From contig CM059432.1 in assembly GCA_030390025.1 (NCBI GenBank), positions 84,756,001 to 84,820,000 on the forward strand: a DNA stretch of 64,000 nt, in the 5' to 3' direction. The notes beneath the pieces were generated by a model. The model had not been told where the DNA came from. It did no database searches and saw nothing but the letters and a program-made list of their open reading frames with translations. Shown in pieces: positions 1 through 64,000 of this stretch; position 1 is the first letter of the stretch, and every line of letters starts with the position of its first letter. The DNA comes from Squalus acanthias. Its lineage: Eukaryota. The position numbers and the translations under genes are program-made.

Positions 1-250
1 TTACCATATGTCATGTCTCAAATTACTTGTATGCTGTATCCCAAAATATTATTTTCTGAAAGAAATTTATCTAATTTGCATTTTAATGAATCAATACTAT
101 CTGTTTCCACCATTTCCCTAAAGAGCCTGTTCCATAGATTGGCCACTCGTTCACTGAAATAGTTTCCACGGATTAGTTTTGAATTTACCCCTGTTCTGCT
201 GCAAGAATGTCCAATGAGTGCAAGTGTCCTCAAAAAAGGAGACAAATTTA
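1..250 (-). mobile_element. CR1 LINE 3' end fragment
   Basis: Translation RGNYFSERVANLWNRL...SLKCKLDKFL is the typical CR1 ORF2 C-terminus; decayed. Confidence 0.75.
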
Positions 251-429
251 ATTAATTTGATACACAATAAATGCATCAAGAGCAAATGAAACACCCAAGG
301 ATAATTGGATTGGAGTCCCAGGTAGATGAACACACTCTAATGTGACAATATGCGGCCTAAGCTGAGCATAAGCAGGACCGCTTGTTCTTGAGCAGAGGGC
401 ACCCTCCTCTAAGGTCAGTGTTTGAGCTA

Positions 430-1446
430 TGAACATACGAACATACAAACAATGACGGACAGGTAAAGAACATCTGTTCCATCACGCCTGTCCCACACAA
501 TTGTGATACCTTGAGTATCACAATATATACACTCAACTGCACCCGAAACCATGTGATCTCCTGGGAGAGGCAAAAAAAAACCCAGGCCAATTTGGGGAAA
601 AAAATCTGGGAAATTCCTCTCTGATCCATCTAGCCGATCGAAACTAGTCCAGGAGACCACTCTGGCCCTGAATTCTCTGCAGTGCAGTACCTACCTTCTG
701 TAAGAGGTGATCTCCGTCCCAGCTATAAACAAATGCAGCTCTCACTTGAAGGAATTCAACGAATCAGCATCCATTGCACGAGATGGCAGCCTGTTGCAGA
801 GGTCCACTATTCTCTGGGAAAAGAACCACCTCCTGACATCTAACCTAGATCTGGCCTTATACAGCTTAAATTTGTGACCCCTGGTCCTCCCTAATCTATT
901 TAATTGGAACAAACTGTCATTGGAACACAATCTATTCTCTTCATTATCTTATAAAACTCAATCAGATCCCCCCCCCTAAGTCTACGCTTCTCTAAAGTGT
1001 AGAGTCCCAACTCTTTTAGCCTATCTGGATAACTAAGGTGCTTTAGACTGGGGATTAGTCTATTGGCCTTCCTCTGTACCCTTTCCAAAGCCTCAATATC
1101 ACCCACCATGTGAGGAGACCAAAACTGGTCTCAGTACTCCAAGTGCGGCCTGACCAAACTAGTATGCCTCGTCTTGTAATCAATTGTCCCACGGATACAC
1201 CCCAACACCCTATTTGCTCTACCTATCGCTTCAGGGCATTTAAAGATGTATGCACTAGCATGCCCAAATCTCTTTCTATCTCCACCTTCTTTAATGCTTT
1301 TCCCTGAAAGGTGTATGAATGTTGAGCATTTGCCCTGCCCACATGCATAACTCTGCACTTATCCAAGTTATACAACATTTGCCAGTCATGAGCCCAATCT
1401 CCCAACACATTGCATTCCACTTGAAGCAGACCAGCATCGTCTACAG
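430..1446 (-). mobile_element. CR1 LINE 3' portion (decayed ORF2 RT C-terminus and 3' UTR), split by a hAT element; resumes at 3688-3722
   Basis: Fragments LVRPHLEY, LERVQRKANRLIP, RTRGHKFKL...FFSQRIVDL; colinear with the copy at 43645-45085, which reads through the hAT insertion point. Confidence 0.85.
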
Positions 1447-2060
1447 CAGCATTTCCCAATGGTCCGCGAGGGTACTGCAGGTGGTCCGTGAAAAAATGGT
1501 CCAAATCCCTAAAATAAACGTGTCTGTTGTCTCCACAGATGTTGAATGACCCGCCGTGTGGTTCCAGCCGTGTGGTGCTGTTTAAAGCTGGGTTTTGGGG
1601 ATGAGCTGATGAAAGTGAAAACCTGCTGTGGATGGAGGGCGGGTTGGTTTTCTGGAAGGAGCAAATCAACTGGGCCGAAAAATCAGCTCCAGACAAATTC
1701 ACCAAAATATTTCCCACCTCACTACCGCACAACGGCAAGTACTGCTCCACTCTATCATATAAACCCAACCAGTGCCCCCTCAATGCAGCAATCTTCACCA
1801 GTGTCCCCACCATTATACAACCTCAGGTTTGCATGTACGGAGTGTGCGTCTTTGACAGTGGGCTTTATACAACCGCAGCCGCCGGTACTCTTGAGTCACA
1901 CTAAGTAAATGTAGATGTCATAAATATAAGATCCTCAATAATAAATGCAGGAGAGAATTCAGGAAAAACTTGTTTATGCAAAGAGTGGTTGGAATGTGGA
2001 ACGCGATACCACAGGTACCAGATATCAGTGAGGGGAGCAAAGAAGTTTCAGCCGTGAGTT

Positions 2061-2134
2061 GGCTCCGTGGCTTAGTTGGTCAAAGCGCCTGTTTAGTATA
2101 CTAGGAGAGCCTGGGGTCGATTCGTAGCGGGGCA
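2061..2134 (+). pseudogene. tRNA-Thr(AGT)-derived pseudogene
   Basis: GGCTCCGTGGCTTAGTTGGTCAAAGCGCCTGTTTAGTATAC...GGGGTCGATTCGTAGCGGGGCA matches the vertebrate tRNA-Thr(AGT) layout with a damaged T arm; followed by a T-run terminator. Confidence 0.7.
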
Positions 2135-2372
2135 TTTTTTAAAGAACAAAATATTCTCTTATGATCTCACAGAGGGATCAGGCTGCAAGATAAACTTTTA
2201 TCAGCAAACCGAAGAAAGACAAATTAACAGAAAGATGTGTTGCTTCGCCCAGTGCAAAGGTGAAATGGATGTTATTGAAAATAATTTTCCCCTGACAGTT
2301 TGTGTAGATTTTTTGTAAAGTCTGGATTTTCAATGTCAGGAGAAACCGAAAAAGTAAGAAATAAACTGCTGA

Positions 2373-2445
2373 TGACCCGTACACAGATTAAACCCGTGCC
2401 CTTAGCGATATCAGCACCACGCTCTAAACAACTGTGATAACAGCT
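2373..2445 (-). pseudogene. tRNA-Ile-derived pseudogene
   Basis: Reverse complement CAGTTGTTTAGAGCGTGGTGCTGATATCGCTAAGG...GTACGGGTCA aligns by eye to vertebrate tRNA-Ile (CAGTTGGTTAGAGCGTGGTGCTAATAACGCCAAGG...GTACGGGCCA) with many substitutions. Confidence 0.6.
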
Positions 2446-4928
2446 GTCCGGATTGTTCGAGCCCCACGCTGGGCGGTTTATGTTTTACTTCTCACACTGG
2501 GTCACGGAGTTATTGTACAGATAATGAACACACCACATCCCTTAAACATGATTCCGATATAAAATAATCACTGTTCGATAAAAACCGAGTATGTAAATCG
2601 AAAGTAACAGAAAAAGAGCACTTAATTGTGAAAAGAATGATTGCACCAACATTGAAGGGGAATCTGCCGGCCTCCGCCATTCTAATCCTGTGACTGTGGG
2701 AGTTTGGTTCGGGCAGAGCTTTGCCTGTGACGACACGAACACCCCACCGCCGCCCCCCCCTCCCCCCCACTCCATCCATGTTAAATCTGAAAAGTGTCTG
2801 GCAAAAATTCGGAACAGGCAGGGAGGAAGTAACCCTTCGGAGAGGTTTGTGTTTCTGAATCCCTAACTCATCTTGTTCTTTTTGACATGTCCCCATTCAA
2901 TGTACAGACCCTCTCCTCAGTCTGCCCCTCGAGACCCGTCACCTCACATTTCTCTCCAGTTAATTTCAAAACATGTTTTACACACCCCTCCAGGATTGTA
3001 CTGGAGTCCCAAATACTGTGTCAATTGTAGCACTTTCTGAAATACTACCCGTGTCATGTGTTAGTCAAGAGAGACAGAGGGGAATTAGACAGACCAAGCG
3101 TCGCTGAGCCTTTGCTGTAGTGAAACAGGGGTTCGTTTCATGAAACAGTACTACAGCTTTCGGAATAGAGGGAGCTTATAGAGACATGATGGGTTCCACC
3201 GAAACAAAACGGTTTGAGGACAGATAGAATGTGGGGAGTGTTTAAACAAGATGTGAAGGTTGTTGCTGTAGTTATTCTATGGAGTTCCTTCAAGGAGGTG
3301 AATCTGAATGCAATGGATCAACGTGTACCCATGAAAAGCAAAGGTACTGAGCGTCATTACAGTCCAGCCTGGTTCAAAGGAACTAACAAACAATTCATCC
3401 AGAAGAGAAAAAGGGATTTAAGGCCATGACGGTAAATGGCACAGACTTCAGGCGGCTTCAAAACCATAAGGCAAGACAAGAGTGTAAAAACTGCAACAGA
3501 ATGGCAAAGAACAACTTCACATTTAACATGGCAAGTGAAGAGAAGGGTAAAAATAGTGCCAGAGGTAAGTTGTAACATTATTCACCAAATGTTTTAAACG
3601 GCTTGCTTACGTTGTGGTCCGCAAAAGCTTTTGATGACGATGTAGTGGTCCGCATAAAGGAAAAGGTTGGGAACCGCTGATCTACAGTCCTAACACTCAC
3701 ACAGATCTTGGTATCATCTGCTGTTAGAATACAATGAATAGCATTATATTCAAGTGCTCAAAATAAAAGGAAAAGCATAAATAAAGGTAAGTGTTTCTCT
3801 TGGAAAATACAGCTTATGCAACAATCTATTCCTTTTAAATATTTTAGGCTGTATGAAGCTGAATGTAGAATTTGTTTCCATGCATCACTAAAAATCTTTT
3901 GAAAGTATAACACGCACCTGTGTTTAAGATTTGTGTTCAAGAAACATTCCTTAGAGGACACAGATACATTGTAATATATGTACCACTAAGGAAGGCACTG
4001 AAGGTTTGCTTAGTATAAATATCACTGTGAATGTGTTTATTCAACTGAAATACATTTTCAGACTCACATCATTCATCAAGCCTTTGAAAGCATAGAATGC
4101 CTTAATCATTAGGATTTATGACAACCCAGGATTAGCCAAAAAAAAGTTAATGCTTTTTTGGAAACAGATATTTCTGTGATTTGATAGAAAATAAGTTTTG
4201 ATAAAAATTCAAAAAGCTCTGTAGATCGTGTGGTCAGAGAAAGGTATAGAAACAATTCCCGGGCTAAGGAATTTACTCATAATGCAGAATTAATTACCAG
4301 GATTAACATAATAAAAGCTGTGAGTTCAACAAAATTATGGGGATCTAGGAGGTAATGGGAACCATCCAAACTAACTGAGTGTCTTTGGTAGTGCTGTAAG
4401 ATGTAATCCTTGTCAATGAGGCTATAAGTTCAGATGACTTAGAAAAACAGACAGGGTGTTAGTGGCACAGCCTTCTGGGAATGTTTCTCAAGCACAGCTG
4501 TGTTAATAAAACATTTTCAAATACAACATAAGCAGCTTCTAAATTTTTATAATTCAGAATTCTTTCTGAATAATTTGTTAGATAAAAACACAAAAAGGAA
4601 GATCAAGTCAGATTTGTTTTTTAATGTAACCTTTAAGTAAGTGGCTTCCACAGAAGTGTGTTTGGAAAAATCCCAGTGCCTGCCAGTGTGACTGTTTTAG
4701 TCTCAGTTTTTTGTTGAAAATCTGAATGGCCGATTTTGCTTGCTTCAAATGTTAAACTTTATCATTTTCAAAAAAAATTGAAAATAATTGGTTTGGGGTT
4801 TCCGCTCGGTGGCACTGTTTCTCCCAAAATCAACCAACCAAGAGCGAAAGATTGCAGAACTTCAAGTGAAAATTACATCCAGCGTAAATCGAGCTTCCGT
4901 GATCTTTTGCACTAGTTAAAAAAATACC

Positions 4929-5880
4929 GGGCTAAAAATTGGATTACCCCGAAAACGGGCGCGGGGATCGCGATGCATGATCACCCGGCACCTGTTGAAA
5001 GGAATGCAGGCAGCACGCAACCTTTGTACTGCCTGCTAATCATAAAGATTGTAGCGTTCAGCAATCTCAAAGAGGGAGCCTCAAACAGGCGTTAAGCCCC
5101 TTATTTGCGTATGCAAAGTGATGATGCCTGTTTCAGGCATGGGCCTTTATCAATATAGCAGGTGGCACACTTCCAGCTCGTAATGGGCATGTGCATCCTG
5201 CCCACCCTATTGGAGGCTTAGGAGGCCCTAAAACCCGCTCAGGTGTGCGAAAACATGTACTAAGGACTTGCACAAGGGTGATGAATCTTTTTTTTTCAGT
5301 GCTGTCCGGATTTGTTTGATAAATATGTTTTTTGTTCTGGATTTGGTGTTGGTGTTTGTCTTTGTAGTGAAGTGAGGACAAGACCCATAAGTCTGGAGTG
5401 AAGAAAGGCAATTGGATGGTGGTTGCAAGAAGAATGGTAAGGATTGTGGGATTGTTGGTGAATGGGAGTTGTGGCTGAAGTAGGTGACATAGCTCAGTGA
5501 CAGCCTGATGAAACAAAGGCACCTCATACATTGCTCCTCAGTAAAGTTGATGTAGGAGAAGTGCTCCCTAAAAGCCCTCTGTGGATAAGGCCTCCTGTTC
5601 AGTCTCCTCCTCTTCCTCAGTCTCCTCCTCTTCCTCAGTCTCCTCCTCTTCCTCAGTCTCCTCCTCCTCCTCAGTCTCCTCCTCTTCCTCAGTCTCCACC
5701 TCCTCAGTCTCCTCCTCCTCCTCAGTCTCCTCCTCCTCCTCAGTCTCCTCCTCTTCCTCAGTCTCCTCCTCCTCCTCCTCAGTCTCCTCCTCCTCCTCCT
5801 CAGTCTTCTCCTCCTCCTCCCTCTTCTGGCAGCTTCTCCTGGTCTGAGGTGTCTTCCTTGCTGCTCCCCCTCATTCATCA
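4929..5880 (-). mobile_element. Internally deleted PIF/Harbinger element (terminus plus transposase N-terminal remnant)
   Basis: Starts GGGCTAAAAATTGGATT..CCGAAAACGGGC, the same terminus as at 53245 and 38963. Minus-strand RRPYPQRAFREHFSY matches the transposase N-terminus RRPYPPWVFREQFSY near 49210. Right boundary uncertain; related subterminal sequence continues to about 6850. Confidence 0.55.
5592..5822. repeat. Minisatellite, about 18-bp unit CCTCAGTCTCCTCCTC(C/T)T with 15- and 21-bp variants
   Basis: Directly visible tandem array of about 12 units. Confidence 0.9.
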
Positions 5881-5884
5881 ATAC

Positions 5885-6310
5885 TAAATCTAGGTTGACA
5901 CTTCAGTGCAGTGCTGAGGGAGTGCTGCACTGTCGGAGGTGCTGTCTTTCGGATGAGATGTTAAACCAAGGCCCCATCTGCCCTCTCAGGTGGATGTAAA
6001 AGATCCCATGGCACTATTTTGAAGAAGAGCAGGGGAGTTTTTCATGGTGTTCTGGCCAATATTTATCCTTCAACCAACATCTCAAAACAAATTGTCTGGA
6101 CATGATCACGTTACTGTTAGTGGGATCATGCTGTGCACAAATTGGCTGCTGTGTTTCCTACAGTACAACAGTGACTAAACTTCAAAAGTACTTCATTGGC
6201 TGTAAAGCGCTTTTGGGACGTCCATAGGTCATAAAAGGCACTATATAAATTCAAGTCAGTCAGTCAGTCAGTCTTTCTTTCTTTCTTTCTTTCTGACTTT
6301 CTTTCTGACT
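5885..6310 (+). mobile_element. DeuSINE (SacSINE1-like), 5'-truncated, with (TCAG)n(TTTC)n tail
   Basis: Deu core GTAAAAGATCCCATGGCAC...GGTGTTCTGGCCAATATTTA and L2-type tail AAAGGCACTATATAAAT; same family as 24492-24942. Confidence 0.8.
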
Positions 6311-6923
6311 TTCTGTCAGAGCTGCCCTGTTCCAGTTCATCCTTTGCCTCATCCAGCGCTTTCACAAACAACTATGGCCGGGAAATTCCCTACCGTAGTG
6401 CCAACTGTTAACGCCTTATTTCTTCAAAAAATGGCAGCAGCCTCGCTTCCACCCGCTTCCAGCGCGAGACATGGCAGCCGCCATTTTGGAGAGGTCGATA
6501 ACCCTGCCATTGCCATGCTCGCCTCTCCAATGCAAATGTGCAGATCGTGACGTCAATCGGCATGCAACACCTGATTTGAAGCACGACTGCGATTTTGGAC
6601 GTTGCCGCACGCCAAAACGCCCTCTCCTAACCATGCATGGAAGAACGTGCGTGCAGCAGTACTGCAGAGATGCTGTCAGCGCTTCTGAAAGGGACACACA
6701 CATCTTCTAGGTTAGTTTCGATTTCAGCTTATGGACCTTTTTTTATATTTTATTGAAGTAGTGGCTTGGTACAATACATTTAAAAAGTTGTTAAAGTGTG
6801 CAGGGAGTGCTGCTGGATGCTTGCAAGGCCTTGGATGGTAAAGGAAGGCCTCTGAGAAAAGAGAAAATACTGGAAATACTCAGCAGGTAAGGCAACATCT
6901 GTGGACAGAGAAACAGAGTTGTT

Positions 6924-8415
6924 GGGCCAGAAATTCGGGTCTCCATGGGTGAGTACGCGCTGTGTACTCACCCGTAGACCCAACGAAAATGCCGGTTTCA
7001 CGCATGCACTGCGCATGCGCTGGCAACCGGAACTTCCATTCCCTTGAAGGAATGGGTTCGGAGGTCAAACGTGTGCGCTGGAGAGGCAGCGCGTACGCAT
7101 CAGACTTCCATTTTTTTCAGGTTTCTGTGTGAGGGTAAGTCCCCAGCAGCTGCGCGGGGAAAAAGCAGGCGCAAAGCCTGCTTTTAACAAGGTAAGTGGT
7201 GAATTAACTAAAATTAAAACATTTTTTCCACAGGTTTATTATTTTTAAATACTTTAAAGAAAGGTAAGTTTATTTTTAGCCCCGTTAAAAACTGCAATTA
7301 ATTTTTTCAAAAATGTAAATTATTGTTTAAAATAGTTATTTTGTGTAATTTATAGTTATGTTAAAACTGTGATTTTTTTAAAAAATTTATTTGAAGTTTT
7401 AGTGAGGTTTTGGGGCCGATCTCTATTCATAGATTTGACAGGTCTTCCTGTCAAATCTATGAATGGAGATTCCCTGTTCCGATTGGCTCTCCATGGCCCA
7501 TGTGATCCCAGGGGACGCTTCGAACTAACTGCGCCCCTAGGATACGCAAGCACTGCACACCGGCAGCTGGAGCAGGCCCAGGATCGGAATCCCACGCGGG
7601 CCCACAGCACAACGGCAGGCGCGCTAGGTAAGTGCAGGTTGGGGGCTTGCACGGGCCAGAAATTCGGGTCTCCACGGGTGAGTACGCGCTGTGTACTCAC
7701 CCGTAGACCCAACGAAAGTGGCGGTTTCGCGCATGCACTGTGCATGCGCTGGAAACCGGAACTTCCGTTCCCCTGAAGGCAGGGGTTCAGAGGTCGAACG
7801 CGTGCGCCGGAGAGGCAGCGCGCATGCAGCGAACTTTGTTTTTTTTTCAGGTTTCTCCGTGAGGGTAAGTACGGAGAAGCTGCGCAGGAAAAAAGGAGGC
7901 GCAAGGCCTGCGTTTTAACAAGGTAAGTGGTGAATTAAGTACAATTTAAACATTTTTTCAACAGGTTTATCTTTTTTGCATACTTTAAAGAAAGGTAAGT
8001 TTATTTTTAGCACCGTTAAAAAGCGTAATTAACTTTTTCAAAAATTTAAATTTTTGTTTAAAGTAGTTAATTTATGTAATTTATAGTTATTTTAAATATG
8101 TGATTTTTTTTTTATTTATTTGAAGTTTTAGTGAGGTTTTGGGGCCGATCTCTATTCATAGATTTGACAGGTCTTCCTGTCAAAATCTATGAATGGAGAT
8201 TCCCTTCTCCGATTGGCTCTCCATGGCCCACGTGATCCCAGGGGACGCTTCGAACTAACTGCGCCCCTGGGATACGCAAGCAGTGTGCGCCAGCAGCTAC
8301 AGGAGGCCCAGGAGCCGAACTTCACGCGGGCCCGAAGCACAACGGCAGGCGCGGTAGGTAAGTACGTGCGCAATCCTTGCACCCGCGGGAAGCCGGAGAG
8401 CTGAATTTCTGGCCC
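6924..8415. mobile_element. Harbinger-type MITE present as a head-to-tail dimer (6924-7652 and 7653-8415)
   Basis: GGGCCAGAAATTC at 6924 and 7653, inverted copy GAATTTCTGGCCC ending 8415; the two units of about 730 bp are clearly homologous along their length. Confidence 0.7.
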
Positions 8416-9036
8416 AATGTCTTTTTTTTTTCAGCAGGTAGTCGAGCTCTAAGACCTAGAGACTGCCTATTTTTGAAAGTCTTTTTTTCATCAGGCAGTT
8501 CCCTTTTAAGGGCTCGAGACTGCTTTCTAAAATGACAGCCTTGCTTTAAGGAGCGCTGCTGGGATGCTACATTGGGCCTCCTGCTCAGCACACAGCTTGA
8601 AACAACAATTATGTCGCTTGGCTGTGTGCTGAAATCATTCAAATCAGCAGGCAGCACCAAAATAACAGTGCTGCCTGCGATTTTTTTATGGGCACGAGCA
8701 AATCTCGGCCTGTGGTGGCACCGGCTGTTTTCGGGCCTTATAGAATTTCTAGGCCCTTTTTTCTTCCTTTCAGGTGTCAAGGACCGCAAGCTTCAACAGC
8801 TCTTAGGTACCAACACACATCCTGATCCTGCTTCTGCTTCTTTCCTCTGACCCCATCCCTCCTTCCAATACCACCTAGTGTCAGCCGTGGCTCAGTGGGT
8901 AGCACCCTCTAGGTGGGAGGGGCTAGGAGTGAGCAGGTGCTTGATTACTGCAGGGAGTTGGAGTGGGTTTGTAAAAAGTTGGAGATAGGTTTTTTTTCAG
9001 GTTTTAGGGCCTTTTTAGTCCTTAAACAGCAGCCAG

Positions 9037-10310
9037 ATGGAGTGCCGTGCCCAGGATGAATTTAATCAGGGGAGAAAATGTTGGGGGAAGGGAGAAAAAA
9101 GGCCCAAAGATTTGGGCCGGGACCCCAAGAGGTTTGGAAAAGAAAACACAGTGGTGGTTCAGTGCGAGGATAAGGAGATACAAGCTTGGGATATTATCCA
9201 GGCGGTACATGAGGACTGCGGTGTGGGAAGCTGCTTTGCCTGCTGACTAAAGCCGAATGTTGGGTTCGAGGTGTTGGTCTGGCCAAGAGGAGGTGGAAAG
9301 ATCTTACTGAGTTTTAAGGTTGGAGATAAGTTCTTGGAGGTATCTCTGCTATATTCTGAAGAGGTGGTGGTCTCATTCTTAAACCTGCCGGTTTATATTG
9401 AAGATGATGTGCTAATAGAAAAGTCGGAGACATGGGACATTAAAATTTGCTTGGCAATAAAGAGGAGATACTGTCCAGGAACGCGGGTAGCAGATGGAAC
9501 CCGTTATGTAAAGGTGCAGTTCTCAGAGGGGGTGAAGTTATTGCCGTATAGCATGAAATTCAAGACAATGGAAGGAGTGCAGTACTTCTGGGTACTGCAT
9601 GATAACCAGGTTGAAGGTTTGTTATTATTGTCTTGGACACGACCATCTTGTAAGAAGCTGTCCAGACTTGTACTGTTATAACTGCGGCAAGTCTGGACAC
9701 ATCGCTCGGAGCTGCAAGGCGGAGAGCTGTGGGGTGTGTCTCAAAGGCCCCACCCGCTGTGAGTGTGAGACAGAAGGAAGTCCCTTGAGTGACGAGGAGA
9801 TGGGAGAAGGAGCAGGAGGTGTGAGTGGAGCGGACGGATGAGCAGTGCAGGCGGAGGACACAGCTGGTGAATGGAGGAGAAAAGAGCGCAGGAAAAGTCA
9901 GAAAATTGCAGCGCAGAGAACATGATGGAGATGGCAGAAAACACACCAAGTCCGTTGGAAAAGGACAAAGATAGCAGAGGGCAGCACGGGTCGAGGGCAG
10001 AGTCGAGTCATACTGCGGCTCGGCTCTCCCTAAAGAATCTGGTGTTCACGGGGTGAGAGGGGGCGGGAGTGGGGTGCGGGATAAGGGTAAGTACTCCAAA
10101 GAAAGACATCTCGGGGAGCAGGAGGGGGAAAGACAAGGAGAGGGTGCAAGAGGCAGGAGCCTTAAAGGGGCAGAAGGAGGGGAGTGGGGAAACAAAGACA
10201 CCAGAAGGGAGCAAGATAGGTGCAGGTGCGCCATTGTCCCAGAGAGAGAAGAAACGGGGAGCAAGGCATCAGCGGTGGCGAAGGGAGTGGCACTGTTGGA
10301 GAAACCATGA
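9037..10310 (+). pseudogene. Tx1-type ORF1 (zinc-knuckle RNA-binding protein), frameshifted
   Basis: VVVSFLNLPVYIEDD...RVADGTRYVKVQF...PYSMKF...HDNQ, then CYYCLGHDHLVRSC, CYNCGKSGHIARSC and CGVC..CEC, then a charged low-complexity tail; split over several frames. Confidence 0.75.
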
Positions 10311-10339
10311 TAACAGGAAGACTCTCTAAGGGAGATTAT

Positions 10340-11183
10340 GGCCGCGATCTTACCTGGGAGCGGGTCAACTGACTTGCGGGTTCCGATCCTGCCCCAACGA
10401 CATCCGACGCACAGGCGCTATTTTGTGTCAATTGGCCTTGTTAAGCCCGCCCTGCGGGCTTGCCAGCCAATTAAGAGAAAGCCAGTGTCAGATGATGTCA
10501 GTTGATGATGCGTCATCTGCCAGTTTTCTTAAAGGGGACAAGCTAAATTTTGCTTGACAGCTGATTTTTCAGTGTTTGACAGCATTGAGGTCCTGCAAAC
10601 ACTGCCAATCACTGTACAAAGGTGAGCCCTTGCATCCAGGCTCTCCAGAGACTCTCTCCTTAGGATAAAACAGATGGCAGCTGCAGGTGAGGTTACAGAA
10701 GCAATCTGTCACTGGTGAGAGAGGTTCTCCCAATGAGCTGGGACTACGCAAACACTTCAAACCTTATTGCCTACCGAAATTTTTTCCCCAGCATTTCCTT
10801 ACCTCTGAAACTCACCAGTGTACCATTGGATCCTTCACACCACTTCTGCAGCTGTCATCAATGAAGAAACATTACAGTAGACTCACAACACGCCACAATT
10901 ACCTGGCGTGCTGTCCGGACGTCGGGAAGCCCGCAGTCGATCTGGCAAAATTGGAAAAAGCCTCTTAACTGCCTGTTAACTACCTGTTAACAAGCAGTTA
11001 AGTGGCTATAATCCTCTTCCCACCACTAGGAGTCGGGTCCCTGCGCAAATCGGGGACCCGACTCCTGGGAAGATTGATTGGAGGCGGGTTGGAAGCGGGT
11101 TCGGGACCCGCTGACAATCTTTTTGACTTTGCCAGCAGTCCCGCCTCCAAACCCGACCCCTGAGCGCCGGCAAAATCGCCCCC
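10340..11183. mobile_element. Harbinger-type MITE nested in the Tx1-like element
   Basis: Imperfect TIRs GGCCGCGATCTTACC / GGCAAAATCGCCCCC; purine-rich Tx1 sequence resumes on both sides; TSD imperfect. Confidence 0.5.
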
Positions 11184-11355
11184 TTTGTATCTGACGGGGA
11201 GCAGGGACGGGAGGTTACAGAAGAGCTCGAGAGTGAAGAGTCAGAGGGGGACAGAGACATGGAAGTGCGGGGTGGGATGGCATCATGGGAAAGGTTAGTG
11301 AGGGGCAGAAGGAGGGAGAAGGGGCAGCTCCTCAGCCCAAACCTGATGGAAGGAA

Positions 11356-13022
11356 TGTAAGGGATTCTGACCCTGCGTGTCTCGCAGCCTGTGAGATTCA
11401 CGCGGCTCTGTGCAGCCTGTATGTCAGTGCGGGTCTAGGCCTCGTTGCCTGTTCTGGTCTCCAGCCAGTCTGGGAACACTAGACACACCTGTGAGTGGTT
11501 CGAATCACTCTCCCTTACGGTTCTAGACACTGGACTTAGATGCGAGAGCAGTAATGGAGATGAAACTCATGTAGACTCGGTTTGAATGGTACGAAATGGA
11601 AAATCTTTATTGCATGATACTTAAGATTATGAAATACATGTCATAAGCACAGATTAATGACAGTACAATCTTACAAACAGTTATATAGTCGATCTTAGGG
11701 AAACGAGGAACGAACGGCACAAAGTAAATAGGGGCACACATTACAAATATCCTTAATCCTTAAACCCTCCCCTATCAATATCTATCCTAAACTAGATTCG
11801 TAGGATCTCGAGACTCATGCTCACCACTCGTGATAACTCGGAGAAATTCCGAATAGCTGATCGGATGTTTTTCACCGCAGCACCCACGTGTCGGTCAGGA
11901 GATCTCCTGGTCCCACTTGTTTACTTGCTTCTGCTGCTCCGGCTAGCAGGCTGGAACGTCTGCTGTGATGAAGACCTGTGTTGGTTGGTTTAACAGGTAC
12001 TTTTCGAGCACAGTTGTCGATATCATCGATACGATATGTTTCTTTGCAAGTTCGAAGAAGTCTTCCTGGCAAGGAAAACTTGGCTAATCGACCTACAGGC
12101 GCGGTCGGGATTTACTGACCGTGGCGATGGATATGGTCTTCCTCTCTTCTCATCTCATCTCATCTCATCTCATCTCATCTCATCTCGGGCCTTTGGTTCC
12201 GCTGCCAGTTACCAACATAGGTCTTCGTTACGCGACACGAGGTAGATCCGAACGGATCAGAAAGTTCAACAGTCTTTTCAGAAGAGGCAACAGGCAAGCA
12301 GAAGCGAGCCCAACTACGAGTACACAGGAGCAGCCACGAGGTTACGAAAACAAGAGCACAGGAGCAGCCACGATGATAAGAGCAGCAAGAGAAAGATGGA
12401 CGGTTTGGAGCCTGCAATTATAGTGCAAAATCTTCCGTTTCCCGCCCAACTATAATGTCCATTCTTTTGTTTAGGGTCTGGCGCTCAAATGTCTTGTATG
12501 GGTGATCTCCGTTCTTAATGGGTTTCGGGGCTACTCGTAAATGTCTGAGTACCTGTTAATATTTCTCCCATTGTTAAATCGGTCGGTGTTCTCCCTGGAG
12601 GGGTTTGGGGCTTCCAAGTGTCCTGTATAACTACCTGCTAACGGCTCTCTCATCGTAGAGTCGTTGGGATTTTACATATTAATGTCTTTTGGATGGGCCC
12701 TTGATTACTCGGTACAATGGCTTTCCTTTGTACCTGGGAGACCGATTTCAGTATCTATGTGTATACTGCAAACCCATAATGTCTCGTGTATTATCTTCAC
12801 TGTGCTGAATCTTAATCGATCTTGCACAAATGTTTATTGGAACGCCATCTTGTCTGCCTGTTGAAAAGTCTAGAATGTTCTGTCACGAGGTGCGGCGGCC
12901 ATTTTACAGGCTGCTTGTGTCCACTTTAAACCTGCCAGCATTCTGCTGAAATAAAAGCTGTTTGAACGAAACTCTGTGTTTTCTCCTTATTAATAAAATC
13001 GCGATATATTGCGAATTCTACA
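11356..13022 (-). repeat. 3' LTR (1667 bp)
   Basis: Direct repeat of 22477-24138; termini TGTA...TACA; contains (TCTCA)7. Confidence 0.97.
11606..11611 (-). terminator. Candidate polyadenylation signal AATAAA in the 3' LTR
   Basis: AATAAA on the minus strand about 250 nt before the LTR end; a second AATAAA at 12833-12838 makes the choice tentative. Confidence 0.5.
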
Positions 13023-13034
13023 GTCCCTCCTGTT
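13023..13034 (-). other. Polypurine tract
   Basis: AACAGGAGGGAC immediately precedes the TGTAG start of the 3' LTR. Confidence 0.75.
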
Positions 13035-13472
13035 GATGCGAATAACTCCGCTTATCGTATCAAAAATCATAGTGGTGAGCAATATTATCTCGATTTCTCT
13101 CCGAATCCAGTAAATTAATCCCATAATTTTAACCTAGCTAGGGTCTCTGTGTCGTCCTCATTTCCCAAGAAAATTACATTTTATATCACCGTAGGCATTA
13201 TTTGCCCTTAAACTTACACCACTTGTTTTCCTTCCCGGCGTAACCAGGCCGATGCCTCTCGTATCACCTGTATATTCATCTTTTATTCAGGGAAAGGAAA
13301 AACAAAACCCAAAACCAAACAATCATTTTTAACTGTAACACCATCACCAAAATAATCAACACCAACTCTTAAAACATGTCGAGTTCCCAACGTATTTACA
13401 ATCTCTGAAAATCATCATCGAGTACAAACTTCCGCGGCGCACGTGGCGAGCGGGAGTGACGCCATTTTCCGA

Positions 13473-15824
13473 TCACACGGTGCTTTCATCGTGCACGCGC
13501 ACGTAACGTTCTCGCCACTCTCCCGTGTTTTCATGCTTGGTGAGGCGCTTGTCTCTTTTACAATGTACGACCAATAGGTACACTACAATGAAAACTTGGC
13601 ATACGACTAAAATGTGGGAGGCTATTCTGATCCATGAAGGCACTTCAATATTGGTGAACAGATTCCACCACGGTGGAACTACTATATCCAAAATGTCTGT
13701 TCCTATTTCGACAGTTTTCTGTTCTAATGTGTAAAAGTGTTTCTGTGACACCGCGACGGCTTTTAAAAGCTTGGTGAGGTGTTCAGGGAGAGGGGGAATG
13801 AGGTATCCAAAATGCGCGACGAATCGCTGCAAGTCGGTGAAATTCTCTTTTACTGTGAGATGAACAGTGGATGGTTCAGGGATTGGGATAATTCGCTGTT
13901 GTGCTACTTGAACTTCCGCCCTGGGTTTAAAACAGAAACTGCTGTCACTCACCGGACACCGGCTACGGTTTCCATGCTGGTAGTGTTGCGCTGCAGTGGT
14001 AACACAATATGTTCCACCCCCGATGTATGCTACCTGCGGAGGCACATGATCTTGTGCCATTGCCTCCATGGTGCAATTCATGGACTTGGCGCCAGTCGTT
14101 CTGAACCCGCACTGTGGTGTTAAAAAGGCATTCAAGTGCTGGGGGCACAGTATTATGTGTGCTCCCCTGCCACGACAACCAGAGAGATCTGTACCTGTCA
14201 TCGTTTGCTCCCAGCGGATGACGTAAGGTGGAACCGCTGCATAACGAATGTGGGCTCCCCCCTGAATGACACCAATGTTCTCTACCCGATATACCGGGGC
14301 GGGCTTTGCTGTGTCGCCCAAAACCGGCATGCGTAATACTATTCCCATAATAGTATGGTTTGAACGTCCGCAGTCCACGGGGACTGGGTAAGCTTCTGAA
14401 GCTAGCCTGAGCTGGCACGGACTTAATGCGTTCTGAAAAGGGTGGAGCGCCCGCAGGTGTTTGTTACTTATCCAGGACGGAACCAAACCTTGTTTTAAAT
14501 CCTCCAAATTACTGCGGCCCTCGCCCAGTAACCACGCCCCGTAAAGCACGCACACCTCGTTCTGCGCAGCTTGATCGGATGCATTCCGATCTTCCCTAAT
14601 CAGGGCATTTACCGTCTTTGCATGTTTCTCCAACTCTGCTATAATTTCCTTTAAATGGAGAGTCATGGCTTGGTCCTCGTGTAGACCCGACCCTACCACT
14701 TTATTCTCATCTGTTAGAATGTCCTTTAATTGTGTCTTTAAACCATTAATCTGGGTCTGCAGCTCCACACTGTCTAGAGCGTTGACCACAGATGTACCCG
14801 TGTTAAAAGCAGTGAACGCATCGTTCACCAAACCCCTTCTTTGCCTCCCTGCTTGATTCAAAACTTCCTGTGGTGCGGTGTACAAACTTGTCTTATCAAT
14901 TTCCGCGAAATCGAATTCGTAAAATTGTCTGAACATCTTGGTCAACAGGACCTGATACAACTGTTCCGTCTTTTTGGGGCACCACTCTGGTAACCGCACC
15001 TCGGTGAGATTTAAAATCACCGAGGCCACCGCGTAATGTACCCCCTGAAATAGTATCTGGTCTGTGGGGACCAGTACCAAACCATTCCCGGGTCCCTTAC
15101 TAGTTTTAGGGCACCCTTCTTCCTCAGCTAGAACCACCGGAATCGTGGGCGGGGCTTTGCGTGGGCGCGTAATGAGCTCAGTGGCATTTACTGGGATCGG
15201 GGAGAATGGGGCTCCGCACCCCCTGGTGCTCGCATCCCACCTCATCCCCTGTCCGTTATCCTGCCATTGATTAATGAAAAATATGGAGATGCCTTTGGGG
15301 CAAACGTACTTTGACCCCCACATACATACATAAATTCCCTCATCCGGTTCCCACCATTTGTCCCAACAGACTTTCACTTGTCCGTCTGTCCCCGTAATTG
15401 TCCGATGGGTATTATTACCCAGTCGTTCCCACTCGACCGAAGAGTTCCTCATAGTGTTGCTCAGCTTTCGCAGCCACCACCATCGGCTCAATGGGACCTT
15501 CCCACTACAAGTCAAACAAATCCGTTTGCCGACGGTGACGCTGATCCTGGGTGCGATGATCCTTACTTTGGGGCACAGTAAAGAAGTCTCTTTGTAGGCA
15601 AACCCCGATGTGCTGGAATACTCCGTTGAGTTCGTTCCCAGCCATCCTGGCCACCTTCCCTTGTGGAAATAGGTGCTGGTCTCCTCTGCCTCCCGTCTTC
15701 CGGTCCCATCCACCGCGATGGGGGCCGTGTCCCCGGAACATCCAAACACCACGACATCCTTGGTGCGGCCTCGATAGGCCAATCCACATCCGATTGCCAC
15801 GAGCAATACTAGAATTCGTTCCAT
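13473..15824 (-). CDS. env: Env glycoprotein, 783 aa: signal peptide, Ig-like domain, F-type class I fusion protein with furin site, TM anchor
   Basis: ATG at 15824 opens a hydrophobic signal MERILVLLVAIGCGLA. Several NxS/T sites; RQRR/GLV cleavage at 14835-14846 followed by a heptad region and a Cys-rich block; TM ILVVCQVFIVVYLLVV; short tail. Confidence 0.92.
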   Translation of the reverse strand: MERILVLLVAIGCGLAYRGRTKDVVVFGCSGDTAPIAVDGTGRREAEETSTYFHKGRWPGWLGTNSTEYSSTSGFAYKETSLLCPKVRIIAPRISVTVGKRICLTCSGKVPLSRWWWLRKLSNTMRNSSVEWERLGNNTHRTITGTDGQVKVCWDKWWEPDEGIYVCMWGSKYVCPKGISIFFINQWQDNGQGMRWDASTRGCGAPFSPIPVNATELITRPRKAPPTIPVVLAEEEGCPKTSKGPGNGLVLVPTDQILFQGVHYAVASVILNLTEVRLPEWCPKKTEQLYQVLLTKMFRQFYEFDFAEIDKTSLYTAPQEVLNQAGRQRRGLVNDAFTAFNTGTSVVNALDSVELQTQINGLKTQLKDILTDENKVVGSGLHEDQAMTLHLKEIIAELEKHAKTVNALIREDRNASDQAAQNEVCVLYGAWLLGEGRSNLEDLKQGLVPSWISNKHLRALHPFQNALSPCQLRLASEAYPVPVDCGRSNHTIMGIVLRMPVLGDTAKPAPVYRVENIGVIQGGAHIRYAAVPPYVIRWEQTMTGTDLSGCRGRGAHIILCPQHLNAFLTPQCGFRTTGAKSMNCTMEAMAQDHVPPQVAYIGGGTYCVTTAAQHYQHGNRSRCPVSDSSFCFKPRAEVQVAQQRIIPIPEPSTVHLTVKENFTDLQRFVAHFGYLIPPLPEHLTKLLKAVAVSQKHFYTLEQKTVEIGTDILDIVVPPWWNLFTNIEVPSWIRIASHILVVCQVFIVVYLLVVHCKRDKRLTKHENTGEWRERYVRVHDESTV

Positions 15825-15837
15825 CCTTCCTTGGTTC

Positions 15838-15862
15838 CTGTGATCAGATAGAATGAGGTAGC
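15838..15862 (-). promoter_or_regulatory. Candidate env splice acceptor
   Basis: CTACCTCATTCTATCTGATCACAG/G lies 13 nt upstream of the env ATG. Confidence 0.55.
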
Positions 15863-16136
15863 CAGCCTCGCAAGAGTCTCTGGCTTTTGTGAAGGGTGAG
15901 CGGGTCCCCTGACCTCGCCTCACGTAAACTTCCACGTTTGCTGTATAAACTTTTCACTAAACCTATCTTTAAAACTCCCATCATTTTATCGTTTTCTGTT
16001 TAAAACACTACAAACTTAACCTTATTAAAACTATAAACTTAACCTTGAACTATTAACTTAAAACTTAACCTTGAACTATAAACTTAAAACTTAGAACTAT
16101 AACTATACAGTGCCGCCCGTTCTCAGGGCGGCCCCT

Positions 16137-19100
16137 TTAAATTCTGAGAAGGCTGCTGCGAGCTCTTCCCGACGGTGGGAGGGCACTGACCCTTCCCTCT
16201 GATCTGCCGCAGCCTGTTGCTGCGCTGACCCTTCCCTCTGATCTGCCGCAGCCTGTTACTGCTGCGATGTGGCCGGTCTGTATCTGGGTTATCTTAACCT
16301 TAAATTTTCGCCTTGGGGCAGTCTGGGGACATGACCACATCCTCCTGGGCTGGGGTTCTCTACCTGACCTACGGGGAGTTGCTATGGGCGGGGGTTCCGT
16401 GACGGACGGACCGGGTTCCGAGACTTCCATCGGGATGACCTGGGGTTCCATCACAGTCGCTGGCTCCGCCTCCGCTGACTCCGCCTCCCTAACCTCGGGG
16501 CTGGCAGTTCGTGGCTCCGCCCTGCTTGGCCCAGCAGGCGGCCCTTCACTCGTGATCTCTGCCTCCCCTGAGGACTGGACGTTCAAAGCGGGCGGCCACA
16601 TCTCTGGGAGCCACACCGGTACTCTCTGTGCTCCCATAGCGGCTGGCCCTGCCTCCTCTAGCTCCTCCCTCCTGTCTTCGGGACCTGCAGCTTGGGTGTC
16701 CACCCTGTGTTGATCTCTACCTACAGCCCCCATTCCCTCCAGACCGTTCCTCAGAAACCACCCGTCATCATCACTATTCTCATCTGCACTATCCTCATCT
16801 GACCAGGGTGCCCTGAATTCTTCCTCATCTAACCCCCAATTCCAGAAAAACGCTGCATGATCGTCCGGGATGTCCCTTCCCCTGATGCAAGCTGCTATGC
16901 CTGCCTGTGTGCCTTGTGGTCCTACCTGGGGCTGTGCTTTCCCGTTGGCGGGATTTACCCCTGTAGTTTTCCCTTGCGCACCTGGCTGGTACAGTTTGCA
17001 TTGGTTTATGTGGAACCACTTAGTGCGCCGTGGTACTTTTACGGCGTAAACCATGGGACTCGCCTTGTCTACAATGTTGTAGGGTCCCATATACAGTGGT
17101 TCCAGACTCCCTACTCTGGCATAGTTTCTGACCATGACCTGGTCTCCCACTTCCCACTCCCGCGTTTTGCGGGGTTCCAGCAACAAGCGATTGCCCTGAT
17201 GCTGCCTTCCCATGTTCCCAGCCGCCTGCTCATAAACTTGCTTCAGGCGCTCCAAGAGAGTCTGGGCGAACTTGTCCCTGCTTATCTCTTGGAGCTGACC
17301 CTCAGTGAGCACCGGGGCTAGCACATGGGTGGGGGTTCGCATGAGCCTGCCGGTCATTACCTCGTGCGGGGAGTACCCCGTACTTTTTGACTGACTGGCC
17401 CGGACCCCCATGAGGACTAAAGGCAGAACTTCCGCCCATTTTTGGGGCGAGTTCCTAGTCTCTTTCCTCAATTTCTCCTTCAGGGTCCGGTTCATACGTT
17501 CAACAATCCCGGATGACTGGGGATTGTGTGCTACGTGCCACTTCCCTTCAATGCCCAAAAGCATGAGGGTGGTCTGCATCACCTGGCCGGTGAAATGACT
17601 CCCTTGGTCTGACTCCACAAAACGGGGGAGTCCCCACCGCGAGAACACTTCCCGGACCAAGATTTTTGCTGTACCTAGTGCCGTAGCTGTTCGACAAGGG
17701 AAGGCTTCCACCCACTTGGAAAACACATCCACCAGGACGAGGCAGTACTTATAACCTCCCTGGGTGGTGGGCAGGGGTCCTATATAGTCGATCTGTATCG
17801 ACTGCCATGGTCCCTCTACCCTTCTTACGTGTCCCATGGGCACCTTCCTTTTCTGGGGGTCTGGGTTGTTTGCAGCGCACACAAGACAGTTTGCACAGAA
17901 CTCGCGGACTTGTTCCCTGAGCCCTGGCCACCATCCCGCTTGCTCTACCCGTTGCCAGGTAACCTCGGGCCCGGGGTGCCCTGCCCCTGGTCCCTCGTGA
18001 GCCAACTGGAGGAATTCCCTCCTGTGCTGCTGTGGCACAACCCACTGCTCCTCGCGGAACAGCATGCCTTCCTTAACTGAGAGGGTTGCCGTACTGTACG
18101 GACCTTCTACCTGTCTCCCCTCAGCAATCGTTTTTAGGACTGCTTTTAGGGCGGGATCCTGGGCTTGGACGGTCTTAAGGTCTAGGGGCAATGCTACCCT
18201 GGTGTTCCCGGGATTCCCGTCCCCGCCTCGGACCGCTGCTATGGGTCCGGCCCTATAGGGGTTCCAGAAAGTGCCGTCGCGGGCACCTTCCCTGGCTAGC
18301 GCATCCGCCTGCCGGTTGCCTTCCCCACGGGGCTCTGTGGAGGAGTGAGCTTTCACCTTATGGATGAAAATCTCTCCTTCCTCCCCTACTGCTGCTGCTA
18401 AGATCTTTTCCAGCAAGGGCTTCACCGTTAAAGGTCGCCCGTCCGCGGAGGTGTATCCGCGGCGGGACCAAATGGCCAGGTATTCCGTACACGAATTGCA
18501 GGTGAACATACTGTCCGAGCAAATCGTGTATGGGGTTGGGAAAATGTCTGGGTGGGTCACAACGTACACCACGGCAGACAGCTCAGCTTGCTGCGCGCTC
18601 ATGGTGCTAGGGAGCTTGATCGCCAGGGCAAGGTCTGCCGCAGGGTCATAAACTCCACACCCTGTGAGTCGCTCGCCAGCAGATACTGTGCTAGACCCAT
18701 CAACATAAATCTCGCGCCCATTGGGATGTATCCCGGCCCGTAAACCTATGTTGACGTCCCACACCCCTTCCACCGAACACCGGTGGGCTGTACCGGGGTA
18801 TACCAAATTGGCCGCAAGCCTGGGCTCGCAAAGACCTTTTACTCTAAGATCCAACTGGGAGAGAAGAAGGGTCCAACGCGCAATGCGCGCGCTGCTTACG
18901 GTCCCGTCTTTAATCCTCCCATCCAGAAGCATCTTAGTTGGTGTGTGATGTGTGAGGAGAGTGATGGGAGAGAGCCCTGTGAAGATCGCTGATCTTTTCA
19001 CAGCCCAATGCGTGGCTAAAAGGTGCCTTTCGCAATTGGAGAAACTTCTCTCCACATCCGTTAACACCCTGGATGAATAGACAACCGGCCTCAGCTTGCC

Positions 19101-20660
19101 GTGACGCTCTTGGAGCAGCACGGCGCTTAAGCTGTCTCCGCTGGCAGCTACCTCCAGGAAAAACTCCCTCCCCCCATCTATGGCCCCTAAGGCTGGCGCG
19201 GTCTGCAGATCCCTTTTTAACTTCTCGAAGGCTGCTTGGCAGCCCTCGTCCCAAAACCACTCCACCCCCTTATGGAGGAGTCGGAGGAGCGGCGCTGCTG
19301 TGGCCGCATAATCTTCGATAAAATCCCTGCAGTAACCGGTCAGTCCCAAGAAGGACCTCACACCCCTTACGTTGTTGGGAATCGGTAATTCTTGCACCGA
19401 CTCCCTCCTTGCTTTGTCTATGGCTCTTTCCCCAGCGCGTATGGTCAGTCCCAGGAATTTTACTTCCCGCTGACCGATACGTGCTTTCTTAGGATTTATT
19501 TTAAAACCCTTTCTCGCTAGCAGCTCCAATAACTCGTCCAGTAGTGGTCCATGCTCCTCCCTTGAGTCCGTAAATAGGAGCAAATCATCCACATACTGCA
19601 CTATCTGATTGGGCTGACTAAACTCCTTTAAACTTCCTGCCATACACTGATGAAAAATACTGGGGCTATTGTGGAAACCCTGTGGCAGACAGTTCCACGT
19701 GTACTGTTGCCCTTTGAAAGTAAAGGCAAACTTGTACTGGTCCTCTCGCCGCAGCGGGATGGACCAAAAACCGTTCGAGATATCCAGCACCGTGAACGTG
19801 GTCGCGGACGCTGGGATGCTCCCTATTAGGTCAGCAACTGCTGCTACTGTGGGCGCGCAGGCGGGAATGTTACTGTTAAGGACTCTGTAGTCCACCGTGG
19901 CTCTCCACGAATTATCCGGCTTCCTAACCGGCCATAATGGGGAGTTCACGTGTGTGGCTATCGGCCTCAACACGCCCTGCTGCACCAAGGAGGACATTGC
20001 TGTCTCCATATCGGGTTCTGCTTCTTTGGGGAAGTTATACTGCTTTTGGGGTCGGGTCATGGGGTCCCCATCTATGCTGACCTCAAACCCGACCACTCTC
20101 CCACAATCGTGCTTGTGGGTTGCAAACGCGTGCATATTATCTGACACGTACGTTTGCATGTCCGTTGGGACATCTGCGACCATAAGCCTGAGGTCGTAGC
20201 CTCCGGATGGCTGTACGGTACACAGGACCCCTGTTTCTTCCTCCCCCGGAATCACTATTACCTCGCCTTTTTCACCTTTAGCCCCCCAGAGACAGTGATT
20301 TCTGAGGTCCACGAGGATCCCGTGTCCCGCTAGGAGATCGGACCCGAGAATACCTCTTCCACCCCCCTTTTGCCATGCCATCAGTATACACTTCCACTTA
20401 AGGCGAAGTGTTCCTAAACGAATGGATAGCGGAAGGGAAAACGTGCCAGCCTGTTCTTTTCCTGTGAACCCTGCTAACGTGAATGGGACCTTGGTAGATA
20501 GCGGCGAGTCAAAAGGGTTATCAGTATGGATTATGGTGCAAGAAGCTCCCGTGTCCAACAAATAACTACCCTTCTGTTTCTCTACCTCCATCTCCACCAC
20601 AGGTCGCCTCCACGCATCATAGCTAAGCGGACACAGGTAGACGGGCTGCGCCGGTTCTAG
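16137..20660 (-). CDS. pol: Pol polyprotein (PR, RT, degenerate RNase H tether, RNase H, integrase, C-terminal extension), expressed by readthrough from gag
   Basis: LLDTGAS protease; LDISNGF, LPQGF and YVDD RT motifs; YVDGS..AEL..SDS..GNRQAD RNase H; HHCC, D-D-E (QIDY, SDQG, VERMN) and GPY integrase motifs. The frame is open from the codon right after the gag stop. Confidence 0.96.
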   Translation of the reverse strand, partial: LEPAQPVYLCPLSYDAWRRPVVEMEVEKQKGSYLLDTGASCTIIHTDNPFDSPLSTKVPFTLAGFTGKEQAGTFSLPLSIRLGTLRLKWKCILMAWQKGGGRGILGSDLLAGHGILVDLRNHCLWGAKGEKGEVIVIPGEEETGVLCTVQPSGGYDLRLMVADVPTDMQTYVSDNMHAFATHKHDCGRVVGFEVSIDGDPMTRPQKQYNFPKEAEPDMETAMSSLVQQGVLRPIATHVNSPLWPVRKPDNSWRATVDYRVLNSNIPACAPTVAAVADLIGSIPASATTFTVLDISNGFWSIPLRREDQYKFAFTFKGQQYTWNCLPQGFHNSPSIFHQCMAGSLKEFSQPNQIVQYVDDLLLFTDSREEHGPLLDELLELLARKGFKINPKKARIGQREVKFLGLTIRAGERAIDKARRESVQELPIPNNVRGVRSFLGLTGYCRDFIEDYAATAAPLLRLLHKGVEWFWDEGCQAAFEKLKRDLQTAPALGAIDGGREFFLEVAASGDSLSAVLLQERHGKLRPVVYSSRVLTDVERSFSNCERHLLATHWAVKRSAIFTGLSPITLLTHHTPTKMLLDGRIKDGTVSSARIARWTLLLSQLDLRVKGLCEPRLAANLVYPGTAHRCSVEGVWDVNIGLRAGIHPNGREIYVDGSSTVSAGERLTGCGVYDPAADLALAIKLPSTMSAQQAELSAVVYVVTHPDIFPTPYTICSDSMFTCNSCTEYLAIWSRRGYTSADGRPLTVKPLLEKILAAAVGEEGEIFIHKVKAHSSTEPRGEGNRQADALAREGARDGTFWNPYRAGPIAAVRGGDGNPGNTRVALPLDLKTVQAQDPALKAVLKTIAEGRQVEGPYSTATLSVKEGMLFREEQWVVPQQHRREFLQLAHEGPGAGHPGPEVTWQRVEQAGWWPGLREQVREFCANCLVCAANNPDPQKRKVPMGHVRRVEGPWQSIQIDYIGPLPTTQGGYKYCLVLVDVFSKWVEAFPCRTATALGTAKILVREVFSRWGLPRFVESDQGSHFTGQVMQTTLMLLGIEGKWHVAHNPQSSGIVERMNRTLKEKLRKETRNSPQKWAEVLPLVLMGVRASQSKSTGYSPHEVMTGRLMRTPTHVLAPVLTEGQLQEISRDKFAQTLLERLKQVYEQAAGNMGRQHQGNRLLLEPRKTREWEVGDQVMVRNYARVGSLEPLYMGPYNIVDKASPMVYAVKVPRRTKWFHINQCKLYQPGAQGKTTGVNPANGKAQPQVGPQGTQAGIAACIRGRDIPDDHAAFFWNWGLDEEEFRAPWSDEDSADENSDDDGWFLRNGLEGMGAVGRDQHRVDTQAAGPEDRREELEEAGPAAMGAQRVPVWLPEMWPPALNVQSSGEAEITSEGPPAGPSRAEPRTASPEVREAESAEAEPATVMEPQVIPMEVSEPGPSVTEPPPIATPRRSGREPQPRRMWSCPQTAPRRKFKVKITQIQTGHIAAVTGCGRSEGRVSAATGCGRSEGRVSALPPSGRARSSLLRI

Positions 20661-22472
20661 TCATGGGGTACTATTAGACGGTCCTGCGGCACCTACGGGG
20701 CCGGTTGCGACCGCCACCTGTCCACGCGCATTCAAGACCAGCTTGCGCATGGCTCCTAACACTGCTTCGAGGTCGTCCGGAGGGGTGGGTGCACTAGCTT
20801 CCCTAGCCGGGACAGGCGCCTGGGCTCGGACCGCGGGATTTTTATCCTTGGAATCCTTCCAAGGGTTCCTGCAATGCTTGCGCCAGTGCCCTGTCTTCCC
20901 ACACCCGTAACAAGCATTACTTGCCTGTGGGGCGCGATTACCCTCCTGATGCCACTCTCTTTGATACGGGGCTGCGGGTCGTACCTCATGTACTCTTCCC
21001 TTAAGGGGACGTGTTGCCATACCCCTTATATTGCGATAACCTAACGTGAGTCGATTCAAGACCGACTCTTCCGTAATGTTGGGGTCATTGGGATCAAACC
21101 ATGCTTTTGCCTGCTCTCTGACGGCTGGTAAACTGTTGGCTATTATGCACCTAAGCCAATGAGTTAAAGCGGTGCCTTCCACATCTTCGCGCTCGGGCGC
21201 ACCTAGGCAGCTGCGCTCATATACTGGCCACAGCCTGTCGGCAAAAACCTTCGGGGGTTCTCCCTCCATCTGCACTGTCTGTCCCACTCTAGCAAACGGA
21301 CCTTCGTCGTTCGCCCCCAACACTTCTAGGACCTCATTCTTTAATTCCTCATAACTCTTGGTTCCCCTCTTGCTCTCGCCTGAGAGACACTGAAGGACCG
21401 AGCTGTCTAATGAGAACAGCAGCATTTTTGCTGTCTCCCCATCATCGCAGCCGTTAATGGCTGCGGCTTGCTCAACTTCTCTGAAATGTACGGAAGGGTC
21501 GTCTGCCTCGGTCAGCTTCCGTACGTGATTTATCATAGCTCTCAGCTGATGTGAACTGTGAGGCAACACCAACTGTCCGAGGAGATCCCCCGGTTCTTCC
21601 CCACCGTTTCTGCTTGGGCCCCTTTTAATACCCGTTACTGGATACAACGATCCCTTTCCTACTTCTTTTTCAATGGGCTCTTTTGTTTCTTCCATTGCTT
21701 CCTCCCTAACCCAGGTTTCTGAATAGCTGGGTGGCGCGGAGGGCGCAGTGGCTACTACTTCTTCTGCTTTACTTGGTGGGGATTTTCTAAATCTCTCATT
21801 TACTAGCGGCTGGTGTGCCGACGGATTGATAAGGCACACCATGCCGTTCGCATTGTTCACGGCCTTTTTGAGGTGCTCTATCTCCCTTTGGCAGGCGCTA
21901 TGATCGGCTCCCTGAAACTTATCCTCAAGGGCCAACTTATATGCCGCCCTAACCCCCGTTAAGCTCTCTTCTTGAGTTCTTATCTGGGCAGCTTGGCGGT
22001 TACATCTTTCCTTTAACCTGCTTTCATTCAACTTCGCCTCAGTGACCTGGCACTCGAGATAATCTATCCTTGTTTTAAGGTGACTGGAGACTTCCTGGCT
22101 TTCTTGGTTCAACTCATTTAAATTCTTAATGAGCACCTCTCCTCCAGAAACCTTCTCATCCATTTCTCCCTCTAAATGACTGATTCGAGCTACTAGCGCT
22201 GTAATGGTCTGGTTTGAAATCTGAACCTGCCTTTTGTAACACATAAGCCAGACTGCTTTCTCAAGTGTCTTTCTATGTTCTTTACTATCTGTCCACCTTT
22301 CAGCTGCCTCTAGTGGGCTTTTATCCGCTAACAATTCACTTATCCATTTCTTAGTTAGATTAACCTTTCCAAACACATAATCCGCTATCTTTTCCTGCAT
22401 AACATTTCGTACAGTCATTCCAAAATCTAACACACTACCCTCTCGCTGCCAGTGTCCTGCCGCGGTCGCCAT
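20661..22472 (-). CDS. gag: Gag, 603 aa: N-terminal coiled coil, late domain, capsid-like region, one CCHC knuckle
   Basis: Strong Kozak AAAATGG; heptad-rich aa about 80-205; PSAPPSY; MHR-like QMEGEPPKVFADRL; CYGCGKTGHWRKHC. Confidence 0.95.
   Translation of the reverse strand: MATAAGHWQREGSVLDFGMTVRNVMQEKIADYVFGKVNLTKKWISELLADKSPLEAAERWTDSKEHRKTLEKAVWLMCYKRQVQISNQTITALVARISHLEGEMDEKVSGGEVLIKNLNELNQESQEVSSHLKTRIDYLECQVTEAKLNESRLKERCNRQAAQIRTQEESLTGVRAAYKLALEDKFQGADHSACQREIEHLKKAVNNANGMVCLINPSAHQPLVNERFRKSPPSKAEEVVATAPSAPPSYSETWVREEAMEETKEPIEKEVGKGSLYPVTGIKRGPSRNGGEEPGDLLGQLVLPHSSHQLRAMINHVRKLTEADDPSVHFREVEQAAAINGCDDGETAKMLLFSLDSSVLQCLSGESKRGTKSYEELKNEVLEVLGANDEGPFARVGQTVQMEGEPPKVFADRLWPVYERSCLGAPEREDVEGTALTHWLRCIIANSLPAVREQAKAWFDPNDPNITEESVLNRLTLGYRNIRGMATRPLKGRVHEVRPAAPYQREWHQEGNRAPQASNACYGCGKTGHWRKHCRNPWKDSKDKNPAVRAQAPVPAREASAPTPPDDLEAVLGAMRKLVLNARGQVAVATGPVGAAGPSNSTP
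22454..22471 (-). other. Primer binding site, tRNA-Arg(TCG)
   Basis: TGGCGACCGCGGCAGGAC is the complement of the 3' 18 nt of vertebrate tRNA-Arg(TCG) (GTCCTGCCGCGGTCG-CCA, recalled sequence); 5 nt from the LTR end. Confidence 0.88.
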
Positions 22473-22476
22473 TTTC

Positions 22477-24138
22477 TGTAAGGGATTCTGACCCTGCGTG
22501 TCTCGCAGCCTGTGAGATTCACGCGGCTCTGTGCAGCCTGTATGTCAGTGCGGGTCTAGGCCTCGTTGCCTGTTCTGGTCTCCAGCCAGTCTGGGAACAC
22601 TAGACACACCTGTGAGTGGTTCGAATCACTCTCCCTTACGGTTCTAGACACTGGACTTAGATGCGAGAGCAGTAATGGAGATGAAACTCATGTAGACTCG
22701 GTTTGAATGGTACGAAATGGAAAATCTTTATTGCATGATACTTAAGATTATGAAATACATGTCATAAGCACAGATTAATGACAGTACAATCTTACAAACA
22801 GTTATATAGTCGATCTTAGGGAAACGAGGAACGAACGGCACAAAGTAAATAGGGGCACACATTACAAATATCCTTAATCCTTAAACCCTCCCCTATCAAT
22901 ATCTATCCTAAACTAGATTCGTAGGATCTCGAGACTCATGCTCACCACTCGTGATAACTCGGAGAAATTCCGAATAGCTGATCGGATGTTTTTCACCGCA
23001 GCACCCACGTGTCGGTCAGGAGATCTCCTGGTCCCACTTGTTTACTTGCTTCTGCTGCTCCGGCTAGCAGGCTGGAACGTCTGCTGTGATGAAGACCTGT
23101 GTTGGTTGGTTTAACAGGTACTTTTCGAGCACAGTTGTCGATATCATCGATACGATATGTTTCTTTGCAAGTTCGAAGAAGTCTTCCTGGCAAGGAAAAC
23201 TTGGCTAATCGACCTACAGGCGCGGTCGGGATTTACTGACCGTGGCGATGGATATGGTCTTCCTCTCTTCTCATCTCATCTCATCTCATCTCATCTCATC
23301 TCGGGCCTTTGGTTCCGCTGCCAGTTACCAACATAGGTCTTCGTTACGCGACACGAGGTAGATCCGAACGGATCAGAAAGTTCAACAGTCTTTTCAGAAG
23401 AGGCAACAGGCAAGCAGAAGCGAGCCCAACTACGAGTACACAGGAGCAGCCACGAGGTTACGAAAACAAGAGCACAGGAGCAGCCACGATGATAAGAGCA
23501 GCAAGAGAAAGATGGACGGTTTGGAGCCTGCAATTATAGTGCAAAATCTTCCGTTTCCCGCCCAACTATAATGTCCATTCTTTTGTTTAGGGTCTGGCGC
23601 TCAAATGTCTTGTATGGGTGATCTCCGTTCTTAATGGGTTTCGGGGCTACTCGTAAATGTCTGAGTACCTGTTAATATTTCTCCCATTGTTAAATCGGTC
23701 GGTGTTCTCCCTGGAGGGGTTTGGGGCTTCCAAGTGTCCTGTATAACTACCTGCTAACGGCTCTCTCATCGTAGAGTCGTTGGGATTTTACATATTAATG
23801 TCTTTTGGATGGGCCCTTGATTACTCGGTACAATGGCTTTCCTTTGTACCTGGGAGACCGATTTCAGTATCTATGTGTATACTGCAAACCCATAATGTCT
23901 CGTGTATTATCTTCACTGTGCTGAATCTTAATCGATCTTGCACAAATGTTTATTGGAACGCCATCTTGTCTGCCTGTTGAAAAGTCTAGAATGTTCTGTC
24001 ACGAGGTGCGGCGGCCATTTTACAGGCTGCTTGTGTCCACTTTAAACCTGCCAGCATTCTGCTGAAATAAAAGCTGTTTGAACGAAACTCTGTGTTTTCT
24101 CCTTATTAATAAAATCGCGATATATTGCGAATTCTACA
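22477..24138 (-). repeat. 5' LTR (1662 bp)
   Basis: Direct repeat of 11356-13022; adjacent to the PBS; contains (TCTCA)6. Confidence 0.97.
23533..23565 (-). promoter_or_regulatory. Candidate LTR core promoter (GC box GGGCGGGAA then TATAAT)
   Basis: Minus strand reads GGGCGGGAAACGGAAGATTTTGCACTATAATT; motif evidence only. Confidence 0.35.
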
Positions 24139-24491
24139 GGAAGAGGCTGAAACTGCAGGGAAGGTTCAAACAAGAGGTGAAAAAGAGCTGGAGGCTGCAG
24201 GAGAAAGCAACAGCTGCCCGAAAAGTTGGGAAGGAGCATGAGAGGAGGGAAGGGGGGATGGGGGGATTATCAGGCACACTTCCCTTATTTGGAGCCATGA
24301 TTACTGATCAATTTTTAAAGTACATTAGATTAGTATATGTTATGGGAGACAAATTAAACTTCAGGTTTTGATGCTAATATGTGGTGGAGGAATGGCTGTG
24401 CAGAGCGGCGGAATGGATTTGTATGATACAGTGGAATGGTCACGATGTTGTAAATGTTTTTAATGTTCAATAAATAATATATATTTAAAAA

Positions 24492-24942
24492 AGTGGGTAG
24501 CACCTTCGCCTCTATGTCAGAATGTTGTGGGTTCAAATCCCACTCCAGAAACTTGAGCACAAAAATCTAGGCTGACACTCCAGTGCAGTACTGAGGGAGT
24601 GCTGTACTATTGGAGATGCTGTCCTTCAGATGAAATATTAAACCGAATCCCTGTCTGCTCAGGTAGATGTAAAACATCCCATGGCAATATTTGGAAGAAG
24701 AGCAGGGGAGTTATCCCCAGTGTCCTGGCCAATATTTACCCCTCAACCAACATCACTAAACAGATTATCTGGTCATTATCATATTGCTGTTTGTGGGATC
24801 TTTCTGTGCGCAAATTGGCTGCCACGTTTCCTACCTTACAATAGTGAGTACACTTCAAAAAAAGTACCTCATTGGCTGTAAAGTACTTTGGGACGTCCAG
24901 TGGTCGTGAAAGGTGCTATATAAATGCAAGTCTTTCTTTCTT
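24492..24942 (+). mobile_element. DeuSINE (SacSINE1-like); its first 30 nt lie at 8879-8909
   Basis: The tRNA head with A box TGGCTCAGTGG (about 8888) and B box GGTTCAAATCC (about 24530) rejoins across the TSD; Deu core and L2-type tail follow. Confidence 0.85.
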
Positions 24943-27294
24943 TACCGTGTTTTCACTATCTCTCTGACCCCAAACGATCAGTCCTCAGCAAAGGTCCCAG
25001 CTTCATCCCTTACGCCCCCACCTCAATGAATTTTGAGCGCAAGATGATGCTGAGCTCTTCTTCCGTCGCCTTTGCCTCCATGCCCACTTCTTTGGCCAGG
25101 AGTCTTCCCCTCGCACAGCGGACATTTTCTCCCATCTTCAGAATTCTTGTTCCACCTGGATCCCTCCCTCTGGCCTCTTACCCTCTCTTGATCTTTTCAT
25201 TGGGAACTTTCAGCATGACTTCGGCCATCTCAATTTCTCTACGCCCCTCACTCACTCTAATGTACCTCCCTCTGAACTTCCAGCACTCCGTTCTCTCAGG
25301 TCCAACCCTGACATTGTCATTAAACCTACTGACAAGGGCTGTGGTTTGGTGAACAGACCTCCACTTTACGAAGGCTGAACGCCAACTCTCCAACATCTCC
25401 TCCAACATCCCCCTTGACCACGATCCCACCACCGAGCATCAAGCCATCATTTTCCAGACCGTCACAGACCTCATCTCCTCTGTAGATCATTCCCCCATAG
25501 CCTCCAACCTCATAGTCCCCCAAACCTGCACAGCCCGCTTCTACCTTCTTCCCAAGATCCACAAACAGGACTGCCCTAGTGGATCCATCGTTTCAGCCTG
25601 ATATTACTCCACAGAATAGGATAGTTTTTACTATCTCGACTCTATTTTTTCTCCCCTTGTCCAGTTGCTTCCGACCTATATCCGCGACTCTTCCGACGCC
25701 CTCTGCCACTTGAACAGTTTCCAGTTTTCTGGCCTTAACCATCTCCTTTTCACCATAGATTTCCAGTCCTTCTACACCTCCAGCCCCCACCAGGACGGCC
25801 TGTGGACGCTCCGCTTCTTCTTGAACAGAGGCCTAACTAGTCCCCATCCACCACCACCCTCCTCTGCCTGGCTGAACTTGTTCTTACATTGAACAACTTC
25901 TCCCTTGACTCCTCTCACTTTCTCCAAATACAAGGTGACCCTATGGGAATCCATATGGATCCTAACTATGCCAGCCTTTTCGTGGGATACGTGGAACATT
26001 CTTTGTTGCAGTCCTACTCAGGTCTCCACAATCACTTCTTTGTCTGGTACATTGACGACTGTGTCGGTGCTGCTACCTGCTCTCGCCCCGAACTGAAAAA
26101 TGTCATCAACTTTGATTCTAATTTCCACCCTCCTTTGCCTTCACATGGTCCCTCTCCGACTCTTCCCTTCCTTTCCTCGACTTCTCTATCTCCATTTCTG
26201 GGAATAGCCTGTCAACCAATAACTACTATAAGCCACAGCTACCATGATTACACTTCCTCCCACCCCGCTTCCTGTAAGGACTCTATTCCATTCTCCCAGC
26301 TTCTCCATCTCTGTCGCATCTGTTCTGACGAAGCCACCTTCCACACCAGTACTTCCAATATGTTTTTCTTTTTCCTCAACTGAGGATTCCCCTCCACTGT
26401 TATTGACAGGGCCCTCGACCATGTCCGTCCCATTTCCCGCACTTCTGCCCTCCCACCTCCCACTCCCTCCTAGAACCATGATAGGGTCCCCCTTGTCCTC
26501 ACCTTCCACCTCACCAACCTCCAGATTCAACGGATCATCCTCCGCCATTTCTGCGTCCTCCAGCATGAAGCCACCATCAAACACATCTACTCCTCCCTTC
26601 ACCTTTCAGCATTCTGAAGGGACCATTCCCTCTGCGACACCCTGGTCCACTCTTCCATCACCCTCAACCCCCATTCCCCTTACCATGGCACCTTCCCTTT
26701 AACCTCCTCCCTTCCCACTATCCAGGGCCCCACCCACTCCTGCCAGGTGAAACAGCGATTTACTTGTACTTCCTTCAATTTAGTATACTGTATTTGCTGC
26801 TCACGATGCGGTCTCCTCTATACTGGGGAGACCAAGCGCAGATTGGGCAATTGCTTTGCTAAACACCTCCGTTCAATCCGCAAGCGTGACAATGAGCTTC
26901 CGGTCGCTTGCAATTTTAATTCTCCATCCCGCTCCCACTCTGATCTCTCTGTCCTCCGTCTCCTACACTGTTCCAATGAAGCTCAACGGAAGCTCAAGGA
27001 ACAGTACTTCGTCTTTCGATTAGGCACTTTACAACCTTCCAGACTCGGCATTGATTTCAATAATTTCAGATCATGATCACTGCTCCTATTTTTTTGGACA
27101 GCAGGTGCTGGTAATGGTTCTGCTGTTGCCATTTATACCTCCTCTAGACCTATCTTTTGTTTTTTTACCACTCCCTTTTGCCTTGCACCATCATCCCTTT
27201 TGTCATTTAATCTCTCCTGCTTTCTACCCTATTACAGACCTTCCCTTTTATTCTTTCCTCCCTTCCTCTCCCATTTCCCTGCTTAAAACCTATT

Positions 27295-28187
27295 GGGGGA
27301 AAAATTCAGTTGGTTGCGCCTCCCGTTAGCGCCTTAAGAGGGCGCTAATGGGGCGCAAAGCAGCTAGCGCCCGGGCGCAGCGATGTTTGCGCCGCTCGCG
27401 AACTTAACTAGACATTTTGCGGTGGCGCTAAACTTTATCGCCGCGATCTCCTGCGCCGGCAGATCATGACGTCACTCGAGTGCGCAATGCCCCGGTATCG
27501 CCCCGGAGCGGATATTGAGTGGCGCCCCCTGCCTTACTGCCTGACGCTAGCAACGACAGGTTGAGGGGAGCGTTCTGCAGTCATGAAGGGAAAGGGGGAG
27601 CGCTATTTAAAGGTGACCGCTTCCTGCCTTTTATTGTTGGTGCCATTTTTGAACTACGCATTCTGAGAGAGAGAGGGAGAGACTTCTGGAGAGATTCAAC
27701 GTTGTGTGAAGGAGTTTTGCATACTGAGCAGCACTTTGCAGGTTCATTTTGATTTGCCATTCCTTGTATCGATTTAGCAGAGACTGTGGGGGCTGCACTC
27801 TGAGCTCTTTGCCTGGTACTCTCCATTGTTCTTTCCAGCACATTTGATGTGCAGGTCTCTCCAGGCCGAGATTCAAGGCTGCAATGAGCAGGATGTGGAT
27901 GGAAAGCAAGATTAACCATCCCCTTTAAGAACTGGCCCGTGCCATTGTGTGTGTGTTCCATTGCTGACTGACATTACATGAGCTTCGCCAGCGCTCTGAG
28001 GTAGCGCCTCGCTCCTCGGCCTTTGCGCCTTAAGACAGGTGTGAAGCGCCTGATTTAGCGCTGCAATCACCTCCAGGGGTGATAAAAGTCAAGTTTGCAG
28101 TCGGTGGCGATAATTAGCGCCAGGCGCTAATTTTTGCGCCCGGACGATATTTGCGCCCCAAATGGGGCGCGACTGAATTTTTCCCCC
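27295..28187. mobile_element. PIF/Harbinger-type MITE
   Basis: Perfect 16-bp TIRs GGGGGAAAAATTCAGT / ACTGAATTTTTCCCCC with 3-bp TSD ATT. Confidence 0.88.
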
Positions 28188-28206
28188 ATTACATCTCTAG
28201 CTTCTC

Positions 28207-28247
28207 CCACTTCTGATGAAAGGTCATTGACCTGAAACGTTAACTCT
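28207..28247 (+). ncRNA. Minimal type I hammerhead ribozyme motif in a Penelope tail
   Basis: CTGATGA, stem AGGTC-ATT-GACCT, GAAA, palindromic ACGT. Confidence 0.6.
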
Positions 28248-28304
28248 GTTTCTCTCTCCACAGATGCTGCCTGACCTGCTGAGTATTTCCAGCATTTTCT
28301 CTTT

Positions 28305-28669
28305 ATATTTATTGCCCATCCTTAGTTGCCCTGAGAAGGTGGTGGTTCTTCTTGAACTGCTGTAGCGGTTTGATACAACTGATTGGCTCGGTCGGCTAAT
28401 TCAGAGGGAAGTTAAGATTCAACCGTGTTGGTATGGGGCTGGAGTCAAATACAGGCCAGATTGGATAAGGATAGAAGGTTTCCTTCCCTAGAGGGCATTA
28501 GTGAACCAGTTGGGCTTTTGCAACAATCAAACAGTTTTGTGGTCACCAGCATTTTATTTCTAGATTTTTTTAAAAACTGAATTCAAATTCTCAAACTGCC
28601 ATGGTGGGATTTGAACTTTTGTTCTCTGAATTATTAGTCCAGTAACATAACAAGTACACTACTGTACCC
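28305..28669 (-). mobile_element. tRNA-headed SINE sharing its 3' tail with the LINE family at 30340 and 50653
   Basis: Minus strand has a B box GTTCAAATCCC near the 5' end; the 3' end CCACCACCTTCTCAGGGCAACTAAGGATGGGCAATAAA matches the LINE tail. Confidence 0.55.
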
Positions 28670-31038
28670 GGTATCTATAAGTACTGTGTGATCCTTTTAA
28701 ATAGCACTGGTGAGGGGCCCTTCCCGCTGGTTAGTGCCACGTTGTGCTGTGTGAGATCAGCACATGGTGAGTGAAGTGTTGGGGTGATTGAAAATTGAAT
28801 ACAGGTCCTGCAAGAAGCGCAGGATCCTAATTTGCATGCATTATTCCTCACTTTGAATGTTGCCAGTGTGTGTTCCTGCCACCAGCACGACATCCTCTAT
28901 CAATATGGCAGGCTTCCAGCTGGAAATGTGTGCATGCTTCCTGCCCGCCATATTGGGAACTTAATAGGCTGGTTAGTGCCAAAAAACGGCCACTATTCAG
29001 TTGCATTTATAGGCCCGAGATTGGCAAGGATAGGGGTGATAGGCAAGTGGGGCTGAAAGTGATGAGAACATGAATGAAGGTTTCCAATGGCAGTGTAAAT
29101 GAGATAAGGGCCAAGGTGGGCAATGTGGAAGTGGAAATAGGTGGTCTGGATTTCGTTAGGATATAGGATTTCTAAGCTCATCTCAGGGCTAAACAAGACA
29201 CCAAAGTTGTACTGTTAGACTGAGCCTGATCAACCAGTTGAGGAGGGGGATGGAATTGGGAGAGTTTCTGCTATCCCGAGTAATCAGCTGGCATTCATCT
29301 GCATTATCCTGTGCAGATGGTCACAGAGGAGCTGTACATTGATTGAGTGGAAGTCCTTGAGGTTCATGATGGCTCAACTATTATGGGTAGAAGCATTCAG
29401 AGTTACATGTGTGCAATGAATGACACTCCAGGCTTTGGCAATTCTTGCAATCTGGGCAAAACACAGGGCCCTATCGTGCTATTTCCAGTTTACCACTGGG
29501 CTAAGTGATGGAGCATTTTGCTCTGGCAAAGAACATGTCAGTCACCTGCTTTATGTGAGATAGATGTACATTGGCTGATGCTACTGCAGTGCCATGCTTG
29601 CTTTAGAGTTTGGTAAGAAACCTTGCAGGATGCTATGCAACTCCAACACTGCCTCCCTGGAGAAGCATAGCCTCCACACGCATTGCTCTTTTGACGTTCA
29701 TAAATATCTGTCTCAGTGCTCATTTGAGAGAAAAGGGCAGGTAGCAGCAGGCCTTCTACTAACTGAGTTAATTAACCCTAATCCTTGCATTCCTCATCTT
29801 CTTGTCTTCCTTTAAATAAGCCAAGAGGGATTCCCACTGAGGCACCCATAATCCAAGGGGTTAGAAAGCTTTCAGAAGTCGGGTCACCAAAACATTTTCT
29901 ACAAACCTCCTTCACACACAGAGTGCAGAAAACTGAAATTTATTCATGAGAACAAAAACCACCATTTAATGAGAGCTTGTACCTTTAGATTCTTTGGTGC
30001 TCAAACGGTAAGCCCTGTTATCTGTGGACACCCAAGTTATAGGAGTGTGAAGAGCAACAAGTGTAGACAGGTTATAAATGACCTTCCCATTTCCATATCA
30101 TTATGAAGCTGCCACCCGTTTTGGACATGAGTTTCTGCTTCCCCACCAGAAACTTGAGTTGCACACAGAATGGCTAATCTCCATCCATTTACACATTCCA
30201 TTGCACCACATTGGCGTCTATCTGAAGGATAGGGTTAACACAGAGTAATATCGGCCTCATTCAGTGCTGAGGCAGGTTGCTTGGCTAGCAACAAGGCAGC
30301 TTCTTAGAGGGAATATTTGCATTTTTGACGGCTATGCTATTTTATTTTTATTCGTTCATGGGATCTGGGCGTCGCTGGCTAGGCCAGCATTTATTACCCA
30401 TCCCTAATTGCCCTTGAGAAGGTAGTGGTGAGCCGCCTTCTTGAACTGCGTGTGATGAAGGCACTCCCACAGTGCTGTTAGGGAGGGAGTTCCAGGACCC
30501 AGCGACTATGAAGGAACGGCGATATAATTCCAAATCAGGAAGGAGTGTGACTTGGAGGAGAACTTGGAGGTGGTGGTGTTCCCATGCGCCTGCTGCCTTT
30601 GTCCTTCTAGGTGGTAGAGGTCGCGGGTTTGGGAGGTGCTGTCGAAGAAGCCATGGCGAGTTGCTGCAGTGCATCTTGTAGATGGTATACACTGCAGCCC
30701 CAGTGAGCCTGTGGTGGAGGGAGTGAACATTTAAGGTGGTGGATGGGGTGCCAATCAATCGGGCTGCTTTGTCCTGGATGGATTTCAAGCTTCTTGAGTG
30801 TTTTTGGAGATGCACTCATCCAGGCAAGTGAAGACTATTCCATCACACTCCTGACTTGTGCCTTGCAGATGGTGGAAAAGCTTTGGGGAGTCAGGCGGTA
30901 AGACACTCGCCGTAGAATACCCAGCCTCTGACCCTGACCCGCTATTGTTGCCACAGTATTTATGTGGCTGGTCCAGTTAAGTTTCTGGTCAATGATGAAC
31001 CCCAGAATATTGATGCTGGGGGATTTGGCGATAGTAAT

Positions 31039-34000
31039 TGTAATATATGTGGGTAGAACAAATGAAGGACAGAGACACGGTGAGTTGCTAGTCAAGGTGC
31101 TTGTTTATTAGGCCAGAGCGAGCCGAGCATGCTCAGACTAAACCATGTGACAAACCATGTGATAATACATTACACTGCTTTCCTCTTAAAAAAAAGTACA
31201 TATTTCCCTCAAATACAACAAAACTATGGTCCCACCTTTCCCAGCATTAAATGTACCACATAACAAAAACGCCTGGCGTTTTTTCGTTTAAATCAACAAC
31301 AAATGCTACAAATGAACTACAAATCCAGTTTAATAGCAGGTTTACGGAGCCTTCCTGATCTCCTTACAAAAGGTTTTGGTGTTGAACCAATTTTCGGGCT
31401 GTTTTGTTCTGGTTCCGAACTCAAAAATGATCCTGTTTCTATCTCAGATTTGTTTGAACCTGGTACTTCAGTTTCTGAAGTCTGAGCAGAGTCAAACTCA
31501 TGTATGTGTTCATCATCAAGTGGTTCAAGATCATGTCTTGGTTCATCTCTAGCAGAGATCCTTTGATCTACATGAACACTTCAATCTCCTCTTCATCAAG
31601 AGTTCTGCTGGGGTATATCCAGTTGTAGTGTGCGGAGTAGTTCTGTACTTCAGCAAGTAATCTACCATGTTTCTTCATGCTGAGTCCCAAACAACCCTGC
31701 AACACTTGCTTTTTGAGAGCTTCTTTCACTATTCTGACTGACCTTTTGGCTGCTCCGTTTGAAGCTGGATGATATGGTGGAACAAACGCGTGTTTGATAC
31801 CATTCCATTTCATGAACTCTTGAAATCGAGCAGAACGGAACTGAGGGCCATTGTCAGAAACAAGCTCTTCAGGTAAGCCATGACAGGCAAAGATAGACCT
31901 CAACTCATCTATGGTACGTTCAGTTGTAGTATTTGAACCCGTGTTTCACTTCAATCCACTTTGAGTGACTATCTACAAGTACCAGAAAATAATCATTTGC
32001 TTTCTCACAGAAGTCTACATTTACTCTCTGAAAAGGTCTACTTGGCCATGACTAGGGTTGTAGTGGAGTTTTGAGTGGTTTGTTTCTGCAATTTTGGCAA
32101 ACGCTGTATTTGCTGACAAGTGATTCAAGATCACTGTCCAATCCAGGCCAGTAAACAATTGATTTCATACTGACGATCCCTGGATGTTCAGTATGAAGTT
32201 CGGCCAGAATTCTATCTCTCAAAGAAGTAGGTACCGCCACTTTGTTTCCCCACTTGATACAACCTTGCTCACAAGACAATTCAGTATGACAGTTATGGAA
32301 TGGTTTCAACCCTGTGTCCAGACACTGATCAGTCCATCCATTCAAGGTGTTTTCATACACTCTTTTCAGTACTGAGTCCTTTTGAGTCTCATCTGCAATT
32401 TCAGCTGCATTCACGGGAAAGTCTTTGTCAACTGCACCTAGCGTGAAACTAACACCTTTAATCCCAACACGAGTCCTCATGTGGCAACCAGGACAAGGCA
32501 TCTGTGGTTGCGTTTTGCTTTGAAGTGCGATATTCAATCGTGTAGTCATATTGTGGCAACAACACTGCCCAACGTTGCATTCCTGATGTGGCCATTGCAG
32601 GGATGGCAGATTTGGGCTCGAATATTGCTAGGAGCATTTTGTGATCGGTTATCAAGGTAAACTTTCTGCCAATCAGGAACTGTTGGAATTTCTTGATTCC
32701 AAACACTATGGCGAGTGCTTCCTTTTCAATTTGCATGCAGTTTCTTTCGTTCTTTGTGAGGGTTTGCGATGCAAACACAATTGGTTTCTCTTGGCCATCA
32801 TCCATTACGTGGCTTATGACAGCTCCCACACCATAGTTAGAAGCATCACACGCTAACTTAAGCTCACGCTCTGTGTCGTAGTGCACCAGTAGAGCATCGT
32901 TAGAGAGACTTCTCTTACAAGCGTCGTAAGCTTCCTGTTGCGTTTTTGTCCACTTTCACTGGACATCCTTCTTGAGGAGCTCGTGCAGTGGAGCTAACAT
33001 GGTCGCTAACGCAGGTAAGAAACGTGTGTAGTACTGGACCATTCCAAGGAAAGATCTAAACTCAGACACGTTCTGTGGCTTTGGAGCATTGATGACAGCA
33101 TCAACCTTTTCCTTAATTGGTTGCAAGCCATTTGCATTAACTTTCAGACCAAAGTACACAACCTCAGGCTGCACAAAAGCACATTTGCTCCTTTTCAATT
33201 TGACATTGTGGGAATTCAACCTCTGAAGCACTAAATCTAACACCTCTAGATTTTCTTCCTCGCTGCTTGTTGCGATCAGCACATCGTCTTGATTGCATAA
33301 GCAATTTAGAATTCCTTGCAAAATCTTATCCATTGTAGCCTGGAAGATTTTGGGGGAGGACTTTATACCATACGGCAGCTTGGTGTCTGAGTACAGTCCC
33401 TTGTGTGTGTTGATGGCGAGATACTATTGACTCTTTTTGTCAACATTCAGTTGAGCAACAGGTCAAGTTTAGAGAAAACCTTTGACCCAGAGAGTGCTGC
33501 ATACAAACCTTGCAATATAGGTAACGGGTACTGCTCATTGTCAATTGCTTGGTTGATAGTAACTTTGTAGTCACCGCACAAGCGTACAGATTTGTCTGCT
33601 TTGGGCACTACCACAATCAGGGTAGCCCATTGACTTTTGTCAGTTTTTATTCGCACTCAGTTATGTCTCAGTTTCTCAAGCTCTTCCTCCACCTGATTTT
33701 TCAACGCATAGGGGACCGGCCTTGCCTTACAATAGACAGGCTTCCCGTTGGACTTGATGCGGATATGCGCGTCATACCTAGTGATGCCCTCATAACTGTC
33801 TGTGAACATGCTTTTATACTTGTTCAGCATTGTGTCGAGTCACTTCTTTGAAGCATCTACACTGAAGACGTTTTCCCAGTCTAGTTTTAACTTTCTCAAC
33901 CAGTCTTTGCCCATGAGGGTTGGCCTGTTGTTGTAGCTCACTACAATAATAGGCAGCTTTACTGACTGGCCATTGTGCTGAGCTGTACATTCCATTTGTC

Positions 34001-35700
34001 CACATGTCTCTAGGCGGGTGACTGTCTGTGTGGAGTTTGCACATTCTCCCCGTGTCTGCGTGGGTTTCCTCCGGGTGCTCCGGTTTCCTCCCACAGTCCA
34101 AAGATGTGCGGGTTAGGTTGATTTGGCTATAATAAATTGACCCTTAGTGTTAGGGGGATTAAATACGTGGGGTTACGGGGATAGGGTGGGATATGTGTCG
34201 GTGCAGGCTCGATGGGCCGAAATGGCCTCTATCTGCACTGTGGGGATTCTGTGATTCTGTGATTCTGTGATTTCTCCGGAGTAGGTTTTTAACTCTACGG
34301 TACTCTTTGTAAGTGGTATTTGATTAAACTTACTCTCATATGTGTCCTTAGTCATGATAGAGCAGTCCGCCGCTGTGTCAATACACATATCAATATATTG
34401 GTCATTGATCAAAAGTTTTGTGCGGAAGTCTTTCTCACGACTGCTAGCATTGCCGCTAGTGGAATAGATACTGTAGATGCCTAGTCTTCAACATCAGGTG
34501 TGTTCATTTCAATATTGTGAATTCCTCCCTTTTGTTGTCGTTGCTTTGCGTTGCCACTAGAATGGTTCTTACTTCTTGCTTTCGATCTAGCTCTGCAAGC
34601 TGTTGAAATATGGCCTTGCTTCTGGCGGTGAAAACACTTCGCATTTCTGTATTGGCAGGACTGTGGTGAGTGATTTCCATTGAAGCAATAACAATTCACT
34701 GAACTGCTCTCACCAACATGCTTTTGACTTGGTCTCACAACTTTAGGTTTGGCGGTGGCTTTGTGACTGTAGACCCCAGCTGCACTAGTCACTTGAGTTG
34801 GACGGAGCTCCCTAGCATTCTTAGACGCTATCTCCATAGATAGAGCAATTTTGCATGCTATGTCAAACGTTAGGTTCGGACTGTTCAGTAATTTGGACTG
34901 TGTGCACTCATCCACCAGTCCACACACAAACATATCTCGCAACGCCCGATCTAAAAATGTGCCGAAGTTACAATGCAAAGACAGGTTCTTAAGAGCTGAA
35001 ATGTACTCACTGATGGTTTCACTTTCTTTTTAGTTTCTGGTATCAACGCTGTAGCTCTCTGCTATTTCTAATGGCTTTGGGTTGAAATGGTCCTCGAGTT
35101 TCTCGACAATGTCTTCAAACGATGCATCCTTCGCTTTCCCTGGCTTGAGTAGGTTTGTCAACGTTCCGTAGACATCTGGCCCAATCTCCGTTATAAAAAT
35201 TGCATTTTTACATTCACGAATTACTTTATTTTGAGTTTGAACAGTCTCATCTGCACCTTCGGTCTCAATAATGTTATAGGCCTTAAAAAACATCTCCATC
35301 CACTCAATGTAAGAACTGAATCGTTCGCGAGCTCGGTCATACATGCCGAGGCTTCCGATGAATCCCATAGACGCAGCCATGTTTGTCCCAATCCCGTTGA
35401 ACAGTGACTCAGCACGCTACCTGTGTACCTGTGAGAATCAACGCCACTGTTGCTGTGTTTACATACACACAAAGACGAAGCACAGATAATTCTGCATCAG
35501 CGTTAACAGTAAAACATCGCAAAAAAATCAGCTTAGATGCCACAAAATCAACTTAAACTTTTCCACTCGAAGGCTGAACACTGTGTCCTTCCATGATCCC
35601 TAAAAATGGCTTTGGGATCCCATTCTCGTACCCAAAAATGTAATATATGTGGGTAGGACAAATGAAGGACATGTGACAAACCATATGATAATACATCACA
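31039..35700 (-). mobile_element. Decayed Ty3/Gypsy LTR retrotransposon with short LTRs (31039-31174; 35639-35700 internally deleted)
   Basis: 5-bp TSD GTAAT; gag fragments with CCHC remnants, IDTAA protease, RLCGDYK/QDD RT, CDAS..EKEALA..TDH RNase H, SDNGPQF..YHPASNG integrase; many stops and frameshifts. Confidence 0.92.
34011..34270 (+). mobile_element. V-SINE (HE1-like), 5'-truncated, nested in the Gypsy
   Basis: V domain GTGTGGAGTTTGCACATTCTCCCCGTGTCTGCGTGGGTTTCCTCCGGGTGCTCCGGTTTCCTCCCAC and CR1-type (GATTCTGT)n tail. Confidence 0.88.
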
Positions 35701-38700
35701 GTAATGCCGTTGAATGTCAAAGGGAGGTGGTTAGACTCTCTCTTGTTGGAGATGGTCATTGCCTGGCACTTGTGGGCGTTAATGTTACTTGCCACCTATC
35801 AGCCCAAGCCTGAAGTTGTTCAGGTCTTGCTGCATGTAGGCACAGACGGCTTCATTATTTGAGGAGTTGCGAATGGAACTAAACATTGTGCAATCATCGG
35901 CGAACATTCCCACTTCTGACCTTATGATTGAGGGAAGGTCATTGATGAAGCAGCTGAAGATAGTTGGGCCGAGGACACTGCCCTGAGGAACTCATGCAGC
36001 GATGTCCTGGGGCTGCGATGATTGGCCTCCAACAACCAAAACCATCTTCCTTCGTGTTAGGTATGACTCCAGCCAGTGGAGAGTTTTACCCCTGATTCCC
36101 ATTGACTTCAATTTTACTAGGGCTGCTTGATGTCAAACTTGGTCAAATATTGCCTTGATGGCAAGGACAGTCACTCTCATCTCACCTTACCTCTGGAATT
36201 CAACTCTTTTGTCCATGTTTGGGCCAAGGCTGTAATGAGGTCTGGAGCCGAGTGGTCCTGTCGGAACACAAACTGAGCATCGGTGAGCAAGTTATTGACG
36301 CATAAGTGCCACTTGATAGCACTGTCGATGACACCTTCCATCACTTTGCTGATGATTGAGAGTAGACTGATGGAGTGGTAATTGGCCGGATTGGATTTGT
36401 CCTGCTTTTTGTGGACAGGACATATCTAGGCAATTTTCCACATTGTCAAGTAGATGCCAGTGTTGTAGCTGTACTGAAACAGCTTGGCTAGAGGCGCAGC
36501 TAGTTCTGGAGCACAAGTCTTCAGCATTACAGCCGGGATGTTGTCGGGGCCCATAGCCGTAGCTATATACAGTGCACTCAGCTGTTTCTTGATATCACGT
36601 GGAGTGAATCGAATTGGCTAAATGCTGGCTTCTGTGATGATGGGGACCTCAGGAGGAGGCCAATATAGATCATCCTCTCGGCACTTCTGGCTGAAGATGG
36701 TTGCAAACGCTTTAGCCTTGTCTTTTACACTCGCGTGCTGGGCTCCACCATCATTGAGGATGGGATGACCATGGAGCCTCCTCCTCCCGTTAGTTGTTTA
36801 AATGTCCACCACCATTCATGACTGGATGTGGCAGGACAGCATGTGAGAAGTATCTAATGTCTTCCATCTAATTCCTATGTTTACCTCCATCTATTTGTGC
36901 AAACTTTGTTTTTCTATTTTGCAGCAGGCAATTTCCAAGTGTAAATCTTTTTGACTGGTGCTTACATTTGGGTTAGAAATTCGTCATGGCTCAGTTTTGG
37001 GCACATAACTGATGGTGTGCTTCCAAGGCACACACATGAACTGGGAGTCCTGAGGCTTGCCCGAAATTGGATCTCGGGCCTCATTGTAATAATTGGGGCG
37101 ACCTACTGGCGACTTCGCGCTTCCAGAGGCAACTCGCTCATTTCCATCCATCCTATTTGGGCTTCCTACCTCGCCAGCAGCGGCCCTCAGGTACATCCCG
37201 GGTGGGAGCGCGGGTAAAGGAGAATGTGATGAGGTTGATCAGAGCTGGCAGTGGCCCTCAGGAGGGCTGTAGAGTCAGAAGGAGCATTCCTGCTTCTCTT
37301 GGCTCCACATGAAAGTTTTTTTTAAATTTACCTTTTGTTGGCAGCTGCTTGTTAGGCCGCTTCCACGCCAGGAAAACCTGAGCAGAGCAGGCCCAGTGCC
37401 CGTTCCACCCAGCGCTGTCCGTTTTCAGGAATAGATCCCAAAACAGGTGTTAGGCTCCTCATTAATATACATAAAGGACCTAACACCTGTTTTAGGCGGC
37501 TTCCAGGGACGCTCTGTGAGAACAACAGTGTGTTATTTGGCCACTATGTGACAACCTCTTTAGTAGTAAACTCTTATTTCGTTTGTTACAGGTTAACCAG
37601 ATTGGAATAGTAATGTAATAATCTTAAAAAGTGGAGTTTCAGTCACATTATATTATATTGTTATAGTCTTGGCTATATTCCTTGATATCACTGCCAGGTA
37701 TTGCAGCAATATCCTAGCAATACATATTTCAAAATATTTTTTGCTTAATCTCTTTATATTTGTGACTAAAGGAAAATACATCTTTTTTAAATTAAAAAAT
37801 GACAAATATTTTATGATATTCGACTAACGTCTCGTAGCAATGGGCATTTAAAAAGCAAGTGCACTTCAGTGAATACTGGCAAAACCTTCGTACTTTGGAA
37901 CTGCCAGGGTATCAGCATTCCGAGCATATATTGCCTCTCATAAACTGAGCACATGCCCCATAAATTGCCTTTATTCCTAATTTTGTTCCGTGTTGTGTGT
38001 TGGTTCTGCAGTTCTGCAAGAATTAATGTGACATTTATACTGGTACATTGCCTTTGGAGAAAACCCACTCTGTGTGAGGTCAGAATGGAGGTGAATATAA
38101 TTGACAAGATTTTAAACTCCCTTGGACAGTCTGTCAGTAACGAATTCCAGAATTAACACAGGCTTTGGGTGGATCTGCAACTTATCAATATCGACTTCCT
38201 GGCTTTCAAAATTATTTAGGAGCCCAATATTAAATGTATATTGTGCACACTCAGAAACCAAAGTGCAAAAACCATATAAAACACAATACAACACAACTGA
38301 AAATCAAAGTTATAGTTAGAAAAAACAGGGGTCCTGTAGTTGACAATGGAATTCCATTTAATCATAGTATATTTCACAAAGTAAATTACATTTTGATAAT
38401 TCCAGGTTATTTTCTTTTATTAATGCTTTGATCCACACTGAAAAACTGCAAATAAAAATTAAACACAAACAAGTTGAAAGAAAATGAATGAAATTACCGA
38501 GGGTTCACAAGGGGACCCCAGGGAGTCCCTCATATCAACAGCTTTCTGTTTACCTGCCATAAGTGGTGTTTGCAGGGAGCACCTCAGGAAAATAATGTGA
38601 GAGGCTTTGATTTTTCATGTGTGGTGCTTTTATAATTTCCAAAGATATGCTCTCTGCAAGTGCCACTCCCCATTGGGACTGTTGGATTTCAGAATGACCC

Positions 38701-38962
38701 TTTATATCTATTGTATAGTAATTAAGAAACATATTTTGCTATGATAGTACAAATTTGCACTCCTAATGACAAAAGTAGTATGGAGCTTGTGCCTGAATTC
38801 CCGATATGTACTTCTTGTGGGTAAAGCTCCGCATCAGGTGCACGGAATCTAAAATTAGCCCTTGTTTTCCATTGGGTAGTTGATATTGTCATTTTTTAAA
38901 TTTAGATTTCTTTCAGAAAACAACATTTTGGGATACAGTATATGAGTAATTTAAGACACATT

Positions 38963-39620
38963 GGCCTAGAAATTGGATATGGTCCGAAAACAGGCGTTGT
39001 CATGGCCCAGCGCTATTTAGCTGCGTGGGTCAAAGTGATCTAGGTAGCATGCAAAATTCATGCTCCATGCTCATTTGCATGATTATAGTGCTGATCTCAG
39101 CGCTAAAACCGCTGCTCATTGGCTTACCGCTCAACAGGTAGTCCAACATCGGGTGCAGTTTAATTCCAAGTCATGTTTGGCCTAGGCTTTATCCTCTACT
39201 TAAAGGGGAGGCGCATTGATGCAACAGCACCTCATTGTCATTCCATTTGGAACTCCACTTGGAAGAGATGGCTGAGCAACAGCAGATGGAGAAAGCAAGA
39301 CACTTCTCAGATGCGACTCTGGAGTCACAGGTGGTGGCCGTGGAGAAGAGGTGGGCTGTCCTCTTCCCGCAAGCTGGCAGGAAGCCATCAGCCCATACGT
39401 GTAGAAGGCAGGAGATATCTGATTACATGACAGTCAACAATGTGGTCCCCAGGTCCTCCATCCAATGCCACAAGAAGTTTAATGACCACACACGGCAGGT
39501 CAAGGTGAGTGAAGGCTTCAGCAAATGCCATATCCCACCATCTGCACCACAAGCCTCATACACTGCTCAATGCACCACACCCCCATCTCTCATCTACCAA
39601 CAATCTCTACCTATCACCAC
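38963..39620 (+). mobile_element. Harbinger fragment: terminus plus Myb/SANT-like exon
   Basis: GGCCTAGAAATTGGAT terminus; ARHFSDATLE...RSSIQCHKKFND followed by donor AAG/GTGAGT. Confidence 0.7.
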
Positions 39621-39625
39621 TCGTA

Positions 39626-40135
39626 CCACTCCGTAAGGGTGACCCTGAGCTTCCGGTCGCCTGTCACTTTAATTCTCCGCTTCACTCCCACTCTGATCTC
39701 TCTGTCCTCGGCCTATTACACTGTTCCAATGAAGCTCAACGTAAGCTCGAGGAACAGCACCTCATCTTTCGATTAGGCACTTTACAGCCTTCCGGACTCA
39801 ACATCAAGTTCAACAATTTCAGACAATAATCCCTGCTCCCATTTTTCATGCTGTGTGATTTTGCTATTCCCATTTGCAACATTTTATCTTTCCTGCCTCT
39901 TACATAAGCATAGTACGTTCTTTCAACTCCTTCCTCCCCTCCTAAAACCTCCCCCCCTGTCTCTGCACCTGTTTAATATCTGTTACATCTCCAGCTTTTT
40001 CCAGTTCTGATGAAGGGTCCCAGACCTGAAACGTTAACTCTGTTTCTCTCTCCACGGATGCTGCCTGGCCTCCTGAGTATTTCCAGCATTTTCTGTTGTT
40101 ATTTCAGATTTCCAGCATCCGCAGTATTTTGCTAT
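39626..40135 (+). mobile_element. Penelope-like element 3' fragment
   Basis: LPVACHFNS...RKLEEQHLIFRLGTLQPSGLN plus the same tail as the other copies. Confidence 0.85.
40001..40041 (+). ncRNA. Minimal type I hammerhead ribozyme motif in a Penelope tail
   Basis: CTGATGA, stem GGGTC-CCA-GACCT, GAAA, ACGT. Confidence 0.6.
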
Positions 40136-40379
40136 TGTATACATTGCCCCATGCAGTTTCATAAAACATTGGCTATACATTACAGCAGTTAAAGTAAATA
40201 CAGCCCAAAATGCACACATTTGATGTTGAATATATCAATATCTTTCACACTATTGTATTTAAAGGATTTTTCTTTGATTTTTACTCAGTTATAATGGATG
40301 TAAAACGACTAGTTTAAATTGAAATTTAGACAGAAAAGCTGCACTTTTGCTGTTCGCATTCAAATAATTGAAGTACTAT

Positions 40380-40647
40380 TTAAACACCATCCTTTAAGCA
40401 TTTATGCTCAGTTTCATCATGGAAAGTGTCTGAACTACGAACTAATTCTGTCTTGTTGCACTGTATCGCTTTTAATGCAAGATCCCACTTGCTTCCCTTT
40501 CTCTTGAAATGTTGCCTTTTTGCTTTGCTGTACTGAGAGTGTTCTACTTGGTCCTGGTCTTCTGCCTCAGAATGAATTCCCAATTTTTGAATGATGAGCA
40601 TAAGAAGCTCATGCTCCTTCTGCATTGCTGCTGAAATGTCCTTCAAC
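40380..40647 (-). CDS. TRPA1: TRPA1 last coding exon (C-terminal coiled coil to stop)
   Basis: CAG/ acceptor; R-LKDISAAMQKEHELLMLIIQKLGIHSEAED matches the TRPA1 coiled coil and acidic cluster; phase 2 fits the previous exon. Confidence 0.9.
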
Positions 40648-40736
40648 CTGCAGATTTAACAATGGGAAAGGAATCAGCATCGCAAAGTAACATTTCAATG
40701 AAATATAGTCTAAATTTTTGATAGGTGATTACGGAC

Positions 40737-40849
40737 CTATATTTCTGTTTCTCCAGTTGTAATTCAAGCTTTTTGAAATCAGTTGCATGGCTGTTCATTT
40801 CAGAGTATGTGTCAGGGTTTTGTGATCCTGAAAATCCCTGGAACAGAGT
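40737..40849 (-). CDS. TRPA1: TRPA1 penultimate coding exon
   Basis: TTTTTGCAG/ acceptor, AG/GTCCGT donor, 113 bp; ends LELQLEKQKY(R) as in TRPA1; 89-bp downstream intron. Confidence 0.85.
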
Positions 40850-41374
40850 CTGCAAAAAGGAGCAGGTTTGACCAATAAATTCGGTTTGCACTCCACGTTT
40901 CTGTAACAACTACAAACTGCATTGATACCCAAGTTGCATTCTCACTTGGTTTGCAAGCCATAAAAACTTTTAATCAGGTGAACAGTACAACAGATTTTTC
41001 AATACTAGTTATTTTATTTGAAAAGCATATTGTATCATTATTTTGGATTAATAAGTTTGGCGGAATTTTATTATAATCAATAGATTGCAATGGACAAAAA
41101 TGATGCTTAGAACTAACAACTTCATGTTAATGCAGGACAGCTTTACGCATAATTGCTGAGTAAGTGTGGAAACTGCTCTATAAATATATTTTATTCATGC
41201 TAAGCAGCAGTTTGTGCTTCAGATGAAATTCTTGCTCTACCTGTACACAGTAATAGGAAAGAGATATGTTTGAGTGCAGGCTCAGCGGCCGGAGCTCTTA
41301 TACGATCTGAATTTCCATTCCAGAACATTCTGTTTCACTTTAACCTCTGCTCTTACCATACCAGGAAAAAAGAT

Positions 41375-42275
41375 ATACAACTGCAACAGCTTGCATTTAA
41401 ATAATGCCTTTAACATAGGAAAATGTCCCAAGGCGCTTCACAGGAGCATTATCAGATAAAATTTGACACTCAGCCACATTAGGAGATATTAAGACAGGTG
41501 ACCAAAAGCTTGGTCAAAGAGGTAGGTTTTAAGGAGCATCTTAAAGGAGGAGAGAGAGGTGGAGAGAGAGGGAGAGAGGTAGTGAGAGAGGGAGAGAGGT
41601 AGCGAGCTAGCGAGGTTTAGGGAAGGAATTTCAGGGGATGCACAAGAGCCAGATTTGAAAGAATGCAGCATCTTCAAAGGGCTGTAAGGCTGGAGAAGGT
41701 TACTGAGATAGGGAGGAATGAGGCCATGAAGGGATTTGAACACAAGGATGAGAATTTTAAATTTGAGGCATTGGTGGACTGGGAACCACAGAGGTGATTG
41801 GTGAACGAAACTTTATGCAAGTCAGGATATGGGCAACAGAGCTTTGGATGAGCTGAAGTTTACAGAGGGTGGAAGATGGGTGGATGGCCAGAAGAGCATT
41901 AGAATAGTCGAATCTGGAGGTAACAAAAGCATGGATGAGGGTTTCAGCAGAAGATGGGCTGAGGAAGGGGCGGAGACAGGTGATACTACGGAGGTGGAAG
42001 TAGGTCATCTTGGTGGATGGAGAGGATAGTGGGTTGGACACATCAGCTCAAGGTCAAATAGGACATAAGAATTAGGAGCAGGCATTGACCATACGGCCCT
42101 TCGAGCCGGTTGAGGTTGCGAACAATATGGTTCAACCTGAGACAAGTGGCCAGGGAGGGGAATGGAATCGGTGGCTCGGGAAAGGAGTTTGTGGTGGGGG
42201 CCGAAGACAATGGCTTCAGTCTGCCCATTATTTAATTGGAGGAAATTTCTGCTCATCCGATACTAGATTTCGGAC
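41375..42275 (-). mobile_element. L2 LINE 3' portion, decayed
   Basis: MSRNFLQLN...TEAIVF, AETLIHAFVTSRFDYSNALL, LSSFKMLLKTYLF and L2 tail; a short CR1 tail is inserted near 42060-42110. Confidence 0.8.
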
Positions 42276-42799
42276 AAGCAGCATTTATATGGCACCTTAT
42301 CACTTCTCTCTGAAATGTCTAAAAGTATTTCACGTACAATGAGCTACTTTAAAATGCAATGAATAGTGTTACATTAGTTATTTAGTACTAATTCTTCACG
42401 AAGTGATGATGGGTTTGTGTGCAAATTCAGCAAAATCCAATGTCTATCAGAAATATTAACCTTTGTAAACTGAGTATTTGCCCAGGTGCACCTCAGTGGC
42501 ATACACCAATTCCAATTCCTGGACAGTAAAACAACATTCAGGCTCTGTATCTGAATTGGTCATTTGTCTCCTAACTGTTCTTACTCTTCCATACAGTGAT
42601 TTTTACACTACCTGCCATGACCAGTGCTCAGGCTCCAAGCGCCCCTCCAGATCTACCTTGCTGCCAGCCTGTTTGGGTTCCCAGCTGCCCAATATTGTGC
42701 CGGCTTAGAGCCAGCAGGATGCTGTGGGGTGGCCATTTGACATCGACCGTCCATCAGCAACATGGTAATGAGGCCGGGCCCTCAAAATAAGCCAGGCCT

Positions 42800-42885
42800 C
42801 TCACTGGCACTATCATTGGGCTCACCGGCGCTATCATTGGGCTCACTGGCACTATCATTGGGCTCACCGGCGCTATCATTGGGCT
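42800..42885. repeat. 21-bp tandem repeat x4 (alternating variants)
   Basis: CTCAC(T/C)GGC(A/G)CTATCATTGGG repeated. Confidence 0.9.
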
Positions 42886-43644
42886 GGCCAATGCACTCCG
42901 CCAGTCAGTCACCCAATAATTAATATCTACCCTTATTTGCTTTGATGTGGTCATTCCATCCATTTGTAAACAATTAAATACTGCAAAGCTCAGTCTAGTT
43001 TCTCTCACCTTCACTTAAAAAATATATTCAAGGTTCAGAAGGAAACAGCAGATTTCGATTGATCCCAACCTGGGACACAGATTTACATTTGTGCTGTGAG
43101 GCTACAGTACCTCATGTTCTAAGTGGAATACTTTAAAGTAGTACTAGTGTATGAACCCCCTCTGATTAGTTCTATGTAACCACTGGCTTGCATGCCTTAA
43201 TATGCCTGTATGCCTTAATATGCCTGTATGCAAAGAGCGGCCAGTTTGGAGTAACTAAGAAATTTAAATCTGACATTTAACTTTAAACAACATTAGGCAG
43301 CTTCTTAGTTTAATCTTTCTTAAGAACTTCTTTTTCAGACTTCAGCTGTGCAATTTTTAAAATTTACATTAAACTTTCAAAGTCTACTGTAGTCTGTTGA
43401 TTTATCTTGTGTTGTGCACCATATAAACTAGTACACTGGAAAAATATCGAGGGAAATAATTAATCGTGTGTGAAAAGCACAGAACAAATGTATTAATGCA
43501 CTGATAATCCTGAAATATCCACATGTGCTCCTTCCTTGCAATGTACACAAAATCAACTAATATTTAATTAATAATATTACTAAATGGAGTTAATGGATTT
43601 TTTTGAATGAGCTTTATATTAGTTGTGACAAATTGTGACGTCTT

Positions 43645-45085
43645 CATACGAACATAGGAACAATGACGGACAGGTAAAGACCCTCTGGTCCATCGAGCCT
43701 GTCCCAGATTATTGCGATACCTTGTGTATCACAATATATACACTCCACTCCACCTGAAACCATCCCCTGGGAGAGGCAAAAAACAGATTAAAAAAACTCC
43801 AAGCCAATTTGGGAAAAAAAATCTGGGAAATTCCTCACCGACCCATCTAGCCGATCGAAACTTGTCCAGGAGATCACTCTGGCCCTGAATTCCCTGCAGT
43901 ATCTACCTTCTGTAAAAGGTGATCTCCGCCCCAGCCAGAAACAGGTCCAGCTCTTGCTTGAAGGAAATCAGCAAATCAGCATCCACCGCATGAGACGGCA
44001 GCCTGTTCCAGAGGTCCACTATTCTCTGGGAAAAGAACCACCTCCTGACATCCAACCTAGATCTGGTCTTATACAACTTAAATTTGTGACCACTGGTCCT
44101 CCCTAATCTATTTAATTGGAACAAACTGTCAACTGGAGCACAATCTATTCCCCTCATTATCTTATAAACCTCAATCAGATCCCCCCCTAAGTCTACACTT
44201 CTCTAAGGTAGAGAGTCCCAACTCTTTTAGCCTACCTTGATAACTAAGATGCTTTAAACTGGGAATTAGTCTATTGGCCTTCCTCCTGTACCCTTTCCAA
44301 AGCCTCAGTATCACCCACCATGTGAGGAGACCAAAACTGGACTCAGTATTCCAAGTGCGGCCTGACTAAGGTCTTGTTCAAGGATGAAATAATACGCCTT
44401 GTCTTGTAATCAATTGTCCTATGGATAACACCCCAACACCCTATTTGCTCTAGCTATCACTTTACGGCATTGCTCATGTACCTTCAAAGATGTATGCACT
44501 AGAATGTCCAAATCTCTTTCTTTCCCCACCTTCTTTAATGCTTTTCCCTGAAGGGTGTATGAATGTTGAGCATTTGCTCTGCCCATGTGCATAACTCTGC
44601 ACTTATCCAAGTTATAAAACATTTTCCAGTCATGAGCCCAATCTCCCAACACATTGCGATCCACTTGAAGCAGATGAGCACCATCTACAGTTCAAATACT
44701 CGCACAGATTTTGGTATCAGCTGCAAATTTGCAGATCGTTCCCCCAGCACCTACATCCAGATCATTAATAAAAATAGCAACGGTCCTAACACCAATCCCT
44801 GCGGGGCACCACTGGTGACCGGTCTCCAAACAGATCCAAATCCACCTATAACTACTTTTTACCTACATCCTGCCAGCCAGTTCTCAATCCAACTTACCAC
44901 TAATACCAGAGGCTTCGATCTTATAGAGAAGGCTCTTGTGCGGTACCTTATCAAAAGCTTTTTGGAAGTCTAAGTAGACAATGTCTACTGGACTTCCCTC
45001 ATCCACAAACTCTGTAACTTCTCTAAAAATTACAATTAGATTTGTAAGACATGACCTCCTTTTTATGAAGCCATGTTGGGTGTCC
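43645..45085 (-). mobile_element. CR1 LINE, 5'-truncated and decayed
   Basis: QHGF..RSCLTNL...YLDFQKAFDKVPH through RTSGHKFKL...FFSQRIVDLWN and 3' UTR. Confidence 0.88.
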
Positions 45086-45548
45086 CAAACCATCCTGTGA
45101 CGAATAGGGAAAATTGTTATATCTTTTGTAATGCATTTCTGAAATGTTTAGAGTTAAAATGGAACTATCATCCCTTATTAAACTTCAAAATGGAGAAGGG
45201 CGAGGAAATTGGTCTTAGGTGGGGGAGTAAAGTGGTTGATCACGAATCGACAACTCGTTTTACGTCCCACCTGATTTTCTTTTTCATTTACTTCAAAGAG
45301 AAACCAATTCAATGGAATAAAAATCAGACGAGTTCTGTAATTGGTGGGAGATCCACTCCACCAGATTACCACCGATACTGTGAAAATGAAAATTTATGCC
45401 ATTAATGTTATTAGCTGCAGCATTTAGAATATTACCGTTTTAAGTAACAGAATTAACCCCATCTAACCACCATCACATTATATCTCTCAATCCTTTCACC
45501 TGTCCAGTGCAAGGTCAATAAATTTGTTGCAGTCTTTCACATACTTAC

Positions 45549-45659
45549 CCCAATCATAAAACCACTTGGCTTGTTAGGATATATTGTTGTTTTCTCTTGG
45601 TCAACTTGGTTAAGAAACCAATAGGGAAGTTTCTCCTCCAAACTGGTATGAAGAGAAAC
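45549..45659 (-). CDS. TRPA1: TRPA1 exon (after the TRP-like helix)
   Basis: 111 bp, AG/GT boundaries; VSLHTSLEEKLPYWFLNQVDQEKTTIYPNKP vs human VELHTSLEKKLPLWFLRKVDQKSTIVYPNKP. Confidence 0.93.
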
Positions 45660-45762
45660 CTGCAGGAATAGAATTGATTCATTAGAAATGTTTTCATGAT
45701 AATGTTACATTTCTTCCTTCTTCAGAAAGATTGAACATCTTCACTGAATCATAAAGACTAAC

Positions 45763-45831
45763 CTGCATTGTAATCCTTTTTAAGGATGCAGTTCTCTGGA
45801 CTTCTGCAATGTCTCCCACAGCTAAACCAAT
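45763..45831 (-). CDS. TRPA1: TRPA1 exon (S6 end and TRP-like helix)
   Basis: 69 bp, AG/GT boundaries; IGLAVGDIAEVQRTASLKRITMQ. Confidence 0.95.
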
Positions 45832-47321
45832 CTAAATTAAAAACAAAAGATATGTCAGAAATTGTTTGCATCACGAATGTCAAATGAATAGACTCTCTTA
45901 TCAAGGTTTGTATTCCAGACATAGGCCATGTATCAACTCTCCCAGTTTCGGTAGGAGTCTCACTAATGAGATTACAACCTCACGCCTTCACTTTCTTCAC
46001 AATTTCTCCTTTACCTTTGCTGCAGAGTGAGAAAAATCAAAATAATAGAGTTGCAGAATTTATACCACAGAAGGAGGCCACTTGGCCAATGGTGCCTGTG
46101 CCTGTGCTAACACTTCAACTGGAGCTATCTACTCTAATCTCATGTCCCTGCCCTTCTGATATATTCTTTTATATTCTTCATTTTCAAATACTTATCTATT
46201 TCCCTTTTAAATTACATTATAGTCTACGGGGTAGAGTTTCCGCTAGGTTGCGCTGTTCAAAATTGGCCAAACCAGCGCAAAAGATCGAGGAATTTCAAGC
46301 GCAAATTTTATCCAGCGCAAGTTCAGTTTCCATGATCTTTTGCGCTAGTATAAAAAACATCGCGATGGAAGCCAGCCCACAAGGCTGGCCACACTCCCAG
46401 ATCAAATTAATCACTATTGTGAGTATCCGCTAATTGAGCCCGTTTATTGGCCTTCGAGGAGGCTCTTAAAATTAAGCTAATTTTTAGGAGCAAGGACACT
46501 AATAGGCACCTTTTAAATATTTAAAAGTATTTAATTTACTTGGAAATTGATTACTGTACACCAATGAAACTAGTAAATTGTTCTGTATAGTTTTTTAAGT
46601 CATTTTCAGTTATTTAAAATCAGGTTACTCACAGGTAGTGGACTAGACACCAACATTCCCTACAAGGTACATCTTTGCCGGTCCCGCATAGCCGACCAAA
46701 AGGGCCGGGAAGTCGGTGGGAAGAAGCTCCCCAGCCAATAAAATTGCATGGCTCAGAAGCCGTCGCCAACAACCTGTCCCCAGCACAAGGTACGTGGCTG
46801 CCAGGGCTCAGAGGCGGGGGTGGAAACGCAGTCATTGAAGGGGATGGGAAGCCAAGAGAAGGGGAGGACCAAGGTGTCCCTCAGGGGCCCAGAGGAGCAC
46901 TTCTGTTCCTCCTGGCCCACGAGGAACCTTACAAAAAAAATGTAAACTTCCATTCTGGCCCTGGCTCCTGTTCCTGGCACAGTTGGCCTGGCGGGAAAGC
47001 TACCAATGCTCCCCTGTGCAGGTAACGTGTAAAAATAGCAGTCAGGCGTCGATGATATCATCAGTCCGATCTACATATTTACAAAGGTCACTTCCAGCTT
47101 CGAGCGGGTATCTTTGCTGCCTGCAATTTAAAATTGCAGTCGGATAAATCGGGGCAGAAGCAGTATGGGTAAGCTCCCCACTCCATTTATTTTAACTGCC
47201 CCTGCCTGGTTTTTGGCAGGTGGTGGGGGTTAAATTTTTACACTCTTTCACTGTTAAGCCTATCAACATCTTTCATAATTTTCAAACCTCTATTAAACCT
47301 TCCCAACCTTCTCTGCTCCCG

Positions 47322-47676
47322 TGATAGAGTGGTTACAGAGAGAATGTTTCCACTTGTGGGGAAGAGCATAAGTAGAGGCCATCAATATAAGATAGTCACC
47401 AAGAAATCCAATAGGGAATTCAGAAGAAACTTCTTTACCCAAAGAGTGGTGAGAATGTGGAACTCGCTACCACAGGGAGTGGTTGAAGCGAATAGTACAG
47501 ATGTATTTAAGAGGAGGCTAGACGAGCATATGAGGGAGAAGGGAACAGAGGGTTATGCTGATAGAGTTAGATGAGGAAAGACGGGAGGAGGCTCGAGTGG
47601 AGCATAAACGCCGGCATGGACTGGTTCGGCCAAATGGTCTGTTTCTGTGCCGTATAAACTATGTAGTCTTATGTAA
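47322..47676 (+). mobile_element. CR1 LINE 3' end
   Basis: SRGHQYK...FRRNFFTQRVVRMWNSLP...FKRRLD plus 3' UTR hairpin and tail. Confidence 0.85.
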
Positions 47677-48167
47677 TAACTTCTTTGCTTTTATATTCAG
47701 TGTTCCTATGTATAAAACCTAGAATTCCATTTGGGATTTTTTTTTGTCAGCTGGGTATCTGACAAAAGCAAAAAAAAATCACTGTATTTAAGAGTCTCCA
47801 ATTTAAGCTGTTTAGAAAACTACACCCACTTATAGGATTTATGTTTGGCTAATATGGAGCGAACATACTCTTCCTATAGGGACACATTCCACTTACCCAA
47901 GTCCAGAGAGCTTGGGCACAGGTTGGCAGAGCCAAGGCTTAGGAACTCCCAAGTGTGCACAGAGGTACTGCTGCAATTTAGTCAGTGAAACACATGCAAC
48001 ACGGAGCACTGATAAGCTACCCACTACATGTTCAGCTAAGACCATACTGCCCATTGCATCATTGATTTACATGGTTATCTGCATCAACTGAGTAAAATCC
48101 AGCTCTAAGTGATAGGTCTACACCTTCCAGGTCCAATAGTGAGCCCGGCCATCTGGTTAATCATTAG

Positions 48168-48665
48168 AATTCAGCCAATTCGATTCACTCCATGTGATAT
48201 CAAGAAACGGCTGAGCGCACTGGATACAGCAAAGGCTATGGGCCCCGACAACATCCCGGCTATCGTGCTGAAGACTTGTGCTCCAGATCTAGCCACGCCT
48301 CTAGCCAAGCTGTTCCAGTACAGCTACAACACTGAAATCTATCCGACAAAGTGGAAAATTGCCCAAGTATGTCCTGTCCACAAAAAGCAGGACAAATCCA
48401 ACCCGGCCAATTACCGCCCCATCAGTCTACTCTCAGTCATCAGCAAAGTGATGGAAGGTGTCATCGACAGTGCTATCAAGCGGTACTTACTCACCAATAA
48501 CCTGCTCACAGATGCCCAGTTTGGGTTCTGTCAAGACCACTTGGCTCCCGACCTCATTACAGCCTTGGTCCAAACATGGACAAAGGTGCTGAATTCCAGA
48601 GGTGAGGTGAGAGTGACTGCCCTTGACATCAAGGCCGCATTTGACCGAGTGTGGCATCAAAGAGC
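48168..48665 (+). mobile_element. CR1-group LINE internal RT fragment
   Basis: KAMGPDNIP...NYRPISLLS...QFGF...LDIKAAFDRVWH, then an abrupt switch to Harbinger sequence. Confidence 0.85.
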
Positions 48666-49086
48666 TTATGGTGTGTGCTGCACCGGACACCATCTTGGTG
48701 AGGGCAGTAGAGCGGGCGTTAGGAGCGTGCACTGGAAGTATGCAGAGTGCGCTGATCGTGACACCAATCAGCATGCAACGCTGATTTGACGCTAACGCTG
48801 CCATTTTGGTTGTCAAGGCTGGAGATAATGCCTTGTGTTAATCACACACAGCTGAACATGCGTTCAGCATCAACAAGGATCCCCTACCAGCGATATTTAT
48901 AGGGATCAGCAACCACTCTAAGGTTAGTTGCTGATTGATTTCTACTGGCTCTGTGCATGTTTGTGGAACTGTTTGGAGCTTTCTAGAGTTGTTTAAAGTT
49001 GGTGAGGTGACAGGGAGTGGTGCTGCAAGTGGAGAAGGCCTTGCTACTGACTTCAAGGATTTTAGTCAGAGCACTTGCTCCCAATC

Positions 49087-50185
49087 ATGGGTGTGCTAGT
49101 TGCCATTTCCCTTGGCCTGCAGCATGACAGGGAAATGGAGCAGAGGAAGCGAAGAAGAGGAAAAGCTTCACACAGAGGGAGGGGGAGGAGGGGGAGAAGG
49201 GCTCTCAAAAGGAGGCCTTACCCACCTTGGGTCTTCCGAGAGCAATTCTCTTACCTCGGCCTGAGCCAGGAACAGTATGTGAGGCGTGTGAGCTTTACAA
49301 AGAAGGTGCTCACAGAACTCTGCCACCTCTTTCAACCAGCCTCACATCAGGGCAAGGACAGCGCTGCCAGTGACTATGAAGATGACTGTAGCCCTGAATT
49401 CCTTTGTGTCAAGATCCTTCCAGGCTGGAGCAGGCTACATCTGTAACATCTCACAGTTCACTGTCCACTGCTGCATAAGAGAGATGACTGACGCTCTTTG
49501 TTCCAGGCGAGGGGACTTCATTGTCTTCTCTCTGAATAGAGAGAAGCAGGCGGAGTGTGCACGTGGTTGTGCCAGGTAGCGGGTTTCCCCATGGTGCAGG
49601 GCACCATCGACTGTGGCTTTGTGGGCACTGCATCTAAATGCTGAGATGTACCGCAACCACAAAGGTTTCCATTCACTCAATGTGCAGTTGGTGTGCGACC
49701 ATGCTCAGCATATCATGATGGTGAATGCCCAGTATCCTGGCAGCAGTCATGATGCTTTTATTTTGCGCCAGTCTGCTGTTCCTTCAGTCTTTGAGCCACC
49801 ACGACAAACCAGAGGCTGGCTGCTATGCGACAAGGGCTATCCCTTGAACACTTTGCTCATGACTCCACTCTGCAACCCAACCACATGCGGCCAGCATGCG
49901 TAAAATGAGAGCCATGCTGCCACACGAAATATCATCGAGCAGACCATTGGGGTGCTGAAGCAATGGTTCCGCTGCTTGAACCGCCCTGGAGGAGCCCTGC
50001 AGTATTCACCAGAGTGCATCTCAAGATTCGTCGTGGTCTGCTGCATGCTCCACTACCTCGCCATCATGAGGGCACAGCCCTTGCCACCAGGAGGAGGAGG
50101 AGGAGGAGGAAGGGAGGAGGCAACCCAGACAGCCCCTTTCTGCCATGCTGTCCGTGATCGACTCATCCGACTGCGGTTCCAGTGA
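49087..50185 (+). pseudogene. Harbinger DDE transposase (HARBI1-like), disrupted
   Basis: GTIDC, YRNHKGFHSLNVQLVCD, YPGSSHDAFIL, LLCDKGYP, RNIIEQTIGVLKQWFRCL; stops and frameshifts. Confidence 0.88.
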
Positions 50186-50652
50186 ACGCAACCCCAATTC
50201 CGCATTCACCAACAGTCCCACATCTTACCATCCCTCTGATATTCACCAACACAGTGTCCTCATGGCCACAATGCTGAAATAAAAGCCAACATAAAGCAAA
50301 AACATCCAAATCAACATTATATAACAATCCATCAAATATTACATAAAAGAGTCAACTAATCACCCTTGTGCATTACCTTAGTGCTTGTCCTCCATGTGTC
50401 TTTGCCTGTCCTAGTACTCCTACAAAGTGTTACCCCAGTGGCTGTCAAATGGCTGGTGGAAGGCTGCTGACTTTCAGTGGGAGAGACTGCAGATGGCCTT
50501 GCAGGATGACCTCGAGCACCTCTAGGCTTAGAAGGCCCGACTGTAGACTGCACCACCTTGGCATGGGCTGCAGCAGTCTGGGCTAGCTGGCTGACAAGCA
50601 ACAGCAAGGGCACTGGCGGAGTGGCATTGGTGGGAGCATGAATGCTGTCATC

Positions 50653-52280
50653 TTTTTTTTTATTCGTTCATGGGATATGGGTGTCAATGGCAAGGCCAGC
50701 ATTTATTGCCCATCCCTAGTTGCCCTTGAGAAGGTGGTGGTGAGCCGCCTTCTTGAACCTCTGCAGTCTGTGTGGTGAAGATACTCCCACAGTGCTCTTA
50801 GGGAGGGAGTTCCAGGATTTTGACTCAGCGACGATGAAGGAACAGCGATATACTTCCAAGTCAGGATGGTGTGTGACTTGGAGGGGAACTTGAAGGTGAT
50901 GGTGTTTCCATTGCGCCTGCTGCCCTTGTCCTTCTAGGTGGTAGAGGTCGTGGGTTTGGGAAGTGCTGCCGAAGAAGCCTTGGCGAGTTGCTGCAGTGCA
51001 TCTTGTAGATGGTACACATTGCAGCCACGGTACGCCGGTGGTAGAGGGAGTGAATGTTTAAGTTGGTGGATGGGGTGCCAATCAAGCGGGCTGCTTTGTC
51101 CTGGATGGTGTTGAGCTTCTTGAGTGTTGTTGGCGCTGCACTCATCCAGGCAAGTGGAGAGTATTCCATCACACTCCTTACTTGTGCCTTGTAGATGCTG
51201 GAAAGGTTTTGGGGAGTCAAGAAGTGAAACAGTCGCCACAGCATACCTGGCCTCTGACCTGCTCTTGTTGCCACAGTATTTATGTGGCTGGTCCAGTTAA
51301 GTTTCTGGTCAATGGTGACCCCCAGGATATTGATGGTGGGGGATTCAGCGACGGTAATGCCGTCGAATATCAAGGGGTGGTGGTTAGATGCTCGCTTGTT
51401 GGAGGTAGTCATTGCCTGGCACTTGTGTGGCGCGAATGTTACTTGCCACTTATCAGCCCAAGCATGAATATCATCCAGGTCTTGCTGCATGTGGGCATGG
51501 ACTGCTTCATTATCTGAGGAGTTGTGAATGGTACTGAACACTATGCAGTCATCAGCGAACATCCCCACTTCTGACCTTATGATGGAGGGAAGGTCATTGA
51601 TGAAGCAGCTGAAGATGGTTGGGCCTAGGACACTGCCCTGAGCAACTCCTGCAACGATGTGCTGGGGCTGTGATGATTGACCTCCAACAACCACGACCAT
51701 CTTCCTTTGTGCTAGGCATGACTCCAGCCAGTGGAGAGTTTTCCCCCCGATTCCCATTCACTTCAGTTTTACTAGGGCTCCTTGATGCCAGACTCGGTCA
51801 AATGCTGCCTTGATGTCAAAGGCAGTCACTCTCACCTCACCTCTGGAATTCAGCTCTTGTGTCCATGTTTGGACCAAGGCTGTAATGAGGTCTGGAGCCG
51901 AGTGGTCCTGGCGGAACCCAAACTGGGCATCAGTGAGCAGGTTATTGGTGAGTAAGTGCTGCTTGGTAGCACTGTCGACGATACCTTCCATCAGTTTGCT
52001 GATGATTGAGAGTAGACTGATGGGGTGGTAATTGGCCGGATTGAATTTGTCCTGCTTTTTGTGGACAGGACATACTTGGGCAGTTTTCCACATTATCAGA
52101 TAGATGCCAGTGTTGTAGCTGTACTGGAACAGCTTGGCTAGAGGCACAGCTAGTTCTGGAGCACAGGTCTTCAGCACGACAGCCAGGATGTTGTCGGGGC
52201 CCATAGCCTTTGCTGTATCCAGTGTGCTCAGCCGTTTCTTGATATCACGCGGAGTGAATCAAATTGGCTGAAGACTCTCT
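50653..52280 (-). mobile_element. CR1-group LINE, 5'-truncated (RT region and 3' UTR with A tail)
   Basis: 148- and 298-aa RT fragments with AQGSVLGP and FADD. Confidence 0.9.
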
Positions 52281-52717
52281 TCTGTGGTGGTTGGGACCTC
52301 AGGAGAAGGCTCCTCCAGAGAGAGGACAGCAGGTTCATGCTCCACGGAGCCACTGCCACTCCCATAGTGAGATTATGTAGGTGCACCTGTGCCCCTTCAG
52401 GTAGCCCCTGCTGGCTCCGATTTTGAGCGACCTTGTTCAGCAAGAGAAAGTGTGTCAGTGAGTGTGGTGTAATGTGTTTGGGTGATATGGCTGCCATGGT
52501 TGAATAGCTGACAGTGTATGCAATCTGTGAGATGTGGGTGTGAGACTTGCAGCAGTGGTAAGTATGTAAGGGTCAGGTGAAGCTATGAATGTGAGGTTTG
52601 AGTCGTGTTTTGCAGAGATTGTTGGTAGGTGAGTGATGGGGGTGTGGTTCACTGAGCATTGTGTGAGGCTAGTGGTGCAGATGGTGGGATATGGCATTTG
52701 AAGATTAATTCACTGAC

Positions 52718-52957
52718 CTTGACCACTTATGTGATGTCATTGAACTTCTTCCTGCACTGAAGCCAGCTCCTCAGGGCAACACTGCTGGCATTGACAGCTA
52801 TGGCAGTCTTCTCCCATTGGCATTTTTGAGTTTGCCTGAAGGGCCTCCTGGGCCCCTGTGGAAATATGGCCTCTCTCCTCCTTTCCACCTCCTGCAATAA
52901 GGCCTCCAGTGCTGCATCAGAGAACCTTGGCGCACGCTCTCTCCCCTGTTGTGACAT
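52718..52957 (-). pseudogene. Harbinger Myb/SANT-like DNA-binding gene, first exon
   Basis: RAPRFSDAALEALL...W...VNASS...RSWLQCRKKFND, donor AAG/GTCAGT; premature stop near the end. Confidence 0.8.
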
Positions 52958-54385
52958 TTGCACTGTCTCCCCTAGCCAGTTGCATGAGCTGCTGCAGGCA
53001 GAATGCACCTCCCCTTTGAAAGGTGCAGGCTGCCTTTAAGAAGTGCAGGCTAGCTTTAATTGGTGCTAGCCTCGCATGAACTGGGGCCCCTACTGAGCGT
53101 CAGTCATTCAGCAGAGCGTTCAGCTCTGGGCTGAATGCTACATCATTATACTTAGCAAGCAGCCGAAAGTCACGTGCTGCCTGCATTCCTTTCAACGGGA
53201 TCTTGTTCCCCATGCCCGTTTTCGGGAGCAATCCAATTTTTAGCCAAAAACTATTTATCCCTATTCTTTGCTTTCTACTCCTGAACCATTCTTTAATTAT
53301 GCACTTATCTCCCTTTTGCCATGTGCCATCATTTTCATAATGTCTTTCACGTTGCACCTTATCAAACAACTTCTGAAAATTCATACACACATCTATTTAT
53401 CCATGCATTCTGATTTCTTGAAAAAAATTCAATTAGTCAAACAGGACCTGCCCTTTCCAAATGCATGCTGACTGTCCCTGATTAAATCATGCTTTTCTAA
53501 GTGTTCACTGGTTTATCTCACATTATGGACTTTAGAGATGGAATTTTGCAAAGTTGCACTCCCGAAATGGAGCCTCACAAGTGGGGAGCGTATATTAGGA
53601 ATTTGATTACATGCTCCCAAGATTTGCATTCTCAGTGGGTGAAGATCCATGCCAGAAGTGTGGTTTTATAAAATTATCCTTTAGAAGTTTACTCACAGCC
53701 GAGGTAAGATTTATTGCCGTATAATTTTGCTGGCATTTCTGGGTCTGTTGTAGACTAATTGATAGAGAGTGATTGCTGTGATTAGTCAACAACTCCATTA
53801 TCATTGTATAATTTGACTACCAGGGTGGCAGAAGATGAACTAGATGGACCATGGTCTATTTTCATCTAGCTATTCCTATGTTATTTCCTCTTTATTGAAC
53901 AGGGGTGTAATATTTGCCACCTTCCAGTCCTTCAGCATAATTTCTATTTCTCAGTTCCCAAGAGGATGTTATGGGGATGGATTATCCTAGCATTGAAAGC
54001 AATAATGAAAGCTATTAAAACTGTGGTTCTCACGGTAGCAGAATATTCCTTAATTATGGATTAGTAGCACTTACACCTATTTTTATGAAGACAGAAATGA
54101 AAAAAAGAAAATGAAAATGGACTGAATAGGGAAAACAGAGAGAAAATAAGACATAGAGAAAATATACTGATATCATGGTTATACTGCACTGATGGGCACA
54201 CTGGCGGTAATTTTAACTTTTATCATCGGACAAAAACGGGTGATAGTGAATTTATATTAAATTTATGTAATGCCCTACCACATCTCTGAGCAGCATCTCA
54301 AATTGCTTCATACAAATCACTTTTGAAATGCAATCACTGGGGCATTTACTGTGATTATGTCAGCAAATCTACACATAAAACTTAC

Positions 54386-54568
54386 CAGTAAATTCATGAG
54401 GAGGATTGGCAAAAGCAACATAAAAAGAATTAGCATTGTAAATGTCAGGATAGGGTATGGCAGCCGGTTTGTGTTATATGGGACAAAAAAGTTCTCATTG
54501 TAGTTAATATCACCCAACATCATTACAAGTATCTTCATCAGAGAAAGAACAGGATTTCCAAATGCCAT
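54386..54568 (-). CDS. TRPA1: TRPA1 exon (pore helices, selectivity filter, S6)
   Basis: 183 bp, AG/GT boundaries; MMLGDINY...PILLMNLL. Confidence 0.96.
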
Positions 54569-56243
54569 CTGAAAAGAGAAAATGGATCATCACAGTATCC
54601 TGTCAATCAATTTTAAATGAATACATCAAATATTCTTGCTTCTGAAAGTGTGTTTTCCTCACATCTCTGTGAAATGCCTTGGGACAGTTTTCTACAATAA
54701 AGGCATGATGTAAATGCAAGTTCTTTTTGTGTCTAAAACTGACAAATAAGAATCTAATAAATATTATGCCATATGTATGTGTCTGGGTGCGTCTAGATGT
54801 ACCCCACGCCCATATTCTGATGATGATCTACCATTTATAGAAGAAACTATTGTAAACTAGTTTAGTAAATGGTAACATTTTGGACAATGTTTCTGAACCC
54901 AAAGCTGCATATGTTTTCAAATTTTAAATAAAAAATGTTGATATATTTATTCATTAATGATTGCTCATGGATAGTAAATATACTGAGGAGGACGGTGCAT
55001 GGTCCAAAAATCTTTTTCCAGCAGAAGTTATCATATGTGCTGTACAAATTATAAGAGGATCCATTTAAGTTTTGGAAATAAATGGGAAGCAAACTGAATC
55101 AGTATTTGTGATCTCGACTGCTGGACGATGTAATTTAGAGCTTTAATTTCATCAGCAATTAGAGCATTGAGCTCGGGTCAAACAGGGGGAAGCACTTACC
55201 TTCTCCCTGAAGTTGTCCTCACCTCCCTTCAGCTGCTGGGTTTCCCAAGGCCTGGTAAACCCGGCCGGCCAAGGTTAAACCTGCAAAGCAGGTTAAATCA
55301 GAGGCTGCCAGCCTCATCAAAATATTTAAATTGCCAACCCACAATCAGACTAACTTCCAGGCGGGGAACATGTCAAAGCAAAACTATGCACGCTGTGGAG
55401 TCAAAACTCCACCCCTCCCGCCTACGTAGCCCACTCCTGTCAAGATTCAGCCCAATGCTGTTCCAAAGAAATCCAGCTGTTCTTAAGTAAACTTCATTTA
55501 TTTTAATTTAATATAAAAATTCTACCTTTCCACCTGTGGTATCTATGTCAGTAGCATAAAATCCTGACAAATAGGCATTTAAATGTACGGTCATCAAAGG
55601 AAAATAATTGATGCTGTAGAAGAAATAAATGGAAAATGTGGGAAGCTTTTAATGCCAATCTAATGGGAAATCCAGCACTATGACAACAAAGCCACAAACA
55701 TAAATATAATAAGAATCCATGAGAAAACTGCATAAAAAAGAAATAAGGAGATCTGCTGAGCTTAACAATGGGCGCTCTCCTTTCTCTGCTATAAAACTAT
55801 GCAGTGTATTCTGCTTCTCATTGCACCAAAGCTATCATTAACCTGTCATTAATGTAGTTATTTGTAATAAGTGTTAAGTAAAAATAAGAAAAAAGCATAC
55901 TTATGTTACATTTTCCCTGCAGGATTCATGGTATTCCACAACAGTATAGAAAATATAAGAACAAATTTCTGTAACTGGTGCCAAAATACAGAAAATGTAA
56001 AATCATATCCAAAATTGCGTGTCAAGACTAACAGAGCACTTTAAACAATTCCTCAACGTTGGCCAGTGCATGCTACACCAAATAATATTGGGGGACTTAC
56101 TTGATGTCAAAATGTCCTGTTGGTGCATTTACATTAATTTATCTATAGCTCGGATCCTGCCCACTGCCACTCAGGTGAACAAAAATAATGCTTTTATATT
56201 TTCTTTATACTTGACTATGAACTCCTAACAGTGGGGCACATAC

Positions 56244-56373
56244 CTGCTCAAATAAAAGAATGTAGAAGGTCAATCCAAAAGCCAGGATAAGGAAGAAAAA
56301 CAGAAAAATAATACGTAACAAGGTCTTCAGAATCTCCCCAAACATTACAACATAGATTCCACAAATATCGAAT
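56244..56373 (-). CDS. TRPA1: TRPA1 exon (S4-S5 linker and S5)
   Basis: 130 bp, AG/GT boundaries; (R)FDICGIYVVMFGEILKTLLR...LAFGLTFYILL. Upstream exons were not found in the window. Confidence 0.96.
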
Positions 56374-56583
56374 CTGAAGAATAAACACAAATACAACCAT
56401 AAAAACCTGCACCACGTCTATATGAAAATTATCATAACATTTATCTTTGTGTATTCTCTTTGTAAATCACCACGGTACTCCCGAACCATTGTTTGTTGTA
56501 GTCTAAAACAACTTTCTGCTACCTAGAGCTACCGGGTCTCAATTCTCCCTGGCTTCCAGCACTGAAAAAAAAAACATTTACAG

Positions 56584-58630
56584 TCCAAGACTGTCACTGA
56601 CCTCATCTCCTCTGGAGATCTTCCCCCCACGGCCGCCAACCTCATAGTTCCCCAACCCCGCACAGCCCGCTTCTACCTCCTTCCCAAGATCCACAAACAG
56701 GACTGCCCCGGTAGACCCATCGTTTCAGCCTGTTCTTGCCCCACGGAACTTATCTCTTCCTATCTCGACTCTATTTTTTCTCCCCTTGTCCAGTCTCTTC
56801 CCACCTACATCCGCGACTCTTCCGATGCCCTCCGCCATTTTAACAGTTTCCAGTTTCCCGGCCCCAACCGTCTCCTCTTCACTATGGACGTACAATCCCT
56901 CTACACCTCCATTCCCCACCAGGATGGCCTGAGGGCGCTCCGCTTCTTCCTTGAACAGAGGCCCAACCAGTCCCCATCCACCACCACCCTCCTCCGCCTG
57001 GCTGAACTTGTTCTCACATTGAACAACTTCTCCTTTGACTCTACCCATTTCCTCCAAGTTAAAGGTGTTGCTATGGGTACCCGCATGGGTCCTAGCTATG
57101 CCTGCCTTTTCGTGGGATATGTGGAACACTCTTTGTTCCAGTCCTACTCGGGTCCCCTCCCTCACCTCTTTTTCCGGTACATTGATGACTGTATCGGTGC
57201 CGTCTCCTGCTCTCGCCCTGAACTAGAGCATTTCATTCACTATGCTTCCAATTTCCACCCTTCCCTCACCTTCACATGGTCCATCTCCGACTCTTCCCTT
57301 CCCTTCCTCGACTTCTCCATCTCCATCTCTGGGGATAGGTTATTGACCAACATTCACTACAAGCCCACTGACTCCCACAGCTACCTGGACTACACTTCCT
57401 CCCACCCCGCCTCCTGTAAGGACTCTATTCCATTCTCCCAGTTTCTCCGTCTCCGCCGCATCTGCTCTGATGATGCCACCTTCCATACCAGTGCTTCCGA
57501 CATGTCTTCCTTTTTCCTCAACCGAGGATTCCCCTCTACCGTGGTCGACACGGCCCTCGACCGTGTCCGTTCTATCTCCCGCACATCTGCCCTCACCCCT
57601 GCTCCTCCCTCCCGGAACCACGATAGGGTTCCCCTTGTCCTCACCTTTCACCCCACCAGCCTCCACATTCAACGGATCATCCTCCGCCATTTCCGCCACC
57701 TCCAGCGTGATCCCACCACCAAACACATCTTCCCCTCACCTCCCCTTTCAGCATTCCGTAGGGACCGCTCCCTCCGCGACACCCTAGTCCACTCCTCTAC
57801 CACCCCCAGCACCCCTTCCCCTTTGCCCGGCACCTTCCCGTGCACGCGCATGAGATGCAACACATGCCCTTATACCTCCCCTCTTCCCACTGTCCAGGGC
57901 CCCAAACACCCCTTCCAGGTGAAACAGCGATTTACTTGTACTTCCTGCAATTTAGTATACTGTATTCGCTGCTCACGATGTGGACTCCTCTACATTGGGG
58001 AGACCAAACGCAGATTGGGTGACCGCTTTGCGGAACACCTCCGTTCAGTCCGTAAGGGGGACCCCGAGCTCCCGGTGGCCTGTCACTTTAATTCACCGCT
58101 TCACTCCCACTCTGACCTCACCGTCCTCGTCCTATTACACTGTTCCACGGAAGCTCAGCGTAAGCTCGAGGAACAGCACCTCATCTTTCGTTTAGGCACG
58201 CTACAGCCCTCTGGACTCAATATCGAGTTCAACAATTTTAGATCATAACCTCAGCTCCAATCACATTTATATTTTATTTTATCCACCCTTTTATTTGTCC
58301 CCCCCACCTTTTTTTTCCTCCTAGAAGCTGGCAGCTGTCCTTCATTCTGCCAGTGGATTTCACACTTCATTCAGCCTTAATCTGTCACATTAACACCACC
58401 TCTAGCCTTGCATATCTCTTAATGTCTCTTAATGTCTCTTCATCTCCCCCTTTGTTCCTTTATCCCCTCCCCCTTTTCCCAGCTTTACCCTGGCCTTAAA
58501 TCTATTTGATTTCCGGCTCTTCCCAGTTCTGATGAAAGGTCATCGACCTGAAACGTTAACTCTCTTTCTCTCTCCACGGATGCTGCCTGGCCTGCTGAGT
58601 TTTTCCAGCGTTTTCTGTTGTTATTACAGA
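56584..58630 (+). mobile_element. Young 5'-truncated Penelope-like element; frame open about 56584-58248 (RT plus GIY-YIG)
   Basis: FYLLPKIHK, MDVQSLYT, GVAMG, RYIDD, LVYCIRC..LYIGET with no disruption, then 3' UTR/pLTR. Confidence 0.93.
58523..58563 (+). ncRNA. Minimal type I hammerhead ribozyme motif in a Penelope tail
   Basis: AGTT-CTGATGA, stem AGGTC-ATC-GACCT, GAAA-CGTT-AACT. Confidence 0.65.
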
Positions 58631-58642
58631 AATGTAAATGTT

Positions 58643-59237
58643 GGCCTAAGCTTTCCGGCCCCGACACATCAGTTCTCTCATGGAAAGATGGAGCCAAATA
58701 TGTGCTCTGGGCTGCACTTTGCTGTGTCCCTGCTTCCCTCCTTTACTGGAAGGCAGTTCCTTTGATACAACAGGCACTTTGCCCATATGTGAAAGGCCAC
58801 ATGCAAATTACATGGAAATAGGGGAAACAAGGCCTCCTCCATGTTTCCCGCCCGATGTCCTTATTGAACACTGGATGCAGGGCTGCCTGTTAGGCTTGAT
58901 GTGCAGTGTTCCTTGGTTGGCAGAGAAGGCCTCAGTGGAGCAATGGAAGCAGGGTCTGTGCAATTGCTCTCAAAGCACGATGAGCACAGGCCCCATCGGG
59001 CGGAGAAGAAATTTGCAGCATAGCTGCCTGTTCCTCCCTCTGTAGTAAATCCCTAAGCCTACCACAGCAAGTCCCGGCTGAAAGTCTGGTGTGACTTCCC
59101 TGGTGGAGGCCATGGGAGCCCACCCCTGTGTGCAAATTACCCTGGGGTCAGAAGTACAGGCACGATCAGGAGGACATTTCTAAGGCAGGCAGAAGTCCTG
59201 CCCCACCATAGATGTCCCAAATAGGAAAGCCTAGGCC
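58643..59237. mobile_element. Harbinger-type MITE
   Basis: TIRs GGCCTAAGCTTTCC / GGAAAGCCTAGGCC; flanks GTT/ATT. Confidence 0.6.
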
Positions 59238-60075
59238 ATTGTTTTGACCTCAGTCTTTCTTAACTAAAATAAATATCTGATTTTAAAGTGGGGACGGCAA
59301 CGGAGCATGCGATCCCTGAAATGGACGATAACCAGGAGAGTCTGGTGATGTGGAGGACCAATCAACCTTAATGGCCGGGGCTCATTTACATAAATTCTCC
59401 CGGAGTCCTGTCTGAACCCAGCCAGATCCATTACCTGGTTTGGCGGCATGAGGCAGCAGCCGGTGGCCCGTGCAAGCGGTCGTTGGCCGTTTGTTGAGAT
59501 GGGGCGCTCTGGAGATGATCGGGTGGTGGCGGGGGGGCTTGTATCCACTTTCTGGCGGCAATCCAGGCAAAACTTTCTGGTCATGATTAAGGGTAGGGGG
59601 AGAGCCCAGAGCAAGGAAGGCCCAAGGCTTCCTTGTGAGACCTGGAGGAACACTGGCCCACAAGGAAATGTAAAATACTTTTTTCAAACTCACCTTGCTG
59701 TGCTTCTTCTGGCCCACAAACCCCCTCTCGACAGGTCTGGCCTCACAGGGAAGCCATCACTGCTCCCCCACTCAGGCCTCCAATTAATATTATAGTCAGG
59801 TCCCGATGTCATCATCGCATCTGATCCGCACAATTATAGAAGGATCCCACATCCTTCCTGCGGGTGTCCGGCTAGCCTGATCAAAAGGGCAGGTTAACGT
59901 CAGGACATGGCGGGCAGGCAGCGAGATCAGAAAGACAAGTGACTGGCCTAATTTTATCTGCTTCCCACTACTTTCCATCAGACGGGGGGAGTTAAAATCA
60001 ACACCACAAATTTTATTCTGGCGGCCTCCAGCAGTCCCTTTGAGGACTGTTGGTTCGGCTCCTCGTAGACCAGGT

Positions 60076-60400
60076 AATAAGAACATAAGAACATAAGACG
60101 TAGGAGCAGGAGTAGGTCATTTGGCCCCTCGAGCCTGCTCCGCCATTCAATAAGATCATGGCTGATCTGATCTTGGCCTCAACTCCACTTCCCTGCCTGC
60201 TCCCCATAACCCTTGACTCCCTTACCTTTCAAAAATCTGACTATCTCCACCTTAAATATATTCAATGACCCAGCCTCCACAGCTCTCTGGGGAAGAGAAT
60301 TCCAAAGATTCACGACCCTCTGAGAGAAGAAATTCCTCCTCATTTTCGATTTAAAAGGGTGCCCCCTTATCCTGAAATTATGCCCGCTAGTTCTAGATTC
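60076..60400 (-). mobile_element. CR1 LINE 3' end
   Basis: SRTSGHNFRI...RRNFFSQRVVNLWNSLP and (TTCTTATG)n tail. Confidence 0.88.
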
Positions 60401-61027
60401 AACAGGTTCAAGGCTCTTACTCCCTGTGAGGACGGGAGCAGGGACTGCAGGGAGGATGAGCAACCTGGCCACAGCACTGTGGTACGGGGAGCCATTCAAG
60501 TGGGGGGAGTAAAAAGAAATGTTGTAGTGGTAGGGGATAGTATCATTAAGGGGATAGATAGGGTTCTTTGCAGCCGAGAGCGAGAGTCCCGAAGGCTATG
60601 TTGCCTGCCCGGTGCCAGGGTTAAGGACATCTCCTCTGGGCTGGAGAGAAACTTGGAGTGGGAGGGGGAAGATCCAGTTGTCGTGGTCCATGTTGGTACC
60701 AATGACATAGATAGGACAAGGAATGAGGTTCTGCTGAGGGAGTATGAGCAGCTAGGGGCCAAATTAAAAAACAGAACCTCTAGGGTAGTAATCTCTGGAT
60801 TACTACCTGAGCCACGAGCAAATTTGGCTAGGGTAAATAAAATCAGAGGGTTAAATGCGTGGCTCAAAGACTGGTGTGGGAGAAATGGGTTTTGCTACCT
60901 GGGACACTGGCACCAGTACTGGGACAGGAGAGAGCTGTTCCGTTGGGACGGACTTCACTTGGCCAGTGCTGGGACTAGAGTCCTGGCGAATCGAATAACT
61001 AGGGCTGTAGAGAGGGCTTTAAACTAA
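60397..61027 (+). pseudogene. CR1 ORF1 SGNH esterase-like domain (5'-truncated element)
   Basis: VVGDSII, CLPGA, HVGTND and DGLHL blocks. Confidence 0.88.
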
Positions 61028-61065
61028 TTAGTGGGGGGGAGGTTTCAAGAGAGCAAAAAATAAAA

Positions 61066-64000
61066 ATGTCAGCGGAGAAGGCAATAGAGCAAAGTAGCAG
61101 TGGGGTAATTAAAAACCAGAGCGTGTCAGGAAGGGACAGAATATATAAAGATAAAGGTAAAGTAGTAAAGGGGGTAAAAGCAGGAATAAATTGTCACAAA
61201 ACATATTTAAAAGTTCTTTATCTGAATGCACGCAGCATTCGTAACAAAATAGACGAATTGACGGTACAAATAACTACGTATGGGTATGATCTTGTGGCCA
61301 TTACAGAAACATGGCTGCAGGGTGACAACGACTGGGAATTAAATATGCCAGGGTATTTAACAATCAGGAAGGACAGACAGGAAGGAAGAGGAGGTGGGGT
61401 AGCTATGTTAATAAAGGAAGGAATCACTGTATTACAGAGAAATGATATTGGGTCAAAGGATCAGGATAATGAAACAGTTTGGGTGGAGATAAGGAATAAT
61501 AAAGGGAAAAAAACACTAGTGGGAGTAGTATATAGGCCTCCTAATAGTTGCAACTCTGCTGGAAGAAGTATTAATCAGGAAATAGTTGGGGCATGTAATA
61601 AGGGAACAGCTATAATTATGGGGATTTTAACTATCATATTAACTGGACAAATCAAATTGGGCAGGGCAGCCTTGAGGAAGAGTTTATTGAGTGTATTAGG
61701 GATGGATTTCTTGAGCAGTATGTAACTGATCCTACAAGGGGGCAAGCAACCTTGGACCTGGTCCTGTGTAATGAGTCAGGATTAATTAATAATGTCCTAG
61801 TTAAGGATCCCCTTGGAATGAGTGACCATAACATGGTTGAATTCCATATCCAATTAGAGGGTGAGAAGGTTGGTTCTCAGACAAGCGTACTGAGCTTGAA
61901 TAAAGGAGACTATGATGGTATGAGAGCGGAATTGATTAAAGTGGACTGGGAAAATAGATTAAAGGGTAAGACGGTACATGAGCAGTGGTGTTCATTTAAG
62001 GAGTTATTTTACAACTTTCAAAAAATATATATTCCACTGAGGAAAAAAGGGTGTAAAAGAAATGACAGCCATCCATGGCTAAGTAAAGAAATTAAGGATA
62101 GTATCCAACTAAAAACAAGGACATATAAGGTAGCCAAACTTAGTGGGAGGATAGAAGATTGGGAAGTCTTCAAAAGACAGCAAAAAGTAACTAAAGGATT
62201 GATTAAGAAAGGGAAGATAGATTATGAAAATAAATTAGCAAAAAATATAAAAACAGATAGCAAGAGTTTCTATAGTTATATAAAAAGAAAAAGGGTGGCT
62301 AAGGCAAACGTAGGTCCCTTAGAGGATGAGACCGGGAAATTAATGGTGGGAAACATGGAGATGGCAAAAATGCTGAACAAATATTTTGTTTCAGTCTTTA
62401 CGGTAGAGGACACTAAGAATATCCCAACACTGGACAAACAGGGGGCTCTAGGGGGGGAGGAGCTAAATACGATTAAAATCACTAAGGAATTGGTACTCAG
62501 TAAAATAATGGGACTCAAGGCGGATAAATCCCCTGGACCTGATGGCTTACATCCTAGGGTCTTGAGGGAAGTGGCAATAGGGATTGTGGATGCTTTGGTA
62601 ATAATTTTCCAAAATTCCCTGGACTCAGCAAAGGTCCCGGCAGATTGGAAAACTGCTAATGTAACACCCTTATTTAAAAAGGGTAGTAGGCAGAAAGCTG
62701 GAAATTATAGACCAGTTAGTCTAACATCTGTGGTGGGTAAAATTTTGGAGTCTATTATTAAGGAGACAGTAACGGAACATTTAGATAAACATAATTTGAT
62801 AGGACAAAGTCAGCATGGCTTTATGAAGGGGAAATCATGTCTGACAAATTTGCTTGAGTTCTTTGAGGACATAACGTACAGGGTGGATAAAGGGGAACCA
62901 ATGGACGTAGTGTATTTAGACTTCCAGAAGGCATTCGACAAGGTGCCACATAAAAGATTATTGCTCAAGATAAAAAATCACTGGATTGGGGGGAATATTC
63001 TGGCATGGGTGGAGGATTGGTTATCTAACAGGAAGCAGAGAGTTGGGATAAATGGTTCATTCTCGGACTGGCAACCAGTAGCCAGTGGTGTTCCGCAGGG
63101 GTCGGTGCTGGGTCCCCAACTCTTTACAATCTATATTAACGATTTGGAGGAGGGGACCGAGTGTAACATATCAAAGTTTGCAGATGATACAAAGATGGGA
63201 GGGAAAGTAGAAAGTGAGGAGGACATAAAAAACCTACAAGGGGATATAGACAAGCTGGGTGAGTGGGCAGAGATTTGGCAGATGCAATACAATATTGGAA
63301 AATGTGAGGTTATGCACTTTGGCAGGAAAAATCAGAGAGCAAGTTATTATCTTAATGGTGAGAAACTGGAAAGTACTGCAGTACAAAGGGATCTGGGGGT
63401 CCTAGTGCAAGAAAATCAAAAAGTTAGTATGCAGGTGCAGCAGGTGATCAAGAAGGCCAACGGAATGTTGGCTTTTATTGCTAGGGGGATAGATTATAAA
63501 AACAGGGAGGTATTGCTGCAGTTATATAAGGTATTGGTGAGACCGCATCTGGAATACTGCATACAGTTTTGGTGTCCATACTTAAGAAAAGACATACTTG
63601 CTCTCGAGGCAGTACAAAGAAGGTTCACTCGGTTAATCCCCGGGATGAGGGGGTGGACATACGAGGAGAGGTTGAGTAGATTGGGACTCTACTCATTGGA
63701 GTTCAGAAGAATGAGAGGCGATCTTATTGAAACATATAAGATTGTGAAGGGGCTTGATCGGGTGGATGCGGTAAGGATGTTCCCAAGGATGGGTGAAACT
63801 AGAACTAGGGGGCATAATCTTAGAATAAGGGGCTGCTCTTTCAAAACTGAGATGAGGAGAAACTTCTTCACTCAGAGGGTAGTAGGTCTGTGGAATTTGC
63901 TGCCCCAGGAAGCTGTGGAAGCTACATCATTAAATAAATTTAAAACAGAAATAGACAGTTTCCTAGAAGTAAAGGGAATTAGGGGTTACGGGGAGCGGGC
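61066..64000 (+). pseudogene. CR1 ORF2 (APE endonuclease plus RT) with one frameshift near 61620; runs off the window
   Basis: YLNARS, ITETWL, YRPP, (M)GDFN broken by a 1-nt loss, SDH, SPGPDG, NYRPVSL, PQGSVLGP, FADD; the frame at 61623 equals the frame at the window end. Confidence 0.9.

Follow-up and report, generated by a model that had tools for sequence, protein, structure and literature searches.

A young endogenous retrovirus of Squalus acanthias with an F-type envelope and a probable Ig-like head

The minus strand of the window, the 64,000-nt stretch of Squalus acanthias DNA analysed here, contains a complete provirus (11356..24138) with two LTRs and open gag, pol and env genes. In the interpretation we favour, which we consider probable, it is a young endogenous retrovirus (ERV) belonging to an SnRV-related grade (clade III, 'Huo'), its Env combines an F-type (subclass Ib) core with an extra head at the N-terminus that is probably Ig-like, and its family has spread by infection together with a pol-deleted partner.

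Provirus structure and age

The 5' LTR (22477..24138, minus strand, 1662 nt) and the 3' LTR (11356..13022, minus strand, 1667 nt) both have TGT...ACA termini. A TATA-like box at 22808 and AATAAA at 22732 in the 5' LTR serve to place the probable U3/R/U5 boundaries. The target-site duplication (TSD), GGAA, is present at 24139..24142 on the 5' side and at 11352..11355 on the 3' side. With no mismatch over ~1.66 kb between the LTRs, the sole difference being one 5-nt microsatellite unit, and with a TSD of its own, the provirus is young and recently inserted, as an earlier note on this DNA had proposed. A short polypurine tract (AACAGGAGGGAC; 13023..13034, minus strand) abuts the 3' LTR. The primer-binding site (PBS; 22454..22471, minus strand) starts 5 nt past the 5' LTR and is complementary to tRNA-Arg(UCG) at 18 of 18 positions; read from 22471 to 22454, it pairs without mismatch with the 3' end of a genomic tRNA-Arg(TCG), and no tRNA gene was found in the 64,000-nt window.

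The three genes, all on the minus strand, run without internal stop codons: gag (20661..22472, 603 aa), pol (16137..20660, 1507 aa) and env (13473..15824, 783 aa). The earlier description of an LTR pair, TSD, PBS, polypurine tract and unbroken gag, pol and env thus holds, and because the reading frames are intact we infer that the provirus may be replication-competent. The host, expected to be a shark or ray, is probably an elasmobranch, with six collinear exons matching a sawshark host protein at 64-87% in a comparison without an outgroup.

Gag contains PSAP at aa 244, a retrotransposon-Gag-like capsid region and one CCHC box (aa 521-534), and terminates in TGA. The first Atlas match for Gag (0.92) is a lead only, and Gag has no match in Pfam. 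Pol follows in the frame of gag and lacks a separate start codon. This arrangement, as well as the overlap of the gag ATG with the PBS, goes beyond what the earlier note recorded. The in-frame junction TGA-CTAG (20657..20663, minus strand), a candidate signal, points to stop-codon readthrough; UGA CUAG is given as a readthrough consensus in bioRxiv 2021.04.18.440353, and TGA-CT is present at the junction in 16 of the 18 other loci fetched. Downstream of the gag stop no stable RNA fold was found (z=0.1), and pseudoknot-driven recoding was dropped on this ground.

Pol contains, on the minus strand, a protease (20328..20612) with DTG, an SnRV/clade III-like RT core (19440..19928) with D...YVDD, a tether (18855..19253), a second RNase H (18282..18713; PF00075, E 1.8e-19) with the catalytic residues D-E-D-H-D, and an integrase (16989..18038) with HHCC, D-D35-E and a GPY/SH3-like end; all catalytic motifs are present, in agreement with the earlier note. 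The tether is a degenerate Ty3-type RNase H, in which acidic residues 1 and 3 appear replaced when compared by eye with Gypsy rows. A Pfam search of Pol found no dUTPase. The Pol tail (16140..16973, minus strand), ~278 aa, is acidic and proline-rich and includes a 39-nt tandem repeat; its reading frame is open, yet dN/dS is ~1 between subfamilies.

In the proposed expression scheme, the 5' LTR would produce a genomic RNA whose leader consists of R-U5 only, so that Gag would start inside the PBS. Gag-Pol would be made by leaky readthrough of UGA-CUAG, determined by sequence context and not by a pseudoknot.

The envelope protein

Env comprises a signal peptide, an N-terminal head, an F2-like part, a furin-type cleavage site RQRR (14835..14846, minus strand), an F1-like part and a transmembrane segment, with 10 N-glycosylation sequons. 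Env would be translated from a spliced RNA and cleaved at RQRR; a simple pattern search found no splice donor. The segment that follows the RQRR site has only mild hydrophobicity (mean 0.51).

[quoted passage not shown] Specifically, a Foldseek search matched it to hPIV3 F at E 3.9e-11, all the matches listed being F proteins, and the Z scores in VIA were 10.4 for NDV F and 8.8/8.4 for foamy Env. By this modelling, Env residues ~240-715 have the F fold, and the F1-like part would mediate membrane fusion. The resemblance to Mononegavirales fusion proteins claimed previously is therefore borne out by the fold search, from which alone the relation to F comes: Env sequence searches of Pfam and PDB found no fusion-protein family and no PF00523. 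Env has no CX6CC and no ISD-like or LQN motif, and a gamma-type Env was accordingly rejected. In the Atlas, Env matches one chordate cluster at 0.84. Env relatives are present in sharks, one skate and frogs, the frogs being Pelodytes and Mantella, and none of the viral contigs searched encodes a relative.

The head, at Env aa ~80-235, probably contains an Ig-like domain (15300..15569, minus strand; Env aa 86-175) with a C...W...DxGxYxC pattern. Several weak matches are concordant, none being significant singly, the head models are of low confidence (pLDDT 42, with E 0.035 for the best Foldseek match), and searching PDB with a profile of the head found nothing. The head would most likely bind a receptor. 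F has been described as a scaffold that acquires receptor-binding modules (PMC11468914). The F core (Z 8.4-10.4) is shared with foamy Env and with paramyxovirus and pneumovirus F, the subclass Ib fusogens (PMC11468914); in foamy Env the binding domain is inserted between the subunits, whereas in the provirus a probably Ig-like module has been added at the N-terminus.

Phylogenetic placement

The RT motifs, LPQGFHNSP and QYVDD, are as in SnRV. RT identity is 51-53% to frog and coelacanth Pols, 44% to SnRV, the closest named exogenous RT in the comparison, and 35% to the Loki-type RT; the nearest Pols are NYNRIN-like by NCBI naming. In the RT tree, whose rows include one Loki-type RT (P0016) and no foamy, ERV-L, CmiERV-I or class II RTs, the provirus lies within the retrovirus crown, in a 100/98 clade that also holds SnRV and class I-like Pols; P0016 falls outside it. 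A mixture-model tree of 68 rows gave the same split (SH-aLRT 98). The class I-like clade (100/99) excludes the provirus. So does the gypsy clade (100/100), which answers the case, raised in the earlier note, of an ordinary Gypsy element. Ty3/Gypsy elements, including F-env errantiviruses, were rejected on this placement and on the two RNase H domains of the provirus in place of a single one.

The provirus and the frog and coelacanth Pols branch below SnRV plus class I, as a grade whose order the tree does not resolve. Because an exclusive clade of provirus and SnRV is weakly rejected (AU test, p=0.036) and SnRV groups with class I-like rows, 'SnRV-related' here denotes a grade, not a tight clade. 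Against PDB entries, RT scores 200 bits for MLV-type and 180-195 bits for foamy RT, and far lower for HIV RT. Clade III / Huo traits are found in the crown position of RT outside class I (in a tree with no class II rows), in the TGT...ACA LTR ends, and in gag and pol sharing one frame with an intervening stop, traits also reported for XtERV-S (PMC8278194). The likeness to SnRV is drawn from Pol, not Env, and integrase identity to SnRV is only 35%.

An SnRV-related ERV with a gamma-type Env is already known in elephant shark (PMC4422223). This element, CmiERV lineage I (Han 2015), clusters with SnRV and is dated to ~75 My (PMC4422223). It resembles the provirus in its cartilaginous-fish host, its RT motif set (by eye), its TGT...ACA LTRs and, as read from its printed DNA, a single frame for gag and pol across TGA-C. 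It differs in its gamma-type Env (ISD and CX6CC, read from its DNA), in another PBS with a long leader, and in its decay; the provirus is intact, with an F-type Env bearing a head and an Arg PBS that overlaps the gag ATG. XtERV-S of Xenopus (PMC8278194) is likewise an intact class III ERV of an anamniote with identical LTRs, a TGA readthrough junction, deleted companion copies, and an Env class that differs from its Pol class. However, XtERV-S is ERV-L-like (YIDD, dUTPase, no CCHC), with a Ser PBS, a 5-bp TSD (4-bp in the provirus) and a gamma-type Env. It was rejected as closest relative, as was ERV-L / XtERV-S membership, since the provirus has YVDD, a CCHC box and no dUTPase match in Pfam. 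Spumaretrovirinae were rejected by features: unlike foamy viruses (features from PMC8278194), the provirus has no separate pol start and its Gag has a CCHC box.

The earlier note had placed the provirus among lokiretroviruses or in a new sister lineage. Membership of the lokiretroviruses, which would make it the first in cartilaginous fishes, is contradicted by the RT and is now very improbable; the sister-lineage option may still hold, as the RT tree has no foamy or ERV-L row. The provirus does share LTR-gag-pol-env, a tether plus RNase H, an F-related Env with an RXXR site and an apparently related integrase with lokiretroviruses (PMC7947760). Its Env has the Loki-style layout (signal peptide, RXKR-type site, coiled coil, transmembrane segment, relation to paramyxovirus and pneumovirus F), and the F2 start looks by eye like the start of Loki-Xla Env, relative to which it has ~220 extra N-terminal residues. 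Identity to P0016 is 42% in the integrase and 41% in the tether, versus 35% and 27% to SnRV. Two of these likenesses are not diagnostic. The degenerate and active RNase H pair, which the earlier note took as a marker, is indeed present, but it is common to all retroviruses and gives no pointer to Loki. An F-like Env is not diagnostic either, because its fold recurs in foamy Env (PMC11468914) and models of walleye epsilonretrovirus Env match too. RT motifs, identity and tree are all contrary, and a clade of provirus and Loki is rejected (AU test with one Loki-type RT, p=0.0017). P0016 is labelled Loki-type by motif identity with the published alignment (PMC7947760); the Loki RTs printed by Wang & Han have PFG(Y) where the provirus has LPQGFHNSP. 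The long protease-RT spacer of Loki Pols is absent, and so is the separate smc gene of some Loki members, with no further long ORF found and gag beginning in the PBS. When the Loki-type Pol was compared with this genome, the best 28 scored matches were only 34-36% identical, and the 10 of these that were fetched are the provirus family or its relatives. Loki is not known to be reported from cartilaginous fishes, in agreement with Wang & Han (PMC7947760), in whose screen none of six chondrichthyan genomes is marked Loki-positive; the literature searched likewise yielded no described chondrichthyan Loki.

A separate early-branching lineage of sharks, skates, frogs and coelacanth, lying between Loki and the named retrovirus clades and retaining both an F-type Env from its ancestors and an integrase like that of Loki, is a more serious alternative, though still an unlikely one. 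It is consistent with the grade below SnRV plus class I, with the Env relatives in sharks, skate and frogs, and with the integrase tree, in which the Loki integrase nests among relatives of the provirus with weak support (91/70; no CGIN1 row). However, the same tree is unresolved for the provirus, the basal position is judged on an RT tree lacking foamy and ERV-L rows, and Han 2015 places a shark ERV with identical RT motifs beside SnRV (PMC4422223). Moreover, the frog Env and frog Pol may lie in different elements.

Copies, spread and meaning

The family is present in many near-identical copies. The genome-wide count that the earlier note had called for found the PBS as an exact match 2,835 times, the full-type junction 619 times and the junction of one pol-deleted derivative 995 times, with controls at 0; at least 40 full-length matches occur among those scored of 3,482 candidates. 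The derivative retains gag and env and, by junction count, outnumbers full copies.

Env dN/dS is 0.03-0.13 against eight short-class copies and 0.05-0.13 for the five not picked through env, with 14-28 synonymous versus 3-7 non-synonymous differences per pair; these pairs all share one reference and are not independent. Across subfamilies, Env dN/dS is 0.09 and 0.08. As judged from substitution patterns, gag, the pol core and env are under purifying selection. Such selection on gag and env in the pol-deleted derivative suggests that the family spread by infection. In the proposed scheme, the family would have multiplied mainly by enveloped particles entering germ cells, and the derivative, supplying Gag and Env, would have borrowed Pol from the full copies that it now outnumbers.

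Spread inside germ cells in the manner of a retrotransposon, env being kept for another reason (a recent infectious parent or host use), is an alternative we find rather doubtful. The very high copy number with a dominant pol-deleted class, the tandem copies sharing one LTR and the broken env in three of eight short-class copies would fit it, but the deleted class dropped pol and retained env, and the mostly synonymous Env changes reflect a selection that holds across subfamilies. Collapsed reads or gene conversion can also yield near-identical LTRs, yet an assembly artefact or contaminant is barely credible: the provirus has its own TSD on a chromosome-scale contig amid host repeats, other copies have different TSDs in five of six checked (the sixth is tandem), and near-identical pieces turn up in other public runs, there as contigs of uncertain type.

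Apart from Repbase and the J Virol paper of Chen et al. 2022 on Env diversity in anamniotes, a paper that may deal with this type of Env, the literature searched describes no SnRV-related ERV whose Env is F-type or Ig-headed. Under the favoured reading of an infectious, SnRV-related ERV, the provirus represents an intact retrovirus of the crown, distinct from Loki and from foamy viruses (from the latter by features, the tree having no foamy RT), with an F-type Env. A close RT relative has a gamma-type Env, and the direction of the Env swap is thus testable by phylogeny. As a natural F fusogen that is intact and has a probable Ig head for receptor binding, its Env would be of use for structural work. 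The family is a large and young burst of ERVs among vertebrates whose known ERVs had been dated to tens of millions of years, and its non-autonomous partner, which drops Pol and keeps Env, is the reverse of the usual env loss.

More tentatively, sharks may carry a retrovirus lineage still spreading by infection, perhaps between species (at least three organism codes have pieces at 98-99.8% identity), with the ancestral retroviral F-type fusogen (as in Loki and foamy) and a captured Ig receptor-binding head. Wang & Han (PMC7947760) leave four scenarios open for the origin of retroviral Env. If the tentative view is true, the gamma-type Env would be a later replacement in this group, which would favour the view that the last common ancestor of Retroviridae had an Env of the F type.

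Anatomy and age of the provirus

The provirus runs on the minus strand of the window (24138 to 11356). Its LTRs of 1662 and 1667 nt, ending in TGT...ACA, have 0 mismatches and differ solely by one 5-nt microsatellite unit, and a GGAA target duplication (TSD) flanks the element on both sides. Gag (603 aa), Pol (1507 aa) and Env (783 aa) are encoded in open frames. Pfam assigns to Pol a protease (weak), an RT, a Ty3-type RNase H-like tether, a second RNase H and an integrase, but returned no match for Gag and no significant match for Env. Every catalytic motif searched for is present. The element is a real, intact provirus, confirming the earlier note's description of an LTR pair, TSD, PBS, unbroken genes and complete catalytic motifs.

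The PBS starts 5 nt past the LTR, overlaps the gag ATG and is complementary to the 3' end of genomic tRNA-Arg(TCG) genes (3 of 3 loci checked). The LTR-PBS gap is 5 nt in the window (22472-22476) and 3-5 nt in related loci (L019:2088, L021:3860, L023:3580), longer than the usual 2 nt. At the other LTR the PPT directly adjoins the LTR end. Integrase end processing may be asymmetric. The tRNA-Arg(TCG) 3' end has 422 exact matches in this genome (G000:C26, loci L026 and L027); those listed lie mostly within 1.62-kb tandem units, and in each of the two loci checked a tRNA-Ser(GCT) adjoins them. The gene for the primer tRNA is itself strongly amplified.

The gag stop, TGA, is followed by CTAG, with pol in the same frame. 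The TGA-CT junction is kept in 16 of 18 other loci; of the remaining two, a divergent one reads TGA-AGA and the second is without the region. UGA CUAG is described as a readthrough consensus in the available part of a published study (bioRxiv 2021.04.18.440353). RNA downstream of the gag stop folds no better than shuffled sequences.

With 0 substitutions over ~1,660 LTR positions, our own arithmetic bounds the insertion age at ~4 My using 2.2e-10, the shark rate assumed in the accessible text of Han 2015 (PMC4422223), or at 0.4 My using the mammalian rate. Under either bound "recent" need not mean active today. Thus, of the description "intact, recently active", intactness and recent insertion (0 LTR substitutions, at most ~4 My) stand, but present-day activity does not follow.

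The genome size is 3.71 Gb. Six exons align in collinear order with a Niban-like protein of a sawshark at 64-87% (a comparison without an outgroup), and the named close Env relatives come from a skate and sharks. Judged from these sequences, the host is probably an elasmobranch, as the earlier note had supposed. An RT-bearing repeat occurs beside the provirus in two 81%-identical copies (window 25456-27089 and 56566-58261, with a long open frame at 56566-58245), and further repeats lie at 32055-35029, 48109-52310 and 60269-63998. Going by their motifs, the flanking repeats presumably include a decayed Ty3/Gypsy-like remnant (minus strand) and LINE-like ORFs.

The envelope

Searching 1.84 billion representatives with phmmer yielded 51 relatives of Env. 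Ten were looked up, and the eight with names are from sharks, a skate and two frogs. The cluster of P0170 (Mantella aurantiaca) has 16 members, mostly full-length 677-aa Env relatives from this one frog species, which suggests a parallel recent burst in amphibians.

An Env model was built on 33 of the relative sequences, with a mean pLDDT of 60 and about 80-95 across much of residues 241-650. The predicted fold agrees with that of F from paramyxo- and pneumoviruses (best E 3.9e-11; Z 10.4), bearing out the proposed resemblance to Mononegavirales fusion proteins, and also with that of foamy Env (Z 8.8 and 8.4), which is F-related according to the available part of a published study (PMC11468914). 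RMSDs of the superpositions are large, as expected because pre- and post-fusion states are compared. The model also matches predicted walleye epsilonretrovirus Env structures; F-type Env is therefore not confined to lokiretroviruses, and epsilonretroviral Env may also be F-type. The BFVD matches are walleye epidermal hyperplasia virus 1 (E 3.5e-12) and walleye dermal sarcoma virus (E 4.1e-10), with low TM-scores; a review terms walleye virus Env "distinct" and non-gamma.

In the lokiretrovirus Loki-Xla, F2 directly follows the signal peptide, whereas Env of the element has ~220 additional residues there. Within them, a C...W...DxGxYxC pattern and weak Ig matches fall at residues 86-175. Specifically, Ig_3 matches 3 of 33 Env members (best E 0.0085; 0.73 for the element) and V-set matches one. 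For the N-terminal head, modelled with low confidence (pLDDT 42), the structure matches listed are all immunoglobulin-type chains, at E 0.035 or worse, and the full model has beta-sandwich and Ig matches at Z 5-6. Residues 86-175 are thus probably an Ig-like domain.

Env-family pieces also occur fused to host domains, namely Niban-like, zinc finger and cadherin in sawshark gene models and F-box in another (P0005, P0006, P0133, P0161); such fusions reflect annotation artefacts or else exonised env. Another env family in the genome (e.g. G000:C10:93148972) is 78-88% identical to a sawshark env piece, compared with ~68% for the element's family.

Copies, the pol-deleted class and proposed working

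The copy count called for in the earlier note was made with exact 18-mers, which give lower bounds for one sequence variant each (reversed controls, 0): at least 2,835 PBS, at least 619 full gag-pol junctions and at least 995 deleted-form junctions. Among full internal regions scored, 15 are at 98-100% (window copy included) and one more is partial. All of the best 57 among 12,920 env candidates have open frames and an identity of 99% or more. The same layout recurs in older subfamilies and in sister families. Some proviruses stand in tandem with a common LTR, the gag-pol junction recurs as a 2.9-kb tandem repeat, and one pair of LTRs is inverted (L003; G000:C1252, C3102, C2:19916831-19922700, C4:163580393-163584123).

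Fourteen public runs (seven studies, six organism codes) contain 55-67% of env-region words, and family pieces in three public runs are mostly 97-99.8% identical. One of the six codes may be the window's own species; such pieces under other codes fit close kinship or cross-species spread alike.

Six loci of the pol-deleted short class were picked by 7.7-kb LTR spacing and two through env matches, and both breakpoints are common to seven of the eight. An unrelated coding sequence of ~245 nt that contains repeats stands in for most of protease, RT, RNase H and integrase; gag (open in 5/7), the Pol tail and env (open in 5/8) are retained. Of the six complete copies, one is in tandem and the other five each carry a separate 4-bp TSD, with 3-9 LTR substitutions. 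The replacement (L001:3691-3935) continues the frame past the TGA; its product, a repeated peptide resembling a coiled coil, reads on into the Pol tail in five of seven deleted copies. Nothing in the element or window matches this segment at the DNA level, and its likeness to Gag is only weak (E 0.22).

With the window copy as the one reference for all pairs, dN/dS is 0.03-0.13 for env and 0.06-0.32 for gag; between subfamilies it is 0.14-0.15 for the pol core, and the Pol tail is near 1. The chief argument for spread by infection is that env is kept under selection although pol is lost. The element's parts, its primer, the length of the TSD, the Env fold, the copy counts and the selection are demonstrated. 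Beyond these, the LTR would drive genomic RNA, Gag would start at the AUG within the PBS, Gag-Pol would arise by UGA readthrough and Env would be translated from spliced RNA. Furin would cleave Env, its head would bind a receptor and particles would enter the germ line, with the pol-less form presumably mobilised in trans.

Relationship to known retroviruses

In the available part of the Wang & Han alignment (PMC7947760), lokiretrovirus RTs have PFG(Y) where SnRV and MLV have LPQG; the element has LPQG. Database Pols were labelled by motif, P0016 having Loki motifs and P0201 matching the printed SnRV RT. RT identity with the element drops from 51-53% (frog and coelacanth Pols) through 44% (SnRV) to 35% (P0016). 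The RT phylogeny proposed in the earlier note was run with one Loki row and with foamy, ERV-L and class II absent, as a quick 68-row tree (43 rows with dual RNase H or related to these and 25 others taken at random, from 225 RTs) and a careful LG+G4 tree of 36 rows hand-picked from the 68. Both place the element inside the retrovirus crown and P0016 outside (quick, 98; careful, 100/98). Constraining the element with Loki is rejected (p=0.0017); a constraint that pairs it exclusively with SnRV is also rejected, but weakly (p=0.036). Lokiretrovirus membership, as first proposed, is thus contradicted by RT motif and, with one Loki row, by RT identity, both trees and the constraint test.

In a stricter first look, P0016 gave 28 scored matches in this genome at 34-36% identity; the 10 retrieved are all the element's family or its relatives. 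The statement that lokiretroviruses were unreported from cartilaginous fishes agrees with the accessible portion of Wang & Han (PMC7947760), where none of six chondrichthyan genomes screened is starred. The ostrich protein P0014, an open 1109-aa Pol-like "NYNRIN-like" protein related to the element's group, is without YVDD and is possibly a domesticated gene.

An elephant-shark ERV lineage clusters with SnRV in the available text of Han 2015 (PMC4422223). By eye, its printed DNA shares the RT motifs and in-frame TGA-C junction of the element, but its Env is gamma-type rather than F-type. The combination of clade III-type Pol with an F-type, headed Env was not found in literature searches; Chen et al. 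2022 (anamniote Env) could already list the Env type. As far as the sources are available, chondrichthyans have abundant clade III RTs (PMC11089739), and clade Huo is said to be represented in every major vertebrate lineage (PMC8922424). Because these RTs and the elephant-shark ERV were already reported, the Pol lineage is known in the host group and the envelope is the surprise. The element is probably a new variant among the known clade III retroviruses.

Follow-up and report, generated by a model that had tools for sequence, protein, structure and literature searches.

Organisation of the provirus

The stretch of Squalus acanthias DNA analysed here (64 kb; referred to as the window) carries a complete gag-pol-env endogenous retrovirus (ERV) on its minus strand (Table 1). 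The two LTRs are identical at 1663 of 1668 positions, with no substitutions and a single 5-nt gap inside a microsatellite. Because the pair is identical apart from this gap, and both a target-site duplication and a primer-binding site (PBS) are present, the insertion is very young. The PBS, putatively for tRNA-Arg, matches 13 of 18 positions of a PBS-like site in L001, a viral contig whose reverse transcriptase (RT) matches the row of snakehead retrovirus (SnRV) in the available part of the PMC7947760 alignment. The gag frame opens with an ATG that overlaps the PBS start (22454-22472, minus strand).

The gag gene ends in a TGA stop codon that is in frame with pol, in the context UGA-CUAG (20654-20663, minus strand). 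UGACUAG is described as a readthrough context of the type II alphavirus/cellular kind, while the retroviral readthrough contexts given in the available text of the same source are UAG-G, UGAAGA, UGACGA, and UGAAGU (PMC13517186). Beyond the integrase, the pol frame continues for about 280 aa (16137-16950, minus strand) as a low-complexity, acidic and proline-rich tail with short direct repeats. Downstream of env, up to the 3' end, there is no ATG-initiated ORF of at least 50 aa, hence no 3' accessory ORF; nor was a separate attachment gene found within the provirus, or a second proviral copy elsewhere in the 64-kb window. Unrelated decayed elements lie nearby, recognised by eye from their ORFs as gypsy-like, Penelope-like, and CR1-like (32052-35029, minus strand; 56566-58248, plus strand; 48109-52258).

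More than half of the env sequence words are present in 14 public runs from seven studies, none of them recorded as RNA. In three contig sets all 30 bins are covered, at 90-100% identity, a result that says nothing on transcription or splicing.

Table 1. Features of the provirus and of its env gene (positions in the window; aa, residues of the Env ORF).
Feature	Position	Strand	Remarks
Target-site duplication, 4 bp	left copy 11352..11355, right copy 24139-24142	.	
5' LTR	22477..24138	-	TG...CA, 1662 bp
PBS	22454..22471	-	5 nt past the 5' LTR
gag	20661..22472	-	603 aa; one CCHC knuckle; likely N-terminal coiled coil
pol frame	16137..20660	-	1507 aa: protease, RT, tether (degenerate RNase H), RNase H, integrase with GPY
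env ORF	13473..15824	-	783 aa, ATG at 15824 to stop at 13473
Likely signal peptide	15777..15824	-	aa 1-16; assigned by hydrophobicity only
N-terminal extension	15120..15776	-	aa 17-235
Possible Ig-like domain	15315..15563	-	aa 88-170; C...W...DxGxYxC pattern
F2-like segment	14835..15119	-	aa 236-330; ends with furin-type site RQRR (14835-14846)
Presumed fusion peptide	14778..14834	-	aa 331-349; from its position after RQRR; partly conserved; low pLDDT
HRA/central helix	14490..14777	-	aa 350-445; from model and alignment
Cys-rich beta domains I and II of F fold	13860..14417	-	aa 470-655; pLDDT mostly 80-96
HRB	13689..13799	-	aa 676-712; low pLDDT in monomer model
Transmembrane anchor	13563..13625	-	aa 734-754; followed by 29-aa tail
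Env motifs, F2 part	GLVLVP 15083-15066; VILNL 15020-15006; RQRR 14846-14835	-	one open frame
Env motifs, after cleavage	GLVNDAF from 14834; DLSGC 14189-14175; IILC 14156-14145; PPWW 13676-13665	-	one open frame
3' LTR	11356..13022	-	pair of the 22477..24138 LTR

The env gene encodes a protein with an F-type layout

An initial annotation of the locus had recognised a fusion module of paramyxo/pneumovirus F type at 13560..15095. The feature is real, and every Env motif named there falls in a single minus-strand frame at or inside these bounds, which nevertheless omit the signal peptide and an N-terminal extension of about 220 aa (15120-15824). The estimate of about 450 aa after the cleavage site agrees with the 453 residues counted beyond RQRR. 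The reported absence of CX6CC holds across the Env ORF, as does that of an immunosuppressive motif, with no TLV_coat/ISD-type Pfam family matching at E≤1. The proposed heptad repeats are borne out in part: by raw counts uncalibrated by shuffling, hydrophobic residues occupy six of eight a/d positions at aa 350-376 and nine of 11 at aa 676-712, but just ten of 18 at aa 384-445.

The presumed fusion peptide is only mildly hydrophobic (mean Kyte-Doolittle value 0.51 over 19 aa). Env contains one CXXC, at aa 103-106 inside the N-terminal extension, with no CX6CC partner. In a 33-relative alignment, where each cysteine column of the Cys-rich block is covered by 21-25 relatives, the seven cysteines are present in 19-23 of them. 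Behind the RxK/RR site of three full-length relatives (P0130, P0131, and P0137) come 434-465 residues, again with no CX6CC. This retention of the cysteines, together with the RxK/RR layout of the relatives, places the Env motif set beyond chance. The combination of a furin site, a long Cys-rich subunit, two heptad regions, and a transmembrane anchor is the F-type (class Ib) layout. The hallmark of gamma-type (class Ia) Env, a CX6CC in a short TM subunit, is missing from the long C-terminal subunit found here.

The nearest Env relatives are from skate and sawshark, are 54-77% identical, and point to a cartilaginous-fish host. For the remoter ones, among 44 matches at E≤0.001, the names given are those of two frogs and of sharks from four further genera (eight of the ten clusters looked up bore names). 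Pieces of the env family also occur inside annotated shark and skate host gene models described as Niban-1-like, zinc-finger, and F-box-like (P0002, P0003, P0004, and P0153); these may be annotation chimeras or exonised ERVs.

Predicted fold of the Env fusion module

Residues 236-733 of the window Env were aligned with 33 relatives (alignment A1, 34 rows), chimeric or very short matches being left out. The AF2 monomer model built from A1 has a mean pLDDT of 68.6, with 284 of 498 residues at 70 or above; values are mostly 80-96 in the beta domains and below 50 in the fusion-peptide region and HRB. The predicted model displays the three-domain F fold with intertwined N- and C-subunits, aligning with F from residue 9 to at least residue 417.

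In a Foldseek search of the PDB the top match was the hPIV3 F protein (1ztm; E 1.3e-11, TM 0.43), followed by RSV, Langya, and NDV F, and all listed matches were paramyxo/pneumovirus F. A VIA search likewise returned post-fusion F with Z scores of 12.9, 12.8, and 12.6 (for example 8tvg, 340 residues aligned, rmsd 6.5); all 50 entries listed were paramyxo/pneumovirus F, and the alignment spans model residues 9-417. BFVD matches, all at 9-14% identity, comprised glycoproteins of invertebrate Mononegavirales and of a fish filovirus, baculovirus F, aquatic herpesvirus proteins, and Env models of the walleye epsilonretroviruses WEHV-1 (E 3.8e-7) and WDSV (E 3.2e-4). The filovirus protein, the glycoprotein of Wenling thamnaconus fish filovirus, matches the F-type model at E 1.6e-11. 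ESM Atlas clusters scored 0.92 for Baculo_F and 0.91 for Fusion_gly.

Neither class Ia retroviral TM nor foamy Env was among the structural matches listed, the latter across Foldseek, VIA, and BFVD. At the level of single sequences, no Pfam match to Fusion_gly (PF00523) or Baculo_F (PF12259) was obtained for the window Env at E≤1, or for any of the 18 relatives scanned at E≤0.5, and a phmmer search of the PDB with Env returned two matches only (E 1.6-1.8). The F-type call of the initial annotation thus agrees with the predicted model, whose best matches in the Foldseek and VIA listings were neither a retroviral TM nor an unrelated fold. Judging by this model, the Env product is very probably an F-type (class Ib) fusion protein with the three-domain fold. 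Set against this are TM-scores of only about 0.43 and the weak hydrophobicity of the presumed fusion peptide.

A mechanism can be proposed from what is known of F and of foamy Env (PMC11468914). Following removal of the signal peptide, the Env precursor would trimerise, and a furin-type protease would cleave after RQRR, the F2-like piece remaining within the fold. On triggering, HRA would extend and carry the fusion peptide into the target membrane; HRB would then zip back to form a six-helix bundle. Receptor binding would fall to the N-terminal extension, possibly Ig-like, which would be placed N-terminally as in coronavirus spike.

The N-terminal extension

The extension (aa 17-235) is found only in close cartilaginous-fish relatives. 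In comparisons by hhalign with the N-termini of six other Envs, probabilities were 0.2-3.6%, so that no family-wide homology of the extensions was detected. Within it, aa 88-170 are possibly Ig-like as judged from their sequence pattern: the region gives Pfam Ig_3 at E 0.73 and Atlas Ig clusters at 0.79-0.80, the latter a lead only, and its PDB matches are mostly Ig chains (best E 0.23). Among the relatives, P0155 has an Ig-like N-terminus (V-set, E 0.045), and P0130 bears an Ig-like name in UniRef. An AF2 model of the extension from five close rows reached a pLDDT of 31.9 with a mixed fold, and a VIA search with this low-pLDDT model gave a best Z of 4.7 and no Ig rows; both are uninformative either way on an Ig fold. 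As the provirus has no separate attachment gene, the extension is the likeliest receptor binder, a role for which we consider the chances about even.

Sequence kinship of Env

The A1 profile was compared with the PDB, where 11 sequences were reached at E≤10. Just three of these, the foamy Env entries 8ozh, 8rm1, and 8rm0, fell under 0.01 (E 4.5e-4 to 3.6e-3), and no paramyxovirus F was reached at E≤10. Against the SnRV Env of L001, hmmsearch with A1 gave 8.0 bits, compared with 2.2 for the best of 200 shuffles. By hhalign the same pair aligned with a probability of 95.5 and an E value of 1.4e-8 over 288 colinear columns that run through the furin site, the score being 66.8, whereas none of 60 shuffles exceeded 23.3. 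Pairwise BLASTP between the window and SnRV Envs was not significant (E 0.09). The SnRV Env (L001 6131-9535) has several RxK/RR sites within its long N-terminal region.

By sequence profile, then, the window Env is homologous to foamy and SnRV Env. Since the profile reaches these proteins and not paramyxovirus F, its detectable sequence kin are retroviral. The statement in the initial annotation that the module is not a retroviral SU/TM therefore stands against gamma- and beta-type Env and goes no further, because the best sequence-profile matches are themselves retroviral. With the RT lying near SnRV (see below), the profile match to foamy and SnRV Env, and the fold match of epsilonretrovirus Env, F-type Env therefore appears to extend into orthoretroviruses.

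Phylogenetic placement of the retroviral backbone

The RT was placed in a fast tree of 122 rows and in a mixture-model tree of 48 representative rows picked by us, the latter including no foamy or FLERV RT and four lokiretrovirus (Loki) rows recognised by motif match to published rows. Both trees have the topology (gypsy,(Loki,canonical retroviruses)). The 48-row tree places the window RT within the canonical-retrovirus clade (support 100/99), close to its base, and Loki apart (99/98). The window RT groups there with frog and coelacanth Pols, as a weakly supported monophyletic clade (79/93). A sister relation between this branch and SnRV was not recovered; in AU tests, whose groups were named once a first tree had been viewed, the grouping of the window clade with SnRV was not rejected (p 0.525), while that of the window with Loki was (p 0.0078 and 0.0139). 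The window and SnRV RTs are 44-46% identical.

Other regions of Pol give a more mixed picture. In BLAST comparisons of the integrase, some Loki rows reach 42-43% against 36% for SnRV, and for the tether the figures are 39-40% and 28%. A quick integrase tree joins four of 11 clade members to Loki (SH-aLRT 82), so that placement is mixed for this domain, which is CGIN1-like in Loki. Weighing these results together, we are confident, short of certainty, that the backbone is not Loki. A fair label, from an RT tree without foamy rows, is that of an unclassified basal canonical retrovirus adjacent to SnRV. ERV4 membership was also considered and set aside: the traits given for ERV4 in the available text of Chong et al. 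are no zinc finger, no GPY/F, and a 5-bp target-site duplication (PMC4299795), whereas the window element has a CCHC, a GPY, and a 4-bp duplication.

Origin of the F-type Env

Taking the locus as a whole, it is probably best explained as the env of a very young ERV, whose F-type (class Ib) product was inherited in a deep canonical branch near SnRV and not freshly captured. Had the element instead been a lokiretrovirus, no earlier one would be known in cartilaginous fish, and its Env would be the published Loki Env. Much of the gross architecture agrees with that identity: gag-pol-env organisation, a tether plus RNase H, and an F-like Env with RxK/RR all fit the description of Loki (PMC7947760), the integrase and tether show a fair likeness to those of Loki, the label of close Pols is NYNRIN-like, and the Cys-block pattern matches the published Loki Env rows by eye. 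The RT motif, the RT tree, and the AU tests speak against it. The RT motif of the window is of the LPQGF type and that of the published Loki rows available of the CPFGY/TPFGY type; the Loki rows among the Pol matches listed are 35-38% identical to the window against 42-52% for the frog and coelacanth clade, and five of the 120 matches listed carry Loki motifs; and the grouping is rejected by the RT tree and by the AU tests, with the groups named after the first tree. Short RT motifs had no matches in the portion of the Loki supplement available, a weak result, since a motif broken across two lines of the PDF may be missed. We consider a Loki identity quite improbable. An errantivirus-like Ty3/gypsy element with a baculovirus-F-type env would account for the top Atlas cluster, which is 61% Baculo_F, and for the matching baculovirus F models. 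Such an origin is refuted by the backbone and we give it almost no credence: pol has a tether plus a second RNase H, the RT scores 208 bits against MLV and 197 against foamy virus in the PDB but 144 against Ty3, and the RT falls outside gypsy with support of 100/100.

The initial annotation had further suggested that the envelope was shared with, or acquired from, negative-strand RNA viruses. Shared ancestry with the F of these viruses is upheld and had already been published (PMC7947760, PMC11468914), but acquisition receives no specific support. Independent capture of an F gene, whether its donor was a negative-strand RNA virus or some other virus with F, would agree with the top structural matches, which are Mononegavirales proteins including the fish filovirus glycoprotein, and with the model of PMC9040795, in which separate env gains by Loki and canonical retroviruses are preferred. 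Against it, the matches of the sequence profile include foamy and SnRV Env but no paramyxovirus F, and every viral F match is just 9-14% identical, the identities being alike for Mononegavirales, baculovirus, and herpesvirus F-like proteins. In addition, four or more branches of retroviruses have an F-like Env (published for Loki and foamy virus, and put forward here for SnRV and epsilonretroviruses), so that repeated capture is less parsimonious. We therefore regard capture as unlikely. Sequence kinship points to retroviruses and the closest folds to Mononegavirales, so that these data give no direction for any transfer. Parsimony favours inheritance of the F-type Env within retroviruses, which we hold to be somewhat the better supported view of its history.

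Implications for the evolution of retroviral Env

Four scenarios for the origin of retroviral env have been published (PMC7947760). The F-type Env of a basal canonical retrovirus, its homology to foamy and SnRV Env, and the fold match of epsilonretrovirus Env would favour an F-type ancestor with later replacement, and its presence on a virus likely outside the Loki and foamy branches suggests an old retroviral design rather than a one-off borrowing. We tentatively propose, at slightly under even chances, that F-type (class Ib) Env is ancestral to all retroviruses and that class Ia SU/TM replaced it later inside Orthoretrovirinae. If so, the F-type was kept in Loki, in foamy viruses, in the basal shark, frog, and coelacanth branch, in SnRV, and in the walleye epsilonretroviruses. 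With class Ia as a later replacement, the division into orthoretroviruses with class Ia and foamy viruses with class Ib Env would fail for fish orthoretroviruses. Structure-guided phylogeny could test the idea of an F-type ancestor. The Env of the fish pathogens SnRV, WDSV, and WEHV would also gain a fold assignment, and in the basal branch the N-terminal, possibly Ig-like module would make F a one-protein machine for attachment and fusion.

F-like retroviral Env is already known as a concept, from lokiretroviruses in 2020 and foamy viruses in 2024. What is apparently new, as predicted from sequence profiles and structural models, is that SnRV, the epsilonretroviruses, and a basal canonical branch also have such an Env. 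In the literature searched we found no earlier report of F-like Env for SnRV or the epsilonretroviruses, or on a basal canonical retrovirus branch; Calcraft et al. 2024 (Cell) and Wang, Chen & Cui 2023 (J Virol) may cover these. Modelling of the epsilonretrovirus SU is reported to have failed (10.1101/2021.11.05.467493).

Comparison with known systems

F-like proteins have been found across viral realms in Viro3D, with more expected in Retroviridae (PMC12583693), and errantiviruses commonly carry an F-type env (10.1101/2023.10.26.564294). With the paramyxo/pneumovirus F proteins (PF00523; 1ztm, 3rki, and 2b9b) the window Env shares the predicted domains I, II, and III, the order F2-furin site-F1, and HRA/HRB. 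It differs from them in its low identity (7-14%) with no Pfam match, in its extra 220-aa N-terminal module, and in having no partner attachment gene.

The F-like Env of lokiretroviruses was reported by Wang & Han 2020, with a signal peptide, RxK/RR site, fusion peptide, coiled coil, and transmembrane region, in elements with gag-pol-env and a dual RNase H (PMC7947760). The window provirus has the same gag-pol-env order with LTRs, tether plus RNase H, and F-like Env with RxK/RR. However, its RT lies outside the Loki clade, and an extension precedes the F2-like part of its Env. According to the available text of the same report, Loki was present in none of three chondrichthyan genomes.

The foamy Env structures 8ozh, 8rm0, and 8rm1, the best sequence-profile matches of the window Env, have the class Ib fold that we predict for it. 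Foamy Gag is not known to carry a CCHC, nor foamy pol to follow gag in frame, whereas the Gag of the window has a CCHC and pol follows in frame. The F fold of foamy Env was described in 2024 by Fernandez et al., who defined class Ib and put orthoretrovirus Env in class Ia (PMC11468914). In foamy Env the receptor-binding domain sits between the subunits (PMC11468914); in the window Env, only 95 aa run from the start of the F2-like segment to the furin site, with the extra module placed N-terminally.

The epsilonretrovirus Envs of WEHV-1 (Q9WHI8) and WDSV (A4GTG3) match the window Env model in a comparison that is model-to-model only, and are much longer, at 1317 and 1159 aa respectively. SnRV, an unclassified member of Orthoretrovirinae, differs from the window element in its 1134-aa Env frame, compared with 783 aa and an own signal peptide in the window env ORF, in its gag-pol stop context (UAG-GGC against UGA-CUAG), and in its 3' accessory ORF, which the window lacks. 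In common with the window it has a single CCHC and a coiled coil in Gag, an in-frame stop between gag and pol, a similar PBS, and an Env in which an N-terminal extension precedes a homologous, colinear fusion module with no CX6CC.

Follow-up and report, generated by a model that had tools for sequence, protein, structure and literature searches.

Structure and affinities of the provirus

The window, a stretch of 64,000 nt of Squalus acanthias DNA (contig CM059432.1), contains a 12.8-kb provirus on the minus strand whose gag, pol and env are open apart from one UGA at the end of gag (Table 1). Aligned over 1668 nt, the two LTRs show 99.7% identity, with no substitutions and 5 gap positions, and the 4-bp target duplication (11352-11355 and 24139-24142) is undamaged; the provirus is intact and very young. 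The primer-binding site is presumably of the tRNA-Arg(UCG) type. Pfam matches in pol include RT_RNaseH_2 (aa 470-558) and RNase_H (aa 650-793). The Atlas cluster nearest to Env is fusion glycoprotein F0 (0.94, 207/256 features), a lead-level match; neither Pfam PF00523 nor PDB sequences gave a match to Env. The N-terminal half of Gag looks coiled-coil-like by eye; some lokiretroviruses have an SMC-like coiled coil located before the capsid.

Table 1. Coordinates of the proviral features in the window
Feature	Position	Strand	Evidence or remark
5' LTR	22477..24138	-	TG...CA ends; TATAA at 22806, AATAAA at 22732
Primer-binding site, overlapping the gag start codon	22454..22471	-	Sequence
gag, 603 aa, one CCHC knuckle, TGA end	20661..22472	-	ORF and relatives
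UGA, sole in-frame stop separating gag from pol	20661..20663	-	Sequence
CUAG, type II readthrough context	20657..20660	-	Sequence and literature
Predicted interrupted hairpin, ~7 nt past the stop, not significant	20594..20654	-	Folding
Aspartyl protease domain	20328..20612	-	Pfam RVP match, pol aa 17-111; DTG at aa 36-38
pol frame, 1507 aa: PR, RT (YVDD), tether, RNase H, integrase, low-complexity tail	16137..20660	-	ORF and domains
env, 783 aa, RQRR furin site; candidate splice acceptor at 15837	13473..15824	-	ORF, Atlas match
3' LTR	11356..13022	-	LTR alignment

In a quick tree the RT of the element fell inside the retrovirus clade (SH-aLRT 99). By RT identity its nearest relatives are frog and coelacanth proteins (51-53%), and the corresponding node is a polytomy; an SnRV- or class III-like affinity is possible. 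The RT trees reduced an initial estimate of 70% that the element is a lokiretrovirus, a group whose RT clade is sister to all other retroviruses. Grouping with P0023 was rejected (p-AU 0.025), P0023 being the one lokiretrovirus-type RT in these quick trees and labelled by eye against the available lines of the PMC7947760 supplement. Two traits of lokiretroviruses were nevertheless found: an Env related to the F protein of Mononegavirales with an RXKR-type site is indicated by RQRR and the lead-level F0 match, and the tether and second RNase H are present, but these are common to all retroviruses. Placement among foamy viruses (Spumaretrovirinae) was rejected, as seven foamy-type RTs formed a separate clade (support 100) without the window RT. 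In Spumaretrovirinae, pol begins at an AUG that lies before the protease and in a frame other than that of gag, whereas pol of the element shares the frame of gag and has its first AUG inside the protease fold.

Organization of the gag-pol junction

The junction codons are ACC CCA TGA CTA GAA CCG GCG CAG CCC GTC TAC. As claimed in the first-pass annotation, which gave no strand, CCA TGA is followed by CTA GAA in frame into the protease, with no frameshift. From the gag ATG at 22472 to the pol TAA at 16139-16137 the frame comprises 2111 codons (603 + TGA + 1507), and the TGA is its only internal stop. The coding strand of the element has a single TGACTAG (1 of 169 TGA in 12.8 kb), exactly at the gag stop; given the composition of the element, CTAG would be expected behind a given stop with a chance of ~0.003-0.004. 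Type II readthrough has been described at UGA followed by CUA or CGG (PMC13517186), a pattern that TGA CTA G matches. The annotation had also taken UGA-CUAG for the leaky context of alphaviruses and vertebrate genes, which agrees with alphaviruses, AQP4 and MDH1 in the available portions of PMC13517186 and PMC4132726. In those portions, readthrough at UGACUAG is given as at least ~1.3% (PMC13517186), CUAG plus 12 nt suffices in mammalian reporters, and conservation of the AQP4 extension reaches as far as cartilaginous fishes (PMC4132726).

The first GTG, TTG or ATG past the stop is a GTG at codon 21 (20600), and the first ATG is codon 24 (20591). In pol, the Pfam protease match begins at aa 17 (position 2 of the 101-position profile), ahead of the first AUG. 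Before the first AUG, a stretch of the form (P/I)L-x-x-x-x-(G/W/V)R(P/H) was seen by eye in the window, in the viral genome L003 and in 8 hand-picked relatives. Since conserved protease sequence is encoded after the stop but ahead of the first pol AUG, translation of Pol must come in from upstream. An essential ORF that continues in frame but lacks a usable start codon, here the 1507-codon pol, is the arrangement expected of a type II case.

We propose that type II readthrough at UGA-CUAG, at a few percent, yields Gag-Pol, and assign this reading a probability of about 0.8. Programmed readthrough, suggested in the first-pass annotation, is thus retained as the best explanation of the frame, the context, the stop position and the protease sequence ahead of the pol AUG. 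Full-length genomic RNA would be translated from the gag AUG, with the majority of ribosomes halting at the UGA to release the 603-aa Gag. The CUAG 3' of the stop is predicted to weaken termination, so that a near-cognate tRNA would be accepted at the UGA perhaps a few percent of the time; the product would be a 2111-aa Gag-Pol, then cut by the protease. Gag-pol readthrough as such is textbook knowledge and, going by other UGA cases, the inserted residue would be Trp, Cys or Arg.

Signals of other kinds were sought around the junction. No slippery heptamer is present within -150/+60 of the stop. The fold of 153 nt downstream, a check the first-pass annotation had put forward for the ~150 nt past the stop, was not better than shuffles (z -0.82), and the predicted hairpin scored z of about -1.3 to -1.6, the best value over 18 windows being about -1.6 (rank 22/90) and none being significant; a structural stimulator was therefore not demonstrated. 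Context alone probably sets the Gag:Pol ratio, with no pseudoknot, and the junction would then represent a small cassette for ratio setting. Rfam gave nothing relevant (4 unrelated matches at E up to 1, below the cut-off). Decoding of the UGA as selenocysteine appears extremely improbable: the stop is indeed UGA and a crude SECIS-like pattern matches at 13070, behind env, but this pattern is unselective, an Rfam SECIS match was not obtained, and the UGA sits in a variable linker and not at a catalytic site.

A spliced pol mRNA, as in foamy viruses, would use the AG of CUAG (20656) or an AG at 20622 as acceptor and a donor in gag or the leader. The CTAG-A acceptor would be in phase with a weak donor at 21302, which has 2 mismatches to consensus; however, the tract of this acceptor has 55% pyrimidines, a value matched by 27% of the 500 YAG sites of the element. 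Upstream of the AG at 20622 pyrimidines make up 75%, versus 70% at the env acceptor candidate, but with a leader splice to this site out-of-frame AUGs would come first and the conserved protease N-terminus would be lost, and a phase-2 donor with at most 2 mismatches was not found in gag. The window RT does not group with those of foamy viruses. In the lokiretrovirus junctions available the codon CUA is conserved and followed by G or A, so that the acceptor phase would shift. Four contig joints were seen over all runs, 2 of them in two runs presumed to be RNA, and none leads into 20590-20720; such contigs show presence, not absence, and are given no weight here. We regard splicing as unlikely.

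The UGA might also be bypassed or avoided in other ways, such as transcription from an internal promoter and a non-AUG start right past the stop, reinitiation, or the action of a distant RNA element, which we hold to be quite unlikely. There is a precedent in Tca2 (Ty1/copia) of Candida albicans, an unrelated element with gag-UGA-pol in one frame like the provirus, whose junction by itself gave no readthrough in yeast reporters and for which a distant RNA element is discussed in the available text (PMC2194720). The insignificant local structure would fit such a route, as would several relatives in which pol is called from near-cognate codons right past the stop, a mechanical result of gene calling. 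Against it, the stretch from 21030 to the stop contains no TATAA, the junction context is the best-documented leaky motif in the literature available to us, and Pol in retroviruses normally reaches the virion as a Gag fusion.

Conservation of the stop

All four full-length Gag relatives that were aligned end 1-5 alignment columns from the window Gag end. Their identities to the window Gag are 46% (P0112), 52% (the skate protein P0270) and 38% (P0113 and P0258). Of three further skate records, two have an identical end and one is frameshifted early. Among longer proteins no fused Gag relative was scored, in a search that is weak by the tool's own note. Read contigs from 4 runs and 3 organisms covered all 30 bins. 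They carry copy-specific changes at ~100% share (e.g., 20523, 20625, 20778, 21572, 22023, and 22140), and among 40 of the 563 variant entries no variant fell at 20657-20663.

These data bear on the possibility that the TGA arose in this copy alone as a nonsense mutation, for example through CpG decay, in a family whose active members encode a fused Gag-Pol. Fused ORFs do occur among relatives, in 10 of 24 lokiretrovirus consensus sequences in the available supplement (PMC7947760) and in the coelacanth protein P0004, possibly a spliced model, and the variants considered are 40 of 563. Nevertheless, the LTRs carry no substitutions, Gags only 38-52% identical and including at least two skate loci stop at the same place, and private changes at ~100% share are seen elsewhere but not at the stop among those 40 entries. 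A private mutation is very improbable; judged from the aligned sequences, the stop is not peculiar to one copy. The sense codon in other copies that the first-pass annotation had named as a contrary outcome was not encountered. On the conservation of TGACTAG that it had raised, the stop position is kept in 4/4 aligned Gags, for the CUAG context within this lineage the record consists of the same 40 of 563 entries, and in other branches the context is conserved, as described below.

Junction DNA of divergent members of this lineage was not recovered by a metagenome scan (2 distant loci only), nor was that of relatives by a gag query in viral contigs or a pol query in prokaryote genomes. Pattern scans for UGA-CUA-R ahead of a protease motif, in one of which flanks were taken for 80 of at least 120 loci, gave at least 7 loci with retroviral pol homology, and 7/7 of those listed were out of frame.

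Comparison with known readthrough systems

The element shares with the alphaviruses SINV and CHIKV the stop and 3' context, a polymerase downstream in frame and a conditional need for structure, and with the vertebrate genes AQP4, MAPK10, OPRK1, OPRL1, and MDH1 the same stop and 3' context, as far as these are described in the sources available. It differs from both groups in that its signal lies at a retroviral gag-pol junction and its readthrough is inferred. In the available part of a review, UGACUA is ascribed among animal viruses to CHIKV, SINV and PSIV-type viruses only (PMC13517186).

L003 is one of the closest full viral genomes recovered (37% across PR-RT); we take it to be snakehead retrovirus (SnRV), its UAGGGC junction agreeing with PMC13517186. 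Like gamma- and epsilonretroviruses, L003 and the element have gag and pro-pol in one frame with a single stop shortly before the protease. The protease N-terminus and spacing are similar in L003, with 30 codons from the stop to the LVDTG motif versus 34 in the element. In contrast to UGA-CUAG, the signal of L003 and these genera is UAG-G of type III, pseudoknot-dependent in MoMLV, and the element has a putative F-type Env. The gammaretroviral type III signal (UAG-G, 8-nt spacer, H-type pseudoknot) was rejected for the element, where the stop is UGA-C; gammaretrovirus-type loci have TAG-G.

The contrast drawn in the first-pass annotation between UGA here and UAG in other retroviruses was incomplete. 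UGA gag-pol junctions are on record in SSSV (UGAAGA), ZFERV (UGACGA), and RMEV (UGAAGU; PMC13517186, section 4.1.2) and in XtERV-S (UGACAGG; PMC8278194). Suppression of the in-frame UGA was predicted by the authors, without experimental verification in the passages available (PMC13517186, PMC8278194). They share in-frame gag-UGA-pol with the element; CUAG is shared only with a defective bullfrog class III ERV, a relative of XtERV-S, that has TGA-CTA-G at the gag end in the available PMC8278194 supplement, on which the PMC8278194 passages available make no comment. It is not the UGA itself but the CUA(G) context that appears to be unreported for a gag-pol junction of a retrovirus. No prior report of it was found in the mostly open-access literature available in part to us, including PMC7947760, PMC9040795, PMC12440569, PMC5210030, PMC5930517, and PMC4422223.

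Lokiretroviruses (Wang and Han, PMC7947760) provide a further parallel. In the available supplement, where line breaks can hide motifs, 7/7 readable consensus junctions whose ORFs are separate show TGA-CTA, in the frame of the pol N-terminus and within differing flanks; the context is CTAG in Ofa, Cne, Pyo, and Sau and CTAA in Bsp, Dcl, and Lro (PMC7947760). The fused ORFs noted above show that the stop is not universal there, and in Lch the heptamer is one base off the pol frame (PMC7947760, same supplement). The available main text has 0 matches for stop codon, readthrough, or frameshift, and the abstract reports no cartilaginous-fish hosts (PMC7947760). The element has in common with lokiretroviruses the tether and RNase H, a putative F-type Env with RXXR, and UGA-CUA at the gag end (the 7 junctions available), yet its RT lies within the retrovirus clade, apart from the single lokiretrovirus-type RT that the tree includes. 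We read the lokiretrovirus and bullfrog cases as analogies from other RT branches. With them, the known range of the alphavirus/AQP4-type signal would come to include vertebrate retroviruses from at least three separate branches of the RT tree, and published lokiretrovirus pol annotations with non-AUG starts downstream of the stop would be accounted for. Such UGAs should not count as disabling mutations when the intactness of an ERV is assessed.

More speculatively, and in our opinion rather doubtfully, context-only UGA-CUA readthrough could be a deep, unnoticed mode of Gag-Pol expression common to lokiretroviruses, basal class III ERVs, and the shark lineage. It may be ancestral to UAG/pseudoknot readthrough, frameshifting, and spliced pol, which would bear on the evolutionary order of Pol-expression strategies, and it could include opal/arginine switching as in alphaviruses. 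The same opal/Arg swap is seen in the lokiretrovirus Pfl, which has CGA-CTA-A in a fused ORF (PMC7947760, available supplement).

Gag-pol junction and its decoding

A complete provirus was identified on the minus strand, with a gag-pol junction and with LTRs that are flanked by a 4-bp target duplication and are 99.7% identical over 1668 nt (no substitutions, five gap positions). The first-pass annotation had described gag and pol as joined by a single in-frame UGA, and this was confirmed: the TGA is the sole internal stop in 2111 codons and is followed in frame by CTA GAA CCG. The element's coding strand holds a single TGACTAG, precisely at the gag stop; the chance of CTAG behind any given stop is about 0.003-0.004.

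Main features of the provirus (window coordinates)
Feature	Position	Strand	Basis or length
5' LTR	22477-24138	-	LTR-LTR alignment
3' LTR	11356-13022	-	LTR-LTR alignment
gag	ATG 22472 to TGA 20663-20661	-	603 codons
pol	in frame from gag TGA to TAA 16139-16137	-	1507 codons

At 22454-22476 (minus strand), the gag ATG overlaps the primer-binding site, sharing bases with its TGG 5 bases past the LTR; the resulting Gag start (MATAAG/MATTKG) is also present in two Gag relatives, P0113 and skate P0270. Pol includes protease, RT, tether, RNase H and integrase domains, and extends about 270 aa beyond integrase as an acidic, proline-rich tail (16137-16950, minus strand) with a 14-residue unit duplicated near its end. 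Env (783 aa, RQRR site) had no Pfam or PDB match; its closest Atlas cluster, at lead level, is fusion glycoprotein F0.

Gag-pol readthrough is textbook knowledge for gammaretroviruses, and the usual Gag:Pol ratios are compatible with readthrough of a few percent. According to sections of a recent review, UGA-CUA is a type II context, in which structure is required only conditionally, and UGACUAG readthrough reaches at least ~1.3% (PMC13517186). In the portions available of a second source (PMC4132726), 12 nt downstream of the stop suffice in four mammalian genes, MDH1 readthrough is ~3.5%, and conservation of the AQP4 extension reaches as far as cartilaginous fishes, so that the host lineage probably reads the UGA-CUAG signal. 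The earlier description of UGA-CUAG as the leaky context of alphaviruses, AQP4 and MDH1 agrees with these parts of both sources. Folding of the downstream RNA, proposed as a check, gave no significant stimulator: a hairpin is predicted 7 nt downstream of the stop, with a stability that does not exceed that of shuffled sequences (153 nt, z -0.82; 18 windows, z about -1.6 at best) and a rank of 22 of 90 along gag-pol. Because the type II context is leaky and the hairpin is no better than shuffles, context-driven readthrough at an inferred rate of a few percent is favored (probability about 0.82); the CUAG context alone would allow a few percent of ribosomes to pass the UGA and produce Gag-Pol.

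In HIV protease, the N-terminal strand contributes to the dimer interface. The first post-stop AUG is codon 24, 12 codons ahead of the catalytic Asp, whereas the Pfam protease match begins at codon 17 (profile position 2), and a similar stretch upstream of the AUG position was recognized by eye in L003, a snakehead retrovirus-type locus, and in eight hand-picked relatives. Initiation at this AUG would delete the N-terminal strand, and, judged from sequence, Pol has to be entered from farther upstream. L003 shares this layout, with an in-frame stop 30 codons before the LVDTG motif (34 in the window), but its stop context is UAG-GGC. No slippery heptamer was found near the gag stop, and none is required. 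Translation of Pol from a spliced mRNA is improbable, as candidate sites are only weak; a Tca2-like non-canonical bypass of the UGA, considered from a partial view of that system, is highly improbable, and decoding of UGA as selenocysteine hardly credible. One contig in each of two runs guessed to be RNA skips 155 nt (21256-21412); the skip ends AT..AC on the coding strand, has a short side of 21 letters and is possibly an alignment artefact.

Conservation of the gag stop

Conservation was judged from relatives' proteins, retrieved with a junction query (stop read as X) and a Gag query, and from read contigs. Gag ends 1-5 columns from the window Gag end in all four full-length aligned relatives (38-52% identical, including P0270). 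Two of three further skate Gag records have the identical end, and the third an early frameshift; a weak search of longer proteins turned up no relative with a fused Gag. Contigs from four runs (three organisms) span all 30 bins of 20150-22900, with copy-specific changes at nearly 100% share at 20523, 20625, 20778, 21572, 22023 and 22140. The sense codon that the first-pass annotation had envisaged in other copies was not encountered: relatives' Gags end alike, and no variant falls in 20657-20663 among the listed 40 of 563 rows, a table that is supporting but incomplete. One X9 contig spans the junction (20542-20699) with four differences somewhere along that stretch. The gag TGA is, on these comparisons, not private to the window copy, and there is very little chance that it is a mutation confined to it. 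At 20622-20625, a synonymous third-codon position within the predicted hairpin and adjoining an acceptor-like AG, nearly all other copies differ from the window copy.

UGA junctions in other retroviruses

The contrast drawn earlier with UAG retroviruses is incomplete; UGA junctions are already on record for SSSV, ZFERV and RMEV (PMC13517186, section 4.1.2 and Table 2) and, in the part seen of its description, for XtERV-S (TGA-CAG-G, suppression predicted; PMC8278194). A defective bullfrog relative of XtERV-S has TGA-CTA-G (same paper, supplement in part). Among the IMG/VR pattern matches listed, all seven retroviral loci are out of frame. In four gammaretrovirus-type loci (L036, L060, L063, L065), the GAC UAG junction near 1500 holds TGACTAG one base out of frame, probably by coincidence.

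A term search of the accessible main text on lokiretroviruses (PMC7947760) returned no mention of stop codon, readthrough, frameshift or splicing. Its supplement, used in part, holds consensus sequences of 24 elements; gag-pol is labelled as fused in 10 of them, and pol is separate in 14. TGA-CTA is in frame with the pol N-terminus in 7/7 separate-ORF junctions read (half of the 14; frames checked by hand), followed by G in Ofa, Cne, Pyo and Sau and by A in Bsp, Dcl and Lro; Bsp has a one-base indel further downstream. The rest are Tfu, whose Gag translation reads X-L-S at the junction, Ape, which starts within pol, Lch, whose heptamer is shifted out of frame by one base, plus four others. Loki-Pfl, the only fused element read of the 10, has CGA-CTA-A at the homologous place, the same opal/arginine alternation as in alphaviruses (PMC13517186, in part). 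Off-junction positions or repeats account, as expected by chance, for 12 of 16 TGACTAG supplement matches listed.

The literature searched, mostly outside subscription journals, yielded no description of a retroviral gag-pol junction with UGA-CUA(G). The window junction would be a UGA-CUA(G) variant of already known gag-pol readthrough; more interesting is the unremarked recurrence of UGA-CUA in lokiretroviruses, a class III frog ERV and the window lineage. Common ancestry is an unlikely source of this recurrence, which could reflect convergence on the leakiest context.

Placement of the element and other window sequences

In quick RT trees (73 of 122 segments, then 48 picked to cover vertebrate lineages), the window RT fell within the retrovirus clade (SH-aLRT 97 and 99), where it joins frog and coelacanth ERVs in an open basal grade. 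Foamy-type, gamma- and epsilon-type RTs lie apart from it, as does P0023, the single lokiretrovirus-type row, labelled by eye. A lokiretrovirus assignment, which predated the RT tree, is disfavored by both trees and by rejection of a constraint with this one row (p-AU 0.025); the junction is lokiretrovirus-like, and membership is unsupported by the RT trees. Skate and catshark Gag homologues point to a shark as the probable host. According to the part seen of PMC4422223, an elephant-shark ERV lineage clusters with SnRV. The F-like Env, a published lokiretrovirus feature, is here paired with a retrovirus-clade RT. This discordance between RT and paramyxovirus-F-like Env (13473-20660, minus strand) may stem from an exchange of env or from an env inherited from a common ancestor.

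Elsewhere, a second, decayed RT/RNase H segment (32533-33393, minus strand) is 31% identical to the provirus pol. Two copies of a C-skewed ~1.7 kb repeat (25450-27090 and 56580-58260), 82-87% alike, probably represent a putative non-LTR retrotransposon.
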